A DNA stretch of 64,000 nucleotides, taken from positions 9,693 through 73,692 of the forward strand of contig JADLEG010000183.1 in assembly GCA_020846275.1 (NCBI GenBank), in the 5' to 3' direction. Each line of letters starts with the position of its first letter. Position 1 is the first letter of the stretch. The position numbers and the translations under genes are program-made. The notes beneath the pieces were generated by a model. That model saw only the letters and a list, made by a program, of their open reading frames with translations, made no database searches and had not been told where the DNA came from. The stretch is from Alphaproteobacteria bacterium (GTDB lineage Bacteria; Pseudomonadota; Alphaproteobacteria; JAEULC01). Below are positions 1 through 64,000 of this stretch, piece after piece.

Positions 1-75
1 CCATCCCGCGCCGCCCAGCCGCGCGGCCAGCGATGCGCGCGGAAAGCCAGGCCCGGCAAGCGCCGCCGCGGTCAT
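1..75 (-). CDS. 5' end (N-terminal ~25 aa) of a downstream gene running off the window; probably an ABC transporter permease of the same operon
   Basis: The ATG at 73-75 on the minus strand overlaps the TGA stop of the upstream ATPase gene (ATGA coupling). The N-terminus MTAAALAGPGFPRASLAARLGGAGW is hydrophobic. The frame stays open to the window edge. Confidence 0.3.
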   Translation of the reverse strand, partial: MTAAALAGPGFPRASLAARLGGAGW

Positions 76-1163
76 AGCGCGACCGCCGCGACATCGCCCG
101 CGTGCCAGGAAACCCGCACGCTCTGCCCCACGCCAAGCGTCCGGCCGCGCAAGGGCGGCGATTGCACCGCCAAGGCCCGGGCCCCGAGCGCGACGCGATA
201 GTTCACCAGGTTGCCGAGATGCGAGACATGATCGACCCGCCCGACCAGGCCGGACGCGGTCGCCTCGGCCGCCTCGATGCACACCCGCTCCGGGCGCAGC
301 ACCAGCCAGGCGGTCTGGCCGACCGCGCAGTTCGCCGGCGCCGCGACATCGAAGCTGCCGATGCCGTCCACCGCGACACGGGCCTGTCCCTCGGCACGCG
401 CCTCGACGCGCCCCTCCCACTCGTTCACCGGCCCCAGGAATCCGGCGACGAAACGGTTGGCCGGCCGCTCGTAGAGCTCGGTCGGCGCGCCAAGCTGCTC
501 CACCTTGCCCGCCCGCATGACGGCGACGCGGTCCGACAGCGCGAAGGCCTCGTGGATGTCGTGGGTCACCAGCACGGTAGTGATGCCGACCCGCCGCTGC
601 AGCTCCAGCAGCTCGGCGCGCATGTCCTCGCGCAGGCGCGCGTCGAGGTTCGACAGCGGCTCGTCGAGCAGCAGCAGGTCCGGCTCGGTAACGATGGCGC
701 GGGCCAGCGCCACGCGCTGCTGCTGGCCGCCCGACAATTCGCTCGGCCGCCGCGCCTCGTAGCCGTCGAGCCGCACCGTGCCCAGCGCGCGCGCGACGCG
801 CGCCGTGCGCTCCTCGCGCGCCACGCCCTGCATCGACAGGCCGAAGGCGACGTTCTGGGCAACGCTCATGTGCGGGAACAAGGCGTAGTTCTGGAACACC
901 AGCCCGACGCGGCGCGTCCAGATCGGGGCGGCCGTCACGTCGCGACCGCCGATCGCGATGCGCCCGCCATCCGGCACCAGGATGCCCGAGACCATCCGCA
1001 GCAGCGTCGTCTTGCCGCAGCCCGACGGGCCGAGGACGGTGAAGAACTCGCCCGGACGCACCGACAGGTCGACGCCGGCCACCGCCACGCTCAGACCGAA
1101 GCGCTTGATCAGCCCCGCGACGTCAAGCCCCGCCTGCGGCCGGGCACGCCCTTCCTGCGGCAT
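72..1163 (-). CDS. ABC transporter ATP-binding protein (PotA/FbpC-type, family-1 importer)
   Basis: 363 aa ORF. Walker A GPSGCGKTT, ABC signature LSGGQQQRVALARA, Walker B LLLLDEPLSNLD, and a C-terminal TOBE-like domain. ATG start at 1163. Confidence 0.9.
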   Translation of the reverse strand: MPQEGRARPQAGLDVAGLIKRFGLSVAVAGVDLSVRPGEFFTVLGPSGCGKTTLLRMVSGILVPDGGRIAIGGRDVTAAPIWTRRVGLVFQNYALFPHMSVAQNVAFGLSMQGVAREERTARVARALGTVRLDGYEARRPSELSGGQQQRVALARAIVTEPDLLLLDEPLSNLDARLREDMRAELLELQRRVGITTVLVTHDIHEAFALSDRVAVMRAGKVEQLGAPTELYERPANRFVAGFLGPVNEWEGRVEARAEGQARVAVDGIGSFDVAAPANCAVGQTAWLVLRPERVCIEAAEATASGLVGRVDHVSHLGNLVNYRVALGARALAVQSPPLRGRTLGVGQSVRVSWHAGDVAAVAL

Positions 1164-1181
1164 CGAATCGGGCCGGAGGGA

Positions 1182-2237
1182 TTATTTCGGCGCGATCTCG
1201 CGCTCGAAGACCTTGATCCATTCCGGCCGCGCCTTGTTCACGACGTCGTAGTCGATCTTCTCCATCTTGGCCAACTCGGCGGCGGGGATCGGATTGCCGG
1301 TCACTTCCTTGTTCATCACCGTGTTGCCATATCCCTGCGCGCGGGCCTGCTGCACCTCGGTCGACAGCCACCAGTTAAGGAAGGCGCGCGCGCCCTGCGG
1401 GTTAGGCGCGTTCTTCATGATGCCCGCGGCCGTGCCGGTGAACATGACCGGCTTCGGCGTCACGTAGCTGACCGGAATGCCGCGCTTGCCGAGCTCGGCC
1501 GCGGTCGAGGAAGTGTAGAAGCCGACCGCGGCCGACCCGTCCTCGAGGAACTGGCCCATGCGGGCAAAGGTCGTCGGCCATTCCACGATTCCGGGCGCCA
1601 GCGCCTTCAGCGCCTTCACGCCGGGATCGATGTTGTTTTCGTTGCCGCCATTCAGCCGCGCCAGGATGATCATGACGTAGAGGCCATAGGTCGTGTTGGC
1701 CGGGGGCAGGACCATCGCGCCCTTGAACTCGGGCCGCGTCAGCTCCGACCATTCCGCCTTGGGCGGCGCCCAGCCCTTCTTCTTGAAGGTCTCGTGGTTG
1801 TAGATCAGCGAGAACACGTCGCCATAGGTCATGATGCCGTTCGGATTGAACTTCGCGGCATCCACGAGCTTGTCGATGTTCGGGATCTCCTTGGCGTCGA
1901 TCGGCACGAAGATGCCCTGGTCGTTGCCGGCCAGGAACGGCAGCAGGTCGGTCTGCACGACGTCGACCTGGGGCTTGTCCTTCTGCGCGATCGCCGCGGC
2001 AATGATCTCGGGGCCGGTCGCCTTGGGCACCAGCACGACCTTGTAGCCGGTGGCGGCGGTGAATTTCTGGTTCCAGCCCTCCTTCTCGAGAAACTGCTGG
2101 ACCGTGCCGCCCCAGGTCAGGAAGTAGACGGTCTTGTCGTCCTGCGCCGCCGCCCCGCCGGCCATCGCCGCCATCGCGGCCAGCAGCGCCGCCGCGCACG
2201 CGCCGATCCGCCCCAAGCCCCAATTGCCGAATGCCAT
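1182..2237 (-). CDS. ABC transporter periplasmic substrate-binding protein (extracellular solute-binding family 1; spermidine/putrescine/Fe3+-like)
   Basis: The ORF resembles PotD/AfuA-like binding proteins. Signal peptide MAFGNWGLGRIGACAAALLAAMAAMAGGAAAQ. I chose the internal ATG at 2237, which is preceded by a GAGGGGG Shine-Dalgarno sequence, over the GTG at 2258. It sits 18 bp upstream of the ATPase on the same strand. Confidence 0.8.
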   Translation of the reverse strand: MAFGNWGLGRIGACAAALLAAMAAMAGGAAAQDDKTVYFLTWGGTVQQFLEKEGWNQKFTAATGYKVVLVPKATGPEIIAAAIAQKDKPQVDVVQTDLLPFLAGNDQGIFVPIDAKEIPNIDKLVDAAKFNPNGIMTYGDVFSLIYNHETFKKKGWAPPKAEWSELTRPEFKGAMVLPPANTTYGLYVMIILARLNGGNENNIDPGVKALKALAPGIVEWPTTFARMGQFLEDGSAAVGFYTSSTAAELGKRGIPVSYVTPKPVMFTGTAAGIMKNAPNPQGARAFLNWWLSTEVQQARAQGYGNTVMNKEVTGNPIPAAELAKMEKIDYDVVNKARPEWIKVFEREIAPK

Positions 2238-2402
2238 GACTGCCCCCTCGAATTCCACCGCGTAACCAAGACGGCAATTGCCGTGCCGTCCCGTCGACCG
2301 CGCGCAAGAGCGAAAGCCCGATCTTAGCGGCAGGGGCGCGTCGTCAGCAACCGGCGGGCTTGGGCCGCAGCGCGTATCTAGAGCCGATACTTTCCCGGGC
2401 GG

Positions 2403-3290
2403 TCAGCCGCCGTCGAGCGGCCGCACCGTGACCGCCACGTCCAGGCTGTGCGTACCGCCCCCCAGGATGACCCCGCGCAGCGGCGTCACGTCCGAGAAAT
2501 CGCGGCCATAGGCGACGACGATATGCTCGTCGCGCACGACAAGGTCGTTGGTTGGATCGAAATCCACCCAGCCCAGCGCCTCGCCGCACCAGGCCGACAC
2601 CCAGGCATGGCTGGCGTCGGCGCCGCGAAGCCCGGCCGCATCGGCCGGCGGATAGGTGCGGATGTAGCCCGATGCGTAGCGCGCGGGCAGGCCAAGCCCC
2701 CGCAGCCCGGCAATCATCAGGTGGGCGAAGTCCTGGCACACCCCGCGCCGCGTCTCCATCACGCGGGCCACCGGCGTCGAGATGTCGGTCGAACCCGGCA
2801 CGTAGGCGAACTCGCGCCGAATGCGGGCCGTCAGGTCCCGCAGGCCGGCGACGATGCCCCGCCCCGGCGCAAAGGATTGCGCGGCGAAGGCGGTCGATGC
2901 CGGCTCGCGCCCGGCCTGCGGCGAGTTGTAGGCGAATTCGGCCACCTCCGGCCGCGCGGGGAACCCGTCCGCGCCGATCGACGCCGCGACCTGCGCCCAG
3001 GCCTCGCCTTCCGGCAGGTCCGCCGGATCGGCGCGCGCGACATCAACATCGGCGTCCAGGGTCACGCTGAACGTGTCGTGTCCCGCCTCGATCGCGACGT
3101 GGTGGACCGCATTGCCGAAATGGTCGCGGAACGCCACGTTGCGCGACGGTTCGGGCGCGATCCCCAGGCGATAGTCGAGCAGACGCTGCCCGATCACCGC
3201 CAGCGGCGTCAGTCGCAGCAGGTGCAGGCCAAGGTCGACCGTCGCGCCATAGGCGTAGCGCGTCTCGTGGCGGACGGCGTAGCGCGTCAT
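2403..3290 (-). CDS. transglutaminase-like family protein (small, about 295 aa)
   Basis: The N-terminus MTRYAVRHETRYAYGATVDLGLHLLRLTP is the typical bacterial transglutaminase-like N-terminal region, followed by the TGase core (…CQDFAHLMIAGLRGLGLPARYASGY…). The ORF-track N-terminal extension of 174 aa in a GC-junk frame was rejected. The ATG at 3290 overlaps the stop of the upstream gene (ATGA). Confidence 0.8.
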   Translation of the reverse strand: MTRYAVRHETRYAYGATVDLGLHLLRLTPLAVIGQRLLDYRLGIAPEPSRNVAFRDHFGNAVHHVAIEAGHDTFSVTLDADVDVARADPADLPEGEAWAQVAASIGADGFPARPEVAEFAYNSPQAGREPASTAFAAQSFAPGRGIVAGLRDLTARIRREFAYVPGSTDISTPVARVMETRRGVCQDFAHLMIAGLRGLGLPARYASGYIRTYPPADAAGLRGADASHAWVSAWCGEALGWVDFDPTNDLVVRDEHIVVAYGRDFSDVTPLRGVILGGGTHSLDVAVTVRPLDGG

Positions 3291-5776
3291 GCCGGCAAGG
3301 TCTCGCGCGCGGGGCGCGGCGCGAAGCCGAGCGGATGGGCCGTCACGACGTGCGAGAAATAGGTGTGGGTGATCATCTCGGACAGCGCCGTCAGGTCGCC
3401 GGCGATGCGGTCGAGCATCTCGACGACGGGCCCGACCGGCATGGCGTCCTGCACCTTCTCCACGCTCTCGACCGAGAAGTCCATCACCGTGCGGATCAAC
3501 TCGCGCACCAAGGTGCGCGCCGCCTCGAAGCCCGGCGACGGGGCCAGGGTCTCGATGAAATCGCGCAGGCGCACGATCTGGAACATCAGCGCCCGCGGGT
3601 TGCTGGCGTCCGCCACCACCAAGTCGAGCGCGCGCGCGGGGTGCAGCTCGGTCGGATAGCGGGTGCGGTACGTGATGGTGGAATCGCAGAGTTCGAGCGC
3701 CAGGCGCAGCCCGATCTCGAGCTGGGCCGCCGGGCCGCGCAGCACCGGCGCCAGCGTGTTGGCGATCGCCATGCCGCGTTCGATCCGCCGGCCGATGTCG
3801 AGAAAGCGCCACCCCGCGCCGCGCGTCATGTTCTCGGCCGCCAGCCCGGCGAAGGCGGCGATGCCGCGGATCAGGTCATCAAGCGCATCGAGCAGCCGGT
3901 CCATGTCGCCGTCGGCCGCGACCAGCTGCCCGCGCACCTCGTCGAGCAGATGGTTGAGGGTACGCCACATGTCGAGCGACAGGCGGTCGCGCACCGTGAA
4001 CGTCAGGCGCCGGATCGCGTCCAGGCAATCCTGCACCACGCCCTCCGGCGCCGTCGCGGCCTTGGCGATGCCGCCGGCGAAATTGCGGCCGTCCACGGGC
4101 GAACCGGCGATGGTCGCGCTGATCCACCCGTTGCGCTGCATGGCGCCGGCCAGGCGCGCAAGCTCGGCCATGTCGCGCGGGCCGAGCCCGCCGCCGGTCA
4201 GCCGGTTCATCACCGCGCGGAATACGCGCGCGGCGGCGTCCAGGCGCTCGACATAGCGGCCGAGCCAGAACAGGTCGTCGGCGACGCGGCTTTGCAGCGC
4301 GCCGGCGGACCGGTGCGCCCTGGCCGGCGTCATCGGCGCCGAGGGCGTGCGGACATCCTGTTCCTCCGTGGTCAGCACCCAGACGTCCTTGGCGACGCCG
4401 CCATGCAGCAGGCGGCTGCGGTACATGTCGTCGGCCTCGACCACGCGGGCCACGCCGCCGGGCATCACCGACCATTCGGACCCGTTCCACAACGCCACCA
4501 CGCGCAGCACGATCGGGCGCGGCGACAGTCCGTCCTTGCCAAGATTGGGCGCGACGCCGTGCACCACGCGCTCCAGCGCCACGAAGGCCTCGGGGTCGGC
4601 CGTCAGCCGGGCCAGCAGCCCCGCCTGCTCGTCGCGCGACAACCCGGCCGGGTCGACCGGCTTCTGGCCGGGATCGAAGGTCGGGCGGATCACGTAGGAG
4701 CCGAGCGACGCGCGAACGGCGTCGATCGCCGCCTTCTGCCCGCACCACCACGTCGTCACCGCCGGCAGCTTCAGCTCCTCGCCGAGCAGCCGGCGCGCCA
4801 GCGAGGGAAGGAACGGCGCGATCGCCGGCGTCTCGACCAGCGCCGATCCCGGCAGGTTCAGGATCGCAACCTTGCCGGCGCGCGCGGCATCGACCAGCCC
4901 GGCGACGCCCAGCGCCGAATCCTCGCGCAGCTCCAGGGGGTCGCAATACTCGCCGTCGACCCGGCGGTAGATCACGTCGACGCGCAGCAGCCCTTCCAGC
5001 GTCTTCAGGTACACGACATTGTCGCGGACCGTCAGGTCCGAGCCTTGCGCCAGGGTGATGCTGAGCTCGCGCGCCAGGTAGACATGCTCGAAATAGGCGT
5101 CGTTGTAAGGGCCGGGCGTCAGCAGCACGGCGCGCGAATCGTCGCCGTGATGCATTCCCAGGCGCTGCAGGCTCGCCTGCCACACATCCAGGAAGGGCTG
5201 CAGCCGGCGCATCGGGTAGACGCGGAAGGCCTCGGGAAAGGTTCGCGCCAGCAGGCGGCGGTTGCGCAACGCGTAGCCGACGCCCGACGGCGCCTGGGTG
5301 CGATCGGCGAACACGCGCCAGCCTCCGTCCGGCATGCGCACCAGGTCGGCGGCATAGACCTGCAGGTGCCCGGCGCCGCCGGCCTGGCCGACATGGCGCA
5401 TCGGGCGCAGGAACGCGGGGTTGGCATAGACGAGATAGGGCGGGACCAGACGGTCGGCGATCAGGCGCTGCTCGCCGTAGAGATCGGCCAGCACGAGGTC
5501 GAGCAGGCGGGCGCGCTGCGCCAGACCCTCGGCAATGACCCGCCACTCGTCCTCGGGCAGGATCAGCGGCAGCAGGTCGATCGACCACGGCGCGCGCTTC
5601 GGCTCCCGGCCATAGATGGCGACGAACTCGTCGGCATGCGCCAAGTGCGCGCCGGCGCGCGCCTGCTTCTCGGCGAGCTGCGCCGGCGGCATGCCCCAGA
5701 CCGTCGCCATGATGTTGCGCCAATGCGGCCGCAGCGCACCCTGGCCGGTTGCCATCTCGTCGTAGGCCGTGCTCAT
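3287..5776 (-). CDS. circularly permuted ATP-grasp (type 2) protein fused to an alpha-E domain (DUF404/DUF407 + DUF403-like), about 829 aa
   Basis: The N-terminus MSTAYDEMATGQGALRPHWRNIM is typical of CP-ATP-grasp-2 proteins. The C-terminal half resembles alpha-E domain proteins. I chose the ATG at 5776. The ORF track starts at a TTG at 5875, which is a possible alternative. Confidence 0.75.
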   Translation of the reverse strand: MSTAYDEMATGQGALRPHWRNIMATVWGMPPAQLAEKQARAGAHLAHADEFVAIYGREPKRAPWSIDLLPLILPEDEWRVIAEGLAQRARLLDLVLADLYGEQRLIADRLVPPYLVYANPAFLRPMRHVGQAGGAGHLQVYAADLVRMPDGGWRVFADRTQAPSGVGYALRNRRLLARTFPEAFRVYPMRRLQPFLDVWQASLQRLGMHHGDDSRAVLLTPGPYNDAYFEHVYLARELSITLAQGSDLTVRDNVVYLKTLEGLLRVDVIYRRVDGEYCDPLELREDSALGVAGLVDAARAGKVAILNLPGSALVETPAIAPFLPSLARRLLGEELKLPAVTTWWCGQKAAIDAVRASLGSYVIRPTFDPGQKPVDPAGLSRDEQAGLLARLTADPEAFVALERVVHGVAPNLGKDGLSPRPIVLRVVALWNGSEWSVMPGGVARVVEADDMYRSRLLHGGVAKDVWVLTTEEQDVRTPSAPMTPARAHRSAGALQSRVADDLFWLGRYVERLDAAARVFRAVMNRLTGGGLGPRDMAELARLAGAMQRNGWISATIAGSPVDGRNFAGGIAKAATAPEGVVQDCLDAIRRLTFTVRDRLSLDMWRTLNHLLDEVRGQLVAADGDMDRLLDALDDLIRGIAAFAGLAAENMTRGAGWRFLDIGRRIERGMAIANTLAPVLRGPAAQLEIGLRLALELCDSTITYRTRYPTELHPARALDLVVADASNPRALMFQIVRLRDFIETLAPSPGFEAARTLVRELIRTVMDFSVESVEKVQDAMPVGPVVEMLDRIAGDLTALSEMITHTYFSHVVTAHPLGFAPRPARETLPA

Positions 5777-5887
5777 CGCCTGTCCGCGCGGGCCCTGCCC
5801 GTCCTGGCCGAAGTGGCTGATTCGCGTGGACAAAGTGTCGCCGATCGGCCCGCCAAATTCCAGCGCAGGCGCCAAAGCCGCCTGCCG

Positions 5888-8800
5888 CTAGGTCGCGTGG
5901 CGCAGGTCCAGCGTGACGGGGTGCTCGCCGGCCGGAACGGCGATTCGCGCCTCGTAGGATGCCGGCGTATGCCCGATCGCGAAGAAGCGCGCCCGCCGGC
6001 GCGTCTCGGCCTCGTTGGCATTGACCGGAAACCGATCGAAATTGCGCCCGCCGGGATGGGCGACATGGTAGGTGCAGCCGCCGACCGCGCGCCCGTTCCA
6101 GGTGTCGAACAGGTCGAACACCAGGGGCGCATCGACCGGGATCGTCGGGTGCAGCGCGCGCGGCGGCTGCCAAGCGCGATAGCGCAGCCCGGCGACATAC
6201 TCGCCTCTCCGCCCGGTTGCGCGCAGCGGCACCGTGCGCCCGTTGCAGACCAGCACGTGGCGCTCCTCGGTGGCGCCGCTCAGCTTCACCTGCATGCGCT
6301 CGACCGAACTGTCGACGTAGCGCACCGTGCCGCCGGCGCCGGCATCCTCGCCCAGCACGTTCCACGGCTCCAGCGCGTGGCGCAGCTCGATCTCGATGCC
6401 GCGATAGGCCGCCTGGCCGATCAGTGGAAAGCGGAACTCGTGATGCGCGGCGAACCACTGCGGATCGAGCGCGTAGCCGGCGCGCCGCAGATCGTCGAGT
6501 ACGTCGGCGAAGTCGTTGGCGACGAAATAGGGCAGCATGAACTCGTCGTGCAGCCGCGTGCCGTAGCGCATCAGCCGGCGGTCATAGGGCTGGCGCCAGA
6601 ACGTCGCCAGCAGCGCGCGCAGCAGCAGTTGCTGCGCCAGGCTCATGCGCGCGTGCGGCGGCATCTCGAAGGCGCGCAGTTCCAGCAGGCCGCGACGGCC
6701 GGCGGCGCCGTCGGGCGAGTACAGCTTGTCGATGCAGAACTCGGCGCGGTGCGTGTTGCCGGTCACGTCCACCAGCACGTCGCGCAAGGCACGGTCGACC
6801 AGCCAGGGCGGCGGCGTCTCGGCGCGCTCCAGCGCCTTGAAGGCCAGCTCGAGCTGGTAGGTGGCGTCGTCGCGACCCTCATCGACACGCGGATGCTGGC
6901 TGGTCGCGCCGATGAACAGCCCCGAGAACAGGTAGGACAGCGAGGGATGGTTGTGCCAGTAGCCGACCAGGCTCCTTAGCAGGTCCGGCCGGCGCAGCAG
7001 CGGCGAGTCCGCCGGGGTGGAACCGCCGATCACGATGTGGTTGCCGCCGCCGGTGCCGACATGCCGGCCGTCCAGCATGAACTTCTCGGTCACCAGCCGC
7101 GTCGCGCGCGCCTCCTCGTAGACCGTGGTCGTATTGCGGACCAGTTCGTCCCAGGAGTCGGCGGGATGGACGTTGACCTCGATCACGCCCGGATCCGGCG
7201 TCACCGAGAAATGGTTGAGCCGCGGGTCGAAGGGCGGCGGGTAGCCCTCGAGAATCACCTTCTCCCCGCGATCGCCCGCCACATCCTCGACCGCGGCGAG
7301 GAGGTCGAGATAGTCCTCGGCCATCTCGACGGGCGGCATGAAGAGATGCAGCAGCCCGTTGCGCACCTCGGCGCACAGCGCGGTCCGCACGACATCGCTG
7401 GCCGACCAGCCCTGCAATGGCTTCAGCGGCGCCTGCTCGCGCCGTCCCTGCGGCGCCGCGTTGGGACGCACACCGTTTCGCGGCTCGCCGCGAGGCGCCT
7501 GAAATGCCTGGCGCGGCGGCAAGCCCCCGCGCGGCGCCATCGGGTCGGTCGGGTAGACATAGGGGTAGTCGCTTTCCTGGACCCAGGGCAGCGAGTCGAG
7601 CGGCAGGCGATAACCCATCGGCGAGTCGCCGGGGATGAGGAACATGGTGTCGGAGCGGAAGAACCATCGCCCGCTGCGCCAGTAACGCTGGCCATTCGTG
7701 CCCGCGCGGGCCAACGGCAAGGCGTAGCCGACGATCGCGTCCAGCCCCTGCTCGAACACCCGCGCCAGGCGCTCGCGCTCCAGAGGGTCGTGCAACTCGC
7801 TCTTCAGCGGGTCGACGTTGACCGGCAGCCGGCGCTCCTTCCACAGGTAGTACCAGGCGTCCTCGTAGCCCGCCGTGCAAAACGCGGGGTCGACCTGCAG
7901 CCGCTCGGCCAGTTGCGAAATGAAGCCGCGCGCGTCGTCGTGCGTCAGCCGGCCGTTGGTGTCCTCGTCCGACGCGAACAGGCGCTTGTCGCGCCAGACC
8001 GGCTCGCCATCGCGCCGCCAGTGGCAGCCCAGCGCCCAGCGCGGCAATTGCTCGCCCGGATACCACTTGCCCTGGCCGTAGTGCAGCAGGTAGCCGCCGG
8101 CGAAACGGTCGGCCAGGCGACGCAGCAGGCGGCCGGCATAGCGCCGCTTGGTGGGGCCCAGCGCGTGGGTGGTCCACTCGGCGCCGTCCGGGTCGTCGGC
8201 GGCGACGAAGGTCGGCTCGCCGCCCATGGTCAGCCGCATGTCGGCCGCCGCGATGTCGGCGTCCACCTTGCGGCCGAGCGCCAGCAGGCCCTGCCACTTC
8301 GCATCGCTGTAGGGCCTGGTGATCCGCGGCGCCTCGTCGATCCGCGTCACCGACATGCGGAAATCGAGGGTCGATTTCGCCTTCTCGATCGAGCCGGTGA
8401 TGGGCGCGGCGCTGCCGGGCTCGGGCGAGCACGCCAGCGGAATATGCCCCTCGCCTGCCATCAGTCCGGACGTGGGATCGAGCCCGATCCAGCCGGCGCC
8501 GGGCAGGTAGACCTCGCACCACGCATGCAGGTCGGTGAAATCGGCGATCGGGCCGACGGGGCCGTCAAGCGGCTTCTCGTCGGCGACGAGCTGGATCAGG
8601 TAGCCGGACACGAAGCGCGCGGCCAGGCCAAGATGGCGCAGCATCTGCACCAGCAGCCAGCCGCTGTCGCGGCACGAGCCCTCGCGCTTCGCCAGCGTTT
8701 CCTCGGGCGTCTGCACGCCGGGCTCCAGACGCACGATGTAGCCGACGTCGCGCTGCACGCGCTGGTTCAGCTCGACCAGGAAATCGATCGTCCGCCGCGG

Positions 8801-9211
8801 CCGGCGATCGACGCCGTCGAGGTAGCGCTGGAGCAACGGCCCCGGCTCGGCCGCCCGCCGGAACGGCGCCAGCTCCTCGTCCAGCACGTGGTCGTATTCG
8901 AACGGACAGGTCTCGGCCGCCGGCTCGAGGAAGAAATCGAACGGATTGATCACCGCCATGTCGGCGATCAGGTCGACCGTGAAGCAGAGCCGGTCCGTCC
9001 TTTCCGGGAACACGAACCGCGCCAGGTAGTTGGCCTGGGGATCCTGCTGCCAGTTGATGAAGTGCTGGGCTGGCTCGGCCTTCAGCGAATAGGCGAGGAT
9101 CGGGGTCCTGGAATGCGGGGTCGGCCGCAAGCGCACCACCTGCGGCCCGACGCCGACCAGCCGGTCGTAGCGATATTCCGTGCGGTGATGCAGCGCGACA
9201 TGGATTCCCAC
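5888..9211 (-). CDS. large transglutaminase family protein (Bact_transglu_N + transglutaminase core + DUF2126-like C-terminal region), 1107 aa
   Basis: The N-terminus MGIHVALHHRTEYRYDRLVGVGPQVVRLRP is the Bact_transglu_N signature. The length and architecture match the ~1100-aa proteins that co-occur with CP-ATP-grasp/alpha-E genes. GTG start with a GAGGGGAG Shine-Dalgarno sequence upstream. Confidence 0.8.
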   Translation of the reverse strand: MGIHVALHHRTEYRYDRLVGVGPQVVRLRPTPHSRTPILAYSLKAEPAQHFINWQQDPQANYLARFVFPERTDRLCFTVDLIADMAVINPFDFFLEPAAETCPFEYDHVLDEELAPFRRAAEPGPLLQRYLDGVDRRPRRTIDFLVELNQRVQRDVGYIVRLEPGVQTPEETLAKREGSCRDSGWLLVQMLRHLGLAARFVSGYLIQLVADEKPLDGPVGPIADFTDLHAWCEVYLPGAGWIGLDPTSGLMAGEGHIPLACSPEPGSAAPITGSIEKAKSTLDFRMSVTRIDEAPRITRPYSDAKWQGLLALGRKVDADIAAADMRLTMGGEPTFVAADDPDGAEWTTHALGPTKRRYAGRLLRRLADRFAGGYLLHYGQGKWYPGEQLPRWALGCHWRRDGEPVWRDKRLFASDEDTNGRLTHDDARGFISQLAERLQVDPAFCTAGYEDAWYYLWKERRLPVNVDPLKSELHDPLERERLARVFEQGLDAIVGYALPLARAGTNGQRYWRSGRWFFRSDTMFLIPGDSPMGYRLPLDSLPWVQESDYPYVYPTDPMAPRGGLPPRQAFQAPRGEPRNGVRPNAAPQGRREQAPLKPLQGWSASDVVRTALCAEVRNGLLHLFMPPVEMAEDYLDLLAAVEDVAGDRGEKVILEGYPPPFDPRLNHFSVTPDPGVIEVNVHPADSWDELVRNTTTVYEEARATRLVTEKFMLDGRHVGTGGGNHIVIGGSTPADSPLLRRPDLLRSLVGYWHNHPSLSYLFSGLFIGATSQHPRVDEGRDDATYQLELAFKALERAETPPPWLVDRALRDVLVDVTGNTHRAEFCIDKLYSPDGAAGRRGLLELRAFEMPPHARMSLAQQLLLRALLATFWRQPYDRRLMRYGTRLHDEFMLPYFVANDFADVLDDLRRAGYALDPQWFAAHHEFRFPLIGQAAYRGIEIELRHALEPWNVLGEDAGAGGTVRYVDSSVERMQVKLSGATEERHVLVCNGRTVPLRATGRRGEYVAGLRYRAWQPPRALHPTIPVDAPLVFDLFDTWNGRAVGGCTYHVAHPGGRNFDRFPVNANEAETRRRARFFAIGHTPASYEARIAVPAGEHPVTLDLRHAT

Positions 9212-9405
9212 GTGGCGGGGCTCCCCTCAACCTGACGACTTAGGTCCAGGGTAGCAATTCCGAGGCCATTGCGCCTTTCCGACACACGGGCGGAACCCCG
9301 GCCACCGGGTGCCCAAATTTAAGGCGCTTTGGAACGGACCTGTGACACAATACCGCCTCGGGCTGATAGGCTGCGGCACAACGTCAAGAAAGAGGGATCC
9401 GATCC

Positions 9406-9963
9406 ATGGCCGAACGCATCGTCTTTCGTACCGGAGAAGCACTCGTGGCCGGCGGGCCGCCGAACACCGCCGCCGAACCGGAGGTCGTGATCGGTGCGCT
9501 GGACGGACCCGTGGGCACGGCGATCGCCACCCAGCTTGCCGGCCAGGTGAAAGGTCACAGCCGGGTCTTCGCCATCCTGAACATCGACGTCCAGGTTCGC
9601 CCCGTGACCTTGATGGTCAGCAAGGTGACGGTGCAAGGGCCGAAGGCGCTCAAGTACACCAACATCCTCATGGGCACGGTGCAGGCCGCCATGGCCAACG
9701 GCGTGCTGGACGCCGTTCGCGCCGGCGACATTCCCAAGGACCAGGTCAACGATCTCGGCATCATCTGCGCGGTATGGCTGGCGCCGCAGATCGTCGACGT
9801 CGCGGACCTCGACCACCGCAAGCTGTTCGACATCCATCGCGAGGCCATGGCCAAGGCGATCCGAAAGGCGATGCGCCACGAGCCCACGATCGACTGGCTG
9901 TTGGCCAACCAGGACAAGATCACGCACAAGTATTTCCAGATGGGCCTCGACAAGCAGATCTGA
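9406..9963 (+). CDS. formaldehyde-activating enzyme (Fae) family protein / Fae-like
   Basis: 185 aa. It aligns along its length with Fae (5,6,7,8-tetrahydromethanopterin hydro-lyase): GEALVAGG…EVVIGALDGP…, …LMVSKVTV…, …AAMANGVLDAVRAGDIPKDQVNDLGIICAVWL…. Confidence 0.75.
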   Translation: MAERIVFRTGEALVAGGPPNTAAEPEVVIGALDGPVGTAIATQLAGQVKGHSRVFAILNIDVQVRPVTLMVSKVTVQGPKALKYTNILMGTVQAAMANGVLDAVRAGDIPKDQVNDLGIICAVWLAPQIVDVADLDHRKLFDIHREAMAKAIRKAMRHEPTIDWLLANQDKITHKYFQMGLDKQI

Positions 9964-10006
9964 CCGGGGCCGCCGGCCAACTGCCGCGGTCGGTTCGAGC
10001 ATGATA

Positions 10007-10042
10007 GGGCTCCGGAATTCCCCGGGGCCCTTTTTTGTTTTC
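10007..10042 (+). terminator. rho-independent terminator downstream of the fae-like gene
   Basis: GC hairpin GGGCTCCGG-AATTC-CCGGGGCCC followed by TTTTTTGTTTT. Confidence 0.6.
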
Positions 10043-10271
10043 ACGTGGAACCACGGCCAAGTTCAGCCGTTTTATGGTGGGTGTTTGCGGCTTTCAGTAT
10101 CTCAATAGTACCTTGCAATAATACCGGCGTTTTCCTACGCATCTATTTTGGTTTAGCAAAGACCCTCCCGCACGCTTCTTTGTCCTACCTTTACATTCCT
10201 GTCAGCTGACTTTACAAGCCGCGAGATGCGCGACCCCGGATTCCTTGGCGATCGCGCAGCTTTTCTTCATG

Positions 10272-10287
10272 TGGCCTGGATATTGCT
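10272..10287 (+). promoter_or_regulatory. putative sigma-54 (RpoN) -24/-12 promoter upstream of the PEP-CTERM gene
   Basis: TGGCCT-GGATA-TTGCT matches the TGGCAC-N5-TTGCA consensus at the GG and GC core with correct spacing. It lies about 45 bp upstream of the ATG at 10331, inside an unusually AT-rich 290-bp leader. Confidence 0.4.
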
Positions 10288-10330
10288 CCTCTCGGCTCGG
10301 GGGCGTTCTCGGAGCCGCACGGAGTAGCAA

Positions 10331-10999
10331 ATGTCGCTTTACAGACTTAGCGGAGGATTCATCGGAGCCATTCTGGGTATTGCATGCCTTGCCGGTACGG
10401 CATCGGCCCTGCCCAGCCAGACGACCTTCACCGCCGCGGGGCTCGGCAGCATCGGGGATTGGACCCTGGTGGGAACACCGGAGACCTTCGGTTCAGGCGG
10501 CGGCAACGGCGCATTCTCGTCGGGCGGCCTGGCCAATTTCGAGTTGCGCCTTGGCGACTATCGCAACATCTTCGGCGTCGCGCTGACCAACAGCACCGGC
10601 CTGGTGCCGATCTTCGACACCTCGTCCGATGCGGCCGGCGCCAGCGAAGCCTTCGCGCCGCCGGCCAATCCGTTCGTCTTCTACTTCCAGACGATCTGCA
10701 GCAGCTGCTCGAGCGATGACGGCATCATCTTCTCGGACGGCGACCGGACGAACGACGGGCTGGCCCAGCTCGACATGGCGATCTACCAGCAGGGCAGCAT
10801 CTTCGCCTTCTTCTTCGACGATGGCGGCCCGGATGGCGGAATCCTCTGCGGGATCGGCATCGGCTGCAACGACGACAACGACTTCAACGACATGGTCGTG
10901 ACGGTCAGCGCCAACAGCGTGCCCGAGCCGATGACGCTCGGTCTCCTGGGCGCCGGCCTGCTGGGCCTCGGCTTCGCCGGGCGCCGCCGCCGCAGCTAG
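10331..10999 (+). CDS. PEP-CTERM sorting-domain secreted protein (exosortase substrate)
   Basis: N-terminal signal peptide (…GIACLAGTASA). Low-complexity Gly/Ser/Asp/Cys-rich body. The C-terminus VPEPMTLGLLGAGLLGLGFAGRRRRS is the canonical PEP motif plus a TM helix plus an Arg cluster. Confidence 0.8.
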   Translation: MSLYRLSGGFIGAILGIACLAGTASALPSQTTFTAAGLGSIGDWTLVGTPETFGSGGGNGAFSSGGLANFELRLGDYRNIFGVALTNSTGLVPIFDTSSDAAGASEAFAPPANPFVFYFQTICSSCSSDDGIIFSDGDRTNDGLAQLDMAIYQQGSIFAFFFDDGGPDGGILCGIGIGCNDDNDFNDMVVTVSANSVPEPMTLGLLGAGLLGLGFAGRRRRS

Positions 11000-11022
11000 C
11001 ACAGCTCCCTCGGGGACAAACA

Positions 11023-11049
11023 GAACGGCCGCCCTTCCGGCGGCCGTTC
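11023..11049. terminator. bidirectional hairpin terminator between convergent genes
   Basis: Perfect inverted repeat GAACGGCCGCC-cttcc-GGCGGCCGTTC between the PEP-CTERM gene (+) and the ABC ATPase (-). Confidence 0.6.
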
Positions 11050-11070
11050 CTCGCCGCGGTGACAGGCGTC

Positions 11071-12171
11071 TCAATCGTCCAGCAGTGCGAAAATCGCATT
11101 GGGTGCCGGTTTCACGGCGACCGTCGCGCCGGGCTCCTGGCGCCCCTCCTCCAGACACTCGACCACGATCTCGGTGCCTCCGACGTCAACCAGGATGATG
11201 CTGCTCGATCCCTGGAAGGCGCTGCGCACCACCCGGCCGTGCCCCGCGCCGTCTGCGCGCTTTGCCCCCGCCTCGATCGTCAGCAGCGTGGCGCGAACGG
11301 CCACGGTGCAGCGCGCGCCGGCGGCGCGGTCGTCGCGCCACCCCCGCGCGTTCAGCGTGCCGAGCGCCGTGTCGACATGGACGACCTGCCCCGTCCGGCC
11401 GCGCACGGTGCCGTCCAGCAGGTTCTGGATGCCGACGAATTCGGCGGCGAAGCGCGTCCGCGGCCGGCGATAGACATCCTCGGGCGGGCCCGCCTGCTCG
11501 ATCTTCCCCGCGCGCATGACGACGACGCGATCGCCCAGGGTCATCGCCTCGAGCTGGTCATGCGTCACGTAGATCGACGTGAACGGCACCTTCTGGCGCA
11601 GGGCCAGCAATTCCATGCGCATGCGCTCGCGCAGCCGCGCGTCGAGATTCGACAGGGGCTCGTCGAACAGGATCGCCCGCGGCTTTCCCACCATGGCGCG
11701 CGCGAGCGAGATGCGCTGCTGTTGGCCCCCCGAAAGCTCGTGGATGTAGCGTCCGCCGATGCCGCCGAGGCCGACCCAGTCGAGCATCGCCGTGGCCTTT
11801 GCGGCGATCTCGGCCTTCGAGAGCCCGCTGGACAGGAGCGGATAGGCGATGTTTTCCGCGACCGTCATGTGCGGCCACAGGGCATAGCTCTGGAAGACCA
11901 TGCCCAGCCGGCGTTCCTCGGGCGGCACTTCCGTGCGGCGGGCATGATCGAAGGCGACCGTGTCGCCGATCATGATACGGCCTTCGTCGGGCGTGATCAG
12001 CCCTGCGATCGATCGCAGCACCGTGGTCTTGCCGCATCCGCTGGGTCCGAGCAGCACGGTGCATTGGCCGGCCGGGAACGCCAGGCTGAAGTCGTCGAGC
12101 GCTTTCACCTCCGACTGGCGTCCGTAGACTTTGCTGAGGCCCGATACCGACAGGTCGACAAGCTTGTCCAT
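11071..12171 (-). CDS. ABC transporter ATP-binding protein (FbpC/PotA-type)
   Basis: Walker A GPSGCGKTT, signature LSGGQQQRISLARA, Walker B ILFDEPLSNLD, and a C-terminal TOBE domain. Confidence 0.9.
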   Translation of the reverse strand: MDKLVDLSVSGLSKVYGRQSEVKALDDFSLAFPAGQCTVLLGPSGCGKTTVLRSIAGLITPDEGRIMIGDTVAFDHARRTEVPPEERRLGMVFQSYALWPHMTVAENIAYPLLSSGLSKAEIAAKATAMLDWVGLGGIGGRYIHELSGGQQQRISLARAMVGKPRAILFDEPLSNLDARLRERMRMELLALRQKVPFTSIYVTHDQLEAMTLGDRVVVMRAGKIEQAGPPEDVYRRPRTRFAAEFVGIQNLLDGTVRGRTGQVVHVDTALGTLNARGWRDDRAAGARCTVAVRATLLTIEAGAKRADGAGHGRVVRSAFQGSSSIILVDVGGTEIVVECLEEGRQEPGATVAVKPAPNAIFALLDD

Positions 12172-12224
12172 CTATTCCTGCATGGTCTTCTTGGGGAAAC
12201 GGATCATCGGCTCTTCCTCCGCGG

Positions 12225-13913
12225 TCATGCCGCGCTGAACCGGGCAAACTTCCACAGCAGCGCCACCGGCAACAGGCCCAGCACCATCAGCAACAGCGAA
12301 TAGACGGCGAGCTCCGGGTAGAACCCGTTGGACCACACGTCCATCAGCCCGACCGACAGCACGATCGTGCCGGGGTTGTAGAGCAGGATCACCAGCGAGA
12401 TCTCGCGCAGGATCACCACGTAGATCAGCAGCCAGCTTCCCAGCAGCGCCGGGCGCATCAGCGGGATGTCGATCCGGCGCAGCGTCGCCAGCCAGGAATG
12501 GCCGGAGACCCGGGACGCATCCTCCAGGTCGGCGTGGATGCCGTGCAGCGCGCTGCCGACGAACTGCATGGCGATCGGGATATGCGCGGTGACATAGGCG
12601 AGCAGCAGTATCCACAGCGTGCCGTAGAGCCCGCCGGGTATGGCGATCCAGGCGCCCAGGATACCCAGGCCCAGCGCGATGCCCGGGATTCCCAGCGGCA
12701 GAACCAGCGCATACTCGACCACGCGGGACAGGCGCCCGCGCAGGCGGATGACGTACCAGGCCAGCGCGATCGCCAGCAGCACGCAAACCGTGGCGCCCAG
12801 CACCGCCAGGAACAGGCTGTGGCGGGCGGACGGCCACACCTGCGGATACTTGAACAGGATGTAGCTGAAGTTATCGAGCGTGAAGTTCTTGGGCGTGAAG
12901 GCGTAGGGCGCCCAGTACTTCATGAAGGCCATCGAGCTGACCGCGAGCATCGGGATGACCGAGGAGCTGAGCGCGAAGACCATGGCGACGACCGCCAGCG
13001 GATAGCGCATCCGGCCCAGCCGGAACGGGATCGTCGTCGCACCCTTGCCGCCCAGCAGCGTGAACCGGCCACCGCGCGACAGCGCCCGGCGCTGGAAATA
13101 GATGCACACCAGGCCGAAGGCGACCAGCAGAAGTCCCTGCGCCGCCGCCATGCCCGGGCGCGGCGGGAACGAGTTCGAGTTCTGCCAGATCAGGCTGGGC
13201 AGCAGGTAGATGCGCGACTTCAGGCCGACCGTGGCGGGGATGATGAAATCCCCCGCGCTCATGATCAGGACCAGCAGCAGCGCGGCCAGCAGCGCCGGGC
13301 GCTGCAGCGGCAGGATGATCGTCGCGAGCAGCCGCAGCCGCCCCGCGCCGGAGACGCGCGCCGCCTCCTCGACCGCCGGATCGCTGTTGCTCAAGCCCGC
13401 CGCCACCAGCAGGTAGACATAGGGCGTCAGGAACAGGCCGGTGATCCAGACGATGCCGGCCATGGTGTTGACGTTGACCAGCGTCGTCTTCGACCCCATC
13501 GCCAGCGAGGCGATGATGTTGACGAAGCCGGCGTTCGGGTCGGCGATCGCGATCCAGCCGATCACCAGGATGAAGGGCGGCACCAGCATCGGCAGCACGG
13601 CCAGGATGCCGATCCAGCGTCCGCCCGGCATGTCGGTCCGGACCGCGACGACCGCCAGCCCCACCCCCACCACCATCGCGAGCGCGGACGACCCCGCGGC
13701 ATAGATGACGGTGTTGATCAGGGCATCGCGGCTGCGGCCGGATTCGAACAGCGCGGCGAGCCATTGCAGGGTCAGCTCGCTGCCGATGTCGTCCTTGGAA
13801 ATGCTGCGCAGGACGACGGAGACGACCGGATAGCTGACCATCACAACGGTCAGCACGCAGATCATGCCGAGGACCAGCTGGTCCCAGGACAGGGATCGCC
13901 GCCACATCGGCAC
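12225..13913 (-). CDS. ABC transporter permease, fused two-domain (FbpB/AfuB-type)
   Basis: 562 aa with two tandem BPD-type transmembrane permease domains. GTG start. Confidence 0.85.
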   Translation of the reverse strand: MPMWRRSLSWDQLVLGMICVLTVVMVSYPVVSVVLRSISKDDIGSELTLQWLAALFESGRSRDALINTVIYAAGSSALAMVVGVGLAVVAVRTDMPGGRWIGILAVLPMLVPPFILVIGWIAIADPNAGFVNIIASLAMGSKTTLVNVNTMAGIVWITGLFLTPYVYLLVAAGLSNSDPAVEEAARVSGAGRLRLLATIILPLQRPALLAALLLVLIMSAGDFIIPATVGLKSRIYLLPSLIWQNSNSFPPRPGMAAAQGLLLVAFGLVCIYFQRRALSRGGRFTLLGGKGATTIPFRLGRMRYPLAVVAMVFALSSSVIPMLAVSSMAFMKYWAPYAFTPKNFTLDNFSYILFKYPQVWPSARHSLFLAVLGATVCVLLAIALAWYVIRLRGRLSRVVEYALVLPLGIPGIALGLGILGAWIAIPGGLYGTLWILLLAYVTAHIPIAMQFVGSALHGIHADLEDASRVSGHSWLATLRRIDIPLMRPALLGSWLLIYVVILREISLVILLYNPGTIVLSVGLMDVWSNGFYPELAVYSLLLMVLGLLPVALLWKFARFSAA

Positions 13914-13939
13914 GGCTCCGGTCGTCCCCGCGGGTGAGG

Positions 13940-14989
13940 CTACTTAACGTGCTTGTCCCATTCGGCCAGCAGTTCCTGGGTCTTGCCAATGATCATCTTG
14001 TAGTCCGGCTGGACGAAGCTGTGCACCTTGCCGAGCTCGGCCAGCGATCCGGCCTTCGGCGCGCTCGCCTCGGGATGGGTCGGGATCGTGGCGCCGGCGA
14101 CATTGATCAGCGTCTGGCCCTCGCCCGAGCAGGCGAAGTCGCAGAACAGCCGCGCCGCGTTGGGATGGGGGGCCTTGCTGAAAACCGAGATGTTGCCGCC
14201 GAACAACACGGTGTTCTTGGGCACCACGCCGCCGATCGGCGCGCCGGTGTCGGCGAGCTGGATGACGCCGAAAGAGTTCGTCACGCCCATGTCGATCTCG
14301 CCCGATACGATCGCCTGCGACATGGCGTTGGTGCTGGCGTAGAGCTTGGGCTTGTTGGCGCCGAAGCCCTGCAGGTAGGAAGGCCCATAGAGCTGGCTGA
14401 CCATGACCTGCCAGGCCAGCGTGGTCGCGGTCACGTGCGGGTCGAGCGAGCCGAAGCGCCCTTTCCACTTGGGATCCAGCAGGTCCTTCCAGTCCTTCGG
14501 CGCATCGGCGGGCTTCACCGTGTTGGTGTTCCACCCGAGCTGCGCCATGTACATGCGGATCAGCGTGTACTGCGGCGCCTTGTAGGCCGCGTCGATCTTG
14601 GCACGCTCGGGCGAGTCATAGGCGGCCAGGTACGGCACCAGCAGGCTGAGCGCCGGCTCCTCGATGATCAGCGCATCGGCCTGCGGGCGCCCGGCCGATT
14701 CCTCGGTCTGCACCCGCGTCGCGACGTCGGCCGATCCCGCGCGGTAGACCGACACCTCGATCCCGTATTTCTTCTTGAACGCCTCGGCGGCGGCGTTGTT
14801 GGGACCGGTCGAGGCCGAGCTGTACAGGCTGACCGTGCCCTCTTTCTTGGCCGCCTCGACTAGCTTGGGATCGCTGGCGGCGCCGGCGGGGAAGGACGGC
14901 AGCACCGATCCCGCCGCCGCGGCCGATGCGCCAAGCTTCAAGAGGGTTCTGCGGTCGATGCCGGAGGATTGAGAAAATTCCGTCTTCAT
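13940..14989 (-). CDS. ABC transporter substrate-binding protein (Fe3+/FbpA-like, family 1) with Tat signal
   Basis: Twin-arginine signal DRRTLLKLGASAAAAG. Periplasmic binding protein fold. First gene of an SBP-permease-ATPase operon on the minus strand. GGGGAGA Shine-Dalgarno sequence before the ATG. Confidence 0.8.
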   Translation of the reverse strand: MKTEFSQSSGIDRRTLLKLGASAAAAGSVLPSFPAGAASDPKLVEAAKKEGTVSLYSSASTGPNNAAAEAFKKKYGIEVSVYRAGSADVATRVQTEESAGRPQADALIIEEPALSLLVPYLAAYDSPERAKIDAAYKAPQYTLIRMYMAQLGWNTNTVKPADAPKDWKDLLDPKWKGRFGSLDPHVTATTLAWQVMVSQLYGPSYLQGFGANKPKLYASTNAMSQAIVSGEIDMGVTNSFGVIQLADTGAPIGGVVPKNTVLFGGNISVFSKAPHPNAARLFCDFACSGEGQTLINVAGATIPTHPEASAPKAGSLAELGKVHSFVQPDYKMIIGKTQELLAEWDKHVK

Positions 14990-15014
14990 CGTGATCTCCC
15001 CTGTGAGCTTTCGA

Positions 15015-15902
15015 CTATGGTTGGCGTCTTCCCTGTTTCAGTCTGCGCGCGACGATCTCGCCGATCGACGTCACCCGGTCGGCGACGTCCAGCCCGGCGG
15101 ACGCGAAGGCTTTCATCTTGTTCTGCGGCCGGCTGCGCTCGTCGTCGCCCACAACCGCCCCGGCATGGCCCATGCGTGCGTCGGGCGGGCTGCCCTGGCC
15201 GGTAATATAGGCTACGACCGGGGTGCGCATCGTCGCGGCATAGGCAGCCGCGGGATATTCCAGCCCGCCGCCCGGCTCGCCGACCAGGATCACCAGGTCG
15301 GTGTCCGGGTCCGCCTCGAACAGACGCAATACATCCACGTAGCTGGTGCCGATCACCCGGTCGCCGCCCAGGCACACGACCGTGGATTCGCCCAGGCCGT
15401 GCTGGTGGATCTCGTCGATCACTTCATAGGTCAACGTGCCGCTCTTCGAGACGATGCCGATCCGCCCGGGCCGCAGGTTCGCGTCGTTGAGGTCGGCCAT
15501 GTTGGCCTGCCCCGGGCTTACGGCGCCGGCGGAGTTGGGGCCGAGGATCCGCGTGCCGCGCGCCTTGGCATAGGCGCACATCCGGATGGCGTCGTGGACC
15601 GGGATGTTCTCGATATAGAGGACCGCGAGCGCGATGCCGGCATCCACGATCTCATAGAGCCCGTCGACCACATAGGCCGGCGCGATGCAGCTCATCACCG
15701 CGTCGCCGCCGGTCGCCGCGACGGCTTCACGCATCGTGTCGAACACGGGAAGCCCGGCGATCGTGGTGCCGCCTTTTCCCGGCGTGACGCCGCCCACAAC
15801 CGGCGTGCCGCCCGCCGCCATGCGTTCCGCGAACAGCCGCCCGGTCTGGCCGGTGATGCCCTGGACCAGGATCTTGCTCTTCCGGTCGACCAGGATGCTC
15901 AT
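15015..15902 (-). CDS. succinyl-CoA synthetase alpha-subunit-like protein (CoA-binding/ligase-CoA domains; ADP-forming acyl-CoA ligase alpha)
   Basis: MSILVDRKSKILVQGITGQTGRLFAERM… resembles SucD/MtkB (295 aa). The ATG at 15902 overlaps the stop of the upstream beta subunit (ATGA). The upstream 360 aa of the ORF-track frame was rejected. Confidence 0.85.
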   Translation of the reverse strand: MSILVDRKSKILVQGITGQTGRLFAERMAAGGTPVVGGVTPGKGGTTIAGLPVFDTMREAVAATGGDAVMSCIAPAYVVDGLYEIVDAGIALAVLYIENIPVHDAIRMCAYAKARGTRILGPNSAGAVSPGQANMADLNDANLRPGRIGIVSKSGTLTYEVIDEIHQHGLGESTVVCLGGDRVIGTSYVDVLRLFEADPDTDLVILVGEPGGGLEYPAAAYAATMRTPVVAYITGQGSPPDARMGHAGAVVGDDERSRPQNKMKAFASAGLDVADRVTSIGEIVARRLKQGRRQP

Positions 15903-17062
15903 CGCACCGGCCCGCTGGCAGGCGTCATGGACCGGGTCAAGGCCAGTACGCGCTCGGTCGCCGCGCGCAGCGAGGGGCTGTAGAAGCAGCCGGCCGATTC
16001 CACGATCCGCTGCGAAGTCTCCTGCTTCACGCCGCGCATGCGCACGACCACCCGCTCGCGGCCCGGGGCGCCGGGTCGCTGCAGCGCCTGCACCAGCGCC
16101 TCCGCCAGCGCGTCGGTCGAGCGGAGCTGGTAGAAGGCGTTGATGAAATAGACATCGGCGTCCAGCATGAACAGCGCGCCGATAACCTCGGCGGTGTGGG
16201 CCACGCCGCGCGCCAGCGCGCCGTGCAGCTCGATGACGCCCGCGATGCCGACGCCGTGCAGCGAAACCTGGTCGTAGGTCGCCATGGTCAGCCCGGCGCC
16301 GTTGCCGAGGATGGCGACGCTCGGCCGCGCCGGCGCCGGCACCCGCTCGCGATTGTCGACCCCGATCGCGCCGAGCTCGCGGCAGCGCCGCATGAAGGCG
16401 CTGTCGGTGGCCCAGGCAACCGGTGCCGATCGGGCGGGGTGGCGCGACACCGCGTCGTCGTCCAGCACGATCTTGGCGTCGGCCGCCAGCAGCTGCCCCG
16501 AGCTTGTTGCGACCAGCGGATTGATCTCGGCCAGCTCGGCGTCCTCGTCGACCAGCGTCTCGTAAAGGCCCCGGGCCAGCGCCTCGAACTGCCGGTCGAG
16601 CGCCGGGTCCAGCGCCAGCGCGCGCTTCAATCCCTGGATCTGGAAACCGGCCAGCCCGATCAGCGGATCGACATCGACGCTGACGATGGCGGAGCGCGGC
16701 ACCTGCTCGATGTCGACGCCGCCGGCGGCGCTCGCCATCATCGTCACCTGGCCCCGGTCGCGATTGACGAAGGCGGCCAGGTAGTACTCGTGCCGGATCG
16801 CCAGCTTCTGCTCGACGTAGACGGCGTGCACCGCTTCGTTGCCGAGCTTCGCGCCTTGCAACCGGCCGGCCGCCTGTTCGAGCTCGCCGCGTCCGCCGGC
16901 CATCAGGATGCCGCCTCGCTTGCCGCGACCGCCTGCGAGCACCTGCGCCTTCACGACCCAGCCGGTTTCGGAAGGCGGGCATTGCGGCCAGATCGCGCCG
17001 GCGGGAATCGGCACGCGATGCTTGGCCAGCAGCGCCTTGCCTTCGTATTCGAGCAGCTTCAT
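15899..17062 (-). CDS. succinyl-CoA synthetase beta-subunit-like ATP-grasp protein (divergent SucC paralog)
   Basis: MKLLEYEGKALLAKHRVPIP…VKAQVLAGGRGK… matches the SucC N-terminal ATP-grasp region. 387 aa. It is clearly divergent from housekeeping SucC over the C-terminal half. ATG at 17062. Confidence 0.8.
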   Translation of the reverse strand: MKLLEYEGKALLAKHRVPIPAGAIWPQCPPSETGWVVKAQVLAGGRGKRGGILMAGGRGELEQAAGRLQGAKLGNEAVHAVYVEQKLAIRHEYYLAAFVNRDRGQVTMMASAAGGVDIEQVPRSAIVSVDVDPLIGLAGFQIQGLKRALALDPALDRQFEALARGLYETLVDEDAELAEINPLVATSSGQLLAADAKIVLDDDAVSRHPARSAPVAWATDSAFMRRCRELGAIGVDNRERVPAPARPSVAILGNGAGLTMATYDQVSLHGVGIAGVIELHGALARGVAHTAEVIGALFMLDADVYFINAFYQLRSTDALAEALVQALQRPGAPGRERVVVRMRGVKQETSQRIVESAGCFYSPSLRAATERVLALTRSMTPASGPVR

Positions 17063-17091
17063 GTCGCCCTGCGCCCCCGCCGCACCGGCCG

Positions 17092-17892
17092 CTAGCGGCC
17101 CTTGAACGGCCCCGCTGGCCGCTTCTCGGCGAACGCGCGCGCGCTTTCCTTGAAGTCCTCGGTCTGGTGCAGCTTCAGCGGGATGGTTTGCAGATAGGCC
17201 TCGCGCTCCGCCTGGTCCATGTACCAGCGCCTTGTGCGCACCGTGGCGCGGACGCTGAGCGGCGGATTGGCCACGATCTGCCGCGCCAGCTCCAGCGCAA
17301 CGCTCAGGTGCTGACCTTTGGGCGCCACGCGGTCGACGATGCCCGCCTTCAAGGCTTCTTCCGCCGTGAAGAACCGCCCGGTCAGCACGGCCTCGGTGGC
17401 GAAGGACCGCGCGCCGCGAAAGTTCAGCAGCGCCCAGTAGCGCGAGGCCGCGAGGCCGCGCGAGGTCTCGGTCACCTGGAATCGCGTGCCCTCCTCCGCG
17501 ACCACCAGCTCGCTTTCCAGCACCATGCCGAGGCCGAGGCCGACCGCGAAGCCATGCGGCGCGGCAATGACCGGCTTCCAGTTGATGGCGCGCGTCAGCA
17601 GGTCGGACGCATGGGCGCCCCAGCCCTGCGACCCGCCGTGCTTCTTCAGGTCCGCCTCGCTGCGGAGCTGGCGCTGGTGCACGTCGGCGCCGCTGGAGAA
17701 GGCGCGACCCTCGCCGCACAGGATGGCGACGTCGGCCGCTTCGTCGATGTCGAAATCGTGCAGCACGCGCGCCAGGCGCATCACCATGAAGTCGTTGAAG
17801 GCGTTGAGCTTCTCCGGACGGTTGAAGGTAATGGTCGCGATCCGGTCGCGGCAGGAATACTGGATCAGGTCATCGCTGTCGGGCTGCGGCAC
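17092..17892 (-). CDS. enoyl-CoA hydratase/isomerase (crotonase) family protein
   Basis: 266 aa. Crotonase fold motifs …ITFNRPEKLNAF… and …FSSGADV…. Confidence 0.85.
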   Translation of the reverse strand: MPQPDSDDLIQYSCRDRIATITFNRPEKLNAFNDFMVMRLARVLHDFDIDEAADVAILCGEGRAFSSGADVHQRQLRSEADLKKHGGSQGWGAHASDLLTRAINWKPVIAAPHGFAVGLGLGMVLESELVVAEEGTRFQVTETSRGLAASRYWALLNFRGARSFATEAVLTGRFFTAEEALKAGIVDRVAPKGQHLSVALELARQIVANPPLSVRATVRTRRWYMDQAEREAYLQTIPLKLHQTEDFKESARAFAEKRPAGPFKGR

Positions 17893-17955
17893 GGGAACCC
17901 CTTTGTCGGTGCTGCGCGGCGGGCGCCGCGACAGATGGTAGCAACGCGGACGAAC

Positions 17956-18789
17956 TTACTCGTAGGGCACGAGCGGATCGTACTGCAGGTCGATCCATTC
18001 GGACGTGAAATTTGGCTCGCGCCGCTCCCGGAAGGCGCGCGGTCCTTCGCGCGCGTCCCGGTGGAACATCAGCTCCACGTTCGCCAGTATCTGCGCCTCG
18101 AACCCCTTGACCGGGTCGAGCCCCAGCCCCTGGTTGCGCGCGTTCTTGATGGCGCCATAGGCCTGGGTGGGGCCTTTCGACAGCTTGTGGGCGAATTCCA
18201 TCGCGCGCTTTTCGATCTGCTCCAGCGGCACGACCTCGGTCACCAGGCCCAGGCGCAGCGCCTCCTCCATCTCGACGAAGCGGCCGAGCAGCAGCAACTC
18301 GGTGGCGCGGCCCAATCCCACGAAGCGCGGCAGGAGATAGGTCGATCCGCCGCCCAGGCCGCGGTTCACGTAGACGGCGCCGTACTTGGCCTTGGGATCG
18401 CTGAAGCGGAAATCGCAGGCCAAGGCGACATCAAGCCCCGCCCCCACCGCGTAGCCCTGGACGATGCCGACGATCGGCTTGCGCAGGGTCAGCATGTCGA
18501 GCACGGCGCGCGGGAAGCCGGTCCGCAGCCGGGTGTGCAGGTCCGGCGGGCCATACTTGAAGCGGTCCTCCGGCGACAGGTCGTCGCCCGAGCAGAACGC
18601 CCGCCCCTCGCCGCGCACCACAAGCGCGCGGACGGCATTGTCGCGGCGCGCCCGCTCGATCAGGTCGACCAGGCGCAGGATCATCTCGGGATACAGCGCA
18701 TTGAGCTTGTTCGGTCGGTCGAGCGTGATGATGCCAACCGCACCATCGACATCGTAGCGAACGCGATGTTCGGAATCGGACTCGGTCAT
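17956..18789 (-). CDS. enoyl-CoA hydratase/isomerase (crotonase) family protein
   Basis: 277 aa. …ITLDRPNKLNAL…, …FCSGDDL…, …GYAVGAGLDVALACD… are crotonase superfamily signatures. Confidence 0.85.
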   Translation of the reverse strand: MTESDSEHRVRYDVDGAVGIITLDRPNKLNALYPEMILRLVDLIERARRDNAVRALVVRGEGRAFCSGDDLSPEDRFKYGPPDLHTRLRTGFPRAVLDMLTLRKPIVGIVQGYAVGAGLDVALACDFRFSDPKAKYGAVYVNRGLGGGSTYLLPRFVGLGRATELLLLGRFVEMEEALRLGLVTEVVPLEQIEKRAMEFAHKLSKGPTQAYGAIKNARNQGLGLDPVKGFEAQILANVELMFHRDAREGPRAFRERREPNFTSEWIDLQYDPLVPYE

Positions 18790-19080
18790 CGAAGCTCCTG
18801 ACTGCCTGCGGCGGAACGCCGGGCCGCGATGTTAATGCACCATCCCCATGCAAGCCAAGCGATGCGAGTACGCGGCGCGCAGATCGCCCGCCCCTGCAAG
18901 GATCGGCGCATCGGCCGGGCGTGGCGGCAGGCGCTACGCAGGGACGGGCAAGCCTCGCATTGATGCTCGTTTGGCGGTTGCCGGCAACACCGCGTGGTGC
19001 GGTTCGCCGTTACATTTGCCACGCAGAAAAAACGCCGTCAGCGGCAAGCACGGCAAACGTCGGTCGCGTTGCCGCCCGGC

Positions 19081-19848
19081 TCAGGTCCAGCCGCCGTCCA
19101 CGACGAAGTTCTGCGCCGTGCAGTTCTCGCTGTCGTCGGCGGCGAGCCACAGCACCATGCGCGCGATGTCCGCCGGGTAGAGCTTGCGCTTCAGGCACTG
19201 GTTTTCCATCAGCTGCCGCTCGCCGTCGGCGTCGAGCCACAGCTTCACCTGGCGCTCGGTCATGATCCAGCCCGGCACAACGGTATTGACGCGGATGTTG
19301 TCGGGGCCGAAGTCGCGCGCGAGGCCGCGGGTGATGCCATGGACCGCGGCCTTGCTGGCCGTGTAGGCGGGATAGCCGCCCTCGGCGTTCATCCACGAGA
19401 TCGAGCCGAAATTGATGATCGATCCGCCGCCGGCCTGCTTCATCTGCGGGATCGCCGCCTGGGCGGCGAAAAACTGGTGGCGCAGGTTGGTGGCGATGCG
19501 CTCGTCCCAATAGGGCACGGTCACGTCTTCGACCTTGTGGCGGTCGTCGTTGGCGGCGTTGTTGACCAGCGCGCGGATCGGGCCCAGTTCGCGCCCCACG
19601 CGCGCGATCGCCGCGCGCAGCGCCTCGATGTCCCTGAGGTCGCATTCAATGAACTGCGGCCGCGCATGGCCCGCCGCGGCGATGCGCTCGGCCAGCTCGC
19701 GCGCGGCGGCGGCCGCGATGTCGACGAAGGCCACGCGGGAGCCCTGCGCCGCGAAATGCTCGACGATGCCGGCGCCGATGCCCGATCCGCCGCCGGTGAC
19801 GAACACGACGCGGTCGCGCAGGCTGGGATAGATGGCGTACGGGGCCAT
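19081..19848 (-). CDS. SDR family NAD(P)-dependent oxidoreductase
   Basis: 255 aa. TGGGSGIG Rossmann motif, NNAA, and the catalytic YTASK (YxxxK). Confidence 0.9.
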   Translation of the reverse strand: MAPYAIYPSLRDRVVFVTGGGSGIGAGIVEHFAAQGSRVAFVDIAAAAARELAERIAAAGHARPQFIECDLRDIEALRAAIARVGRELGPIRALVNNAANDDRHKVEDVTVPYWDERIATNLRHQFFAAQAAIPQMKQAGGGSIINFGSISWMNAEGGYPAYTASKAAVHGITRGLARDFGPDNIRVNTVVPGWIMTERQVKLWLDADGERQLMENQCLKRKLYPADIARMVLWLAADDSENCTAQNFVVDGGWT

Positions 19849-19879
19849 GCCTTCTCCTCCATACGGATCGACGGCGAGG

Positions 19880-20608
19880 CTATTCGGCGGCGTCGGCCAT
19901 GGCCAGCGGCTCGGCGCCGCGACGCCGGCGCGCCGCCACCGCCTGGCGCACGTCGCGCTCGGACTGGGCGAGCAGGCGCTCCATCGCCCGGCGCGCCCGC
20001 TGCGGCTGGCGATTGCGGATCGCGGTCAGCACGTCGCGATGCAGCGGCAGCGAATGCCGCTGGCCGCGCGGATTGTCGTTCGACAGGCGAAAGCTCATCA
20101 GCAGCGCGGTTTCGATCAGCATGCCCAGGGAACCGATCATCTCGTTGCCGGTCAGGCGCAGGATCGACTGGTGGAACCGGCGATCCGGCTCCTCGAACTT
20201 CTCGCCGTCGTCCCCGGCCGCGTCCATGCCGCGATAGGCGTGCTCCATGCGCCGAACGCCGGCATCGTCGGCGCGTTCCGCGGCGAGCGCCGCGGCCGCC
20301 GGCTCGATCACCCGGCGCAGCTGGAAGACGTCGCGGATATGGGTCTCGATCAACCCCGTGGAGAAGCGCCAGACCAGGACATCGGGATCGAGGAAGTTCC
20401 ATTCCTCGCGGGGGCGCACGCGCGTGCCGGTCTTGGGCTGCGAGGCGATCAGGCCCTTGGCCGCCAGCACCTTGATCGCCTCGCGCAGCGCGGTGCGGCT
20501 GACGCCAAGCTGCACGCTCCAAACGGCCTCGCTGGGCAAGGGCGTGTCCGGGCGCAGTTCGCCCTGGACGATGCGCCGGCCGATCGCATGCGCGATGCGC
20601 CCGTGCAG
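19880..20608 (-). CDS. GntR family transcriptional regulator (FadR/FCD subfamily); start codon uncertain
   Basis: HTH …IAHAIGRRIVQGELRPDTPLPSEAVWSVQLGVSRTALREAIKVLAAKGLI plus an FCD domain. The ORF-track TTG start at 20539 falls inside the HTH. The frame stays open upstream to 20701 with no ATG/GTG/TTG; the 20608 end assumes a CTG start. The true start is unresolved. Confidence 0.65.
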   Translation of the reverse strand: MHGRIAHAIGRRIVQGELRPDTPLPSEAVWSVQLGVSRTALREAIKVLAAKGLIASQPKTGTRVRPREEWNFLDPDVLVWRFSTGLIETHIRDVFQLRRVIEPAAAALAAERADDAGVRRMEHAYRGMDAAGDDGEKFEEPDRRFHQSILRLTGNEMIGSLGMLIETALLMSFRLSNDNPRGQRHSLPLHRDVLTAIRNRQPQRARRAMERLLAQSERDVRQAVAARRRRGAEPLAMADAAE

Positions 20609-20744
20609 GCTGCGTTGCGAGAAGGTGCGGCGGGGGCGCGCGTGGGGGGCGGGGCGGGGCGCGATGGGGTTGTCCTCCCAATCCTCATACGATATGAGTA
20701 GTTATTGCCGCGAACAAAAAGCCCGTCAAGCAACGGAAACAGGG

Positions 20745-21686
20745 ATGCCGCCTTCCGCAGACTCCGCGAGACGCCCGACGGCCGCCGAGGCCGTGGTGAC
20801 GCTTGTGGCCGGCCCCAGCACCCTGGCGGTCGCACCGGCGGCCGGCGGCGCCATCGCGTGCTATCGCACCGAGGCCGCGGGCGGCGCCATCGACTGGCTG
20901 CGGCCGGCAACGCCGGCGGCGATCGCGGCCGGCCAGTCGGACGCAATGGGCTGCTTTCCGCTGGTTCCGTTCTCGAACCGCGTGCGCGACGGACGATTCC
21001 GCTTCCGCGGCCGCGCGGTGGCGATGCCGGCCAACGTGCCCGGCCAGGCCCATGTCGAGCATGGCCACGGCTGGCAGCGGCCCTGGCGCGTCGTCGCCAA
21101 GGAACCGCGGATGCTGGCAATCGAGTACACGCACCAGGCGGACGCCTGGCCCTTCACCTATCGTGCCCGCCAGACCTTCCGCCTGGCCGAGGATATGCTC
21201 GACGTGACGATCGGCGCGCGCAATCTGGGCGACGCGCCGATGCCGGTCGGGCTGGGGTTGCATCCCTATTTCCCCCGCACGGCCACGACGCGGCTGACGG
21301 CCGCGGTCCAGCGGATGTGGGCGACGGACCACGAGGTGATGCCGACCGCGCTGGTCGACCTGCCGGCCGAGCGGCGCCTGGACGACGGCGTGGCGGTGGA
21401 CAGGGTCGCGATGGACAACGCGTTCACCGGCTGGGCCGGGCGGGCGACGATCGAATGGCCGGACAGCGGTGCCGTACTGACGATGACGGCGGCGGCGCCG
21501 CTGTCGTTCCTGGTCGTCTACACGCCGCCGGGTGAGGCCTATTTCTGCGTCGAGCCGGTCAGCAACTGCACGGACGCATTCAACCTGGCCGAATCCGGCC
21601 GCGACGACACGGGCATGATCGTGCTCGCGCCCGGCGCGTCGCTGCACACCAACGTCCGCTTCGCGATCAAGATCAACCGGAACTGA
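20745..21686 (+). CDS. aldose 1-epimerase (galactose mutarotase-like) family protein
   Basis: 313 aa from the internal ATG. …HVEHGHGWQRPW…, …GLHPYF… match the aldose-epimerase fold. The upstream 166 aa of the ORF-track frame overlaps the GntR gene and was rejected. Confidence 0.8.
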   Translation: MPPSADSARRPTAAEAVVTLVAGPSTLAVAPAAGGAIACYRTEAAGGAIDWLRPATPAAIAAGQSDAMGCFPLVPFSNRVRDGRFRFRGRAVAMPANVPGQAHVEHGHGWQRPWRVVAKEPRMLAIEYTHQADAWPFTYRARQTFRLAEDMLDVTIGARNLGDAPMPVGLGLHPYFPRTATTRLTAAVQRMWATDHEVMPTALVDLPAERRLDDGVAVDRVAMDNAFTGWAGRATIEWPDSGAVLTMTAAAPLSFLVVYTPPGEAYFCVEPVSNCTDAFNLAESGRDDTGMIVLAPGASLHTNVRFAIKINRN

Positions 21687-21704
21687 AAAGGGAAGGAGAA
21701 TCCG

Positions 21705-22697
21705 ATGTCCAAGGCGCTCAACGCACTACGCAACGCCGGCTTCGGGCTGGCGCTGGGGCTGGCGGCGACCGGCGCGCCCGCCTGGTCCGCGACCAACACC
21801 GTCGTCATCTACAACGCCGTCAGCACCAAGCTGATCCAGGCCTTCGCCGAGGAGTTCCAGAAGCAGAACCCGGGCGTCAAGGCCGAGATCATCAGCGGCG
21901 GCAGCGGCGAATTGCTGACCCGCATCAAGGCCGAGCGCGCCAATCCGCGCGGCGACGTGCTGGTCGGCCCGGATGCCGACGTGTTCGACGCCGAGATCGA
22001 CCTGTTCGAAGCGTATGATTCCAAGGAGAAGGCCGGCTTCGACAAGGCCGCCGTGCATCCCCAGGGCAAGTACTACGGTTTCTCCACCAACTTCCAGGCC
22101 TTCATCGTCAACACCAAGATGATGCCGCTGGACAAGGCGCCGAAGAGCTGGGCCGACCTCGCGAAGCCGGAATTCAAGGGCAAGATCCTGATGGCCAACC
22201 CGGCCCAGTCCGGCTCGGCCTATTCGCAGATGCACCAGATCCTGATGCTCTATGGCTGGGACGTGATGGGGAAGATCATCCAGAACGCCACCTTCGTGCC
22301 CAGCTCGAAGCTGGCGTTCCAGAACGTAGCCAAGGGCGAGATCGCGGTCGGGCTGACCAGCGAGTTCAACATCCTGGTATCGAAGCTCGAGGGCAACCCG
22401 GTCGACTTCGTCTATCCCAGCGACGGGACCGCGCTGATCAACGACGCCAACGGCATCATCAAGGGCGGGCCGAACGGCGAGAACGCGCGGAAGTTCATCG
22501 ACTACGTCAGTTCGAAGCAGGCCCACACGATCCTGGTCGACCTCGACAAGCGGCGCTCCGCCCGGCTCGACGTAGCACCGCCTCCCGGCCTGCCGGACGC
22601 CAAGGGCATCAAGACCTTCGCCTACGACTCGGCCGGCGCCGCCAAGAACCGCACCGAGGAGCTCGAGAAGTTCGACAAGCTCTTCTCGGCGAAATAG
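21705..22697 (+). CDS. ABC transporter substrate-binding protein (family 1)
   Basis: Signal peptide …ALGLAATGAPAWSA. PotD/AfuA-like binding protein. 18 bp after the epimerase gene. Confidence 0.85.
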   Translation: MSKALNALRNAGFGLALGLAATGAPAWSATNTVVIYNAVSTKLIQAFAEEFQKQNPGVKAEIISGGSGELLTRIKAERANPRGDVLVGPDADVFDAEIDLFEAYDSKEKAGFDKAAVHPQGKYYGFSTNFQAFIVNTKMMPLDKAPKSWADLAKPEFKGKILMANPAQSGSAYSQMHQILMLYGWDVMGKIIQNATFVPSSKLAFQNVAKGEIAVGLTSEFNILVSKLEGNPVDFVYPSDGTALINDANGIIKGGPNGENARKFIDYVSSKQAHTILVDLDKRRSARLDVAPPPGLPDAKGIKTFAYDSAGAAKNRTEELEKFDKLFSAK

Positions 22698-22775
22698 TTT
22701 CCTCTCTCCTTTGAGCGGGGAGCCCCGGCACGGGCTCCCCGCGCTCTTTTCACCGATCGCGCCTGGACCAGACGC

Positions 22776-23876
22776 ATGCTGTCCGTCCGCGAGCTGACCA
22801 AGACCTTCGGCGCGCCACCCGACCGGCTGGTGGCCGTCGACCGCGTGAGCCTGGACGTCAACGACGGCGAATTCTTCACGATGCTGGGGCCCTCCGGCTG
22901 CGGCAAGACGACGACGCTGCGGATGATCGCCGGGCTCGAGCAGGCGACGTCCGGCTCGATCATGTTCGACGGCCAGGACTACACGCGCGTGCCGCCCCAG
23001 CGCCGCAACATCGGCATGGTGTTCCAGTCCTACGCGCTGTTCCCGCATCTCAGCGTGTTCGAGAACGTGGCCTATGGCCTGCGGCCGCGCGGCGTGGCGC
23101 GTGAAGAGATCGCGAGCCGGACCGACGAGGTGCTGCGCGCGCTGCAGCTCGACCGGTATCGCGACCGCCTGCCGGCCACGCTGTCGGGCGGGCAGCAGCA
23201 GCGCGTGTCGATCGCCCGCGCGCTGGTCTACCGCCCCTCGATGCTGCTGCTCGACGAACCGCTGGCCAACCTGGACGCCAAGCTGCGCGTGCAGATGCGC
23301 GAGGAGATCCGGCGCATCCAGCGCGAGTTCGGGATTCTGTCGCTCTACGTCACGCACGACCAGGAAGAGGCGATGGCGATCTCCGATCGCCTGGCGCTGT
23401 TCAACGCGGGCCGGCTGGTCCAGCTCGGCCGCCCGCGCGATGTCTATCGCCACCCGGCCTCGCTGTTCGCCGCCGAGTTCATCGGCCGGGCCAACCTCCT
23501 GCGCGCCAAGGTACTGGACCGCGCCGCCGGCGCGGCGAAGGTCATGCTGCCCGGCGGCGGCATGGTCGCGGTCCCGCGCGTCGTGGCGCTCGGCGACGCC
23601 GAGACGGCGCGCGTGCCGCCGGATGCCGACGCGCTGCTGATGGCACGGCCGGAATCGATGAAGCTCGGCCCGATCGAGGGCCGCATGCCCGGAAGGATCC
23701 TCCGCGCGCAGGATCTGGGCGGGACGAACCGATATATCATTGCGGCCGAGGCGGCGCTGGGCGAGCTGACGGTCGAGGCCGCGCGCTCGGCGCCGGAATA
23801 CGGCGAGGGTGCGTCGGTCGGGCTGGCGCTCAACGCCGAGGAATGCGTGCTGTTCATCCGGCCGGACCCGCGATGA
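22776..23876 (+). CDS. ABC transporter ATP-binding protein (PotA/FbpC-type)
   Basis: GPSGCGKTT, LSGGQQQRVSIARA, LLLDEPLANLD, and a TOBE C-terminus. Confidence 0.9.
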   Translation: MLSVRELTKTFGAPPDRLVAVDRVSLDVNDGEFFTMLGPSGCGKTTTLRMIAGLEQATSGSIMFDGQDYTRVPPQRRNIGMVFQSYALFPHLSVFENVAYGLRPRGVAREEIASRTDEVLRALQLDRYRDRLPATLSGGQQQRVSIARALVYRPSMLLLDEPLANLDAKLRVQMREEIRRIQREFGILSLYVTHDQEEAMAISDRLALFNAGRLVQLGRPRDVYRHPASLFAAEFIGRANLLRAKVLDRAAGAAKVMLPGGGMVAVPRVVALGDAETARVPPDADALLMARPESMKLGPIEGRMPGRILRAQDLGGTNRYIIAAEAALGELTVEAARSAPEYGEGASVGLALNAEECVLFIRPDPR

Positions 23877-25549
23877 CCGATCGGCGCATGCCCGGCCAGG
23901 CCTTGCCGCTCGTCCTCGGCACCTGCGCGGTCGTCATCGCCCTGCTGTTCCTGGTCTACCCGATCGGCAGCGCGACGCTGGGCGCCTTCCTGCGCAACGG
24001 CAAGCCGCTCGCGATCGAGAACCTGACCCTGGCCAATTTCGAGCGCTTCCTGACCTCCGGCAGCTACCAGCGCGCGTTCTGGCATTCGGTCGTGACGGGC
24101 GCGGCGTCGACCATCGTCGCCACCGCCCTGTCGCTGCCGATGGCCTATGCCGTCGCCCGCGCCGCCATGCCGCTGCGCTCGCTGGTGCTGGCGCTGTCGG
24201 TGCTGCCGCTGATCTCGCCGCCCTTCATCGGCGCCTATGCCTGGGTGATCCTGCTCGGCAACAACGGCATCATCAGCAACCTGCTGCGCGACTATGTCGG
24301 CCTCGGCCTGCCGTCGATCTACGGGCCGTTCGGCGTGACCGTGGCCCTGGCGCTGAGCTACTTCCCCTACACCTTTCTGGTGCTGCAGGGCGCGATGGCG
24401 GCGGTCGACACCAGCATCGAGGAGGCCGCCACCATCGCCGGCGCGTCGCGCTGGCGCGTGCTGCGCACGGTCACCTTTCCGATGATCCTGCCCTCGATCG
24501 CCGCCGGCATGCTGATCGTGTTCATCAAGGCGATCGGCGATTTCGGCGTGCCGGCGATCCTCGGCGGCGAATACCAGGTCCTGCCGACGCTGATCTACTA
24601 CCAGATCCACGGCTTCTTCAACCTGAACGCAGCGGCGGCCATCGCCATGGTGAACGTAGCCCTGACCGTGCTGGCGCTCGGCGCCCTGGCCTGGATCAAC
24701 CGCACGCGCGGCGTCGCGACGGTGACCGGCACGGCACGGCGCGCGGCGCGGCCCCTGCCGGCGGGACTGCGCTGGAGCGCCATCGCCTATGTCTGGCTCG
24801 TGCTCCTGGTCGCCAACCTGCCGCAGCTCGTGGTGGTGTTGTACTCCTTCTCCGAGCGCTGGGGCGACACGCTGCTGCCCTCGGTCTACGGGCTCGAGAA
24901 TTATCGCCGGGTGATGGGCGAGCTTGGCACCGTCGTGTGGAATACGGTGGTGCTGGCCGGCGCGGCCACGATCCTGTGCCTGGCGTTCGGGGCGGTGGCC
25001 GCGCACGCGACCGCGCGCGGGCGGATCTACGGGCGATGGGCGGTCGATCTGATCATCATGGTGCCGTTCGTCCTGCCCGGGCTGGTGATCGGCGTTGCCT
25101 ACCTGACCGCCTTCAACGAAGGGCCGCTGGTGCTGACCGGCACGGCGGCGATCCTGATCCTGGCCTATTTCACGCGGCGCGTGGCCTTCGTGTTCCGCTC
25201 GGCCAGCGCCGCCATCACCCAGGTCGACCGCCGGCTCGAGGAGGCCTCGACGATCTGCGGTGCGGACTGGGCGATGACGATGCGCCGCGTCGTGCTGCCC
25301 CTGATCGCGCCGGCGCTGTTGGCCGGGGGCATCCTGGTCTTCGCCACGCTGATCGGCGAGATCAGCGTCACGGTGCTGCTGTATTCCGCGCGCTGGAAGA
25401 CCATCACCATCGCGATCTACGAGTACCTGCTGGGCAACGACATCGCCAAGGCGAGCGCGCTCGGCACCGTGACGATCGTGCTGACGCTGATCCTGGTCGC
25501 CGGCGCCAGCAGGCTCGCCGGGCGCAACATGGCCGACATGTTCCGCTAG
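23873..25549 (+). CDS. ABC transporter permease, fused two-domain
   Basis: Two tandem BPD_transp_1 domains. I chose the ATG at 23873, which overlaps the ATPase stop (ATGA); the ORF track lists 23843. Confidence 0.8.
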   Translation: MTDRRMPGQALPLVLGTCAVVIALLFLVYPIGSATLGAFLRNGKPLAIENLTLANFERFLTSGSYQRAFWHSVVTGAASTIVATALSLPMAYAVARAAMPLRSLVLALSVLPLISPPFIGAYAWVILLGNNGIISNLLRDYVGLGLPSIYGPFGVTVALALSYFPYTFLVLQGAMAAVDTSIEEAATIAGASRWRVLRTVTFPMILPSIAAGMLIVFIKAIGDFGVPAILGGEYQVLPTLIYYQIHGFFNLNAAAAIAMVNVALTVLALGALAWINRTRGVATVTGTARRAARPLPAGLRWSAIAYVWLVLLVANLPQLVVVLYSFSERWGDTLLPSVYGLENYRRVMGELGTVVWNTVVLAGAATILCLAFGAVAAHATARGRIYGRWAVDLIIMVPFVLPGLVIGVAYLTAFNEGPLVLTGTAAILILAYFTRRVAFVFRSASAAITQVDRRLEEASTICGADWAMTMRRVVLPLIAPALLAGGILVFATLIGEISVTVLLYSARWKTITIAIYEYLLGNDIAKASALGTVTIVLTLILVAGASRLAGRNMADMFR

Positions 25550-26331
25550 AGGCCGGTGACCCGCTTGAGGTCGTCGACCAGTCCCGGCGTCGCGGCCAGG
25601 ACCGAATTGCCCCTGGTCATGCCGTCGCCGGCCAGGAAATCGCTGAAGCGCCCGCCTGCCTCCTCGACCAGCAGCATGCCGGCCAGCACGTCCCAGCTGT
25701 TCAGGTGGAGTTCGCAATAGGCGTCGAGGCAACCCTCGGCGACGCGCGCGAGGCCGAGCGCGGCCGAACCGACCTGGCGCACGTCGCAGCCCGCGTCGAG
25801 CAGCCGGCGCGCCAGGTCGAGGTTGTCGGCAACCGGCCGGCGCTCGGCATAGCCGTACTCGATCATCGCCTGGTCCAGCGCGCCGACATCGCTGACGCGG
25901 ATCGGCGCTTCGTCGCGAAACGAACCGCCGCCCTTCCGGGCCGTGTAGATCGCACCTGTCACCGGCTCCGCGATCGCGCCGACCACCGGCCGGCCGTCCA
26001 CGCAGAAGGCGATCGACACCGCGAAGGACGGCAGGCCGCGCGCGAAGTTGTTGGTGCCGTCGATCGGGTCCACGACCCACAGAAGCGGCGCGCTGGCGCC
26101 GCCGCCTTCCTCGCCCAGGAAACCGTCCCCTGGAAACTCGCGTGATATCCGCTCGCGGATCAACCGTTCGACCGCCAGGTCGGCGGCGGTGACGAAGTCG
26201 CGCCGCCCCTTGGCCTGCACGTTCATCCGCGCCGGGTCGCGGCGATGCTCGAGCGCCAGGGCGGCGCATTCCCGGGCCAGCGCCGTGGCGGTGGCCATGC
26301 GCCGGGCAATGTCGCGATCGGAGATCGTCAT
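25546..26331 (-). CDS. inositol monophosphatase family protein (IMPase/SuhB-like sugar phosphatase)
   Basis: 261 aa from MTISDRDIARRM. Motifs …EEGG…, WVVDPIDGTNNF, …WDVLAG…. The upstream 423 aa of the ORF-track frame was rejected. Confidence 0.85.
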   Translation of the reverse strand: MTISDRDIARRMATATALARECAALALEHRRDPARMNVQAKGRRDFVTAADLAVERLIRERISREFPGDGFLGEEGGGASAPLLWVVDPIDGTNNFARGLPSFAVSIAFCVDGRPVVGAIAEPVTGAIYTARKGGGSFRDEAPIRVSDVGALDQAMIEYGYAERRPVADNLDLARRLLDAGCDVRQVGSAALGLARVAEGCLDAYCELHLNSWDVLAGMLLVEEAGGRFSDFLAGDGMTRGNSVLAATPGLVDDLKRVTGL

Positions 26332-27578
26332 GGATGGTCCCGCGGGGTGGCTACCAGCGAAATACTGCCCGGCAGCCTTGTCGACAAGCTGGAAAGCGGG
26401 ACGCGGATGCGCCGATGGCGCAGCAGGCGCCGCACCGGCCCCCGCCACAGCAGGGCCTGATCGTGCCGCAGCCCGACGCGCGCCGAGTCCAGGTCGGCGC
26501 CGACGCGCAGGCTGGTCGGAAGCGTTGCCAGCCCGGGCACCTCGAAACTCCAGCATTGCGGCACGACGTAGCGGAACTGGGGCGCGATCGCGATGGTCGA
26601 AACCTGCCCCCGCCAGCCGATCCTTCCACCCAGGAAGGCCGCCGTGGCAGCGCCCACGCGCGCGCCCTCGATCGCCGCGAACCCGCTGCTTTCCACCGCC
26701 CGCAGCAGGTTGCCGGCGGCAAAAACGCAAGGCGCACTGGTGCGGCCGATCTGGTCGACCTGGGGTCCGCCGGTGGCGGGGTCCAGGGTCAGCCCGGCCG
26801 AGCGCGCCAGGGGCGAATCCGGCACGAAGTCGCCGGAGAACACGACGGCATCGCAAGGAATCACGCGGCGTCCCTCCGGCGATTCGATCTCGACGCCACT
26901 CACACAGGTTTCGCCGTGGATGTCCGAGATGCGCGTCGTGGCATGGATCGGCACGCCGGCAATGCAGCGGACCAGGGTCGCCACGGGCGCATAGGACATC
27001 GGCCGGTCTTCCGCCTCGACCATCGCCACGACGCTCAATCCGGCATGGCGCGCGGTCAGCAGCACCGAGAACGCGACATGCTCGGTGCCGACCACCACCA
27101 GGCGCTTGCCGTGCAGCGGCACGCCGCGTGCGATCATCTGCTGCAACTGGCCCGTGGTCAGGATGCCGCGTTCCGGCCGTCGCCCGGGAACCAGCCGTGC
27201 CGTCCGGGGCCGTTCGCGGATGCCGGTCGCCAGGATCACCGCCTTGGCGTGGACCGTCGCGGCGCCGGCGCCAGACGACAGGATCTCCAGGCGGGGACCG
27301 GCGTGCAACGCCTGCACCGTCGTGCCGGTGCGGATCTGCACGCGCGCGGGGTCCAGGGCGCCGATCAGCCGGCGGACAAGGCCCGGGCCGGTTTCCAGGC
27401 GGCGCGTGTATTCCCAGCCGAAGCCGGGATGGCGGCAGAAGCGCGGCAGGCCGCCCGGCGCATCGTCGCGATCGATGACCAGCACCGAGCGAACCCCGCC
27501 GTCGATCGCCGCGCGCGCGGCCGCCAGCCCGGCCGGGCCCGCGCCGACGATGGCACAATCGGTCTCGATCGCGCTCAT
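26328..27578 (-). CDS. NAD(P)/FAD-dependent oxidoreductase (pyridine nucleotide-disulfide oxidoreductase-like; HcnB/OoxA/GlpB-type partner subunit)
   Basis: 416 aa. N-terminal CAIVGAGPAGLAAA FAD Rossmann and a second GKRLVVVGTEHVA dinucleotide-binding motif. The ATG at 27578 overlaps the upstream stop (ATGA). Confidence 0.75.
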   Translation of the reverse strand: MSAIETDCAIVGAGPAGLAAARAAIDGGVRSVLVIDRDDAPGGLPRFCRHPGFGWEYTRRLETGPGLVRRLIGALDPARVQIRTGTTVQALHAGPRLEILSSGAGAATVHAKAVILATGIRERPRTARLVPGRRPERGILTTGQLQQMIARGVPLHGKRLVVVGTEHVAFSVLLTARHAGLSVVAMVEAEDRPMSYAPVATLVRCIAGVPIHATTRISDIHGETCVSGVEIESPEGRRVIPCDAVVFSGDFVPDSPLARSAGLTLDPATGGPQVDQIGRTSAPCVFAAGNLLRAVESSGFAAIEGARVGAATAAFLGGRIGWRGQVSTIAIAPQFRYVVPQCWSFEVPGLATLPTSLRVGADLDSARVGLRHDQALLWRGPVRRLLRHRRIRVPLSSLSTRLPGSISLVATPRDHP

Positions 27579-28960
27579 TCCGCCGCCCGCCGGCTGGCAT
27601 GCTCGAACGCGGCCTGCACGCGGGCGCCGCAGAAGAACCCCTGGCAGCGCCCGAACATCGCGCGGGTGCGGCGCTTCAGCGCCTTCAGCGTGCGCGGGGC
27701 CAGCGGCGAGGCGAGCGCGTCGCGGATCTCGCCCATGCTGACGCCCTCGCAATGGCAGACCATCTCGCCATAGGCGGGATCGCGGGCGACGCGCGCCGCG
27801 TCGCGCCATGGGCGCTCGCCGCCCTCGAGAAGCGAGGGAACGCGAACCGGCGCGAGCTCCGCCTTGCGTTCCGCCCGCAGCATGCCATCGAACGCCAGCG
27901 CGGCGACATGTTCCGCGATGCCCAGCGCGCCCGAAAGCCCCGTCGACCGGATGCCGCCGACGGTGATCCAGCGCCGGTCGCGATGGGCGGCGATGCGGTA
28001 TTCCGGCCGCTCGGTCGCGGGCCGGACCCCGCAATAGATCGCCGTCACGTCGTGATCGAGCAGCGCCGGCATCATGGCGCGCGCCGCGGCGTCAAGCTTC
28101 GCCAGCCCGTCGCGCGTGACGCGCCAGTCATCCGGGTCGTCGATGTCCTCGGCGGTCGGGCCGAGCAGCACGTTGCCGAACGCCGTCGGCGCCATGAGCA
28201 CCCCGCGATAGGTGGGCGAAGGGACCGGCTTCAGGATCACGTCGAGCAGGGGCCGCGCGCTCTTGTCGAAAACCATGAACTCGCCGCGGCGCGGCCGGAT
28301 CGCGAAGTCCGCCAGTCCCGCCAGGGCATCGACCTTGTCGCCCCACAACCCGCCGCAATTCACCACGAGGCCGCAGGCGACCGCGCCCGTGGCGGTGGAC
28401 AGCGTCCAGCCGGCCTCCTCGCGCAAGGCGCTCGACACGGCGCTCGACGAGCGGAACTCGACGCCATTGGTCACGGCATCCAGCGCATAGGCATAGGGTG
28501 TCGAGAACGGGTCGACGATCGCTTCCTCGGGCTCCCACATCGCGGCCAGCGCGCCGGGCGCGAGCGACGGCACCCGGCGGTAGATCGCGTCGCGATCGAC
28601 CAGTTCGGCCGAGCGATAGCCGGCGGCGACCGTGGCGCGATGCATCTCCGCCAGGCTCGCGGCCTGTGCCTCGTTCCAGGCGACGGTCAGACTGCCGACC
28701 GACAGGATCGGCAGGCCCATCGCCGGCGCCTCGGCGCGGTAGCGCTGGTGGCCGCGCGTGACGAGCCGGTTCTCCAGCGTGCCGAACGGCGTGTCCGAGC
28801 CGGTCGACAGGATCGCCGAGTTGCCCTTGCTGGCGCCGTCGCCGAGGTCGCTGCGCGCTTCGATCAGGATTGTCCGCAGGCGATAGCGCGAAAACTCGCG
28901 GGCGACGGCGCAGCCCACCACCCCGGCGCCGACGACCGCGACGTCGTAACGCTCGCTCAC
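27575..28960 (-). CDS. FAD-dependent oxidoreductase, GlpA-like, with C-terminal BFD-like [2Fe-2S]-binding domain
   Basis: GTG start with a GGAGG Shine-Dalgarno sequence 10 nt upstream. VAVVGAGVVGCAVAREF…ILIEARSDLGDGASKGNSAILSTG resembles the GlpA/GlpD N-terminus. The C-terminal CHCEGVSMGEIRDA…GRCQGFFCG is a BFD-like 2Fe-2S motif. The 303-aa N-terminal extension in the ORF track is low-complexity and was rejected. Confidence 0.75.
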   Translation of the reverse strand: MSERYDVAVVGAGVVGCAVAREFSRYRLRTILIEARSDLGDGASKGNSAILSTGSDTPFGTLENRLVTRGHQRYRAEAPAMGLPILSVGSLTVAWNEAQAASLAEMHRATVAAGYRSAELVDRDAIYRRVPSLAPGALAAMWEPEEAIVDPFSTPYAYALDAVTNGVEFRSSSAVSSALREEAGWTLSTATGAVACGLVVNCGGLWGDKVDALAGLADFAIRPRRGEFMVFDKSARPLLDVILKPVPSPTYRGVLMAPTAFGNVLLGPTAEDIDDPDDWRVTRDGLAKLDAAARAMMPALLDHDVTAIYCGVRPATERPEYRIAAHRDRRWITVGGIRSTGLSGALGIAEHVAALAFDGMLRAERKAELAPVRVPSLLEGGERPWRDAARVARDPAYGEMVCHCEGVSMGEIRDALASPLAPRTLKALKRRTRAMFGRCQGFFCGARVQAAFEHASRRAAE

Positions 28961-29793
28961 GGCGCGAACGCCTCCACGCGGCGCCAGCACAAGGTGCGGT
29001 ACTCCGGCAGGTCGCCGCGAATGCCGACGTGATGCGCCTGCACCTCGCACCACAGCGCCTCGCGAACCGCTAGGACGGGCGCCAGCGCGCGCGCCAGCTC
29101 CATGTCCACGCCGCCATGGCGGGCAAGAAGCCGCGCGGCCTGGCGGTCGTCCAGCCCGAACAGGACGATGATCTGCGCCAGGTCGACGGCGGGATCGCCG
29201 TAGCCGGCGTATTCCCAATCGACGACATAGGCGCGCGGCCCGGCCATGATGAAGTTCTCGGGGATGAGGTCGGCGTGGATCAGGCAGCGCGGCGTCAAGG
29301 CCGGCGCCGCCGCGAGCAGCGCTTCCGCCAGACGTCTCCGCTCCGCTGCGAACGCGGTTGCCGGCAAGCCGGCCAGGTTGCCGCGACAGATCGCGACCGG
29401 GTCGAACCGGTTGAGGTCCATGGGCGCCGGATAGGCATGGACGCGGCGCAGCGCCTCGGCCACCAAGTCCAGATCGGCATCGGCGATCGGGTCTTCGTGG
29501 CGCAAGGTGCGCCCCTCGATGAAGGCCGTCACCAGCATGCCGTCGCCCTGGTGGATCACCGTCGGCGCGACGCCCGCGTCGGCCGCCAGGCGCGCGCAGC
29601 GCGCCTCGTTCTCGCGCCGCACGAAGTGGTGCGGCAGGTCGATCCCCACGCGCGCGAAATAGGTTTCGCCGCCCGCCGTCACCCGGAAGTTCTGGTTGGT
29701 GCGCCCGCCCGGCCAGGGCTCGATGCGGGGGACGCCGCGCCAGCACGGCAGGGCGCGAAGGCGATCGGCGGCGCCGATGGCGGAACTGTCCAT
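28957..29793 (-). CDS. phosphotransferase family kinase (APH/choline-ethanolamine kinase/ThiK-like)
   Basis: 278 aa. Brenner motif LIHADLIPENF and VDWEYAGYGDP are typical of LicA/ThiK/APH kinases. Its stop overlaps the downstream GTG (GTGA). Confidence 0.8.
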   Translation of the reverse strand: MDSSAIGAADRLRALPCWRGVPRIEPWPGGRTNQNFRVTAGGETYFARVGIDLPHHFVRRENEARCARLAADAGVAPTVIHQGDGMLVTAFIEGRTLRHEDPIADADLDLVAEALRRVHAYPAPMDLNRFDPVAICRGNLAGLPATAFAAERRRLAEALLAAAPALTPRCLIHADLIPENFIMAGPRAYVVDWEYAGYGDPAVDLAQIIVLFGLDDRQAARLLARHGGVDMELARALAPVLAVREALWCEVQAHHVGIRGDLPEYRTLCWRRVEAFAP

Positions 29794-29795
29794 GG

Positions 29796-30584
29796 TCAGG
29801 GCTGGATGATCTCGATCCGCGTGCCGGCCAGTCCGGCCGCGAAATCCGGCGGCGCCGCGTCGGTGACAAGGTGATCGATCTCGCCGGGGGGCACGGCGTT
29901 CAGCCGCGCGGACCAGCCCAGCTTGGGCCCGATCGCCAGCGCGGCGCAGCGCCGGGACTGCGCGGCCATGCAGCGCGCGACGGCCGCGTCGTCGGGATGC
30001 GCGAAGCTCAAGCCGCCCTTGGCGTCGAAGGCGTCGCACGACAGCAGCGCGAGATCGGCATTGAACTGGCGGATCATCGACTCGGCGAACATGCCGCCGG
30101 TCGCCAGCGACGTGCGCCGCACGAAGCCTCCGAGCAGGCAGACCGTGATGCGCGGGTTCTCGACCAGTATATGCGCGACATTCACGGCGGAGGTCACGAT
30201 GAACAGTTCGTACTCGGCCATGGCGAGCGCGCGCGCGAGCGCCGTCACGGTCGAGCCGTCGTTGAGGAACAGCGTGTTGCCGGGTTCGATCAGGCCCAGC
30301 GCGGCCTCCGCGACCCGGCGCTTCTCGTCGACATGCTTCTGCTCGCGCACCGTCAGCGCTTCTTCCGCCGGGCGGACGGCGCGCATCGCGGCACCGCCAT
30401 AGCTGCGATCCAGCACGCCCTCGCGCGCGAGCGCCTCCAGATCCCGCCGGATCGTCACCGGCGACGCGCCCAGCACCTCGCTCAATTCCGCCACCGAAAC
30501 GGCGCCGCGGGCCGCCAGCTCGCGCTTCAGCACATGGCGCCGCGCGATCGGATTGCGCCGGGCGGTCGTTGCTGCCTCGGTCAT
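29796..30584 (-). CDS. DeoR/GlpR family transcriptional regulator
   Basis: 262 aa. N-terminal HTH …RRHVLKRELAARGAVSVAELSEVLGASPVTIRRDLEAL plus a DeoR C-terminal sugar-phosphate sensor domain. First gene of the operon. Confidence 0.85.
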   Translation of the reverse strand: MTEAATTARRNPIARRHVLKRELAARGAVSVAELSEVLGASPVTIRRDLEALAREGVLDRSYGGAAMRAVRPAEEALTVREQKHVDEKRRVAEAALGLIEPGNTLFLNDGSTVTALARALAMAEYELFIVTSAVNVAHILVENPRITVCLLGGFVRRTSLATGGMFAESMIRQFNADLALLSCDAFDAKGGLSFAHPDDAAVARCMAAQSRRCAALAIGPKLGWSARLNAVPPGEIDHLVTDAAPPDFAAGLAGTRIEIIQP

Positions 30585-30608
30585 TGCGGATACCCACGGC
30601 GGGTGATT

Positions 30609-30682
30609 GCCATGCCTGCTGATATCATTTCGATCACTAACGTTCAAAAAAAATATATAGACAATCATTATTATGATCGATA
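30609..30682. promoter_or_regulatory. divergent promoter/operator region with candidate DeoR-type repeats
   Basis: AT-rich 129-bp intergenic region. TTTCGATC occurs twice (30617-30624 and 30675-30682). Palindromes TGATATCA and ATCATTATTATGAT. GGGGGAGAGGG Shine-Dalgarno sequence before the SBP ATG. Confidence 0.35.
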
Positions 30683-30713
30683 GCGTTTCGATCGGAGCAG
30701 GGGGAGAGGGCTC

Positions 30714-32717
30714 ATGCAAAAGCGGAATCGGTTCGCCATTGCCGTTGCTTGCTTGGCGGGCGCCTGGTGCGCCTTTCCCGGGGGAGCGAACGCGAGCAGC
30801 TGTCCGACGGTCGCCGATCCCAAGGGCGTCAAGACGAAATTTCCGCAGCAGGCCGAGCGCGCCGAACTGGAGCAGGCCGGCCACAAGCTCGCGCTTGCCG
30901 AGAACCCGCTATTCAAGGGTCTGGTCCAGAGCGGCGCCTTGCCGCCGGTCGACCAGCGCCTGCCGGCGGAGCCGCTGGTCCTGCTTCCCTACGAGGAATG
31001 CGGCAAGTACGGCGGCACGCTGCGCGGCCTGTCGCGCGCGCTGGAATCCGGCACTTCGGAGATCCTGAGCTGGCGCCAGGTCAACCTGGTGCGCCTCAGC
31101 GACGATCTGACGACGCTGGTGCCGAACGTCGCCAAGTCCTGGACCTGGTCCGACGACCGCAAGTCGATCACCTTCGTGCTGCGCAAGGGCCATCGCTGGT
31201 CGGACGGCAAGCCGTTCACCACCGACGACGTGATGTTCTATTTCGAGGACATCATCAAGAACAAGGACCTGCATCCCTCGACGCCGTCGCCCTGGGCGGC
31301 CGGCGGCAAGCCGGTGGAGGTGGAGAAGATCGATGACGTCACGTTCAAGCTGACCTTCGCCGCGCCGCTTCCCAGCCTGCTGCACTACCTGGCGACGGGC
31401 GGTTCGTTCTTCGAGGTGTGGGCGCCGAAGCACTACTACACGGCCTATCACATCCGCTACAACCCGAAGGCCGATGAAGAAGCCAAGGCGGCCGGCGCCG
31501 AGAACTGGGTCAAGCGGTTCAAGCAGCTCTGGGACAAGTGGAAGGACGCCGAGACCATCAATCCCGCCGCGGTCAAGCGGCCGACGCTCGAGAGCCATAT
31601 CCTCGAGGTCGAGACCAACACCCAGCGGCGCGCCTTCATCGCCAACCCCTACTATTTCAAGGTCGACAGCGCGGGTAACCAGCTTCCCTACATCGACCGG
31701 CACAACGAGCGCTTCCTCGAGAAGGAGGTCGGTCTGCTGGCCGTGCTGAACGGCGAGATCGACCAGAAGGCGCAGGGGCTCGGCCTCGAGAACTACGCGG
31801 TACTGAAGGAGAACGAGGCCAAGGGCGCCTATCGGCTGACCATGCCGCCGGGTGCGGCAGGCGATCCGATCGCGTTCAACATCACGCACACCGACCCGGT
31901 CCTGCGCCAGATCTTCGCCGACGTGCGGTGGCGGCAGGCGATGTCGCTGGCGCTCAACCGGGCCGAGATGAACGAAACCTTGTGGTACGGGCTCGGCCGG
32001 CCGCAGCAAGCCCTGCCCCTGGGCGTTCCGTTCGTCACCGACGCGGATCGCGACTACATGATCCGGCACGATCCGAAGAAGGCGAACCAGCTTCTCGACG
32101 AGATGGGCCTTAAGCGCGGCGCGAACAACATGCGCGTGCGGCCCGACGGCAAGCCGCTGACCCTGCTGTGGGAGTACACGACGCAATTCGCCTCGCCCGG
32201 CTATGTCCAACTCGTACAGGGCTACTGGCGCGCCGTCGGCGTGGAAGTGAACCTGAAGGAGATCACCACGGCGCTGACGCGGCAGAAGGCCAGGGCCGGC
32301 GACGCCGACATCAACATGGAATGGGACATCCCCTTCGAACCCAACCTGATCAGCCAGGTCGAGCTGTATACGCCGCCGTATCGCGGGGAATCGCCGCTGT
32401 TCGGCGCCGCCTGGCGCGAATGGCACAGCTCGAAGGGCGCCAAGGGCCAGGAGCCGCCGGCCTGGGCGAAGCGGCTCTACCAGCTCGAGGACGAATGGAG
32501 CACGATCGTGCCCGGCAGCCCGCGCTACATGGAGATCGGGCGCGAGATGGTGAAGCTGAACCTGGAGAACATGACGATCATCGGCACCGTCGCGAACCTG
32601 CCGGGGCCGACCATCGTGTCGCGCAAGCTCGCCAACGTGCACGACTGGACGATCCAGCACTACAACTACGCGCGCACCTATCCGTTTCGTCCCGACCAGT
32701 GGTACTACAAGCAGTAG
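30714..32717 (+). CDS. ABC transporter substrate-binding protein, family 5 (DppA/OppA-like; peptide/opine/nickel type)
   Basis: 667 aa with signal peptide and SBP_bac_5 architecture. First gene of a DppABCDF-like operon. Confidence 0.9.
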   Translation: MQKRNRFAIAVACLAGAWCAFPGGANASSCPTVADPKGVKTKFPQQAERAELEQAGHKLALAENPLFKGLVQSGALPPVDQRLPAEPLVLLPYEECGKYGGTLRGLSRALESGTSEILSWRQVNLVRLSDDLTTLVPNVAKSWTWSDDRKSITFVLRKGHRWSDGKPFTTDDVMFYFEDIIKNKDLHPSTPSPWAAGGKPVEVEKIDDVTFKLTFAAPLPSLLHYLATGGSFFEVWAPKHYYTAYHIRYNPKADEEAKAAGAENWVKRFKQLWDKWKDAETINPAAVKRPTLESHILEVETNTQRRAFIANPYYFKVDSAGNQLPYIDRHNERFLEKEVGLLAVLNGEIDQKAQGLGLENYAVLKENEAKGAYRLTMPPGAAGDPIAFNITHTDPVLRQIFADVRWRQAMSLALNRAEMNETLWYGLGRPQQALPLGVPFVTDADRDYMIRHDPKKANQLLDEMGLKRGANNMRVRPDGKPLTLLWEYTTQFASPGYVQLVQGYWRAVGVEVNLKEITTALTRQKARAGDADINMEWDIPFEPNLISQVELYTPPYRGESPLFGAAWREWHSSKGAKGQEPPAWAKRLYQLEDEWSTIVPGSPRYMEIGREMVKLNLENMTIIGTVANLPGPTIVSRKLANVHDWTIQHYNYARTYPFRPDQWYYKQ

Positions 32718-32763
32718 CCGCGTCCTGGCCGCGCCGGCCGGGGCCGGCGTCGGGAGCTGAGCG

Positions 32764-33750
32764 ATGATCCGATTGCTGGCGCAGCGGCTGCTCTACATGG
32801 CGCTGACGCTGTGGCTTGTCTCCGTGGTCGCCTTCGTGCTGATCCAGCTTCCGCCGGGCGACTATGCCGAGACCTACCTGACCGAGAAGCAGCAGTCCGG
32901 CGCGGCGGTCAGCCAGGAAGAGCTGCAGAACATGCGCCAACTCCTGGGCATCGACCGCCCGTGGCACGCACAGTACCTCTCCTGGGCCACGGGCATCGTG
33001 ACGCGGGGCGATTTCGGCTACTCGTTCGAATGGCGCCGACCGGTGACCGAGGTGATCGGCGAGCGGCTGCCGCTGACCCTCGTCATCGCGTCCTGCACCC
33101 TCGTCTTCATGTATGCCGTATCGCTGCCGATCGGCATCTACTCCGCGGTGCGGCAGTACTCGATCGCCGACCACGCCTTCTCGCTGGTCGGCTATGTCGG
33201 CCTGGCGACGCCGAACTTCCTGCTCGCCCTGGTGCTGATGTACATGGGCCAGCAATGGTTCGGCCAGAGCGTCGGCGGGCTGTTCTCGCCGCAATACGCG
33301 GAAGCGCCGTGGAGCCTCGACAGGCTGGTCGACCTCGCCGCCCATCTCTGGGTTCCGATCGTCGTCCTCGGCATGGCGGGCACCGCCAACCTGATCCGCT
33401 CGATGCGCGCGCTGATGCTGGACGAGCTGGGCAAGATGTACGTGGTCGCCGCCCGCGCGTCCGGGCTTTCGCCGCTGCGGCTGCTGCTCAAGTACCCGGT
33501 GCGCATGGCCATCAACCCGATCGTGGCAACGCTGGGATGGCGCCTCACCTTCGTCATCTCCGGCGCGCCGATCGTGGGCGTCGTGATGGCCCTGCCCGAC
33601 ACCGGCCCGCTGTTCCTGCACGCGCTGCTGAACCAGGACATGCAGCTTGCCGGCGCCATGGTGTTCATCTACTGCGCGCTGACCATCCTCGGCACGTTCG
33701 TCTCGGACCTGCTGCTGGTCGTGGTCGACCCGCGCATCAAGATGTCCTGA
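32764..33750 (+). CDS. ABC transporter permease (DppB/OppB-like)
   Basis: 328 aa. N-terminal …LWLVSVVAFVLIQLPPGDYAE…, BPD_transp_1. Confidence 0.9.
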   Translation: MIRLLAQRLLYMALTLWLVSVVAFVLIQLPPGDYAETYLTEKQQSGAAVSQEELQNMRQLLGIDRPWHAQYLSWATGIVTRGDFGYSFEWRRPVTEVIGERLPLTLVIASCTLVFMYAVSLPIGIYSAVRQYSIADHAFSLVGYVGLATPNFLLALVLMYMGQQWFGQSVGGLFSPQYAEAPWSLDRLVDLAAHLWVPIVVLGMAGTANLIRSMRALMLDELGKMYVVAARASGLSPLRLLLKYPVRMAINPIVATLGWRLTFVISGAPIVGVVMALPDTGPLFLHALLNQDMQLAGAMVFIYCALTILGTFVSDLLLVVVDPRIKMS

Positions 33751-33757
33751 GGCCGCA

Positions 33758-34873
33758 ATGGTCGCCGCCGCCACGCCGATCGCCTCGCGGATCAAGCGTC
33801 CCGACATAGCGTCGCAATGGCAGCTCATGTGGTGGCGCTTCAAGCGGCATCACATGGCGATCGCCGGCGCGTCGGTGCTGGCGGTGTTCGTCGCCGTCGC
33901 CCTGCTGGCCGAGTTCCTGGCGCCCTGCGCGCCGCTGACGCGCAATCCGCGCTACCTCTCCGGGGCCCCAATGCTGGTGCATGTCCTCGACGCCCAGGGC
34001 GGACTCCATTCGCCGTTCGTCCACGCGCGGTCGAGCAAGCGCGACCCGGTGACCCTGCGGCAGCTTGCCGTTGTCGACGAATCGCGCCCCTGGCCGATCG
34101 AATTCTTCGTTCGTGGCGACCCCTACCGGTTCTGGGGCCTGGTCGAAACCGATCTGCACCTGTTCGGCGTGAAGGGCGGCTTCATCCATCTGTTCGGCAC
34201 CGACCATCTCGGCCGCGACCTTTTCACCCGCTGCATGTACGCGACGCGCGTCTCGCTGTCGGTCGCGGTGATCGGCGTGCTGGTGTCGTTCGTGCTGGGC
34301 GCGGTGATCGGGGGCATCGCCGGGTATTTCGGCGGCGCCATCGACGTGTTCGTCATGCGGCTGATCGAGTTCATCCGCTCGGTCCCGACACTGCCGCTCT
34401 GGCTGTCGCTGACGGCTGCCTTGCCGCGCGACTGGACGTCGCTGCAGATCTACGTGGCGGTCACGGTGATCCTGGGCCTGCTCGGCTGGACCCATCTGGC
34501 GCGCACCGTGCGTAGCAAGCTCCTGTCGCTGCGCGAGGAGGACTTCGTGGTGGCGGCGCGGCTTGCCGGCTGCACCGACACGCGGCTGATCGGCCGGCAT
34601 TTGCTGCCCGCCTTCCTCAGCTACCTGATCGTCGATCTAACCATCGCCTTCCCCGAGATCCTGTTGGCCGAAACCTCGCTCAGCTTCCTCGGCCTGGGGC
34701 TGCGCGAGCCGGCGGAAAGCTGGGGCGTGCTGCTCTACGCGGCGCAGAACATCCGCTCGATCGCCCATATGCCCTGGCTCTTGATTCCCGGCCTGTTCGT
34801 GATCGTCGCGGCGCTTGCCTTCAACTTCGTCGGCGACGGCATGCGCGACGCGGCCGATCCCTACGCGAAGTAG
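33758..34873 (+). CDS. ABC transporter permease (DppC/OppC-like)
   Basis: 371 aa. OppC N-terminal region plus BPD_transp_1. Confidence 0.9.
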   Translation: MVAAATPIASRIKRPDIASQWQLMWWRFKRHHMAIAGASVLAVFVAVALLAEFLAPCAPLTRNPRYLSGAPMLVHVLDAQGGLHSPFVHARSSKRDPVTLRQLAVVDESRPWPIEFFVRGDPYRFWGLVETDLHLFGVKGGFIHLFGTDHLGRDLFTRCMYATRVSLSVAVIGVLVSFVLGAVIGGIAGYFGGAIDVFVMRLIEFIRSVPTLPLWLSLTAALPRDWTSLQIYVAVTVILGLLGWTHLARTVRSKLLSLREEDFVVAARLAGCTDTRLIGRHLLPAFLSYLIVDLTIAFPEILLAETSLSFLGLGLREPAESWGVLLYAAQNIRSIAHMPWLLIPGLFVIVAALAFNFVGDGMRDAADPYAK

Positions 34874-34882
34874 GCCGAAGCG

Positions 34883-35908
34883 GTGGGGACCGACGCGCTC
34901 CTGGAGATCCAGGACCTTCGCATCGACCTGCGCGCCGAGGGCGGATCGGTTCCCGTGATCGATGGGGTCAGCCTTTCGCTTCGACCCGGAAAGGTGCTGG
35001 CGATCGTCGGCGAAAGCGGATCCGGCAAGAGCGTGACCGCGCAGTCGATCCTGCGCCTGCTGCCGCGGCAGATGCCGATCGTCGGCGGGCGCATCCTGTT
35101 CCGGCTCGACCCGTCCGCGCCGCCGGTCGACCTGGCGGCGGTCGAACCGGACGGGGCCGTGATCCAGTCGATCCGCGGCAACCGCATCGCCATGATCTTC
35201 CAGGAGCCGATGAGCTCGTTCTCGCCGGTGCACACGATCGGCAGCCAGATCGGCGACGTGCTGCGGCTGCATCGCGGCCTCAACGGGCAGGCGCTGCGCG
35301 ATGCGATGGCCGAGCTGCTGCGCAAGGTCGGGATTCCCGACCCGGCGCGCGCGATCGACCGCTATCCGCACGAGTATTCCGGCGGCATGCGCCAGCGTGC
35401 GATGATCGCCAAGGCGCTGGCGTGCAATCCCGCGCTCTTGATCGCCGACGAGCCGACGACGGCGCTCGACGTCACGATCCAGGCCCAGGTCCTGGACCTG
35501 ATGCGCGGGCTCAAGGCCGAGCTCGGCATGGCCATGATCTTCATCACCCACGATCTCGGCATCGTGGCGCAGATGGCCGACGATGTGGCGATCATGTACA
35601 CCGGGCGGATCGTGGAACAGGGGCCGGTGCGCGCCATCTTCCGCCAGCCCCAGCACCCCTACACGCAGAACCTGCTGCGCGCCGTGCCGCGGCTGGGCGG
35701 GGTCGGGGGCTGGCGCAGCCTGAAGCCGATCCAGGGCAGCGTGCCGAACCTCTACGCCATGCCCGCGGGCTGCACGTTCCATCCCCGCTGCGGCCGGTTC
35801 ATCGCCGGGACGTGCGACGTGATCGCGCCAGCCACCACCGGCCTCGCCGGTGGGCACAGCGTGAGCTGCCATCTCTACCGGGATGCGCCGGCCGGGGCGG
35901 TCGCATGA
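34883..35908 (+). CDS. ABC transporter ATP-binding protein (DppD/OppD-like)
   Basis: GESGSGKS Walker [20 protein letters not shown] signature, and an oligopeptide-transporter C-terminal domain. Confidence 0.9.
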
Positions 35909-36951
35909 CGGCGCTGATCGAACTCGACGACGTCAAGGTGCACTATGGCGTGCGCAAGGGTGTCTTCGCGCGCCGCCTGGTGGGCGTCGTCCATGCGGTC
36001 GATGGCGTCAGCATCACGATCGACCGCGGCGAGACGCTCGGCCTGGTCGGCGAGAGCGGCTCGGGCAAGACCACGCTCGGCCGGGCGATTCTGCGCGTGG
36101 TGGAGCCGACCCACGGGCGCGTGCTCTTCCATCGCGACGGCAAGCCGGTCGACCTGCGCGGCCTGGAGCGGGCGGAGATGCGGCGCATGTGGCGGCACAT
36201 GCAATTGATCTTCCAGGATCCCTACGCCTCGCTGAATCCGCGCATGACCGTGCGCGACATCATCGCCGAGCCGCTGGTCGCCAACGGGATCGGCAACGCG
36301 GCGGAGATCGCCGATCGCGTGGCGGACATGGTGCGCCGCGTCGGCCTGTCGCTGGAGCATCTCGGCCGATACCCGCACGCCTTCAGCGGCGGCCAGCGCC
36401 AGCGCATCTCGATCGCCCGCGCGCTGGTGCTGCGGCCCGAGTTCATCGTCTGCGACGAGCCGGTCTCCGCCCTCGACGTCTCGATCCAGGCGCAGATCCT
36501 GAACCTGCTGAAGGAACTGCAGGAAGAACTCGGCCTGACCTACCTGTTCATCGCCCACGACCTGGCGGCCGTGTCCTACGTCAGCGACCGCGTCGCCGTC
36601 ATGTATCTCGGCCAGATCGTCGAGCTGGCGCCGACGTCGCAGCTCTACTACGCGCCACGCCATCCCTATACCGAGGCGCTGATGTCGGCGATCCCGGTCG
36701 CGGACCCCGACCGCGCGATGCGCCCGCAGCTGCTGCCGGGCGAGCGCCCGGATCCGGCGAACCCGCCGTCCGGCTGCCGCTTCCATACGCGCTGCCCCTA
36801 CGCCGATGCGGCCTGCCGGAACGATCCGCCCGCGCTCGTCGAACGCGCGGCGGGGCACTGGGTCGCCTGCCACCACGCCGATCGACTGACCCTGCGCGGC
36901 GCGACGGTCGATGCCGCCGTGCCGCAACCAGCCCTTTCCACGACAGCCTGA
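35905..36951 (+). CDS. ABC transporter ATP-binding protein (DppF/OppF-like)
   Basis: The ATG overlaps the upstream stop (ATGA). GESGSGKTT, FSGGQRQRISIARAL, and an oppF C-terminal domain with Cys residues. Confidence 0.9.
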   Translation: MTALIELDDVKVHYGVRKGVFARRLVGVVHAVDGVSITIDRGETLGLVGESGSGKTTLGRAILRVVEPTHGRVLFHRDGKPVDLRGLERAEMRRMWRHMQLIFQDPYASLNPRMTVRDIIAEPLVANGIGNAAEIADRVADMVRRVGLSLEHLGRYPHAFSGGQRQRISIARALVLRPEFIVCDEPVSALDVSIQAQILNLLKELQEELGLTYLFIAHDLAAVSYVSDRVAVMYLGQIVELAPTSQLYYAPRHPYTEALMSAIPVADPDRAMRPQLLPGERPDPANPPSGCRFHTRCPYADAACRNDPPALVERAAGHWVACHHADRLTLRGATVDAAVPQPALSTTA

Positions 36952-36967
36952 GGATACGCGCCTACAA

Positions 36968-38536
36968 ATGTACAACGTACTGCTGATCACCGCCGACCAA
37001 TGGCGGGCGGAATGCCTGTCCGGTCTCGGCCATCCGACGGTCAAGACGCCCAATCTCGATGCCCTGGCGGCGGACGGGGTGCTGTTCCGCGAGCACTACA
37101 CCCAGTGCACGCCCTGCGGGCCCAGCCGCACCTCGCTGCTCACCGGCATGTACATGATGAACCACCGGTCGGTGCGCAACGGCACACCGCTCGACTCGCG
37201 CTTCACCACTCTCGCGCTCGAGATGCGCAAGCTGGGCTATGCGCCGTCGCTGATCGGCTATACCGATATCAGCCTGGATCCGCGCGGCCGCGACCGCAAC
37301 GACCCTGCGCTGAAGACCTATGCCGGCACCTTGCCCGGCTTCACGCAGCTCGTGCCCGGCAGCGAGGGCGAAAGCGCCTGGCGCAAGCATCTCACGCGCA
37401 AGGGATACCACTTCCCGCCCGAGCCCGACGCGGCCTATGTGCCTGTTTCCGGCTATGCGCGCGGGCCGGGCTGGGGCCCGACCTTCGCCCCGGCGCCGTT
37501 CAAGGCCGAGGACGGCGACACGGCCTTCACGACCGACCAGGCGATCGAGTTCATCGCCAACGAGCGCAAGCCGTGGTTTCTGCATCTGAGCCTGCTGCGG
37601 CCGCATCCGCCCTTCATCGCGCCCGAGCCTTACAACGCCATGTACGATCCGGCCAAGGTGCCCGGCTTCAACGGGCTTGCCTCGCGCGACGAGGAGGCGC
37701 TGCAGCATCCCTACATGGCCTACATGATGCGCGACTTCCGCGACCACAAGCGCGACGGCCACGCGCGCGGCCTGCACAAGCCCGAGGATCGCGCCAAGCG
37801 GCAGCTCCGCGCCACCTACTACGGCCTGATCACCGAGGTCGACCATCATCTCGGCCGGCTGCTGAACGCGGTTCGCCAGGCGGGGGCTTACGACAACACG
37901 CTGGTGATCTTCACGACCGACCACGGCGAGCAGCTGTGGGATCACTGGGCGCTGGGCAAGGAGTTCTATTTCGACCAGAGCTTCCACATTCCCCTGATCG
38001 TGCGCCTGCCCGGCGCCGATGCCGATCGCGCGCGCGGCCGCGTGGTGGACGACTTCAGCCAGAGCATCGACCTCATGCCGACGATTCTCGATTGCCTGGG
38101 CGGGCGGCCCCCGGTGCAGTGCGACGGCGCCTCGCTGAAGCCGTGGGTTCTGGGCGAAACGCCGGCGAACTGGCGCCAGGAGGTGTTCTTCGAGCTCGAC
38201 TTCCGCGACGTCGGCGACCCGGCGCCGGAGCGCGAGCTGGGGATCACGCTCGACGAATGTTCGCTGGCGGTGGTGCGCGACCGCCGGCACAAATACGTCC
38301 ATTTCGCCGCCTTGCCGGCGCTGCTGTTCGACATGGCCGCCGACCCGCAGGAGCACCGGAACTGCCTGGCCGATCCGGCGTACGCGCCGGCGGCGCTGCA
38401 GATGGCGCAGAAGATGCTGAACTGGCGCCTGGCCATGGCGGACCGCACCATGACCGGGATGAAGCTGTCCTCGAAGGGGCTGCTGGAATGCCCGCCGGAA
38501 CGACGGGTCGGCGCGCCGCGACCGCCCGCGGCTTGA
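36968..38536 (+). CDS. alkaline-phosphatase-superfamily sulfatase-like hydrolase, phosphonate monoester hydrolase (PMH)-like
   Basis: 522 aa. NVLLITADQWRAE, formylglycine-type motif CGPSRTSLLTG, FTTDHGEQLWDHWALGK, and a C-terminal …WRLAMADRTMTG… closely resemble rhizobial/Burkholderia PMH-type promiscuous phospho/sulfo-ester hydrolases. Confidence 0.8.
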   Translation: MYNVLLITADQWRAECLSGLGHPTVKTPNLDALAADGVLFREHYTQCTPCGPSRTSLLTGMYMMNHRSVRNGTPLDSRFTTLALEMRKLGYAPSLIGYTDISLDPRGRDRNDPALKTYAGTLPGFTQLVPGSEGESAWRKHLTRKGYHFPPEPDAAYVPVSGYARGPGWGPTFAPAPFKAEDGDTAFTTDQAIEFIANERKPWFLHLSLLRPHPPFIAPEPYNAMYDPAKVPGFNGLASRDEEALQHPYMAYMMRDFRDHKRDGHARGLHKPEDRAKRQLRATYYGLITEVDHHLGRLLNAVRQAGAYDNTLVIFTTDHGEQLWDHWALGKEFYFDQSFHIPLIVRLPGADADRARGRVVDDFSQSIDLMPTILDCLGGRPPVQCDGASLKPWVLGETPANWRQEVFFELDFRDVGDPAPERELGITLDECSLAVVRDRRHKYVHFAALPALLFDMAADPQEHRNCLADPAYAPAALQMAQKMLNWRLAMADRTMTGMKLSSKGLLECPPERRVGAPRPPAA

Positions 38537-38555
38537 ACCGCCGCGAGGGGCGCGC

Positions 38556-39692
38556 ATGAGGATCACCGCTGTCCGCGCCACGGCGGTGGCCGTTCCGGTG
38601 CGCCATCCCCGCGTCAGGCTCTGGTACCAGCGCACGCATGTGCCGCGCACGATCGTGGAGGTCGAAACCGACGCCGGCATTGCGGGAATCGGCGAGACGC
38701 GCGGGCGGTGGTCGGCCGCGACGATCAACGATCGCCTGCGTCCGCGCCTGATCGGCCTCGACCCGCTCGACCGCGAAGCTGCGCGCGCGCGCTGCGTCGT
38801 CGCGCACGAGGATTTCGGCTTTCCCGAGGACGCGGCCGACCGCATCGCCTTTGCCGGGGTGGAGCTGGCCCTTTGGGATATCGCGGGGAAGACTGCCGGC
38901 AAGCCGCTCTACGACCTGCTGGGCGGCAAGGTCCGCGACGCCGCCGCATTCGCCGCCTATGGCTATCCGATCGACCCCGCGAGCGGCATTGGCGAGGACG
39001 CCATCCCGGCGACGCTCGCCGCACTCGCCGCCGAGTCGATCGCGGCCAGCGGCGCGCGGCTCTACGAGTTCAAGATCGGCCGCCATTCCGTCACGACCGA
39101 CATCGCCACGGTGAACGCGATGCGGCGCGCCCTGGGGCCGGACGTCGCGATCCATGTCGATGCGAACATGAACTATACGATGGACGATGCCCGCCGCTTC
39201 CTCGCAGGGGTTGCGGGGGCCGACCTCGGGAATTTCGAGGAACCGGTCGAGAGCCTTGCCGACATGGAGGTGCTGCGGGCCGAGTTCGGCGTGCCCGTCT
39301 CGACCCATTGCACGCGGTTGGATGTCGTCCGCCGCTTTGCGCGCATCGACGCGGTCGTCAGCGACCTGCCCTATCACGGCGGCATCGACGGTATACGCGC
39401 GCTGATGCGCGACGTGGCGGCTGCCGGGCGCGGGTTCTGGCTGCGCTCGACCTGGGAGCTGGGCATCTCCTGGGCGGCCGTTTGCCACCTGGGCGTCGCC
39501 TGCCGCGAGATCACCCGCGGCGCGCAAGGGTTGCTGAATCTGGTCGGCGACGACTTGGTCCTGGGCGAGCCCTGGTCGGTCAAGAGCGGCGGAGTCGTCC
39601 CGCCGCCGACACCCGGGCTGGGAGTCGAACTCGACCGGACCGCCCTGGCTCGATTCGCTGTTCCGGGCAGCCCGCACGACAGCTTTGCCTAG
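38556..39692 (+). CDS. mandelate racemase/muconate lactonizing enzyme (enolase superfamily) family protein
   Basis: 378 aa. N-terminal capping domain plus barrel with …IHVDANMNYT…EEP… metal-ligand pattern. GAGGGG Shine-Dalgarno sequence. Confidence 0.8.
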   Translation: MRITAVRATAVAVPVRHPRVRLWYQRTHVPRTIVEVETDAGIAGIGETRGRWSAATINDRLRPRLIGLDPLDREAARARCVVAHEDFGFPEDAADRIAFAGVELALWDIAGKTAGKPLYDLLGGKVRDAAAFAAYGYPIDPASGIGEDAIPATLAALAAESIAASGARLYEFKIGRHSVTTDIATVNAMRRALGPDVAIHVDANMNYTMDDARRFLAGVAGADLGNFEEPVESLADMEVLRAEFGVPVSTHCTRLDVVRRFARIDAVVSDLPYHGGIDGIRALMRDVAAAGRGFWLRSTWELGISWAAVCHLGVACREITRGAQGLLNLVGDDLVLGEPWSVKSGGVVPPPTPGLGVELDRTALARFAVPGSPHDSFA

Positions 39693-39981
39693 CCGTCCGA
39701 GCCACTGGCCCCGGAACCTTCATCGCGACTTGGACGATGCGCCCTGCACCCGTTACCTCCCGCTGATCTGGACATGTCATTGAATCCACCGGTCGTACGA
39801 AAGGCCGGAAGTTTCAACGAAACTGTCAGCGCTCCCGGGTGCGTCGCACCCAATTCATTCAGCCAGAAATGCGACCTGTATAAGAATTGTTTATAGTGGC
39901 AGCATATGCCCAGCAACGGCGAGCCGCGCAAATCCTCTTGGATACGGCTGCAACGCAGAACGGATGAAGGAGATAGGCAGA

Positions 39982-40959
39982 ATGCTGACACCTACTCGCG
40001 CAAGGCGGCACATCGGGCTCGGCCTGCTGGCCTTGGCCTTGTCGGTCGGGCCGGCCGTGGGACCGGCCGTTGCCCAGAAGCTTGTGCTTTATACCGCCAG
40101 CAACGAAGAGATCGAAAAATCGGTCATGGCCGCCTTCGCCAAGGCTCACCCCGAAATCAAGGTCGAGGCGATCAATCTTTCGACGGGCCCGGTGGTACAG
40201 CGCGCGATCGCCGAGAAGGCCAACCCCCAGGCCGACGTGATCTGGATGATCAACGACGTTGCGCTGAACCAGCTCAAGGCGGCGGGGGTGTTCGAGCCCT
40301 ACGAACCGAAAGGCGCCAAGGTGCCCGACGATTTCCGCGATCCCGACGGGTTCTGGCTGGCCCACAACGCGACCATCATGGCCATGGGGGTCAACACGAA
40401 GCTGCTGAAAGAGAAGAACCTGCCGATGCCGGCGGTGTGGCAGGACCTGACCAATCCGGCCTACAAGGGCACGATCAGCGTCGCAGCGGCGACCAAGTCC
40501 GGCACCGGCCTAACCATCGCCGCGACGATGTACGATGCCTTCGGCTGGGACTTCCTCGACAAGCTTCACGCCAATGTCTTCCAGTATCAATCCAGCGGGG
40601 GCGCGCCGGCCCGCCAGGCCGCCGCGGGCGAGGTCGTAATCGGCCTGACGTATGACACCGCGATCGTGCAGCAAGTGCGTGCCGGCCAGCCGATCGAGAT
40701 GGTCTACGGCGGCTGGTCGCCCAACATCCTGGAGGGCGCGGGCCTCGTTGCCAAAGGACCGAACCCGAAGGAAGGCAAGGTGTTCATGGACTTCCTGTTC
40801 GGGCCGGATGCCGGCCAGGCGTTTGCCCCCTATGTCGGCATCGGCGCGGCGCCCGGCGTGACGAACGTCGACCTCAGCAAGGTCAAGATGTGGAAGATGA
40901 AGAAACCGATCGACGCCGACGCGTTCAAGCGCGAATGGGCCGCCAAGTACGAAAAATAG
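39982..40959 (+). CDS. ABC transporter substrate-binding protein (family 1; 2-aminoethylphosphonate/Fe3+/polyamine-like)
   Basis: I chose the ATG at 39982, preceded by an AGGAG Shine-Dalgarno sequence; the ORF track starts at 39964. Signal peptide …LALALSVGPAVGPAVA. PhnS/AfuA-like fold. Confidence 0.8.
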   Translation: MLTPTRARRHIGLGLLALALSVGPAVGPAVAQKLVLYTASNEEIEKSVMAAFAKAHPEIKVEAINLSTGPVVQRAIAEKANPQADVIWMINDVALNQLKAAGVFEPYEPKGAKVPDDFRDPDGFWLAHNATIMAMGVNTKLLKEKNLPMPAVWQDLTNPAYKGTISVAAATKSGTGLTIAATMYDAFGWDFLDKLHANVFQYQSSGGAPARQAAAGEVVIGLTYDTAIVQQVRAGQPIEMVYGGWSPNILEGAGLVAKGPNPKEGKVFMDFLFGPDAGQAFAPYVGIGAAPGVTNVDLSKVKMWKMKKPIDADAFKREWAAKYEK

Positions 40960-41043
40960 GACAGGTCGGGTAAGCTAGGTGCCGCCGCGCCGATTCCAGG
41001 CGGCGCAGCGGCACCGTTTACGGCGAAGACGCGGGACCAGGCC

Positions 41044-42111
<1,068 letters not shown>

Positions 42112-42117
42112 TCGGGC

Positions 42118-44193
42118 ATGGGCATTGCCGCTCGCCATCTGCCGGGATACGCCGTCACCGCCGCGGTGGGCCTGCTGCTGTTCGTGTTCATCGCGTTGCC
42201 GATCGGCTTGGTCTTGGTCGAGAGCGTCCGCCTCGCCGGACCGATTCCGCTCGCGGAGATGTCGCGCATCACCCAGGGCGGCCTCGACCGGCTCGACCCC
42301 GATGATCGTCAACGCCAGATGACGCGGTGGATTGCAACGCTGAAGCCGGACGAGCGCACAGCGGCGGTTGCGGCGGCGATCGAGCTGTTGGGCCATCGGG
42401 TCCCATGGGATCGCAATGCGCCCTTCGACGACCAGGCCGTAGCAGCGGCCGCCGCCGTCGACGCCATGAGCGCCGCCGACCGCAAGAAATTCGATGCGAT
42501 CTATCCCCTGGCGGTTGCCACCGTGCACAAGCGCATCCCGCTGGCATTCCGCCTGCGGGACAAGATTTCGCCGGAAGAGTTCGATGTCCTGCGCGAGGGG
42601 GTCCGCCAGGGCTATGGGCTCGACCACTATGTCGAGGTCCTGACATCGCCGCGCCTGCACAAGGCGTTCCGCAACAGCCTCGTCCTCTCCTCGACGGTGT
42701 CCGTCCTGACGACCGTGCTGGGCTTCGCGATCGCCTACGGCATCAATCGCAATGCGATCTTCTGGCCGCGACTGGTGCGTTACCTGGCGATGGTTCCGCT
42801 TGTGTCACCGCCGGTCGTGATCGCCACCGCCGCCATCCTGTTGTTCGGCCGCAACGGCGCCATCACCAAAGGGCTGCTGCAGGATCATCTGGGTTGGATC
42901 AATGCGGACACGGCGAACCTCTACGGCTGGAGCGGTGTGATCCTGGCGCAGATATTGGGTCACCTTCCGGCCGCGTTCATCGTGCTCGACAATGTCCTTT
43001 CCAAGCACGATGGCCGGATCGAGGAAGCGGCGGCCGGCCAAGGCGCCGGCGCCTGGCAGGTATTCACCCAGGTGACGCTGCCGATGGCGCAGCCCGGCAT
43101 TGTCCGCAGCCTGATCCTGGTCTTCATGCTGATCATGACCGATTTCGGGAATCCGCTGGTCATCGGCAAGGACATCCCGGTCCTTGCGGGGATCCTGTAC
43201 GATGAAATGACCGGCTTCCAGAACACGCGGCTCGCCGCGGTGCTTGCGGTATGGCTGATCGTGCCGGCACTGTCGGTCTACGTGCTGGTCGAGCGTCTGG
43301 GCCGCCGCAAGCGTTATGCTTCGTCCGGCGGCGCCCCGCCGGAGTTGCCGGTGCCGGCGACAACCCGTGCGCTCCTTACGACGGTGGCCTGGTCCGTCGT
43401 GGGGATGATGGTCGTGCTTTACGGCTCCATCGTATTCGCCTCCTTCGTGAAAATCTGGCGCGTCGACAATTCATTCACCCTGGCCTGGTACACGTCCAGC
43501 GGCATTGCCGGCTTCGTGTCTGGCCAGCGCGGGGTTAGCGTCGTGCTGGACAGCATGAAAGTCGCCGCCATTGCCGCTCCCATCGGCGGCCTGCTCGCCG
43601 TCACCCTCGCGTATCTGGTCGAGCGCGTGCGCGCGCCCGGCAGCAATCTCTTGGGATTCGTTGCGCTGCTGCCGGCGGTCCTGCCGGGCGTCATCCTGGG
43701 CGTCGGCTATGTCGTGGCATTCAACCTGCCGTTCGGGATCAAGAGCATCGCGCTGACCGGCACAATGTGGATCCTGGTGATCAACATTCTGTTCGCCAAT
43801 ATCTTCATCGGGTACCTAGCGGGACGGGCGTTGCTGCAGCGCTACGACGAGTCGATCGACGAGGCCGCCGAGGCCCTCGGCGCATCGCTTTGGCAACGCT
43901 TCAGCAGGGTGACCTTACCGACCATGCGCCATGCGCTGATGCTGGGAACCCTGTATATTTTCGTCCATGGGCTGACCACGCTGTCCGCCGTGGTCTTCCT
44001 GGTAAGCCCGGCGCATCGCCTGGCGTCCGAGGCCATATTCGACACGGCGGACAAGGGGTACTACGGCGTGGCCAGCGCGCTCAGCGTCACAATCCTGGTG
44101 ATCGCAGTGACCGTGATGGCCGCTATCCATCTGACCGAACGCTATGGGCCGGTTTGGGCGCGGGTCGGCGCCGCCGCGTCCGGCCGCACCTAG
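42118..44193 (+). CDS. ABC transporter permease, fused two-domain
   Basis: 691 aa with two BPD_transp_1 domains and about 12 predicted TM helices. Confidence 0.85.
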   Translation: MGIAARHLPGYAVTAAVGLLLFVFIALPIGLVLVESVRLAGPIPLAEMSRITQGGLDRLDPDDRQRQMTRWIATLKPDERTAAVAAAIELLGHRVPWDRNAPFDDQAVAAAAAVDAMSAADRKKFDAIYPLAVATVHKRIPLAFRLRDKISPEEFDVLREGVRQGYGLDHYVEVLTSPRLHKAFRNSLVLSSTVSVLTTVLGFAIAYGINRNAIFWPRLVRYLAMVPLVSPPVVIATAAILLFGRNGAITKGLLQDHLGWINADTANLYGWSGVILAQILGHLPAAFIVLDNVLSKHDGRIEEAAAGQGAGAWQVFTQVTLPMAQPGIVRSLILVFMLIMTDFGNPLVIGKDIPVLAGILYDEMTGFQNTRLAAVLAVWLIVPALSVYVLVERLGRRKRYASSGGAPPELPVPATTRALLTTVAWSVVGMMVVLYGSIVFASFVKIWRVDNSFTLAWYTSSGIAGFVSGQRGVSVVLDSMKVAAIAAPIGGLLAVTLAYLVERVRAPGSNLLGFVALLPAVLPGVILGVGYVVAFNLPFGIKSIALTGTMWILVINILFANIFIGYLAGRALLQRYDESIDEAAEALGASLWQRFSRVTLPTMRHALMLGTLYIFVHGLTTLSAVVFLVSPAHRLASEAIFDTADKGYYGVASALSVTILVIAVTVMAAIHLTERYGPVWARVGAAASGRT

Positions 44194-44201
44194 GGGCAGA
44201 G

Positions 44202-45542
44202 ATGAACCGGCAGGAATGGCAGGAACGCAATGTCGGCGAGGACGGGCGCTCTTGGCTGGACCGCGACGCCGTTGCGTATCTGCACCAGGCCGGGTCGACG
44301 CCCTGCATCACGTCGATCCAGTCCGCCGACGGAGTGTGGCTGGAAGCCCATGGCGGCAAGCGCTATCTCGATCTCTACGGCAACAGCGTCCACCATGTCG
44401 GCTATCGTCATCCGCGGATGATCGCAGCGCTGACGGCCCAGCTGAACGAGCTGACCTTCGCGCCGCGGCGATTCACGAACGAGCCGGCAGTACGGCTGGC
44501 GGAAATGTTGTTGAAGCGTTGGCCGGGCGGCAGGGGCCAGGTGCTCCTCACAACGGGCGGATCCGATGCGATCGAGTTGGCGATGAAGATCGCCCGCGTC
44601 TCGACCGGCCGGTACAAGACCATCTCGTTCTACGATTCCTATCATGGGAACGGCTTCGGCGCGCTCAGCGTCGGCGGGAGGTACGCCGACCGCTCTCCGC
44701 GGTTGGGGCCGCTGCTCGAAGGCGCCCTGCACGTTCCGCCGTTCTACGCCCGCGATGACGCCTGGGATACGCCGGCCGAAGCGTCGCTGGATGCCATGCG
44801 CTACGTCTTCGCGCGCGAGCGCGACATAGCGGCGGTGATTGCCGAGCCGATCCGTTCGACCCCGCACATCCCGCCGGATTGGTATTGGCCGGAGGTCCGC
44901 AAGCTGTGCGATCAACATGGCGCGCTGCTGATTTTCGACGAGATCCCAACCGGGCTTGGCAAGATGGGCAAGCTGTTCACCAGTGAGCATGTCGGCGCCC
45001 GGCCCGACATGACCGTGCTGGGCAAGGCGCTGGGTGGCGGCGTCGTACCGGTCGCAGCCGTGATCGCGCGAAGCGACCTGAACTGCGCGACCGAGCTGTC
45101 CCTGGGCCACTACACGCACGAAAAGAATCCGTTTTGCGCGCGCGCCGCGCTGACCATGCTGCAGATCGTCGAGGACGAGGGACTCGTCGAGCATGCCGCC
45201 ACGCTCGGCGCGCACGCGTTGACGCGCGTGGCGTCGATGTCCACACGCCAGCCCCTCGTGAAATGCGGCCGCGGTCGCGGATTGCTGTTCGCAATCGAAC
45301 TGCAGTCGGCCGGCGCCGGGAAGCCGGTGAACGAGATCGTGCAATCCGTCTTTTGGCGCGTGCTGGATCGAGGAATAAATCTGTCGGCAAGCGAGGGCCG
45401 CGACCTCTCCATCACGGCACCTCTTGTCATTTCACGGGACCAGCTAGATCACGCCCTTGATCAGATCGAAGGCGCAATAGCGGAGGAATGGGGCGGATTG
45501 AATTCTGCAAGTCGACCTGGTCACCGTGGCGGGACCAGCTAG
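44202..45542 (+). CDS. class-III (omega) aminotransferase, PLP-dependent
   Basis: 446 aa. …TTGGSDAIELAMKIAR…, FDEIPTGLGKMGKLF (PLP-lysine region), VLGKALGGG. The ATG lies 9 nt after the permease stop. The upstream 145 aa of the ORF-track frame was rejected. Confidence 0.85.
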   Translation: MNRQEWQERNVGEDGRSWLDRDAVAYLHQAGSTPCITSIQSADGVWLEAHGGKRYLDLYGNSVHHVGYRHPRMIAALTAQLNELTFAPRRFTNEPAVRLAEMLLKRWPGGRGQVLLTTGGSDAIELAMKIARVSTGRYKTISFYDSYHGNGFGALSVGGRYADRSPRLGPLLEGALHVPPFYARDDAWDTPAEASLDAMRYVFARERDIAAVIAEPIRSTPHIPPDWYWPEVRKLCDQHGALLIFDEIPTGLGKMGKLFTSEHVGARPDMTVLGKALGGGVVPVAAVIARSDLNCATELSLGHYTHEKNPFCARAALTMLQIVEDEGLVEHAATLGAHALTRVASMSTRQPLVKCGRGRGLLFAIELQSAGAGKPVNEIVQSVFWRVLDRGINLSASEGRDLSITAPLVISRDQLDHALDQIEGAIAEEWGGLNSASRPGHRGGTS

Positions 45543-45609
45543 AGCGGGATGGCGGCACGCGGTTGCGATCCGACGGTGGCTCGGTATTGGCGAGGTTCGC
45601 TCGACATCC

Positions 45610-47145
45610 TCACAAGAGATCTTTCTCCGTCAGCGTTTGTTCCATTTTGGCATTCGTCCACGCTCGACCGAACGCCCTGCTTAGGTAGTGTTCGTATTCC
45701 GCGGAAAATGCATTCGCGTCCTTGGAAGGATAGTGCCGCGCCAGTGCCGCGGCGACGTCGGGCAATGTGGATAGGCCGAGATCGATTGCCCATCCCCACC
45801 CTGTCCTGCCAAACATTACATCGGCGACGGACGCTGGCGCTTCACACCGAACGATGTGATCGAGATCAACTCCTTTCGGGATGCTCGCCCCAGGAGTGCC
45901 GGCCTTCACGGTCGCTCTCGAAGGAACGCCCAACCTGTCTGCAACGCAGGCAAGAACGTCCCTGGATGTGATGGCATGATCGGCCAGGCGTCCCCACGAC
46001 ATGCTGAGCCAAAGCGAGCGACCTTTGCGCTGGTCCACGTAGATCCGACGCTTCCACCCGCCGAGCGGATTGCCCGGCTCGAAGGTCGCCGGACGCATAC
46101 CCGCCCATCGAAATAGCACGTCCTTCCGTGTGATGCTGGCACCCGGGATCACAGCGCCAGCTTCGCGCAACAGCCTGTCGATGTCTTCATCGCCCGCCTC
46201 GACCTGATCGCTTGCACCGTCGATCGCCGTCTCGGAGGGGCCTATGATGTGGAAGTCCTTCCACGGCAAGCAGATGAACATATGGCCGATGGTGTTGCGG
46301 CTGACGATCCCGACGTCCCGGAAGGCAGGCGGAAGGCGAACGGCGAAGTGACAGCCCTTGTTTGGTGTGACCGTCGGCCCGGCATCGGCATCGGCAAGCC
46401 GATTGACGCCGTTTGACCAAGGCCCCGCCATATTGACGACGACGCGCGCGATCACCTGCGGACGGCTTTTCCCCGTCAAACTATCGACAAGAGTCAGACG
46501 CCATCCGCCCTCGCACGCCTCAGCGCCCGTCAGCGTCACATAGTTAAGCACGGTGGCGCCGTAGCCGGCAGCTTCGAGCGCATACTCGACGCACACACGT
46601 TCCGGCCAGTCAAACACCAACTCCGAATAAGAGGCAATTCCCACAAGATCGTTTCCGAGATACGGCGCCAGTGGATGAGATATGAGGCTCTGCTTCGAGG
46701 TTCGGCGATAGTTCAGCGGAACCGAGTACCCGCCCATGCCCTTGAGCATGGCGAAGGCGAAATCGAACTGCCAGGGCTTGACGGCGTCGGCCTCGCGCAG
46801 GGGAATGTGAAGGGTGACTGGCTTCAGGCGCCCCGGCAGCTCTTGGGACAGGCGCTCGCGCTCCCGCATCATATTGCGAGCAAGAAGCACATTACTCAGC
46901 TTCTCGCCGAGCGTCCGAGCGTCCTTGGCAATGGCGAGATAGTTGAGACCGCAATGAAACATGCGGCTGGACCGGGACGTACTCTCCGAGCCGAAATCGT
47001 TCCTCTCCACGAGGAGCACGTTGTAGCCGGCAGCAGCGAGCGTCTTGACAACCGCGCTGCCATTGATGCCGCCGCCGATAACCGCGGCATCGAACGATCG
47101 ACCGTCTAGTTCGGCCAAGTTGTCGCGGGTCAGAAAGCTAGCCAC
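45610..47145 (-). CDS. FAD-dependent oxidoreductase, glycerol-3-phosphate dehydrogenase (GlpD)-like
   Basis: FDAAVIGGGINGSAVVKTLAAAGYNVLLVERNDFGSESTSRSSRMFHCGLNYL is a GlpD-type N-terminus. I chose the GTG at 47145, which overlaps the upstream OCD stop. A TTG at 47118 is an alternative. The longer ORF-track start overlaps the OCD gene by 130 nt and was rejected. Confidence 0.7.
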   Translation of the reverse strand: MASFLTRDNLAELDGRSFDAAVIGGGINGSAVVKTLAAAGYNVLLVERNDFGSESTSRSSRMFHCGLNYLAIAKDARTLGEKLSNVLLARNMMRERERLSQELPGRLKPVTLHIPLREADAVKPWQFDFAFAMLKGMGGYSVPLNYRRTSKQSLISHPLAPYLGNDLVGIASYSELVFDWPERVCVEYALEAAGYGATVLNYVTLTGAEACEGGWRLTLVDSLTGKSRPQVIARVVVNMAGPWSNGVNRLADADAGPTVTPNKGCHFAVRLPPAFRDVGIVSRNTIGHMFICLPWKDFHIIGPSETAIDGASDQVEAGDEDIDRLLREAGAVIPGASITRKDVLFRWAGMRPATFEPGNPLGGWKRRIYVDQRKGRSLWLSMSWGRLADHAITSRDVLACVADRLGVPSRATVKAGTPGASIPKGVDLDHIVRCEAPASVADVMFGRTGWGWAIDLGLSTLPDVAAALARHYPSKDANAFSAEYEHYLSRAFGRAWTNAKMEQTLTEKDLL

Positions 47146-48085
47146 GATTGTCACCGGCAGGAGTCGCGACGGCATCGGCCTCTTGCTTGCAGAGTTCGTA
47201 GGCGAGTCTGATGTCGATTGCTCCGAGGCCCGTCGGCAAGAAGTAGCCTCCGCTTCCGCCGCCAAAGCCATTCGCCTCCAGAACGGAGAGCAAGGACGAG
47301 GGGGTGACCTTTTCGAACGCCGCTATATTGCCGTCGCGTGAAAGGGCATCGAATTGCGGCAGGTCGTCGACGACGAACGTACTGTCGGCTGGAAGTCCTT
47401 GTGTATCGAACGACCTGCCCAAATCGACAAGACTGCAGAAGCAGGATTGATCGAGCCACTCGGCCTTAAGCAGCGTGCTCGAGGGACTAGGCGTGCTGGA
47501 AATTACGATGTCGGCATCGTGCACGCACTCCTGTAGAGATCCGTAGGCGTGAGCCTCACAACCCAATGCCTGGCGCGCGAAATCGGCAAATTGCGACGCG
47601 GTTTCCATTGATCGGCTATATGAAGCGACACTGCGGACTTCAAAACGTTGTGCGAAGAACGCGAGGTGAAGGCGGGCCTGTTCACCGCAGGCGACAAAGG
47701 CAATTCGATGGCTGTCTCGGCGAGCCAAGGCCAGTGCGGCGAGAAGGCTGACGCATGCAGTCCTTGTTGCCGTGATCCTTCTCGCATCGACGACTGCAAA
47801 CGGCTTCGCGCTGTCCGTCTTGCTCAGTACGATGACTGAACCGCCCCGGCCGCCGGCCGACGGTCCCGAAGTCGTGCCAAGCCATTTGACCCCCGCAATG
47901 CCGACCTCTTCCAGTATCGCGGGGAAAGCCATGAAACGGACACCGTCCCGGGTCGAGATGGTAGGCCGGGGAGCAACGACGATGTCGCCGCGTGCTATTC
48001 CATGGAGCGTGTTCTCCGCGATCGGAATGACTGTGTCCGGAGTCAGTCGAAAAGCCTGAACGGCATCGTCGGAGATGAACTGCAT
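47138..48085 (-). CDS. ornithine cyclodeaminase/mu-crystallin family protein
   Basis: MQFISDDAVQAF… N-terminus and Rossmann region typical of OCD/ketimine-reductase proteins. I chose the internal ATG at 48085; the ORF track starts at 48130. Confidence 0.75.
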   Translation of the reverse strand: MQFISDDAVQAFRLTPDTVIPIAENTLHGIARGDIVVAPRPTISTRDGVRFMAFPAILEEVGIAGVKWLGTTSGPSAGGRGGSVIVLSKTDSAKPFAVVDARRITATRTACVSLLAALALARRDSHRIAFVACGEQARLHLAFFAQRFEVRSVASYSRSMETASQFADFARQALGCEAHAYGSLQECVHDADIVISSTPSPSSTLLKAEWLDQSCFCSLVDLGRSFDTQGLPADSTFVVDDLPQFDALSRDGNIAAFEKVTPSSLLSVLEANGFGGGSGGYFLPTGLGAIDIRLAYELCKQEADAVATPAGDNRG

Positions 48086-48232
48086 TCTAGCCTTCGTAAT
48101 CGTTCCACCCGCAAGTCTCGCGAGGCGCAACAGTCCGTTGAGTGTTCAATCTTCTACGATCTGCATCGGAAGCGGCGTGGGCATGAGCGGAGTTCTGCAG
48201 GAATGCGGCTCCCAATGAGGCAAGCCGAAGCG

Positions 48233-48952
48233 TCATGCGCGTTTTCGGACTCGGCGCGGCGGGAGGGCCGCTTGCTCCTGCTTGTATCGACGCAAGGCTT
48301 CCAGGGACGACCCCAGGTCGGCGAGAATGGAGTTTCGCAATTCCTCCGGGTCGCGACGTTCCGCTGCCTCTATGATGTCTTCGTGGCGCCGATGATCCCC
48401 GCGCCCCTTGTGCAATAGGGGATACATGTACCGCAAGGTCGGCCCGATTCTCAGCCAAAGAATGCGTGCAAATTCGAGGCGCAATGGCGATTCGGCACGC
48501 TGGTATATCAAGAAGTGGAATACCGAGTTCAGCTGAAGAACCTTCTGGTAGTCGCCAGCGTCGAGGGCAGCAAGAAAGGACTCTTGTGTATCCTTCAAAT
48601 TCTGGACGTCGGTATCGGTGATCTTTTTCGCGGCGGCGATCGCCATGTCGCCTTCGAGCGTGCGCCTGATATCGAATATTTCCGCAATCTCGTCCAAGCC
48701 CCGTTCCGGAACAACGATCGCGCTTTTTTCGGTGACGCCCAGCACTCCGTCTGCCACGAGTCGCAATACGGCTTCGCGCACGGGCGTGACGCTCGCCCCC
48801 ATCTCGACCGCCAACCGACGCACGTTGATACGCTCCTTCGGTGCGTACGAGCCGGCGATAATGGCCCCCACTAGCTGCCGGTGAATTTGCTCGGCGAGCG
48901 TGTCGCCCCGGGACAATGCTTCATAGTTCAAGATGTCCCCCACCCGATTCAT
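48233..48952 (-). CDS. GntR family transcriptional regulator (FadR/FCD subfamily)
   Basis: 239 aa. HTH …ERINVRRLAVEMGASVTPVREAVLRLVADGVL plus an FCD domain. Confidence 0.85.
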   Translation of the reverse strand: MNRVGDILNYEALSRGDTLAEQIHRQLVGAIIAGSYAPKERINVRRLAVEMGASVTPVREAVLRLVADGVLGVTEKSAIVVPERGLDEIAEIFDIRRTLEGDMAIAAAKKITDTDVQNLKDTQESFLAALDAGDYQKVLQLNSVFHFLIYQRAESPLRLEFARILWLRIGPTLRYMYPLLHKGRGDHRRHEDIIEAAERRDPEELRNSILADLGSSLEALRRYKQEQAALPPRRVRKRA

Positions 48953-48962
48953 TTGACTTGCC

Positions 48963-49005
48963 TTGACAGTCTCGATCTTCGGAAATATGATATATCAAAT
49001 TGCGG
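48963..49005 (+). promoter_or_regulatory. sigma-70-like promoter with overlapping operator-like motif (copy 1 of 3)
   Basis: TTGACA-N17-TATGAT followed by ATATCAAATTGCGG; contains the palindrome GATATATC. It lies in the divergent region between the GntR gene and the dapA-family gene. Confidence 0.5.
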
Positions 49006-49045
49006 CGGAATCAACGGCTTTCGTTTATCACGGAGTTCTCCCTTC

Positions 49046-49981
49046 ATGGCAACCAATTGGAATGGCGTATTCCCTGCGATGGTGACCCCTTTCGCGGCGG
49101 ATGGCAGGCTCGATAAGTCGCAGATCGCCGAGCTGGCCGACCTACTCTTGTCCGAAGGGGTTTCCGGCATCGTGATCGGCGGAAGCACCGGCGAATATTA
49201 CTCGATGACCGTACCGGAAAGGATCGAGCTGTTCTCGATCGTCAAATCCCACGTTGCGGGGAAGGCGGTGCTCATTGCCGGCACCTCGTCGATCAACCAT
49301 GCCGAAACGTTGCAGCTGACTTCCGAGGCAAAGCAGATCGGTTATGACGGCTGCATGGTACTCCCTCCCGTTTACTCGCTACCGACGCCTGTGGAGATCG
49401 TCAAGGCGTTTGAAGACGTCGCTGCAATCGGCCTTCCGGTGATGGTGTACAACAACCCGGCGCGCGCCGCCGTCGGCCTCACGCCGGACCTGGTCCAGAA
49501 GCTGGCGCGAATCAAGAACATCGTCGCCTACAAGGAAAGCTCGCGCGATCTCTATCCGATCGCGGAAATCTTCCACACGAACCGCGACCGCCTCTCGCTG
49601 TTTGCGGGCCTCGAGCCCTATGCCGGCGCCTTGCTCTCTCGCGGTGCCGTCGGCATCGTCTCGACAATTTCAAACGTGTGCGCCCGAGAGGTTGTCGCCT
49701 ACTACGAAGCCTACAAGAACAATGATCGGGCGACGCTCGTGAGGGTGCAGCAGATCATCGATGAACTCTATGCCCTGATTCCGCGCGTGCGCATGTCGAA
49801 CTATGCGTTTGTGAAGTGCGCGATGAAGGCCCTCGGGCGGCCGGGCGGCTTTCCTCGTCGTCCGCATTACCTCGCCGATGAAACGCTCCTCCAGGAGATC
49901 GGCAGCGAGATCAAGAAGATCTACGCCCGTGCCGGCATCGCGCCATTGGGATCCGTTTCAGAAATGCGCAAGGCGGTGTGA
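49046..49981 (+). CDS. dihydrodipicolinate synthase/N-acetylneuraminate lyase (DapA) family protein
   Basis: 311 aa. …GIVIGGSTGEYYSMT…, Schiff-base Lys region …VAYKESS…. GGAG Shine-Dalgarno sequence. In-frame upstream ORF-track codons were rejected. Confidence 0.85.
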   Translation: MATNWNGVFPAMVTPFAADGRLDKSQIAELADLLLSEGVSGIVIGGSTGEYYSMTVPERIELFSIVKSHVAGKAVLIAGTSSINHAETLQLTSEAKQIGYDGCMVLPPVYSLPTPVEIVKAFEDVAAIGLPVMVYNNPARAAVGLTPDLVQKLARIKNIVAYKESSRDLYPIAEIFHTNRDRLSLFAGLEPYAGALLSRGAVGIVSTISNVCAREVVAYYEAYKNNDRATLVRVQQIIDELYALIPRVRMSNYAFVKCAMKALGRPGGFPRRPHYLADETLLQEIGSEIKKIYARAGIAPLGSVSEMRKAV

Positions 49982-50035
49982 TGCTATTGCGGCCCAGGTG
50001 AAGCGGCGCGCGGGCTCCAGTCGCCGCTCCTATCG

Positions 50036-51121
50036 TCATCGATCGGGATCGAGCATCGTGGTGGCGTGGCGCGGCCATCCGATCCGGACCTTTGTCCCTG
50101 CCGCCAAGCCGCCGATCTTGTCGCTGGTTAGGCAGGAGACAGTGACGTTGAGTCCATCGCCAACGTCGACCAGGAACTGGGTAATCTGCCCGGACAGGAT
50201 CACTTCAGAGATCGCGCCCACCAGGACGTTATCTTCCTTCTCCTCCGGCTCGAGAAATCGCAGCCGCTCCGGTCGGACCATCCATCCGACCTCTCCGCGA
50301 ACCGGTATGCAAGAGGAAGCAACCTTAATTGGGCCGAATTTGTCGTGGGCGATCACCGGATCGTCGCCTTGTCTATCGGCAACTCCTTGGAAAATATTCG
50401 TCGCGCCGAAGAAATCCGCGGAAAAGACCGAACTGGGGTTGGCATAGATTCGCCTTGGCGCGCCCACGTCCTTGATCTTGCCACCGCCCATCAGGCAGAT
50501 CCGATCCGACATGGTGAGCGCCTCCTCCTGATCGTGCGTCACATAGATCATGGAAAGCCCGAGATCGTCGTGAATGCGTTTGATCTCGAACTGCATCTGC
50601 TGACGAAGCTTGCGATCCAGCGCGCCGAGCGGTTCATCCATGAGAATCAATGGAGGCCGATAGACAAGCGCCCTGGCGATCGCGATGCGCTGCTGCTGCC
50701 CGCCGGAGAGCTGCTTCGGCCTACGGTCTTCCACGCCAGGCAGCTTGATCAGTTCCAGCGCCTCGGCGACCCGCTCCTTGACCTCGACCTTCGGCATCTT
50801 TCGGATCCGGAGCGGAAACGCGATGTTCTCGAACACTGACAAGTGCGGCATCAGCGCAAAGTTCTGAAACACCATGCCGATGCCCCGCACGCGCGCCGGC
50901 AGGTAGGATATGTCGCGACCATCGAGAAACAGGGATCCGGAGGTCGGGAAAAGCGCGCCCGAGATGATGTTTAGCAGCGTCGTCTTGCCGGAACCGCTCG
51001 GGCCCAGCAACGTGACGAACTCTCCCTTGCCAATGTCCAGCGAGACGTCGCTCAGCGCTTCGACGGAACCGTAGCGCTTGGTCACATTGGCAATTCTCAA
51101 AATGGGCGTTTCGCTATTCAT
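50036..51121 (-). CDS. ABC transporter ATP-binding protein (PotA-type)
   Basis: GPSGSGKTT, LSGGQQQRIAIARA, ILMDEPLGALD, and a TOBE C-terminus. ATG at 51121 (MNSETPIL…). Confidence 0.9.
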   Translation of the reverse strand: MNSETPILRIANVTKRYGSVEALSDVSLDIGKGEFVTLLGPSGSGKTTLLNIISGALFPTSGSLFLDGRDISYLPARVRGIGMVFQNFALMPHLSVFENIAFPLRIRKMPKVEVKERVAEALELIKLPGVEDRRPKQLSGGQQQRIAIARALVYRPPLILMDEPLGALDRKLRQQMQFEIKRIHDDLGLSMIYVTHDQEEALTMSDRICLMGGGKIKDVGAPRRIYANPSSVFSADFFGATNIFQGVADRQGDDPVIAHDKFGPIKVASSCIPVRGEVGWMVRPERLRFLEPEEKEDNVLVGAISEVILSGQITQFLVDVGDGLNVTVSCLTSDKIGGLAAGTKVRIGWPRHATTMLDPDR

Positions 51122-51184
51122 GCCGGGCCAACGACTCTCACTTGCTCCAAATCTCACCTCAACCGATCCAACCGCCGTCCCTGC

Positions 51185-51997
51185 CTAATTTTCCCGTTCC
51201 TCCGGCTTCTGAAAAGCCGCGTAGAATAGAATGATCGCGATCGATGTGAGCGCCAGCATCGTCGCGGCCGCCGCGATCTCCGGTGCCACTTCGACCTTGA
51301 GACTGCTGTACATTACGACCGGCAGCGTCGTCGCGCTCGTGCCGGCAATGAACCACGAGATAACGACCTCGTCGAACGAGATGAGGAACGCGAAGAGGAA
51401 AGCAGACGCCAGGGAATACCATATCTGCGGCACGACGACGCGCGTGTAGATGGCCATCGGCGTCGCACCCATCACCGCAGCGGCGGTCTCCACATTCTGG
51501 TCGATCTGTTTGAGGCCGGAGGTCACGACGACGATGACATAGGGAATGGTCAGGAGCGAATGCGCGAGCACCAAACCCGAGGTCGTGCCAATCAGTCCCA
51601 GTTGCGAAAAATAGAAATAGACCCCGAGCGCGATAACGATCGATGGCACCAGGATTGGGCTGAGGAGGATCACGCCCACCAGCTTCTGACCGGGGAATGC
51701 TCCTCGCACCAAGCCAAAGGCCGCAAGCGAGCCGATGAGCGTCGCCAGCATGGCCGTGCCACATCCGACGATCAGGCTCTCGACAAGCGAACCGGTCCAG
51801 ACCGGCGACGAGAAGAACCGCTCGTACAGTTCAAAGGAAAATGTGCGCGGAGGAAACGTCAGCGATGTCGCGCCGCCGAACGAGATCGGTATCGTCAGGA
51901 TGCTGGGAAGCGTTAGGAAAACATAGATGCAACCGATCAGAAGGGCGAAAAGCAACTCGCGCAGATTCCAGCCCGACGGTTCGAGCGGGCGGTTCAT
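51185..51997 (-). CDS. ABC transporter permease (PotC-like)
   Basis: 270 aa. BPD_transp_1. ATG at 51997. Confidence 0.85.
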   Translation of the reverse strand: MNRPLEPSGWNLRELLFALLIGCIYVFLTLPSILTIPISFGGATSLTFPPRTFSFELYERFFSSPVWTGSLVESLIVGCGTAMLATLIGSLAAFGLVRGAFPGQKLVGVILLSPILVPSIVIALGVYFYFSQLGLIGTTSGLVLAHSLLTIPYVIVVVTSGLKQIDQNVETAAAVMGATPMAIYTRVVVPQIWYSLASAFLFAFLISFDEVVISWFIAGTSATTLPVVMYSSLKVEVAPEIAAAATMLALTSIAIILFYAAFQKPEEREN

Positions 51998-52884
51998 GTC
52001 AGCGGCTTCGATTGATCGGAAACTCGCGACAGTCCGAACACCAGCAGCCCGCTTGCCACGAGCAGCACCACCGCGACCGCCGACGACACGGTCCAGTTCA
52101 AGGTTTCGCGCGTGTAAAGGTCGATCAGGTTGGCAAGCATAATGTCCGTCCGGCCGCCCAGCAGGGCGGGGGTCACGAAGAACCCGAAGCCGATGATCAT
52201 GCACATTAGGGCGCCGGCTAGGATAGCAGGTGAGCTGAGCGGCAGCGTCACCCGCAAGAAGATGGTCCAGGGCGTGGCGCCCATGATCTCCGCCGCCTTC
52301 GCGAGTGTGCGGTCTTGCATGAGAAGATTTGTCAGGACGGGAAACACCACGAACGGGAGCAAATGATTCGACATTCCGATGAGGACGCCAATCCCATTGA
52401 ATATCAATGGAATCTCTGGATTCCCGCCCAATATCCAGCCGAGAACGCTGTTGATCAGCCCATTCCTTCCCAAGATGACCGTGAAGGAGTAGCTCTTCAC
52501 CAGGATGCTGGTCCAGAATGGAAATAGGACCAGCACCAATCCGATTGCCCGCTTTCGCGCAGACAGCCGGGAAAGGTAAAGCGCGAGCACATAGCCCAAT
52601 AGGACGCTTACCAGCGTGGCGAGGACCGCAATCTCGATACTCGTCCAGAGCACGCGCGAGAAAAGCGTGCTCGTGAGTAGCCAGCGGTACCCATCAAGCG
52701 AATAGCCGCCATGGCTCTGAAAGCTGAAGAGAACGATGTATCCGATCGGCACGGCGAAGATCGCGCCGAACAGCAAGATGGCGGGAGCGGCGAATTCCAG
52801 TCCTTGCCAGCGGCGAGGCCCCGACCACTCCGCCTTAGGGGGCGATGTGGTACCGAGGTTGCCTACGCTCTGGATCGACGCCAT
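51994..52884 (-). CDS. ABC transporter permease (PotB-like)
   Basis: 296 aa. BPD_transp_1. Its stop overlaps the downstream ATG (ATGA). Confidence 0.85.
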   Translation of the reverse strand: MASIQSVGNLGTTSPPKAEWSGPRRWQGLEFAAPAILLFGAIFAVPIGYIVLFSFQSHGGYSLDGYRWLLTSTLFSRVLWTSIEIAVLATLVSVLLGYVLALYLSRLSARKRAIGLVLVLFPFWTSILVKSYSFTVILGRNGLINSVLGWILGGNPEIPLIFNGIGVLIGMSNHLLPFVVFPVLTNLLMQDRTLAKAAEIMGATPWTIFLRVTLPLSSPAILAGALMCMIIGFGFFVTPALLGGRTDIMLANLIDLYTRETLNWTVSSAVAVVLLVASGLLVFGLSRVSDQSKPLT

Positions 52885-52913
52885 CTTCGCCGTCTAGGCG
52901 GATCATTGGACGC

Positions 52914-53972
52914 TCAGGTCAGCAGGAACTCCTGAAACCGCTGCTGAACGGCGGCGAATTCCACCGCCCACCAATCGTCGTTCTGAACGATATGATGCTT
53001 GCTCGACACGTCCGGCAGCCACTTCTTGCCTTCCGCACTGACCAGATCCATCGCACGCGGATTGCCAGGAAGGTAGCTGATCATTTCGGCGAATGCCGCC
53101 TGTCGATCCGGTCTGAGGCAGAACGCCACGAACCGCATGGCAACGTCTTTCCGCGGCGTGCCCTTCACGACACCGATATACTCGTGGCTGAGGAACGTCT
53201 GGTCCAGGTTGATTGCGAGCGGGGCCGGCGAACCGATGGTCGCCCTGACGCGGCCATTGGGCAGGTAGTCGAAGTCGACCTCGTTGGTGGTCAACAGCGT
53301 CACAAGCTGCGACGTCGAATCGGCCCATTTCGGCACGCTCGGCTTTAGCTTCTCGAGAGACTTGAGCGCCCGATTCACATCCAGCGGATAGAGGCGCGCC
53401 GGATCAACGCCGTCTGCCACGAGCGCGATCTCGAGCACGAAATCGGCACGAGCCCGCATCGAACGCTTTCCGGGGAATTTCTTTACGTCCCAGAACTGGG
53501 CGCAGTCCTTCGGCGCATTCTGCGCGTTATGCTTGCCGGCATTCCAACCAACGCCATAGGGCGTGTGATAGAAAGGGGCATAGTCCTTGCGTTCGCCGAG
53601 GACCAGGTCCTTGTCGGTGATGACAGCGGGATCCAAAGGCTCGAACAGCCCTTCTTTGGATCCTACCGGAAACCATGCGCCCCCTGCGTCGAACACGTCC
53701 CATTCGACGTTGCCCGCCGACACTTGCGCCTTCAAGCGGGCAAAATCCGGCACGCCGGAGAACACCACCTCGACGCCCGTTTCCTTGGTGAAGGGATCGG
53801 TGTAGGCCGCCTTGACCATGTCCTGATAGCTGCCGCCATAGGTCGGGAAGATCAGCCGCTTGTTCTGCGCCCGCGCGACCCTGGAGATGAACGGCATTGC
53901 CACAGCGGACGCTGAAGCCGCCAGAAATGCACGGCGATGCAAAGAGACATGGCCCCTTGTTTCCACGGTCAT
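52914..53972 (-). CDS. ABC transporter substrate-binding protein (family 1, PotD/PotF-like) with Tat signal
   Basis: 352 aa from MTVETRGHVSLHRRAFLAASASAVAMPFISRVARAQ, a twin-arginine signal. The upstream 67 aa of the ORF-track frame was rejected. Confidence 0.8.
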   Translation of the reverse strand: MTVETRGHVSLHRRAFLAASASAVAMPFISRVARAQNKRLIFPTYGGSYQDMVKAAYTDPFTKETGVEVVFSGVPDFARLKAQVSAGNVEWDVFDAGGAWFPVGSKEGLFEPLDPAVITDKDLVLGERKDYAPFYHTPYGVGWNAGKHNAQNAPKDCAQFWDVKKFPGKRSMRARADFVLEIALVADGVDPARLYPLDVNRALKSLEKLKPSVPKWADSTSQLVTLLTTNEVDFDYLPNGRVRATIGSPAPLAINLDQTFLSHEYIGVVKGTPRKDVAMRFVAFCLRPDRQAAFAEMISYLPGNPRAMDLVSAEGKKWLPDVSSKHHIVQNDDWWAVEFAAVQQRFQEFLLT

Positions 53973-54000
53973 CTCCCGTCGAGTTGCGCACGCTTGGGTG

Positions 54001-54045
54001 CTGCCATAATTTGAGATATCATATTGCGAATAACATTTCCGGTCA
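54001..54045 (-). promoter_or_regulatory. sigma-70-like promoter with overlapping operator-like motif (copy 3 of 3, minus orientation)
   Basis: The reverse complement reads TTGACC-N18-TATGAT followed by ATCTCAAATTATGG. It lies about 35 bp upstream of the SBP start at 53972. Confidence 0.45.
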
Positions 54046-54279
54046 AGCGCCGAATCGGTAACCGGGATGTCCGCGGTCGTGTTCGTAAAGACCATGCCCA
54101 AGCCCGTCGGTTGACGGTTGTAGTTTCGTCTGCCACGCGCGCGGGCCGCGCGCCGCGCAGACCAAATGGCCACTCCTCATCCGCAGGCCCGCGCCCAGGG
54201 TCTAATTGCCCGACGGCCTTCGCCTGGACATCGCTTGCTGAAATCTGCAGACCGCCGCCCAGCCGCGACGCCAAGCGGC

Positions 54280-54323
54280 TTGACAGGTCGTCAAACACAG
54301 AAATACGATATATCAAATTACGG
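54280..54323 (+). promoter_or_regulatory. sigma-70-like promoter with overlapping operator-like motif (copy 2 of 3)
   Basis: TTGACA-N18-TACGAT followed by ATATCAAATTACGG. It matches copy 1 at 21 of 23 positions. It lies about 180 bp upstream of the OYE-fusion gene. Confidence 0.5.
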
Positions 54324-54505
54324 TAGTTTCGATGAGCGGCTTCAATGACCGCGCGGCGCGCGCTGCAATCCAATTGTGGGCAAGCTTTGAAATGCTTGGC
54401 AGTCCGCATTTCAATGGTAGCGGTCGCCGCAGTCCGGAATATGACCAAGGCATTTGACGCTTGCGAAGCGCGGGGAAGCCGTCAATCACCCAGAGGGCCG
54501 TGGCG

Positions 54506-56545
54506 ATGACCAGTTACCAAGTGCTCCTGACGCCGTTCAAACTACGCAATCTGACGTTGCGCAATCGCTTCGTAAGCACGGCGCACGCGCCGGCTTATGG
54601 CGTCAACTCGATGCCCGGCGAGCGCTATCGCCTCTATCATGTCGAGAAAGCGAAAGGAGGGATCGGCCTGACCATGATCGGCGGATCGACCGCCGTTTCA
54701 CCTGACGCCGTCGCACCGTTCGGTCAGCTCACGCTGGCGGATGACCGCGCCATATCCGCCATCCGCGAGCTCGTTGAGGCCGTGCACAGCCACGGCGCAG
54801 CATGTTTCTGCCAAATCTCTCACCCAGGCCGGCGTGGCCGGTGGGATTCGGGATCTTGGCTCCCGCCGGTCGGCCCGTCTCATATCCGGGAACCCCAGCA
54901 TCGGGCCTTTCCAAAGGAAATGGAGGACTGGGACTTCGAGCGCATTGTCAACGACTACGAAGCCGCGGCGCGCCGTTGCAGGGCAGCCGGACTAGACGGC
55001 GCCGAATTGCTGTTCGCCGGCGGGCATCTCCTGCTGCAGTTCCTCTCGCCCGCCGTGAACATGCGCACCGATCAATATGGCGGAAGCCTGGAAAATCGCC
55101 TGCGCTATGCATTTGAAGTGATCGCCGCAGCCCGCCGCGGGCTCGGGGATGATCTGGTGCTAGGGGTCCGCCTCACCGCGGACGAGTTCATTGCCGAAGG
55201 ACTCAACCAAGCGGAATGTCTCGAGATCGCCAAGGCGATCGCCGCAACCGGCAATGTCGACTACCTGAGTGTCATGGCCAGTCAAACCTACGATTGGCGC
55301 TCGTCCACCTATTCGATTCCAAGCATGGCGTTTCCGCTTGCCCCGTATCTCTCGATGGCACGAGCCATCAAGGCGGCGGTGCCCGTCCCGGTCCTCCATG
55401 CCGGCCGCATTCTCGATCTCGCCACCGCTTCGCGCGCGATTGAGGAAGGCATGATCGACCTGGTTGCGATGACTCGAGCGCAGATCGCCGATCCTCACAT
55501 GGTCCGCAAATTGGCCGAGCGCCGCCCGAACGACATTCGCCCGTGCGTCGGCGCCAACTACTGCATCAATCGCATCTACGCACATGCGGAAGCGTTGTGC
55601 CTGCAGAATCCGGCGACGGGGCGCGAGGCGACAATGCCACACGTGTTCACGCGCTCCGAAACGCCAAAGAACATCGTGGTGGTCGGAGGCGGCCCCGCGG
55701 GCCTGGAGGCGGCACGCGTCAGCGCCGAACGCGGGCACAAGGTCACCCTCATCGAAGCCGAACCCAAGGTCGGCGGCCAGATCAATGTCGCGACCAAGCT
55801 CGGTTGGCGGGACGCGCTTGCGACCATTCCGCAATGGCTCGAGGACCAGTGCCGCAAGCTCGGCGTCGACATGTGGCTGGGCTACACGGCCGATGTCGCG
55901 ATGGTCGAGCGATTCAATCCCGACATCGTCATCGTCGCAACAGGCGGCTATCCCAACATCGGAGAGATCGATGGGGCGGAGCACGTGTTCAGCACCTGGG
56001 ACATCTTGGGTGGCCGCGTAAAGCCCGGAGAACGTGTGCTGATGTTCGACGATCAGGGCTCCGACTCGGGCATGAGCTGCGCTGATTTCTTGTCTCAGAA
56101 TGCTGGCCATCTGGAAGTGGTGACGCCCGAGCGACATCTTGGCATCGAGACCGGTTCGACAACCTATCCCGTCTACCTGGCGAATCTCTACAAGCGCGGC
56201 GCCGCGATTTCGCCTGATCTGCGGTTGCGCCGCGTAGAAACCAGAGGCAACGTCCTGCTAGCGGTGCTGCGCAATGAATACACGCTGAAGGAGGAAACCC
56301 GCGAGGTCGATCAGGTGGTCAGCGACCACGGGACGCTTCCCAACGCCGATCTCTATTTCGAGCTGAAGCCTCGCTCGATCAATCTTGGCGCGGTCGATTA
56401 TCATGCCCTGGTAGCGGGCAAGCCGCAGACGCACGGCGCAAACCCTGAAGGCAAGTACTTTGTCTACAGAGTTGGCGATTCAGTCGCAGGCCGCAACATC
56501 CATGCCGCGCTGTTCGACAGTCTCAGGCTGTGCAAGGACTTCTAA
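54506..56545 (+). CDS. NADH:flavin oxidoreductase (Old Yellow Enzyme) fused to FAD/NAD(P)-binding domain; N-methylproline demethylase (StcD)/2,4-dienoyl-CoA reductase-like
   Basis: 679 aa. OYE TIM-barrel N-terminus (…FVSTAHAPAY…, …GGHLLLQFLSP…), Cys-rich linker (…CVGANYCINR…), and a C-terminal VVVGGGPAGLEAA Rossmann domain. AGAGGG Shine-Dalgarno sequence. ATG at 54506. Confidence 0.8.
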   Translation: MTSYQVLLTPFKLRNLTLRNRFVSTAHAPAYGVNSMPGERYRLYHVEKAKGGIGLTMIGGSTAVSPDAVAPFGQLTLADDRAISAIRELVEAVHSHGAACFCQISHPGRRGRWDSGSWLPPVGPSHIREPQHRAFPKEMEDWDFERIVNDYEAAARRCRAAGLDGAELLFAGGHLLLQFLSPAVNMRTDQYGGSLENRLRYAFEVIAAARRGLGDDLVLGVRLTADEFIAEGLNQAECLEIAKAIAATGNVDYLSVMASQTYDWRSSTYSIPSMAFPLAPYLSMARAIKAAVPVPVLHAGRILDLATASRAIEEGMIDLVAMTRAQIADPHMVRKLAERRPNDIRPCVGANYCINRIYAHAEALCLQNPATGREATMPHVFTRSETPKNIVVVGGGPAGLEAARVSAERGHKVTLIEAEPKVGGQINVATKLGWRDALATIPQWLEDQCRKLGVDMWLGYTADVAMVERFNPDIVIVATGGYPNIGEIDGAEHVFSTWDILGGRVKPGERVLMFDDQGSDSGMSCADFLSQNAGHLEVVTPERHLGIETGSTTYPVYLANLYKRGAAISPDLRLRRVETRGNVLLAVLRNEYTLKEETREVDQVVSDHGTLPNADLYFELKPRSINLGAVDYHALVAGKPQTHGANPEGKYFVYRVGDSVAGRNIHAALFDSLRLCKDF

Positions 56546-56655
56546 GCTGCAGGGCGCATTGCTCGGACACCGATCGAAGCGCCGCACGAACGCTAGCAGA
56601 GCAGGGACCGGTTGGATTCCGCCATGCCTTAACTTGCGTGCCGGGCGCGATGCCA

Positions 56656-58569
56656 CTACGAGTTCTCCGCGGCCGACAGCCTCGCCAACGTCGTGATGCG
56701 AGCGGCAGACGCAGAGGGTGCGGCATACTCGATCGTCCCAATGATCGCTGCCGTGCTACCATTTTCGTGCAGATCGGCGACGCACGCTCCCGCTTCGGCT
56801 TGGCGAACACCGGCAAGGAGACCGCCTGCGGTCTGGGGATCGAACAGGAGCGCCAGGGTGGCTGGGTCCGCTTCGCCGTCGATCAAGCCGCGGAGCGAAA
56901 GATTCTCGGGCAGCAGGGTCGATGCGATGCCCTGGCCGACCAGGGAAAGGGCTTCGGGCAAGACGGGAATGGCGGATAGGTCGAGCCGGGCATCGCAGCC
57001 GCTTGCCGCCAGCATCTCGCCGAGATGCCCCGCCAGGCCGAACCCCGACACATCGGTCATCGCGGTCGCCCCGTGGGCGATCAGGATCTCCGCCGCCCGG
57101 CGGTTCGACCGTCGCATCTCCGTCAGGGCCGCCTCAATCGCCCGCGCTGACGTTCGGCCACGCATGGCGCCCGCAAACAAAATCCCGGTGCCGAGGAGCT
57201 TGGTCAGGATCAGCGCGTCGCCCGGCTTGAGGCCGCCCTTGCGAAGGGCGGAACCGGGTGCCAGCTCGCCCGTGACCGAGAAGCCCAGCGCCAGTTCGGG
57301 GCCTTCGCTGGAGTGACCGCCGACCAGCGCGACGCCCTCGCGGTCCAGGCAGGCGCGGGCGCCGGCGAGCACCTGGAACAGCGCCTCCTCCACCTTCGCC
57401 GCCGGCCCCGGTGGCACCACGCCGATCGCCAAGGCATAGCGTGGCAAGCCGCCCATGGCGTAGACGTCGCCCAGCGCATGATTGGCGGCGCAGCCGCCAC
57501 AACGCATTTCCGGCGGCGGAGAGGCGGTGCCCGCGGCCGGCCGCTGCTTCGCCATGCGCGCTGTCAGCCGCCCGGTGTCCTGGTACATCCGCATCCAGCG
57601 CCGGTCGATCCAGTCCTTGAGGGTCCAAACCCAGGCGCCCTCGGCCTTGAACCAGCCGCGCGACGCAACCGCACGGCGCTCGCCCGTGGAGATCAGGGCC
57701 AGGTGACGCTGCTGCGGCGTCCAGGGGCGCGGGGGGTTGCCGCGGGCACGCCGCCGCAGATTGGCCGCCAATGGCGGTCCCGCCCGTACGGCGAAAACGC
57801 CCGCCTTCGGGCGCGGCGTTTCCACCAGGGCCGCGCAATCGCCGGCGGCGAACACGTCCGCATCGCCGAGACTCTGCAGGGTCGGCCCGGCCGCGAGGAA
57901 CCCCTGCGGGTCAAGCACCAGGCCGGTGTCGCGAAACCATGCCGGCGCCGCCGCGTGCGTGGTCACCAGCACCGCATCGGCCGGCAGGCTCGGGCCGTCC
58001 GCAAGGTCGATCAGGCCGGCCCGCAGCGCCCGCACCTTGCAGCCTTCATGCAGCGCCACGGCGCGGCTCTGCAGGATGCGGCGGAACGCGTCGCGGACCT
58101 TCGGGTCATGCGAGGCAAGGATCTCGCCGTCCGTGACCAGGGTGAAGGCGAACGCCGCGCGGTCCTGTCCCGCCGCGTCAGCATCCGCGAGCAGGCGCGA
58201 GCGCACGGATAGCAGCAGCTCGACTCCGCCCGCGCCGCCGCCCACGACTGCGATCCGCCGCGGCCCCGCAAGGTCCCGGCACCGGGACCGCAGCGTCTCG
58301 AACTTCGCCAGGAACGCGCCGATCGGCTTGACCGCGATTGCGCACTGGGCAGCGCCAGCGATCTGTTCCAGGGCCGGTTCGATGCCCACGTCGATCGACA
58401 ACAGGTCATAGGCGATCGGCGGTCGCCCTTTCAGCAGCACGCGCTTTTCAGCACGGTCCAGCCCGACTGCCTCGGCGTGGATCAATCGCGCGCCGGCGAC
58501 GGCGGTCAGGCGCAGGAGGTCGAGGCGTTTGCCCGCGGCGACGGGTTCACCGTCTACGCCAACGCGCAA
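56656..58569 (-). CDS. NADH-dehydrogenase-like (pyr_redox) domain fused to SelD-like (selenide, water dikinase/PurM-fold) domain; apparently degenerate
   Basis: The C-terminal ~300 aa matches SelD (VYAMGG, VGGHSSEGPE, LTKLLGTGIL, AMTDVSGFGLAGHLGEM, FDPQTAGGLL). It lacks about 60 aa between the Cys motif and the FAMGG-equivalent. The N-terminal half is NDH-2-like with the NAD Rossmann IAVVGGGAGG and GDCA, but has no first FAD GxGxxG. An in-frame stop lies immediately upstream of the TTG start. Confidence 0.65.
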   Translation of the reverse strand: MRVGVDGEPVAAGKRLDLLRLTAVAGARLIHAEAVGLDRAEKRVLLKGRPPIAYDLLSIDVGIEPALEQIAGAAQCAIAVKPIGAFLAKFETLRSRCRDLAGPRRIAVVGGGAGGVELLLSVRSRLLADADAAGQDRAAFAFTLVTDGEILASHDPKVRDAFRRILQSRAVALHEGCKVRALRAGLIDLADGPSLPADAVLVTTHAAAPAWFRDTGLVLDPQGFLAAGPTLQSLGDADVFAAGDCAALVETPRPKAGVFAVRAGPPLAANLRRRARGNPPRPWTPQQRHLALISTGERRAVASRGWFKAEGAWVWTLKDWIDRRWMRMYQDTGRLTARMAKQRPAAGTASPPPEMRCGGCAANHALGDVYAMGGLPRYALAIGVVPPGPAAKVEEALFQVLAGARACLDREGVALVGGHSSEGPELALGFSVTGELAPGSALRKGGLKPGDALILTKLLGTGILFAGAMRGRTSARAIEAALTEMRRSNRRAAEILIAHGATAMTDVSGFGLAGHLGEMLAASGCDARLDLSAIPVLPEALSLVGQGIASTLLPENLSLRGLIDGEADPATLALLFDPQTAGGLLAGVRQAEAGACVADLHENGSTAAIIGTIEYAAPSASAARITTLARLSAAENS

Positions 58570-58586
58570 GCCCTGCGGAATGCATC

Positions 58587-58844
58587 ATGACCGCAGCCGC
58601 GGAGAAGCTGGTCCGCATGGCTAACCAGATATCGCGCTTCTTCACGTCCTCAGGCGAAACCCAGGCCATCGCCGACACGGCCGACCACATCGTCAAGTTC
58701 TGGGACCCGCGGATGCGCGCCCAACTGCTGGCACACGTGGACGCGGGTGGTACGGGGCTGGACCCTGTGGCGCTGCAAGCGGCCAAGGATTTGGCCAAAC
58801 GAAGTTTGGCCAAAAAGCCGTTGCCCACGACCGCGTGCAACTAG
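58587..58844 (+). CDS. formate dehydrogenase delta-subunit (FdsD)-like small protein
   Basis: 85 aa. …LVRMANQISRFF…IADHIVKFWDPRMRAQLLAHVDAGGTGLDP… matches the FdsD family pattern. There are no other fds genes in the window. Confidence 0.6.
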   Translation: MTAAAEKLVRMANQISRFFTSSGETQAIADTADHIVKFWDPRMRAQLLAHVDAGGTGLDPVALQAAKDLAKRSLAKKPLPTTACN

Positions 58845-58963
58845 GCCGGCGCGTAGCAATCGACCGATTGCAAGCTCAGCGCCCCAGGGGGCGTATCTCT
58901 TGTAGGTAGGATTGCGAGTAGGAAGGCTCTCTATATGCCAAAATATTGATTTGGCATGATAAT

Positions 58964-59055
<92 letters not shown>

Positions 59056-59262
59056 GCACCTCTCCGCGGGGCTCCGCCGGCCCGCCCCGATTGCAGGGGC
59101 CGGCCCGGGGCTGGCGAGCGGCGGAACCTAGCCAAGACCGCGCCCGCTCGCAAGCGCGATTGCCCTTTCGCCCTGGATTCTATAGACAACCGGCGCTGCC
59201 GCGGCCTTGGCGAGAGGCCCGCGGGGCCATTCCGGCCCCGTCCCGGCGCATGGACGCGAACC

Positions 59263-60426
59263 ATGGACGACCAACAGCCCTTCGGCGATCCGGGCAGCAA
59301 GCTGTTGCCCGCGGGCCTGGCCGACGGCCTGCCGCCGGAGGCCGGGCACGAATCCATGCTGGTCGCTCGGCTGGTTGCCCGCTTCGCCGCCCAGGGCTAT
59401 GCGCTGGTCAAGCCGCCGCTGGTCGAGTTCGAGGAATCGCTGCTGAGCGGCATCGGCGCGGCGCTGCGCCAGCACTGCTTCCGGCTGATGGACCCGGTCT
59501 CGCAGCGCATGATGGGAGTCCGCCCCGACATCACGCCGCAGGTCGCCCGCATCGCCCGCACACGGTTGGCCCGCGCGCCGCGGCCGCTGCGCCTGTGCTA
59601 CGCGGGCGAGGTATTGCGGGTGCGCGGAACCCAGCTTCGTCCGACCCGGCAGTTCGAGCAGGTCGGCGCCGAGGTGATCGGCGCATCCTCGGCCGCCGCC
59701 GACGCCGAGGCGGTGGTGCTGGGGGCCGGCGCGCTGGAGGCGATCGGCGTCGCCGGCCTGTCGGTCGATCTGTGCGTGCCGACGCTGGTTCCGCAGCTTG
59801 CCGAGGCGCTGGGCCTCGCGCCGGGGCAGGTGACCGGCCTACGGGCGGCGCTCGACCGCAAGGACATCGCCGCGGTGGAGACCGCGCTGGCGGGAACCCA
59901 TGCCCGGGCGATCCCCACGGTCACGGCCCTGCTGCGGGCAACCGGCGCGGCCGACCAGGCCCTGGCGGGGCTGCGCCGTCTCGACCTGCCCCCTGCCGCC
60001 GCGGCCGAGCGCGACCGGCTGACCGAGGTGGTGGAGTTGGTGCGCCGCGCCATGCCCGCGCTGACGCTGACGATCGATCCGGTCGAGATGCGCGGCTTCG
60101 AGTATGACATCGGCGTCAGCTTCACCTTTTTCGCCCGCGGCGTGCATGGCGAGCTGGGACGCGGCGGGCGCTACATGGCGGCCGGGGCCGAGCCGTCCAC
60201 CGGCTTCACCCTGTTCATGGACGCGATCGCCCCTGCCCTGCCGCCGCCGCCCGCGCCGCGCCGCGCGTTTCTGCCGCTCGATACGCCGCAGCCGGTGGGC
60301 GCCGCGTTGCGCGCGGAGGGGTGGACAACCGTCGCCGGGCTGGACGCCGTAACCGACGCGCCGGCCGAGGCGCGCCGCCAGGGCTGCACCCATTGCTGGC
60401 GCGACGGGGCGGTGGTCGCGGTCTGA
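59263..60426 (+). CDS. hisZ: ATP phosphoribosyltransferase regulatory subunit HisZ
   Basis: 387 aa. Class-II aaRS-like HisZ pattern (…LLPAGLADGLPPEA…, …MMGVRPDITPQVARI…, …LCYAGEVLR…) immediately upstream of purA, as in many alphaproteobacteria. Confidence 0.8.
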   Translation: MDDQQPFGDPGSKLLPAGLADGLPPEAGHESMLVARLVARFAAQGYALVKPPLVEFEESLLSGIGAALRQHCFRLMDPVSQRMMGVRPDITPQVARIARTRLARAPRPLRLCYAGEVLRVRGTQLRPTRQFEQVGAEVIGASSAAADAEAVVLGAGALEAIGVAGLSVDLCVPTLVPQLAEALGLAPGQVTGLRAALDRKDIAAVETALAGTHARAIPTVTALLRATGAADQALAGLRRLDLPPAAAAERDRLTEVVELVRRAMPALTLTIDPVEMRGFEYDIGVSFTFFARGVHGELGRGGRYMAAGAEPSTGFTLFMDAIAPALPPPPAPRRAFLPLDTPQPVGAALRAEGWTTVAGLDAVTDAPAEARRQGCTHCWRDGAVVAV

Positions 60427-60473
60427 CCGAGGTTACTTTATATCTGCATAGCTAGCCGAAAGGGGTTTGCCTG

Positions 60474-61769
60474 ATGGCGAACGTGGCGGTTGTGGGCGCC
60501 CAGTGGGGCGACGAAGGCAAGGGCAAGATCGTCGATTGGCTGAGCGAACGCGCCGACGTGGTGGTGCGCTTCCAGGGCGGCCACAACGCCGGCCACACGC
60601 TGGTGATCGGCAACGCCACCTATAAGCTGAGCCTGCTGCCATCGGGCGTGGTGCGTCCGGGCAAGCTGGCGCTGATCGGCAACGGCGTGGTGGTCGATCC
60701 CTGGGCGCTGCTGGCGGAGATCGAGACGGTGCGCGGCCAGGGCGTGTCGGTCGGGCCCGAGAACCTGCGCGTCGCCGACAACGCGCCCTTGATCCTGCCG
60801 CTGCATTCCGAGCTCGACAAGGCGCGCGAGGCGGCGCAGGGCGGCGCGCACAAGATCGGCACGACCGGCCGCGGCATCGGTCCGGCCTACGAGGACAAGG
60901 TGGGCCGCCGCGCGATCCGCCTGTGCGACCTGGCCGACCCGGCGGGGCTGGAGGCGCGCATCGCCTCGCTGCTGGCGCACCACAACATCCTGCGCAAGGG
61001 CCTGGGCCTGCCGGAGGTGACGCCGGAGGCGCTGAAGGCGAAGCTGATGGAGATCGCCCCGCGCCTGCTGCCCTTCGCCGAGCCGGTGTGGCAGAGGCTG
61101 GACGGGCTGCGCCGCGCCGGTCGTCGCATCCTGTTCGAGGGCGCGCAGGCGATCATGCTCGACGTCGACCACGGCACCTATCCCTACGTCACCTCGTCCA
61201 ACGCCGTGTCCGCCATGGCGGCGGTGGGATCGGGGCTGGGGCCACAGGCCGTGGGCTACGTGCTGGGGATCGTCAAGGCCTACACCACGCGCGTCGGCTC
61301 CGGCCCCTTCCCGACCGAACAGGCCAACCCCACGGGCGAGCGCCTGGGCGAGCGCGGGCGCGAGTTCGGCACGGTCACCGGGCGCAAGCGGCGCTGCGGC
61401 TGGTTCGACGCGGTGATGGTGCGCCAGGCGATCAAGATGGGTGGCATCGCCGGCATCGCGCTGACCAAGCTCGACGTGCTGGACGGATTCGACGAACTGC
61501 AGGTCTGCACGGCCTATCGGCTGGGCGGGACGGTGATGCACCACCTGCCCGCCGCCGCGGCGGCGCAGGCCAAGGTCAAGCCGGTCTACGAGACGCTGCC
61601 AGGCTGGAAAGAGAGTACGCGCGGCGCGCGGTCGTGGATCGACCTGCCGGCGCAGGCGGTGAAGTACATAAGGCGCATCGAGGAGCTGATCGAGTGCCCC
61701 GTGGCGCTGCTCTCCACCAGCCCCGACCGCGATGACACGATCATGGTCAAGGATCCCTACGCCGACTAG
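60474..61769 (+). CDS. purA: adenylosuccinate synthetase
   Basis: [43 protein letters not shown]… is the canonical PurA N-terminus. 431 aa. Confidence 0.95.
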
Positions 61770-61775
61770 GGGCGG

Positions 61776-62507
61776 GTGAAGCAGGCCCGCCTGGACCCGA
61801 TGCGGCACGACCGTACAGAACGGCGCCGCACCGGCCTGCTCCGCCGCCTGTGGCGCGCCATCAAGATCGCCGTCGTGGCGCTGGCAGCCCTGTGGGCTGG
61901 CGGCATCCTTGCCTACCGCTTCGTCGATCCGCCCATGACGCCGCTGATGCTGCTACGCCTGGGCGATGGCGTGGGGATCAATCACGCTTCGATCGGGCTT
62001 GGCCAGGTCGCGGCAAGCCTGCCGCGCGCGGTGATCGCGGCGGAGGACAACCGCTTCTGCCAGCACCACGGCATCGATTTCGCGGCGATCCAGGACGCGA
62101 TCGACGAGCACGAGGAGGGGCGCGCGCTGCGCGGCGCCAGCACCATCACCATGCAGCTCGCGCGCAACTTGTTTCTCTGGCCGGGCGGCGGGTTCGCGCG
62201 CAAGGGCATCGAGGCCGCCACGGCGCTCGCGATCGACGTGGCCTGGCCCAAGCGCCGCCAGATCGAGGTCTACCTCAACATCGTGGAATGGGCGCCGGGC
62301 GTCTATGGCGCCGAGGCCGCCGCGCGCCACCATTTCCGCAAGCCGGCGGCGCAATTGACGGCACGCGAATCCGCGCTGCTGGCCGCGGTCCTGCCCAGCC
62401 CGCGGCGCTGGTCGGCGGGCCAGCCCGGCGGCTACGTGCAGAACCGCGCGGATATCATCCAGCAACGCGTCGGCCAACTGGGGCCGCTCTTGGCCTGCAT
62501 CGGATAG
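61776..62507 (+). CDS. mtgA: monofunctional biosynthetic peptidoglycan transglycosylase
   Basis: 243 aa. N-terminal TM helix, …AVIAAEDNRFCQHHGIDF…, …GASTITMQLARNLFL… are GT51 transglycosylase motifs. Confidence 0.85.
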   Translation: MKQARLDPMRHDRTERRRTGLLRRLWRAIKIAVVALAALWAGGILAYRFVDPPMTPLMLLRLGDGVGINHASIGLGQVAASLPRAVIAAEDNRFCQHHGIDFAAIQDAIDEHEEGRALRGASTITMQLARNLFLWPGGGFARKGIEAATALAIDVAWPKRRQIEVYLNIVEWAPGVYGAEAAARHHFRKPAAQLTARESALLAAVLPSPRRWSAGQPGGYVQNRADIIQQRVGQLGPLLACIG

Positions 62508-62513
62508 CGCGGC

Positions 62514-62825
62514 TCAACCCGGCTCGACGACATCGCCGATATGGATATCGCCGCCGGCGAGGATCCGGCAGTTCAGGCCCGAGCGGTTGATTACGACCCC
62601 GTGATCGGGCGCCAGCGCCTCGAGGGTTTCAACCTCGAACAGCGTGATCGGCCGGCCCTCCTCGGGCTTGTTCGAGTAGAAACCGGTGCCGTCCTTGTAG
62701 CGGCCGCCCGCGACGCCCTGGCCGGCCAGCAGCGCGAGCGCCTGACGCGGCTGCATCGGCAGGCCCGCCCCTGCCGCCAGATGCAGATGCACCACGGCGC
62801 CGCGCCAAGAGCCATCCGTTGGCAT
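62514..62825 (-). CDS. MOSC domain-containing protein (small)
   Basis: 103 aa from the internal ATG. …GRYKDGTGFYSNKPEEGRPITLFE… resembles small MOSC-domain proteins. The upstream 73 aa of the ORF-track frame is Arg/Ser/Pro-rich junk and was rejected. Confidence 0.65.
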   Translation of the reverse strand: MPTDGSWRGAVVHLHLAAGAGLPMQPRQALALLAGQGVAGGRYKDGTGFYSNKPEEGRPITLFEVETLEALAPDHGVVINRSGLNCRILAGGDIHIGDVVEPG

Positions 62826-62847
62826 TGCGCTTCTCCGGCCTCGGGAC

Positions 62848-64000
62848 TCAGGAAGGGTTGAACGGCGTGTAGATGGTCTCGACCGAGTCGATAACCTGGC
62901 ACAGGACATCGCCGGGCGCGGAACCGCCGACGGCGACGGCGATATGAACCAATCCCTCGGCTGTGGTCCAGGCGCGATGGACCAGCGCGGCAGGCTTGAT
63001 CGCGCGCGTGCATGCATCCATCGATTCGAACGCCGTCGTGTCATAGGCGTCGTTGATCCAGCCTCTCTTCACGAGCCCCGCCCGAGCGCGCGCCAGCAGC
63101 CCCGCGCTCTGCCGCTTCGACTCGGCCTCGTTTCCGCGCGGCGTCAGAAAGCTGTACAGGATGACCGCGGGTCGCAGGCCGCCTTGGACCCGCGCGAAGA
63201 GGCCGTTGATCATCTCATCGCCGCGTTTCGGCGCACCCGATAGCTCCAGATCCTGCCAGCGCAGCCATCCGGGCGGCCGGCACACGCGCAGATTGAGATT
63301 GTGGAAGTTCGTTGGTATGAAGCGGTCGATTTCGGCCGGATAGACAAGCGTGAATTCGCGGTCCTTGTCCGCGATGTCGACAAGGCGGCCGTTGACATAG
63401 AGTTCCGCCCGGTAGCGCCCGGGACCAAGGCAGGAACCGACACGCGCAGAGTAGGATCGGTAGAGCGAGATCGAATCGCCAACGGACACCAGCGTGTCGT
63501 TGGCCGTCACGGGTCCGGTCACGCCCTGCAGCGTGTACCAGGTGTTCCACGCCTCGTCGTGGCCGTACCAGGCGACGGAAATCCGGTCGCGCTTGGAATC
63601 GAAGCCGGGCAATCGCGCGTCGAAAAGCACGCTGCCAGGCGTCACCGAAACATGAACGCCGCCGACCGTCATGGCCGGGGCCGGTCCTTGCGGCGCCGCT
63701 TCGCTGGCGCCGATAAACTGTTCCTTCAAGCGCCGAACCTCGTCCGCGAGCGCCTTGACCTTGTCGTCCGCCTCGGATGAATGGCGCGTCGCCAGCAGCA
63801 GCTCGAGATCTGTCGCCACCGAGGCCCGCAGCTTTGGCGGCATGGGGGGCTCGCCCTTGAGGGCGGCCATGTACATCGCATGCCCGCGTTCGATGTTGCC
63901 CTTGGCCAGCAAGGCCAATCCAAGATTGGCGCGCACAAGGGGAACGCTGGAAGTCAGCGCATCGCCGGCAAGGTCGATGCCGCGAAGGGCGCGCTCCAGC
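62848..64000 (-). CDS. hypothetical protein with TPR-like N-terminal region (5' end beyond window)
   Basis: The frame stays open to the window edge (…DALTSSVPLVRANLGLALLAKGNIERGHAMYMAAL…). No recognisable catalytic motifs. Confidence 0.5.
   Translation of the reverse strand, partial: LERALRGIDLAGDALTSSVPLVRANLGLALLAKGNIERGHAMYMAALKGEPPMPPKLRASVATDLELLLATRHSSEADDKVKALADEVRRLKEQFIGASEAAPQGPAPAMTVGGVHVSVTPGSVLFDARLPGFDSKRDRISVAWYGHDEAWNTWYTLQGVTGPVTANDTLVSVGDSISLYRSYSARVGSCLGPGRYRAELYVNGRLVDIADKDREFTLVYPAEIDRFIPTNFHNLNLRVCRPPGWLRWQDLELSGAPKRGDEMINGLFARVQGGLRPAVILYSFLTPRGNEAESKRQSAGLLARARAGLVKRGWINDAYDTTAFESMDACTRAIKPAALVHRAWTTAEGLVHIAVAVGGSAPGDVLCQVIDSVETIYTPFNPS

Follow-up and report, generated by a model that had tools for sequence, protein, structure and literature searches.

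What is the origin of the block of lower GC content at about 45.5-56.6 kb of an alphaproteobacterial contig, and what do its genes degrade? An earlier note on this DNA had described the block as an acquired module for hydroxyproline, N-methylproline or opine catabolism. Having analysed the whole surrounding stretch of 64,000 nucleotides (the window), we consider it on balance probable that the block was acquired horizontally and forms a self-contained catabolic module, whose nine genes in four transcription units are controlled by one GntR/FCD repressor. As to its substrate, a cyclic imino acid with an N-methyl or hydroxyl group is the likeliest. The block would represent a common type of nutrient module gained by horizontal transfer, but its core is a rare and uncharacterised pair of enzymes.

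Composition and borders of the island

A sliding-window analysis revealed a strong compositional shift: positions 45543-56655 have a GC content of 0.602 compared to 0.687 in the rest of the window. This is about 9 standard deviations under the remaining 11-kb windows (n=69; mean 0.686, sd 0.009, minimum 0.671), and the dinucleotide distance delta* of the island is 55 as compared to 12-34 elsewhere in the window. Maximum-likelihood change points of the GC content were located at 45,320 and 56,780 (+/- ~300 nt each), with a log-likelihood gain of 107 for the two-change-point model over no change. They lie less than 250 nt from the borders given in the earlier note (45,550-56,550), and the low-GC island is thus confirmed; the drop itself is real, but the figures given for it (55-60% against about 70%) were slightly too large, as 1-kb windows inside the island range from 57.4 to 63.3%. 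The GC3 values of the nine island genes (0.65-0.77) differ from those of core genes (0.87-0.95), with values of 0.79-0.86 for the ABC transporter and aminotransferase genes of the left flank and 0.84 for the SelD-fusion gene of the right flank. Both borders fall into short spacers between converging stop codons: 67 nt (45543-45609) separate the class-III aminotransferase gene (44202-45542, + strand) from the island flavoprotein gene, and 110 nt (56546-56655) separate the OYE-FAD gene from the SelD-fusion remnant. These measurements support that the island DNA is compositionally foreign.

Gene organisation and regulation

The families assigned to all nine genes in the earlier note were confirmed by Pfam and NCBIfam, but only at the level of families: none of the nine gene products reached the NCBIfam cut-off of a named or characterised enzyme family. 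No reaction is therefore established for any of the enzymes.

The regulator gene (48233-48952, - strand; 239 aa, Pfam GntR and FCD ligand domain) is the first gene of a regulator-OCD-flavoprotein operon. Upstream of it, a divergent promoter pair (48963-49014) is arranged on one 18-nt palindromic box, AATATGATATATCAAATT (48984-49001), with TTGACA-17-TATGAT on the + strand for the DHDPS-family gene and TTGATT-16-TATCAT on the - strand for gntR. The promoter of the transporter operon (TTGACC-17-TATGAT, 54008-54046, - strand) contains the copy AATATGATATCTCAAATT at 54008-54025, and that of the OYE-FAD gene (TTGACA-18-TACGAT, 54280-54319, + strand) the copy AATACGATATATCAAATT at 54302-54319. Each transcription unit thus has one sigma-70-like promoter site, and at all four the palindrome overlaps the -10 element. 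Three sites of the box AATAYGATATATCAAATT are present in the window, where 0.01 would be expected by chance, and all are confined to promoter regions of the island. With 0-1 mismatches the box also precedes the DHDPS-family gene and the binding-protein gene of two homologous metagenomic modules, L002 and L048, the regulators of which are 80% and 67% identical to the island protein. Since four promoters share one palindrome that is kept in both homologous modules, the island presumably constitutes a single GntR/FCD regulon. We infer from the position and conservation of the box that it is the operator of this regulator, which would be freed from the palindrome by the substrate or a product.

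Putative substrate importer and catabolic enzymes

The importer consists of a PotA-like ATPase with TOBE domain that scores under the PotA cut-offs (50036-51121), a PotC-like and a PotB-like permease (51185-51997 and 51994-52884; 86% and 79% identical to their L002 counterparts) and a periplasmic binding protein of Pfam family SBP_bac_8 with a twin-arginine leader (SLHRRAFL; 52914-53972), all encoded on the - strand. Its description as a PotABCD-type system has to be corrected for the binding protein. The matches to PotD and PotF (1e-10 to 1e-6) are far weaker than those to 4I1D (2e-48), the Pf622-based GABA sensor (2e-46), the 'agropine permease' AgtB (2e-46), Atu4243 (2e-45) and MotA (1e-32) in the PDB; a PotD-type protein was therefore rejected and the binding protein, judged by these alignments, belongs to the GABA/agropine/mannopine-binding group. 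Membership in this family suggests that a small, carboxylate-bearing amine is imported. GABA and agropine, the nearest ligands of the group, are not imino acids, and this speaks against an imino acid as substrate.

The two-domain FMN (OYE) and FAD/NAD flavoenzyme (54506-56545, + strand; 679 aa, Pfam Oxidored_FMN and Pyr_redox_2) shares 48% identity over its full length with a Paracoccus aminovorans protein annotated as N-methyl-L-proline N-demethylase HpbA and 53% with Azospirillum homologues in betaine-demethylation clusters. All of them have the motif CVGAxYC-x11-C in common. The proposed likeness to StcD was borne out, and by sequence the fusion protein belongs to the HpbA/StcD/DgcA-like N-demethylases; the function of HpbA has been genetically proven in P. 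denitrificans (PMC3950512). By its identity to the annotated HpbA, the island enzyme would presumably strip an N-methyl or N-alkyl group from the imported compound.

The next step presumably depends on two proteins whose genes overlap by 38 nt: an OCD/mu-crystallin-family NAD(P) enzyme of a rare subfamily (47138-48085, - strand; 315 aa, Pfam OCD_Mu_crystall E 4e-32) and, as second gene of the pair, a FAD flavoprotein (45610-47175, - strand; 521 aa, Pfam DAO E 1e-37), the gene call of which is on record as P0291. An AlphaFold model of the flavoprotein (pLDDT 87) matches GlpD and GlpO over the full length (TM 0.75-0.79, ~20% identity), so that the GlpD fold assigned to it earlier was retained; GlpD itself is its best NCBIfam match, but at 125 bits (cut-off 360) the protein is not GlpD proper. 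An assignment of the OCD-like protein to ornithine cyclodeaminase or LhpI failed, because all NCBIfam equivalogs remained far under their cut-offs (Ocd 44.5 bits against 350, LhpI 44 against 400). Its model (pLDDT 90) has archaeal AlaDH, Pyr2C reductase and SbnB as nearest structures, with true cyclodeaminases ranking lower; as a lead, the predicted fold is closest to those of imine reductases and amine dehydrogenases. The two genes form a translationally coupled and very rare pair: only 14 representatives among 1.84 billion are related to the OCD-like protein at E<=1e-30, the best non-identical homologues among 5.8 billion protein clusters reach 61% (OCD) and 66% (flavoprotein) identity, and in every context seen the genes are adjacent, with the flavoprotein gene beginning either just past the OCD end or a few nt ahead of it. 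We assume that both enzymes together act on the imino or amino acid released by the preceding step, either oxidising it or converting it to and from its cyclic imine; folds and gene coupling are the observed part of this step. The pair also occurs in the absence of DHDPS and OYE genes, beside acyl-CoA ligases in three contexts (L003, L046, L048) and beside sarcosine oxidase in a fourth (L004), so the reaction of the pair may not be tied to N-demethylation or to imino acids.

The remaining enzyme is a class-I (Schiff-base) lyase of the DHDPS/NanA family (49046-49981, + strand; 311 aa, Pfam DHDPS E 3e-60) that is 78% identical to its L002 homologue. It scores 188.8 bits against the dapA model (cut-off 206) and contains the lysine (VAYKESS), the tyrosine (YNNPAR) and GSTGE. 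This lyase could open, deaminate or cleave the intermediate provided by the enzyme pair, and subsequent reactions, for instance that of an aldehyde dehydrogenase, would have to come from the host.

Substrate class and comparison with known pathways

The most likely class of substrate is a derivative of proline or pipecolate, i.e. a cyclic imino acid that is N-methylated and/or hydroxylated, and an opine-like secondary amine is our second choice. Of the repertoire originally proposed, the N-demethylase stands, but each canonical pathway is incomplete: epimerase and aldehyde dehydrogenase are lacking for hydroxyproline, Rieske demethylase and racemase for proline-betaine, and an opine oxidase for the Ti-plasmid opine pathway. 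The specific substrate is therefore a lead and not a finding.

A canonical island for hydroxyproline or N-methylproline (stachydrine-type) would proceed from HpbA/StcD-like demethylation, yielding (hydroxy)proline, to steps of oxidation (LhpB-type), deamination (LhpC-type) and reduction (LhpI-type). The DHDPS, DAO and OCD families of the island are all known from such pathways (LhpA-I of Azospirillum and Pseudomonas, hyp of Sinorhizobium), reportedly including the Lhp pathway of Watanabe, and, as with LhpBEF/LhpD, the related module L002 additionally encodes an aldehyde dehydrogenase and a trio of DAO, Fer2_4 and Pyr_redox_2. We nevertheless regard this interpretation as unlikely. The Pfam annotation of the island contains no proline-racemase-type epimerase, aldehyde dehydrogenase (here alpha-ketoglutaric semialdehyde dehydrogenase), Rieske demethylase, HpbD-type racemase or ProU-type transporter; besides the failed LhpI match, the flavoprotein has a 520-aa GlpD architecture instead of that of the D-hydroxyproline oxidases (~375-415 aa), and L002 has a D-amino-acid transaminase at the place expected for the epimerase. 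In the proline-betaine and hydroxyproline-betaine pathway of Paracoccus denitrificans and Rhodobacter sphaeroides (Kumar et al. 2014, PMC3950512), as in the stc genes of Sinorhizobium, a dedicated and regulated import-plus-demethylation module is built on the same type of two-domain enzyme with its three-cysteine motif. The genes for Rieske HpbB/C, HpbD racemase, ProU transporter and DgcB/ETF are all found near the 53% identical Azospirillum homologue; the island lacks them, including the DgcB/ETF partners, and has instead a GntR/FCD regulator, the extra OCD-like/GlpD-fold pair and the DHDPS-family enzyme.

SbnB, one of the structures nearest to the OCD-like protein, catalyses the oxidative cleavage of an opine-like amine. 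If the island were an opine-type module for N-carboxyalkyl or N-alkyl amino acids, an opine-like secondary amine would be captured by the binding protein and then split at its C-N bond, either by the OCD-like protein in the manner of SbnB or by the OYE-FAD enzyme in the manner of amine dehydrogenases; central metabolism would receive the products. With E values from 1e-46 to 1e-32, the binding protein resembles AgtB (agropine/agropinic acid), MotA and a further mannopine binder. It shares ~40-45% identity, estimated by eye from alignments, with the Agrobacterium importers (MotA, AgtB/AgaA, Atu4243), which likewise have paired PotBC-like permeases, and at the DNA level the transporter genes have their best plasmid match in Agrobacterium vitis, on a plasmid where DHDPS-family and hydantoinase genes are adjacent. 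L002 encodes a heterotrimeric flavoenzyme of the opine / D-hydroxyproline dehydrogenase type (PMC4575208) as well as the aforementioned transaminase. We still consider an opine-type module rather improbable: the similarity of the binding protein to the GABA binders Atu4243 and Pf622 is as high as that to the opine binders; no OoxAB/NoxAB-type oxidase or canonical Ocd was detected in the window; and, in contrast to the Agrobacterium systems, the island lacks a mannopine cyclase and is chromosomal, not part of a Ti/Ri-type replicon. The host is an uncultured, free-living-type alphaproteobacterium, and no sign of plant association was found in the window.

Genomic context and probable acquisition

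The module is nested in a ~49-kb strain-variable segment (9964-58973, fae to tRNA-Ser) of which it is the only compositionally foreign piece. The island ends, as noted before, about 2.4 kb (2.43 kb from the OYE stop codon) short of tRNA-Ser(cga) (58974-59065, - strand), and its 11 kb are only the foreign portion of the segment, which itself reaches the tRNA 3' end. Between island and tRNA lies a degraded oxidoreductase/SelD fusion gene (56656-58569, - strand), which, compared with three homologues, is missing ~55 aa at the N-terminus, including the GGGHxH FAD motif, and a further ~65 aa, in frame, within the N-terminal part of SelD. In L052-L055, the sequence corresponding to window positions 2413-9963 is joined, with no more than ~55 nt in between, to that corresponding to 58974 onward. 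Three relatives with HisZ proteins 92, 85 and 84% identical keep tRNA-Ser-hisZ-purA and have other DNA upstream; the 3' end of the tRNA gene is the exact breakpoint at which the window and all three diverge, and island genes are absent from these three contigs, the closest relatives found. As the sequences compared come from draft MAGs and metagenome contigs, the evidence against a copy of the module at another place in these genomes is indirect.

Such an exact start at a tRNA 3' end, variability among close relatives and accessory catabolic cargo are typical of tRNA-associated genomic islands. However, only 11 of 49 kb are atypical in composition here, the segment has no conjugation or phage genes, no att or tRNA-derived direct repeat was found, and no sizeable ORF between 9.9 and 59 kb encodes an integrase or transposase domain, in agreement with the earlier note. 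An assembly or binning chimera is very improbable, even though the contig comes from a MAG, as the record of the identical HisZ ('MAG: Alphaproteobacteria bacterium') indicates, since host-type DNA on both sides of the block in one contig would demand two independent misjoins, both exactly in spacers between converging genes, and a 3.8-kb piece with 99% identity, which spans no junction, was independently assembled from another sequencing run (L045).

Horizontal acquisition of the module, as originally suggested, is well supported by its foreign composition, its absence in the three relatives and the location of its best relatives on metagenomic contigs of 56-65% GC; a donor genome was not identified. 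L048 encodes the module with proteins 55-76% identical and in a different gene order, and in the ENA contig L002 (56% GC) the same module, with proteins 61-86% identical, adjoins an IS66 fragment.

Results

The 11-kb block at ~45.5-56.6 kb of the window, with nine genes in four transcription units, is set apart from its surroundings by composition. In 1-kb sliding windows the GC content forms a trough of 0.575-0.633 between ~45 and 57 kb against 0.65-0.74 elsewhere. Positions 45543-56655 together have a GC content of 0.602 and the rest of the window one of 0.687; for the other 11-kb windows (n = 69) the mean is 0.686 (sd 0.009) and the minimum 0.671. A three-segment maximum-likelihood fit placed the change points at 45,320 and 56,780 (each ± ~300 nt, log-likelihood gain 107). 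The sliding GC profile that an earlier note on this DNA had proposed as a check thus revealed a sustained shift, and together with the change-point fit it bore out the coordinates and the low-GC character ascribed to the region; the drop itself is real but had been slightly overstated, amounting to ~8.5 points. The symmetrised dinucleotide distance (x1000) between the block and the rest is 55, compared with 12-34 for windows not touching the block, and the nine island genes, whichever their strand, have GC3 values of 0.65-0.77; core genes lie at 0.87-0.95, the ABC/aminotransferase cluster to the left at 0.79-0.86 and the gene to the right at 0.84. A search for repeats bracketing the block gave only short matches that could easily be due to chance (best 21/24 nt, at 45820 and 56773, within coding sequence).

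A HisZ identical to that of the window carries the annotation 'MAG: Alphaproteobacteria bacterium', and a look-up of 100%-identical HisZ returned only 1.5-kb contigs. Relatives were sought by HisZ similarity and found at 92% (contig L051), 85% (L052-L055, four independent assemblies) and 84% identity (L056-L059). The order tRNA-Ser(cga)-hisZ-purA is kept in all of these contigs, and in all three lineages the sequences become similar to the window precisely at 58974, where the tRNA has its 3' end. Upstream of this breakpoint the genes are unrelated: one lineage carries GST, TPR and glycosyltransferase genes and another either HipAB with transposase fragments or an MFS transporter. None of the contigs L051-L059 contains island genes. 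Syntenic presence in all close relatives, which the earlier note had named as an argument against its proposal of horizontal acquisition, was hence not seen at 92, 85 or 84% HisZ identity, and the proposal stands on the foreign composition and on the lack of the island genes in the relatives' contigs. A native region that is low in GC through weak expression is rejected, since all nine genes on both strands are shifted, the dinucleotide signature is altered and the genes are missing in the relatives. A scan of genome contigs seeded with the neighbouring SelD-fusion gene found distant homologues only (≤68% identity, no synteny) and is uninformative on the presence or absence of the island.

The island is part of a larger variable segment. 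Contigs L052-L055 contain the equivalent of window 2413-9963, ending with fae, and the tRNA follows after ~55 nt, so that ~49 kb (window 9,964-58,973) are missing there; in the relatives with 92% and 84% HisZ identity the segment is replaced by other DNA. It encodes five ABC systems (the island's own counted), enoyl-CoA hydratases, succinyl-CoA-ligase-like subunits, a sulfatase, an enolase-superfamily protein, a class-III aminotransferase and other functions of this sort; GC3 is host-like for the most part. Its position at the tRNA 3' end and its absence in relatives match integrase-mediated tRNA islands, but the tyrosine integrase and the repeat of the tRNA 3' end are missing: no integrase or transposase domain was found in 9.9-59 kb, as the earlier note had already remarked for integrases, and the window holds no tRNA-derived direct repeat >14 nt, so that the far end of the 49 kb is unmarked. 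The enolase-superfamily gene (38556-39692) has an 82%-identical copy in L051 (17842-18213), downstream of purA, which suggests that part of the 49-kb segment may be relocated native DNA and not an import. Next to the island, the SelD-fusion gene (56656-58569, minus strand) is, by comparison with homologues from three MAGs, a degraded pyridine-nucleotide-disulfide oxidoreductase/SelD remnant that has lost ~55 N-terminal aa, among them the GGGHxH FAD motif, and, by an in-frame deletion, ~65 aa of the N-terminal catalytic part of SelD. The adjoining non-coding stretch (58879-58973) ends by the tRNA-Ser 3' end with an AT-rich perfect hairpin, TATGCCAAA-ATATTGA-TTTGGCATG (58934-58958), in surroundings of 70% GC; this could be a terminator or mark where an old integrated element ends. 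The picture is that of a tRNA-Ser serving as a long-lived rearrangement hot spot, with the 11-kb block as the only clearly foreign, and probably the most recent, piece of the 49-kb segment.

Two features at the left end are worth recording. The flank at window 72-9963 is stable, being conserved and syntenic in the relatives with 85% HisZ identity, and carries a circularly permuted ATP-grasp/Alpha-E/transglutaminase/DUF2126 set followed by fae. Just inside the 49-kb segment, in a local GC dip, an ORF without a Pfam match (10331-10999, plus strand) has a PEP-CTERM-like sorting signal (VPEP...GLLGLGFAGRRRRS) at its end.

Pfam and NCBIfam searches confirmed every gene family that had been named for the island: a DAO-family flavoprotein with best matches to GlpD (45610-47175, minus), an OCD/mu-crystallin protein (47138-48085, minus), a GntR regulator with FCD domain (48233-48952, minus), a DHDPS-family protein (49046-49981, plus), an ATPase, two permeases and a binding protein with twin-arginine leader (50036-53972, minus), and an Oxidored_FMN + Pyr_redox_2 fusion (54506-56545, plus), hereafter OYE-FAD. 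None of these proteins reached the curated NCBIfam cut-off of a named enzyme, and genuine glpD, potABCD or dapA genes are rejected on this basis (for dapA, the DHDPS-family protein scored 189 bits against a cut-off of 206). The OCD-like gene and the flavoprotein gene share 38 nt, and their starts match independent gene calls in protein-collection records (P0001, 315 aa, and P0291, 521 aa). Exact-sequence look-ups of the PurA protein and of the OYE-FAD protein, the latter queried from an upstream TTG start, gave no match. Between 44 and 59.5 kb the tRNA was the only Rfam match above a family's gathering score, three further matches lying below theirs, and blastn matches of the island to plasmids were confined to ABC transporter genes.

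The translationally coupled pair of OCD-like protein and GlpD-fold flavoprotein is very rare. At ≥39% identity the OCD-like protein has about 19 homologues among 5.8 billion protein clusters; when every protein of a set of 1.84 billion was scored, only 14 cluster representatives reached E ≤ 1e-30, and an alignment-based search of 241 million JGI metagenome records recovered five loci on short contigs. The flavoprotein is just as narrowly distributed, and named carriers are limited to Rhizobium sp. Khangiran2 and Pseudorhizobium endolithicum (41-48% identity). In every recovered context the two genes are adjacent, the flavoprotein starting a few nucleotides before or just after the end of the OCD gene. 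The OCD-like protein is not the Pyr2C reductase LhpI, for which it scored 44.2 bits against a cut-off of 400 (NF045512, PyrPipCarbRedLhpI). Nor is it ornithine cyclodeaminase proper, as judged from its scores (NF005762, 44.5 bits against 350; NF005011, 44.4 against 337) and from the cyclodeaminase structures, which rank under dehydrogenase-type members. The closest structures to its model (pLDDT 90) are those of archaeal alanine dehydrogenase, Pyr2C reductase, SbnB, iminosuccinate reductase and mu-crystallin, a ranking that speaks for imine/amine redox chemistry more than for cyclodeamination. The model of the flavoprotein (pLDDT 87) matches GlpD/GlpO from end to end, with the C-terminal helical domain included (TM 0.75-0.79, ~20% identity), and amine oxidases in the core only (TM ~0.5). 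Despite this fold match it is not GlpD by sequence (125 bits against equivalog cut-offs of 352-360), and the GlpD motif HGGLRY, which we take to contain the phosphate-binding arginine, reads HCGLNY in the island protein.

The importer had been described as PotABCD-type, an assignment that did not hold up: the PotD and PotA models scored 39.7 and 356 bits, both below their equivalog cut-offs of 582 and 482. The nearest solved relatives of the binding protein are 4I1D, the GABA binders Pf622 and Atu4243, AgtB ('agropine permease') and mannopine binders (E 1e-48 to 1e-32, about 40-45% identity by eye), compared with only 1e-10 to 1e-6 for PotD/PotF in the PDB; it groups with AgtB and MotA and equally with Atu4243 and Pf622. 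These relatives make a zwitterionic, amino-acid-like cargo more probable than a polyamine. In the DHDPS-like protein the motifs of the Schiff-base lysine and of the tyrosine are retained, and its distances to DapA and NanA are about equal. Among plasmid genes, its closest homologue (46-47% identity) is a DHDPS-family gene without a name, located in the nfe region of S. meliloti pRmeGR4b. The neighbours of this homologue, in strain GR4, are a dapB-like gene, a GntR regulator, IS elements and the nfe1/nfe2/OCD-family genes of the nodulation-efficiency region. OYE-FAD and an annotated HpbA are 48% identical when aligned in full and have the Cys motif in common, an identity that fits the group and from which specificity cannot be read; CVGAxYC-x11-C occurs in all four aligned proteins. 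Azospirillum homologues of OYE-FAD, with 53% identity, are found amid Rieske oxygenase, Fe-S protein, ETF and ProU genes. The role of HpbA has been established genetically in P. denitrificans (PMC3950512).

A repeat search detected a 24-nt element in three copies with the 18-nt palindromic core AATAYGATATATCAAATT (the box) at 48984, 54008 and 54302; no other copy occurs in the 64 kb, and 0.01 are expected by chance. In an independent promoter scan the best sigma-70-like sites fell exactly on these elements: TTGACA-17-TATGAT for the DHDPS gene, TTGATT-16-TATCAT in the opposite direction for the regulator operon, TTGACC-17-TATGAT for the transporter operon and TTGACA-18-TACGAT for the OYE-FAD gene. 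Each -10 element is overlapped by the box, the classical position of a repressor.

The whole module was found on two metagenomic contigs. In L048 (proteins 55-76% identical) the genes for DHDPS, binding protein, two permeases and ATPase are divergent from regulator, OCD-like protein and flavoprotein. L002 (ENA ERZ27252546; proteins 61-86% identical, including OYE-FAD at 71%) has an expanded version (2897-9077 and 12641-13057) with five genes inserted between the DHDPS and binding-protein genes, coding for a D-amino-acid transaminase scoring above its NCBIfam cut-off, a DAO + Fer2_4 + Pyr_redox_2 trio and an aldehyde dehydrogenase. The trio is of the heterotrimeric opine/D-hydroxyproline dehydrogenase type, and an IS66 transposase fragment follows the flavoprotein gene of this contig. 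In the window the transporter operon is inverted with respect to the DHDPS gene and the OYE-FAD gene stands on the other side, meaning that the cassette has been rearranged from host to host. These contigs have 56-65% GC, near the 60% of the island. A further 3.8-kb contig from an unrelated sequencing run (L045) is 99.05% identical to 45677-49471. The box recurs with 0-1 mismatches upstream of the DHDPS and binding-protein genes in both L002 and L048, although DNA identity to the window is only ~65-77% for L048 (L002 was compared by protein only); its retention in such diverged modules amounts to phylogenetic footprinting in favour of a function. A regulator gene within the cluster and a repeated palindrome at the promoters of the cluster match what is expected of a GntR/FCD regulon, and we infer from these sequence features that the island GntR/FCD protein controls all four units through the putative operator. 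With a putative repressor of its own and a conserved candidate operator the regulon is directly testable.

Discussion

The island is a mobile, probably repressor-controlled catabolic cassette of a familiar kind. Apart from the pair and the regulon it represents the ordinary horizontal gain of a nutrient-utilisation operon, and it provides a clean, checkable case of a small catabolic cassette in a variable region linked to a tRNA, in an uncultured alphaproteobacterium of soil or water type. The earlier note had read the genes as the repertoire of hydroxyproline, N-methylproline or opine catabolism. The enzyme families are indeed present, but the reading is too specific because each canonical pathway is incomplete, and it falls short on the wider context. 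For catabolism of the Ti-plasmid opine type, the binding protein groups with AgtB/MotA and equally with GABA binders, and the island has neither a true Ocd nor an opine oxidase/dehydrogenase (OoxAB/NoxAB or the heterotrimeric flavoenzyme, whose trio occurs only in L002). For the Hpb/Stc route of proline betaine and N-methylproline, the FMN/FAD enzyme is a candidate N-demethylase of the HpbA/StcD type, and the Rieske-type demethylase (HpbB/C, Stc2-4) and the HpbD racemase are lacking: no Rieske or enolase-superfamily gene occurs in the island, and the only MR_MLE gene (38556-39692, with host-like GC3 of 0.87) lies outside it. For the Lhp/Hyp hydroxyproline pathway, the DHDPS-family protein with Schiff-base lysine is a candidate Pyr4H2C deaminase, LhpI is missing, a 4-hydroxyproline 2-epimerase (proline racemase family) domain is in none of the nine island proteins, and an alpha-ketoglutaric semialdehyde dehydrogenase (Aldedh) is not in the island, an Aldedh gene being present only in the expanded relative L002.

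The most economical model of all leads is a scheme of import, dealkylation, imine formation and lyase reaction. The substrate would be imported by the island ABC system and N-dealkylated by the HpbA-like OYE-FAD enzyme; the coupled OCD-like/GlpD-fold pair would then oxidise the product to, or interconvert it with, a cyclic imine, the DHDPS-like enzyme could perform ring opening, deamination or aldol cleavage, and host enzymes would complete the remaining steps. As substrate we favour an N-methylated or hydroxylated derivative of proline or pipecolate, with an opine-like secondary amine in second place. Counter-evidence to this model comes from the occurrence of the pair without DHDPS or OYE genes, namely beside acyl-CoA ligases and a 355-aa protein (contigs L003 and L046) and beside sarcosine oxidase (L004), and from the gaps in each canonical pathway.

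A search of the literature on stcD/stachydrine and on OCD with N-methylproline demethylase found no paper describing this gene combination. We tentatively consider it possible, at somewhat less than even weight, that the pair, the GABA/opine-type importer, the DHDPS-like lyase and the FCD regulator constitute an undescribed pathway, acting on a nitrogenous compound that the known hydroxyproline, proline-betaine and opine routes do not cover (a new opine-like amine, say, or a pipecolate with a hydroxyl or N-methyl group), in which the pair acts as a two-component amine/imine oxidoreductase, and that the module is a small mobile cassette spreading among Alphaproteobacteria. No member of the core pair has been characterised, and public data contain extremely few examples of it. 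Identification of the substrate would reveal which plant- or microbe-derived amine this lineage can use and would define a new reaction pair for the OCD/mu-crystallin and GlpD-fold families.

The ~355-aa protein that accompanies the pair and an acyl-CoA ligase in two contexts (L003, 6222-7298; L046, 7744-8811) has no match in Pfam, NCBIfam or PDB. On plasmid pSR-1 of Skermanella rosea (L063, 243-9563) a distant cluster combines homologues of OYE-FAD (43%) and of the GlpD-fold protein (35%) with an amino-acid ABC system, and the two flavoenzymes may thus be functionally linked beyond this module.

Follow-up and report, generated by a model that had tools for sequence, protein, structure and literature searches.

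An 18-bp palindrome (AATWTGATATATCAWATT), the core common to three promoter modules in the analysed stretch of DNA (64 kb, hereafter the window), is very likely, judging from its sequence and setting, the operator of a GntR-family regulator with an FCD effector domain that is encoded in the same low-GC island (48233-48952, minus strand). Three matches with at most three mismatches were found in the window versus 0.00 expected from 100 shuffles, at 48984-49001, 54008-54025 and 54302-54319 (predicted operators O1, O3 and O2, respectively), and the 13-mer GATATATCAAATT gave six strand-hits versus 0.12 expected. All three palindromes lie inside a block of 0.60 GC (45610-56545) flanked by DNA of GC 0.69-0.70, in agreement with the initial annotation, which had confined the modules to the island. 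The same annotation had described them as three near-identical units of 43 bp. The three copies are real and were found where it placed them, except that the end of the third was set 1 nt short (54046, minus strand), but they do not form a contiguous 43-bp repeat: the repeat finder could align 24 nt among the modules, with 92% and 75% identity to copy 1. The similarity is restricted to the -35 box and some 24 bp around the palindrome, the 15-16 nt that separate the two being unrelated among copies. Scored with a position weight matrix (PWM) trained solely on sites of other genomes, O1, O2 and O3 reached 37.6, 36.8 and 30.8 bits, versus 7.7 bits for the next independent window position and a shuffle maximum of 17.7. 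The palindrome is two-fold symmetric and lies 32 bp from the GntR start codon, a size and placement in keeping with the operators of this family, which span about 15-20 bp and sit near the regulator gene. The canonical GntR-family signature is (N)yGT(N)xAC(N)y, with FadR-like sites reading TNGT...ACNA; no canonical GT...AC pair in the GntR orientation was found in the window sites AATATGATATATCAAATT (O1), AATACGATATATCAAATT (O2) and AATATGATATCTCAAATT (O3, minus strand), whose core is YGATAT/ATATCR.

Every copy of the palindrome overlaps the -10 box of a promoter of the form CTTGAC-N17/18-TAYGAT, and a promoter scan of positions 45000-57000 returned four sigma70-like sites, all of them (4/4) on palindromes. 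Scan and sequence reading thus agree on the promoter structure proposed earlier (-35 TTGACA or TTGACC, spacer of 17-18 nt, -10 TATGAT or TACGAT). At copy 1, TTGACA (48963-48968) is followed after 17 nt by TATGAT (48986-48991) and then ATATCAAATTGCGG; this plus-strand promoter (48963-48991, 11/12 consensus) has its -10 inside O1, keeps its layout in orthologs, and would start transcription near 48998, leaving a leader of about 48 nt before a DHDPS/DapA-family gene. O1 is shared with a divergent promoter for the GntR gene (TTGATT, 16 nt, TATCAT; 48987-49014, minus strand, 9/12 consensus), which reads TTGACT, 16 nt, TATCGT at the same position in orthologs and whose -10, also inside O1, is the predicted basis of GntR autoregulation. 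On the minus strand, copy 3 consists of TTGACC (54046-54041), 17 nt, TATGAT (54023-54018) and ATCTCAAATTATGG, and forms the promoter of an ABC importer operon (54018-54046, 10/12 consensus) with a predicted start near 54011 and a leader of 39 nt, GGGAG preceding the ATG at 53972. Copy 2 reads TTGACA (54280-54285), 18 nt, TACGAT (54304-54309), then ATATCAAATTACGG, and serves an OYE-fusion gene (promoter 54280-54309, plus strand, 10/12 consensus; predicted start near 54316, leader of about 190 nt); its layout is identical to that of the dapA promoter at the orthologous locus L007. For a riboswitch or structured leader upstream of the OYE gene, no Rfam hit was obtained, and the leader folds no better than shuffles (z = -0.05).

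The genes originally assigned to the modules proved correct, with O1, O3 and O2 upstream of the dapA-like gene and its divergent GntR-OCD-GlpD partner, the ABC importer and the OYE-fusion gene, respectively. The DHDPS-like gene (49046-49981, plus strand; Pfam DHDPS, 204.5 bits) is the most constant regulon member, adjoining the operator at all 13 ortholog loci, and likely encodes a HypD-like pyrroline-hydroxy-carboxylate deaminase. Downstream of GntR lies an ornithine cyclodeaminase/mu-crystallin (OCD) gene (47138-48130, minus strand; Pfam OCD_Mu_crystall) for which the PWM scan of the window found no operator of its own. It is probably co-transcribed with GntR, given a gap of about 100 bp that holds neither terminator nor promoter hits, and the same reasoning from the gap extends to the FAD-dependent, GlpD-like oxidoreductase gene (45610-47271, minus strand; Pfam DAO, 130.9 bits), whose start overlaps the end of the OCD gene (the JGI gene call comprises 511 aa). 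The order GntR-OCD-DAO recurs at loci L085 and L081. Domain searches and gene calls define the importer as a PotABCD-type operon (50036-53972, minus strand) of a substrate-binding protein (52914-53972), two permeases (51994-52884 and 51185-51997) and an ATPase (50036-51121). The OYE-fusion gene (54506-56545, plus strand; 679 aa) joins an OYE-like FMN barrel (Oxidored_FMN, PF00724) to an FAD/NAD(P)-binding domain (Pyr_redox_2, PF07992), the architecture of HpbA/StcD-type proteins (∼680 aa), and is predicted to encode an HpbA-like flavin demethylase: it matches an annotated hpbA gene at 48% identity over 99% of its length, and its orthologs (68-82% identical) share an operon with DHDPS in other loci. 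Among solved structures, the reductases NCR and FadH come closest, ahead of histamine and trimethylamine dehydrogenases, so that homology does not fix its chemistry.

The regulator, a protein of 239 aa and the proposed repressor, carries a GntR winged helix-turn-helix (PF00392, 46.7 bits versus a cut-off of 27; residues 19-81) and an all-helical C-terminal FCD domain (PF07729, 73.4 bits versus 24.3; residues 91-210), in which H146 and H190 are invariant across 44 orthologues. As a HypR orthologue it was considered and rejected, since tblastn against 159 Sinorhizobium plasmid and chromid records, an indirect comparison made without the HypR sequence itself, found GntR proteins of at most 36% identity; the hyp cluster of S. 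meliloti is presumably located on pSymB. The nearest solved structure is E. coli McbR/YncC (4p9f, E 6e-28), and the corresponding model PRK11414 is the best-scoring in NCBIfam, but at 119 bits versus a cut-off of 225 the regulator is a homologue of McbR and not its equivalog. Both proteins combine GntR and FCD domains. For McbR, the closest characterised homologue, which has been placed in the VanR subfamily, the reported binding sites are AT-rich and contain ATATAT, and release by a small ligand is likewise reported (PMC13343897). Yet McbR binds many AT-rich sites broadly and its biology is one of biofilm, colanic acid, virulence and a folate ligand, whereas the window palindrome is a defined 18-bp site that would serve a local catabolic regulon. 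With the FadR-subfamily repressors PdhR, LldR, ExuR/UxuR and GlcC the system shares a dimeric winged helix-turn-helix with an all-helical effector domain and, as predicted for the window, a palindrome of ∼17-18 bp over the promoter, autoregulation at a promoter that is divergent or the regulator's own, and a pathway substrate that acts as the inducer; the half-sites of these repressors, however, are (T)GGT/ACC(A) or GT...AC instead of those seen here.

Conservation of the site beside the regulator gene supports the earlier assignment of the modules to the island's GntR/FadR-type protein, which its GntR and FCD domains also favour. The ortholog set comprised 13 GntR loci (49-68% identity) from differing alpha- and betaproteobacterial genera spanning Hyphomicrobiales, Rhodobacterales and Burkholderiales, in which sites were first discovered with the window pattern alone. 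The palindrome, in the layout CTTGACAG-N17/18-TAYGAT, was present beside the GntR and DHDPS-like genes in all 13, and between the two, in the divergent intergenic region, in 12; at the remaining locus (L001) the genes are collinear and the palindrome lies just after GntR, upstream of the DHDPS-like gene. The site of the Advenella locus is weak (20-24 bits), and none was found for the second GntR paralogue of locus L005. Two metagenomic relatives, L085 (GntR 80% identical) and L088 (73%), carry two and four sites, all preceding transport or catabolic units. At L085 an equivalent of O1 occupies the same intergenic position and an equivalent of O3 lies upstream of an SBP_bac_8 gene (L085:3597); no site was visible upstream of its OYE orthologue within 200 bp, where the contig ends. 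Occurrence at many unrelated positions was looked for around paralogous GntR genes, where 1.19 Mb gave just two PWM hits of at least 18 bits, a specificity estimate that is partly circular as the matrix was trained on ortholog-locus sites. An exact-pattern scan of metagenome contigs with AATWYGATATATCRWATT included, among the matches listed, chance ones in AT-rich DNA (GC 0.15-0.52) and none near relatives of GntR, DHDPS or OYE; being uninformative for a host of 0.67 GC, it was not weighed against the operator. The plasmid-collection search returned no plasmid-encoded protein more than 37% identical to the regulator, and on a Sinorhizobium accessory plasmid a locus encoding DHDPS (47% identity) and GntR (36%) lacks the motif and carries a different inverted repeat, GTGATAT-N-ATATCAC.

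We propose that, at each promoter, a regulator dimer on the palindrome would occupy the stretch from about -14 to +4, which includes the -10 hexamer, and would prevent formation of the open complex by RNA polymerase. At O1 a single dimer would silence two promoters at once, the DHDPS-like one and the reverse one of GntR (-OCD-DAO) that overlaps it, and thus, blocking the regulator's own promoter, would bring about autoregulation; occupancy of O3 and O2 would silence the importer operon and the gene for the HpbA-like demethylase. Binding of an effector to the FCD domain would free the repressor from its sites, so that uptake and catabolism are induced; this effector is probably the N-methylated, (hydroxy)proline-like imino acid that is imported, or else an early intermediate. 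As a type of switch this is ordinary, the textbook arrangement of a GntR repressor, and the pair of regulator and site seems undescribed: our literature searches on the motif with GntR, and on GntR with hpbA, stcD or N-methylproline, found nothing relevant.

Some FadR-type regulators activate at certain promoters, and the protein might bind the palindrome as an activator or dual regulator, as some FadR/McbR-like proteins do. The -10 boxes (TACGAT, TATGAT) do deviate from TATAAT and the GntR-directed promoter matches only 9 of 12 consensus positions, but activators normally bind no further downstream than -35, whereas at each of the four promoters here the site overlaps both the -10 and the predicted start, where a bound protein would occlude RNA polymerase; no activator is needed either, because the -35 boxes are near-consensus. 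We regard this activator role as unlikely. Binding by a different protein encoded elsewhere, with the association to GntR coincidental, seems quite improbable to us: the motif does lack the GT/AC signature of GntR sites, and on an unrelated high-GC contig (L113) the palindrome recurs unchanged 10 bp ahead of a PadR-like gene, but the motif accompanies GntR orthologues in all 13 genomes and two metagenomic relatives, always adjoining the regulator gene, is almost absent around GntR paralogues, and shares these loci with no further conserved regulator gene.

That the shared sequence is nothing but a strong promoter with an AT-rich discriminator, copied along with its genes and devoid of operator function, would account for 12 of the conserved positions through the -35 and -10 elements, and GC-rich genomes do require AT-rich -10 regions. 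Yet the two-fold symmetry reaches 6 bp to either side of the -10 and is kept across genera; the non-functional spacer varies freely, and sigma70 promoters have no inherent symmetry. We consider this explanation very unlikely. Hardly credible, finally, is an origin of the copies as ends or remnants of mobile elements, or as recombination sites that built the island. The island's GC below that of its flanks, the variable arrangement between relatives and an IS66 remnant in L085 would suit it, but every copy is a palindrome complete in itself, with a properly spaced -35, and is followed by a start codon at a distance of 40-190 nt; in many genera, syntenic loci that are not islands have this site at the corresponding position; and inspection of the island's genes showed neither transposase nor integrase.

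Under the preferred reading, a GntR repressor acting at its own operators, the conserved regulon comprises the DHDPS-like enzyme, an ABC importer and the HpbA-like flavin demethylase, joined at many loci by an aldehyde dehydrogenase and by D-hydroxyproline-dehydrogenase-like subunits; these contents point to a pathway that breaks down an N-methylated, (hydroxy)proline-like imino acid. HypR of Sinorhizobium meliloti, also GntR-family, represses hydroxyproline genes, the DapA-like hypD among them, and in most genomes regulates its own expression (RegPrecise regulon, PMC5343134); autoregulation is predicted for the window regulator too. The HypR regulon resembles the present type in its ABC importer and DapA-family enzyme and, as far as the gene content of some loci suggests, in its D-hydroxyproline oxidase/dehydrogenase and aldehyde dehydrogenase; it sometimes includes an OCD-family gene, and varies in operon organisation between genomes (PMC5343134); the window-type conserved regulon differs in additionally holding the HpbA-like demethylase. 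Of the HypR-type core, which consists of a DapA-like deaminase, a D-Hyp oxidase/dehydrogenase, an aldehyde dehydrogenase and a transporter, a DHDPS-like gene and a transporter are found at every locus, and DAO/Fer2_4/Pyr_redox_2 and Aldedh genes in L001, L007, L085 and L088 but not in the window island. The hpb clusters for proline betaine and hydroxyproline betaine likewise combine HpbA-type FMN/FAD N-demethylases with importers and proline-ring enzymes, but are under the LysR-type activator HpbR (PMC3950512) rather than the GntR repressor predicted here, and the window island is without genes for a Rieske demethylase or the HpbD epimerase.

In most relatives, one operator governs a single DHDPS-ABC-demethylase operon; in the window this ancestral operon is found in three units, each with its own promoter-operator module, and the transporter is of a different type. 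No relics of the ancestral amino-acid-type ABC genes were detected in window intergenic regions by tblastn with L007 proteins. At sites without a divergent gene, a vestige of the reverse promoter (R-Y-GGCA-R) persists after the palindrome. The three-unit split probably arose by duplication of the bidirectional control region, the vestige being the evidence for such copying. Tentatively, and as a possibility rather than our expectation, the whole could be a regulon not described before that serves a distinct imino acid, N-methylated and (hydroxy)proline-like; an HpbA paralogue would feed the D-hydroxyproline branch, and the regulon would grow by copying a portable bidirectional control cassette before recruited or detached units, as with the swapped-in PotABCD-type importer and the detached demethylase of the window.

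The pair of regulator and operator, an 18-bp site with its orthologous group, would span alpha- and betaproteobacteria and join a poorly annotated set of genes (DHDPS-like, HpbA-like, OCD-like and GlpD-like enzymes, ABC importers) into one inducible pathway. This would narrow the search for its substrate to plant or osmolyte compounds of an N-methylated or hydroxylated proline type, and the pair may be of use as a biosensor part. The window itself offers a concrete case of a regulon that would have stayed intact despite the fragmentation of its operon and the exchange of its transporter.

The low-GC island (45610-56545; GC 0.60, against 0.69-0.70 in the flanks) holds all three of the units that the initial annotation had described as 43-bp promoter-operator modules of a probable GntR regulon, and reading the sequence placed them almost exactly where it had put them. 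Copy 1 (+) consists of TTGACA (48963-48968), 17 nt, TATGAT (48986-48991) and then ATATCAAATTGCGG; copy 2 (+) of TTGACA (54280-54285), 18 nt, TACGAT (54304-54309) and ATATCAAATTACGG; and copy 3, on the minus strand, of TTGACC (54046-54041), 17 nt, TATGAT (54023-54018) and ATCTCAAATTATGG. The described promoter structure, with its 17-18 nt spacer and a -10 box within a palindrome, can be read directly in every copy. Common to them is an 18-bp palindrome, AATWTGATATATCAWATT (48984-49001, 54008-54025 and 54302-54319), which at up to three mismatches matches three times in the 64 kb and never in 100 dinucleotide-preserving shuffles, and whose 13-mer core gives 6 strand-hits in the window versus 0.12 expected. 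Yet the units are not near-identical over 43 bp: alignment by the repeat finder extends over just 24 nt at the palindrome (identities to copy 1 of 92% and 75%), and upstream of it, as far as the -35 box, the three sequences are unrelated. The copies are therefore not 43-bp repeats, but a conserved -35 box and a conserved palindrome a fixed distance apart.

The first palindrome stands between the regulator gene, encoding a 239-aa GntR winged-helix and FCD protein (48233-48952, -), and a DHDPS/DapA family gene (49046-49981, +). The other two precede a PotD/B/C/A-like ABC importer (52914-53972, 51994-52884, 51185-51997 and 50036-51121, all -) and a gene for a 679-aa fusion of an OYE-like FMN domain to a FAD/NAD(P) domain (54506-56545, +), whose nearest solved structures are the NCR and FadH reductases, then histamine and trimethylamine dehydrogenases. 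A sigma70-like consensus scan over 45000-57000 found four sites (3.5 expected by chance), all four on the palindromes: toward the DHDPS-like gene (48963-48991, +, 11/12 consensus positions), toward the GntR gene (TTGATT-16-TATCAT, 49014-48987, -, 9/12), toward the ABC operon (54046-54018, -, 10/12) and toward the OYE-fusion gene (54280-54309, +, 10/12). The -35 regions of the window promoters, CTTGAC(A/C)G, fit the CTTGAC consensus of rhizobial housekeeping promoters. With transcription starts predicted about 7 nt past each -10 box, near 48998 (+), 48980 (-), 54011 (-) and 54316 (+), the palindrome covers roughly -14 to +4 of every promoter; a regulator seated on it would cover the -10 box and the start site, favouring repression through occlusion of the promoter. 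The divergent promoters of the first site overlap completely, with one -10 box in each half of the same palindrome, and this sharing would imply autoregulation.

The back-to-back ABC and OYE promoters are separated by a GC-rich spacer of 235 bp, with short GC-rich inverted repeats (CCGTCGGTTGACGG; GCCACGCGCGCGGGCCGCGCGCCGCGC) at 54104-54170. The predicted leader of the OYE-fusion gene is unusually long (~190 nt; 54316-54509, +) and contains a 54-codon ORF (54345-54509), the stop codon of which overlaps the start codon of OYE (ATGA); this leader has no Rfam match, and its folding showed no unusual structure beyond that of shuffles.

The orthologous group of the regulator is small and mostly metagenomic. 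Scanning one genome per species gave 13 loci with regulators 49-68% identical to that of the window, from Phyllobacteriaceae, Phyllobacterium, Pseudaminobacter, Microbaculum, Paracoccus, Caballeronia, Advenella and several MAGs. In 12 of the 13, the window's pattern retrieved the palindrome next to the GntR gene, and a PWM picked up a weaker site (20-24 bits) in the thirteenth, from Advenella. Promoters at these loci are laid out like those of the window, as illustrated by locus L007 (TTGACA, 18 nt, TACGAT, then ATATCAAATTGTGG; reverse GntR promoter TTGACT-16-TATCGT). A PWM scan was run on the window with a matrix trained only on the foreign sites of the ortholog loci; it recovered exactly the three sites (37.6, 36.8 and 30.8 bits). 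The best of the other independent positions reached 7.7 bits, and the shuffles at most 17.7. The surroundings of paralogous GntR genes (at most 37% identity; 1.19 Mb) held just two matches of at least 18 bits, both at one locus. This strong phylogenetic footprinting supports the GntR regulon reading, and the palindrome is most likely the operator of this orthologous group. Among the matches listed, a metagenome pattern scan gave only chance matches in AT-rich DNA.

Several further occurrences were observed. Two paralogous regulator copies lie about 5 kb apart in Phyllobacterium sp. SB3 (L002; 4637-5311 and 10001-10681), with an operator at both, and in a Rhizobiaceae MAG (L005; 4764-5441 and 10001-10681), with an operator solely at the copy adjoining the DHDPS-like gene. 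On a Tepidisphaeraceae (Planctomycetota) contig, L041, motif copies at 9013-9030 and 10769-10786 (19.8 and 18.5 bits) flank a GntR gene just 28% identical to that of the window; this arrangement may be distantly related to the window's regulator and operator. An unrelated metagenome contig of 0.67 GC also has the exact palindrome AATTCGATATATCGAATT (L113:589-606), 10 bp ahead of a gene for a PadR-like regulator.

Half-sites of GntR-family operators are usually quoted as GT...AC, from which the YGATAT half-site of the window operator departs. The closest characterised homologue of the regulator, McbR/YncC, reportedly binds AT-rich sites containing ATATAT and is released by a metabolite (PMC13343897), consistent with the operator reading; the window regulator scores under the McbR equivalog cut-off. 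Also consistent is the GntR-type HypR of S. meliloti, which represses hydroxyproline genes including the DapA-like hypD (PMC5343134). The window regulator was rejected as a HypR orthologue by an indirect test, its identity to proteins encoded on Sinorhizobium plasmids or chromids being 36% at most. A more distant locus, on a Sinorhizobium medicae plasmid (NZ_CP149882.1), carries DHDPS-family (47% identity), dapB-like and GntR (36%) genes, and just upstream of the DHDPS gene an inverted repeat, GTGATAT-N-ATATCAC (L090:9243-9263), that differs from the window palindrome in spacing while its half-site is similar.

Usually, the GntR gene and the operator are followed by an opposite-strand operon of a DHDPS-like gene, a polar-amino-acid-type ABC system and the OYE fusion. 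This ancestral single operon is split into three units in the window, where the transporter belongs to a different, PotABCD-type family and no relics of the ancestral one were found. Among closer relatives, L085 (regulator 80% identical) has one site between GntR and DHDPS and a second before SBP_bac_8-type ABC genes. L088 (73%) has four, preceding DHDPS-x-OYE, an ABC operon, Fer2_4-Pyr_redox_2-Aldedh (divergent from GntR) and an enoyl-CoA hydratase/CoA-transferase pair. L001 has its genes collinear, with a site ahead of DAO-Fer2-PyrRedox-ALDH and a second ahead of DHDPS-ABC-OYE.

Nearly all sites carry R-Y-GGCA-R on one side only, downstream of the palindrome (window 49002-49008, 54001-54007 and 54320-54326; L085:3590-3596; L001:15077-15084), and this element could alternatively be an asymmetric extension of the operator. 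At divergent sites, it is the reverse complement of the spacer and -35 box of the GntR promoter (TTGACTTTGCCAC), and it is kept at sites that lack a divergent gene (window copies 2 and 3, L085:3597, L001:15059). This suggests that the extra modules were copied from a bidirectional control region, of which R-Y-GGCA-R would be a vestige. The GC content of the island, below that of its host, and that of the nearest relatives' loci (0.53-0.56) are compatible with horizontal acquisition. To the right of the low-GC block, some 2.4 kb away, is a tRNA-Ser(CGA) (58974-59065, -), with no integrase seen between it and the island; an ORF beginning over the tRNA (58956-60107) is probably spurious, a product of its translation.

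Adjoining the island is a separate plus-strand operon (38556-45542). Its genes encode an enolase-superfamily protein (MR_MLE), a binding protein of the SBP_bac_6 family, an ABC ATPase (41044-42111), a fused permease (42118-44193) and, at 44202-45542, an aminotransferase of class III, which scores 517 bits with the PbfA ((R)-1-hydroxy-2-aminoethylphosphonate ammonia-lyase) model, whose cut-off is 525 bits. The operon is possibly an aminophosphonate catabolic unit, and the PWM scan of the window found no GntR-type operator in it.

Pooled over loci, the regulon comprises an importer, an HpbA-like demethylase, a DHDPS-family enzyme resembling pyrroline-hydroxy-carboxylate deaminase, an aldehyde dehydrogenase and a three-subunit DAO/Fer2_4/Pyr_redox_2 enzyme resembling D-hydroxyproline dehydrogenase. 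We infer that this set would match what is expected of a route from an N-methylated hydroxyproline-type imino acid to 2-oxoglutarate. Genes for the dehydrogenase and the aldehyde dehydrogenase are missing from the window island; behind its regulator, as in L085, lie OCD/mu-crystallin family (47138-48130, -) and DAO-family, GlpD-like oxidoreductase (45610-47271, -) genes. Known proline-betaine clusters have a LysR activator instead of a GntR regulator. A literature search for the motif string with GntR, and for GntR with hpbA, stcD or N-methylproline, returned no mention of the motif. The regulator-operator pair appears to be a new, uncatalogued example of a very familiar kind of switch.

Follow-up and report, generated by a model that had tools for sequence, protein, structure and literature searches.

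A 637-codon open reading frame (ORF) on the minus strand of an alphaproteobacterial metagenome-assembled genome (MAG) raises the question of whether a gene that bears the name of a selenophosphate synthetase still encodes one. The public MAG record labels it 'selenide, water dikinase SelD'. An earlier note, made from the DNA letters of this stretch, had described the ORF as a fusion of NADH dehydrogenase-like (Ndh) and SelD-like domains that was either decaying or neofunctionalised. We analysed the ORF and its surroundings within the whole stretch of DNA available (64,000 nucleotides, here called the window), in which the ORF and its parts lie as follows.

56656..58569, minus strand: Ndh-SelD fusion ORF, 637 aa from a TTG start
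56656..58524, minus strand: homologous part of the fusion remnant (residues ~16-637 plus stop), delimited by partial-domain matches and alignments
~57583-58524, minus strand: oxidoreductase domain remnant, within the Ndh-SelD remnant
~56659-57507, minus strand: SelD-like part, within the Ndh-SelD remnant

The fusion architecture proposed earlier was borne out by Pfam and NCBIfam matches and by alignment to full-length fusions. Pfam matched Pyr_redox_2 at residues 29-262 and AIRS at residues 357-435, covering only positions 69-289 and 35-111 of the respective profiles, and also matched AIRS_C. Of the NCBIfam models, TIGR03169 ('Nterm_to_SelD') scored 332.1 bits against a cutoff of 310, over model positions 57-365 only, and TIGR00476 (selD) scored 207.2 bits against a cutoff of 125, over positions 77-310 only. 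As sequence evidence, scores above both curated cutoffs establish descent from the Ndh-SelD family, not function. Membership in TIGR04369 (fusion_not_SelD), the 'oxidoreductase/SelD-related fusion protein' family with a similar two-domain layout, was rejected at 342.3 bits against a cutoff of 700, and the ancestor of the window gene was of the true-SelD type. Thousands of two-domain homologs were found in a search of 5.8 billion proteins, the best of them 62-72% identical to the ORF product and nearly all 745-750 aa long.

Ndh-SelD is the commonest fused form of bacterial SelD (PMC2398784, PMC4561486), and the active-site loop of such proteins is marked by a CxxC (PMC2398784). In these fusions a COG1252/TIGR03169 domain stands N-terminal to a Cys-type SelD (Zhang et al. 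2008, PMC2398784; Mariotti et al. 2015, PMC4561486), and the domain order of the window ORF is the same. Whereas the known fusions are ~750 aa long, however, the window protein has 637 aa and lacks the FAD Rossmann motif as well as 65 residues of the active site. The remnant has kept RCGGCAA, with its CxxC (CGGC), in the SelD active-site loop. Its second Rossmann motif (VVGGGAGG) survives too, and the C-terminal PurM-type domain is complete. A PDB search aligned its residues 358-611 with residues 81-332 of E. coli SelD (3U0O; E=1.5e-32), and the match to NDH-2 (4NWZ) began only at residue 75 of that structure. Compared with E. coli SelD (3U0O) and Aquifex aeolicus SelD (2YYE, 2ZOD, 2ZAU), the window copy keeps NHALGD, the equivalent of N87/D91, along with the C-terminal domain. 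The equivalents of E. coli residues ~21-85, in contrast, are deleted, and the N-terminal loop is reduced to its Gly/Cys part.

We then located the missing segments by aligning the ORF product with ten homologs and, separately, with 117. The first ~65 residues of the family are absent, including the GGGHAHVH FAD Rossmann motif, and domain coverage agreed with the alignments on this loss, which had been read from the letters before. The oxidoreductase domain is thus incomplete, being matched from TIGR03169 position 57 and Pyr_redox_2 position 69 onward. In the family alignment ~51 occupied columns are empty in the window protein, and a further 14-16 residues at its start are non-homologous. Residues 1-16 of the ORF differ from the family at every near-invariant column, and homology begins at (R)LDLLRL, family residue ~67. 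What these leading codons are can be seen from the features around them.

58528..58569, minus strand: first 14 codons of the ORF, with the TTG start; non-homologous to the fusion family and antisense of the fdsC tail
58525..58590, plus strand: 3' remnant of fdsC (FdhD family), AFARGDGFTVYANAQALRNAS plus stop, found by HMM and tblastn; its TGA overlaps the fdsD ATG (ATGA)
58587..58844, plus strand: fdsD, formate dehydrogenase delta subunit; Pfam FdsD (PF11390), 8.5e-25, 87.3 bits against a cutoff of 27
58974..59065, minus strand: tRNA-Ser(CGA), predicted by ARAGORN; neighbouring context, outside the junction

The layout at the start of the ORF is as previously described. An in-frame stop lies directly upstream, at 58585-58587, and 17 bp (58570-58586) separate the TTG from the ATG of the divergent gene at 58587, whose identity as fdsD is confirmed by the Pfam match; its product has 918 homologs. 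The DNA upstream of the ORF is opposite-strand coding sequence of fdsD and fdsC, and no sigma-70-like promoter was found there on the minus strand.

The short reading frame between fdsD and the homologous part of the fusion remnant was identified with a 45-position HMM, built from 49 distinct FdsC C-termini that were taken from 80 metagenomic fdsD loci. Run with filters off against all 1361 six-frame pieces of the window, this HMM gave a single significant match, the AFARGDGFTVYANAQALRNAS peptide (E=9.3e-4), the next best piece having E=2.3. In tblastn, 10 of 18 residues were identical to FdsC residues 247-264 of 275. The remnant is short, at ~20-21 codons, and Pfam and PDB searches with a 49-aa peptide containing it returned no FdhD match, the peptide being too short. 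The HMM match, its position and its reading frame together indicate that the ORF opens with 14 codons of antisense fdsC tail, that the junction with the fusion gene lies at ~58524/58525 and that fdsD has been orphaned. The TTG 'start' and the codons following it are a chance open frame on the antisense of this tail.

In all three annotated relatives fdsD belongs to an fdsG-B-A-C-D operon, in which fdsC overlaps the fdsD start. Compared with the fdsGBACD operon of the Cupriavidus/Rhodobacter type, the window keeps fdsD and the overlapping C-terminal tail of an FdhD/FdsC-like gene but has lost fdsG, fdsB and fdsA in full and fdsC except for ~21 codons; only this tail lies upstream of fdsD. The fdsD gene is therefore an orphan, a leftover of an fdsGBACD operon.

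This bears on the suggestion of the earlier note that a rearrangement had placed fdsD and tRNA-Ser next to the ORF. The adjacency is real, but fdsD was not brought in from elsewhere, since the 3' remnant of its own operon partner fdsC lies between it and the fusion remnant. A mobile element at the tRNA-Ser was rejected as the direct cause of the truncation, because fdsD and the fdsC tail separate the tRNA from the junction; the window was also searched for another copy of the tRNA-Ser 3' end, and none was found. A closely related JGI contig (L001) departs from the window at 59033, inside the tRNA-Ser, and Logan contigs stop at 58985-59000. Judged from these breaks, the tRNA-Ser is a separate, strain-variable insertion site and no part of the deletion junction.

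The arrangement can be accounted for by one large deletion. Its right end would lie in the last ~21 codons of fdsC (codon ~255) and its left end at about codon 65 of the fusion gene. Such a deletion would have deprived the fusion gene of its promoter, its start codon and its FAD-binding Rossmann motif. It would also have taken fdsG, fdsB, fdsA and the greater part of fdsC, a loss of at least 6 kb as estimated from the operon sizes in two relatives (L054 and L056), leaving fdsD orphaned. A single event behind both the N-terminal loss and the loss of fdsGBAC would be the simplest explanation, and the fusion gene would once have been a divergent neighbour of the fds operon. The ancestral order has to be inferred, as no relative with an intact syntenic locus was found in the collections searched: 40 genomic full-length fusion loci (identity up to 68%) shared no flanking genes with the window, and no fusion gene was found within 10 kb of 82 fdsD loci.

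A second, internal loss was found in the SelD-like part.

57482..57489, minus strand: junction of an internal in-frame 195-bp (65-codon) deletion, marked by a single GCCGCCAA where homologs have two copies

Between RCGGC-AA and AANHAL, 65 residues (65 alignment columns) are gone, in agreement with the gap of about 60 residues, conserved Asp included, that had been reported after RCGGCAAN. Three homologs (L014, L030 and L037) read TGC GCC GCC AAG at the first border and ATC GCC GCC AAY 65 codons downstream, whereas the window has one TGC GCC GCC AAT CAT. Two copies of GCCGCCAA in the homologs against one in the window imply an in-frame deletion of 195 bp between 8-bp direct repeats, a pattern typical of replication slippage or of deletion mediated by microhomology.

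By alignment with E. coli SelD, the lost segment includes the equivalents of Lys20, Asp51 and Asp68, and the equivalent of Cys17 is kept. E. coli SelD cannot do without Lys20, and SelD crystal structures show Asp51 and Asp68 as metal/ATP ligands. The internal deletion took out the catalytic Lys along with two Asp that serve as ligands in the ATP/metal site, and it spared the CxxC cysteines. With both segments checked against full-length fusions and E. coli SelD, the absence of the motifs is confirmed. The ORF could still encode a working SelD if the missing loop and Asp ligands were dispensable or were supplied in trans by a split gene, and the retained Cys17 equivalent and the above-cutoff scores for TIGR00476 and TIGR03169 would agree with this. 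However, neither the N-terminal nor the internal segment is encoded elsewhere in the 64-kb window, the lost residues include the essential Lys and the Asp ligands of metal/ATP, and frameshifted alleles in sister strains (described below) speak against any required function. We consider a working SelD extremely unlikely.

As the source is a MAG, and contigs from several samples break nearby, at 57590 and ~59000, the deletions or the fdsD junction might have arisen by misassembly or binning. The same junctions and the internal deletion, however, recur in assemblies made independently in different projects. An identical protein is encoded in an alphaproteobacterial MAG at NCBI (MCC6470180.1), and a 158-kb JGI contig (3300013121) shares this DNA, as do about ten Logan assemblies of separate runs, for example SRR11294031 and SRR14932522. 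An artefact of assembly can hardly explain the locus.

Comparison with near-identical strains provided a view of what has happened to the remnant since the deletions. Three positions at which these strains differ from the window are listed here.

58053..58059, no strand assigned: 7 bp whose deletion shifts the frame in two sister strains, L001 (JGI) and L052 (SRR14932522)
57621, no strand assigned: extra 1-bp deletion and second frameshift in L052, giving gene fragments P0123 and P0124
57590, no strand assigned: breakpoint in L044 (SRR32609464), to the left of which the SelD-like half is replaced

Over 12.4 kb, 16 substitutions and one indel separate L001 from the window; five of the 16 substitutions and the indel, which is the 7-bp deletion, fall in the 1.9-kb remnant, and the frame is split into 183 + 459 aa. 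The L052 remnant has both the 7-bp and the 1-bp deletion, with 19 substitutions relative to the window. In L044, the DNA to the left of the breakpoint is unrelated, has a GC content of 62% and carries a gene for an FCD-domain regulator. Successive stages in the decay of one remnant are visible among co-existing strains. The window strain, like about nine Logan contigs identical to it, has a frame unbroken over 1.9 kb.

We compared the pattern of substitution between the window and L052 in the remnant and in the genes that flank it. The fusion remnant showed 12 nonsynonymous and 7 synonymous substitutions (dN/dS ~0.67). An adjacent gene for an OYE-like reductase showed 2 and 6 (dN/dS ~0.11), and a binding-protein gene 0 and 3 (dN/dS 0, as dN = 0). 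The difference between the remnant and the flanking genes was significant by Fisher's exact test (p=0.026), on small counts of 19 against 11 substitutions. Like the frameshifts, these values point to a remnant that selection no longer maintains. In the retained part, with the 16 leading residues excluded, there was a single deviation at ~200 family columns with an invariance of 97% or more, which indicates that the inactivation is recent. Long-term decay was rejected on the same basis, the test for excess change at conserved positions having shown none. Such near-absence of deviation is also compatible with residual constraint.

These comparisons also bear on the neofunctionalised alternative, according to which a truncated product is made from the TTG and kept as a dead SelD-like binding or regulatory protein, or as an NAD(P)H-binding module. 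In its favour, neither the window strain nor the identical contigs show a break in the ORF, VVGGGAGG, the CxxC and the C-terminal PurM-type domain are retained, and conserved positions have diverged very little. However, near-identical strains have independently suffered frameshifts and the loss of the SelD half, and dN/dS is ~0.67 compared with ~0.1 in the flanking genes. Expression from the TTG would also have to start within antisense fdsC codons, at a place with no promoter-like site, upstream of which the DNA codes for fdsD and fdsC on the other strand. The same truncations, moreover, occur in no other lineage among the 120 homologs listed or the 40 genomic homologs. A new function is thus very unlikely, and this part of the earlier suggestion is not supported. 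A narrower form, in which the window strain keeps a dead SelD-like/NAD(P)H-binding protein in a new role and the sister frameshifts mark the loss of a secondary function, is in our view more doubtful still.

Taken together, the alignments, the independent frameshifts and the larger loss in near-identical strains, and the relaxed dN/dS suggest that the ORF is very probably a recently inactivated pseudogene of a known Ndh-SelD fusion gene, disabled by two deletions. Of the two outcomes offered earlier, decaying or neofunctionalised, it is the decaying remnant that these data uphold. The locus holds nothing new in kind, being a pseudogene of a well-known gene family. Its annotation should be corrected accordingly, the ORF to a pseudogene and fdsD to an orphan. 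The point is mostly one of annotation: trait surveys in which SelD serves as the signature gene would, on the present label, count the organism falsely among selenium users.

The gene neighbourhoods of full-length homologs provided an indication of what the ancestor did. In two of them the fusion gene ends a cluster that consists of genes for a formate dehydrogenase (FDH) of the FdoH/FdoI type, fdhE, selA, a gene for a 253-aa protein, selB and two small ORFs. This clustering with selA, selB and FDH genes marks the ancestor as a true SelD that served the selenocysteine pathway and was linked to formate dehydrogenase. A third full-length homolog lies near molybdenum-cofactor genes. Unlike the known fusions, the window copy is without sel-gene neighbours, and it is frameshifted or partly deleted in sister strains. 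Searches of the 64-kb window for selA, selB, fdhE, the small partner ORFs and tRNA-Sec found none of them, selU/ybbB was likewise not found in it, and no FDH catalytic subunit is among its annotated genes. We infer that this lineage gave up SelD-dependent selenium use. The locus thus offers a small case study in which a selenium-related gene and an NAD-dependent formate dehydrogenase operon would have been lost together. The annotated genes of the window are mostly those of ABC transporters and catabolic enzymes.

The fdsD gene is an orphan. Publicly annotated as 'formate dehydrogenase subunit delta' (window 58587-58844, + strand), it has no fdsGBA partners in the window, and is therefore probably a functionless leftover too, like the remnant, the Ndh-SelD fusion pseudogene. 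Its sequence is 100% identical across all sampled strains, at a divergence too low for this identity to be informative.

One sister strain differed from the window within the remnant itself. In its contig from run SRR32609464 (L044:1-521), unrelated DNA that codes for the C-terminal end of a GntR-type regulator with an FCD domain abuts the remnant at window 57590. Two further runs gave contigs beginning at 57591 and 57596, suggesting that this alternative haplotype co-exists in several samples.

The tRNA-Ser(CGA) gene (window 58974-59065) is a strain-variable insertion site. The match between the window and L001, a JGI metagenome contig from a sister strain, stops at 59033, within this tRNA, and a search of the window for another copy of the 3' end of the tRNA found none. 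The DNA of L001 past the breakpoint (L001:1-638) has 62% GC and includes a 157-aa ORF without a match in Pfam. Nine Logan contigs, assembled from different runs, all end at 58985-59000.

Conserved small ORFs stand 5' of full-length Ndh-SelD fusion genes, and have no Pfam match on record. A pair of 154 aa and 132 aa was seen at five loci (L139:6129-6978, L004, L005, L014 and L031), and in L139 and one similar cluster it is flanked by selB and the fusion gene. A distinct 155-aa ORF was present at four others (L138:6491-6958, L013, L015 and L018). These small ORFs could encode partners of the fused SelD that are as yet uncharacterised.

Two other features of the window are as follows.

3287-9226, - strand, large two-gene cluster
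9370-9963, + strand, gene for Fae (formaldehyde-activating enzyme)

The cluster encodes a 1112-aa transglutaminase-like/DUF2126 putative amidoligase and an 866-aa protein combining circularly permuted ATP-grasp and Alpha-E. The Fae gene lies in a genome stretch whose NAD-dependent formate dehydrogenase operon has apparently been lost.
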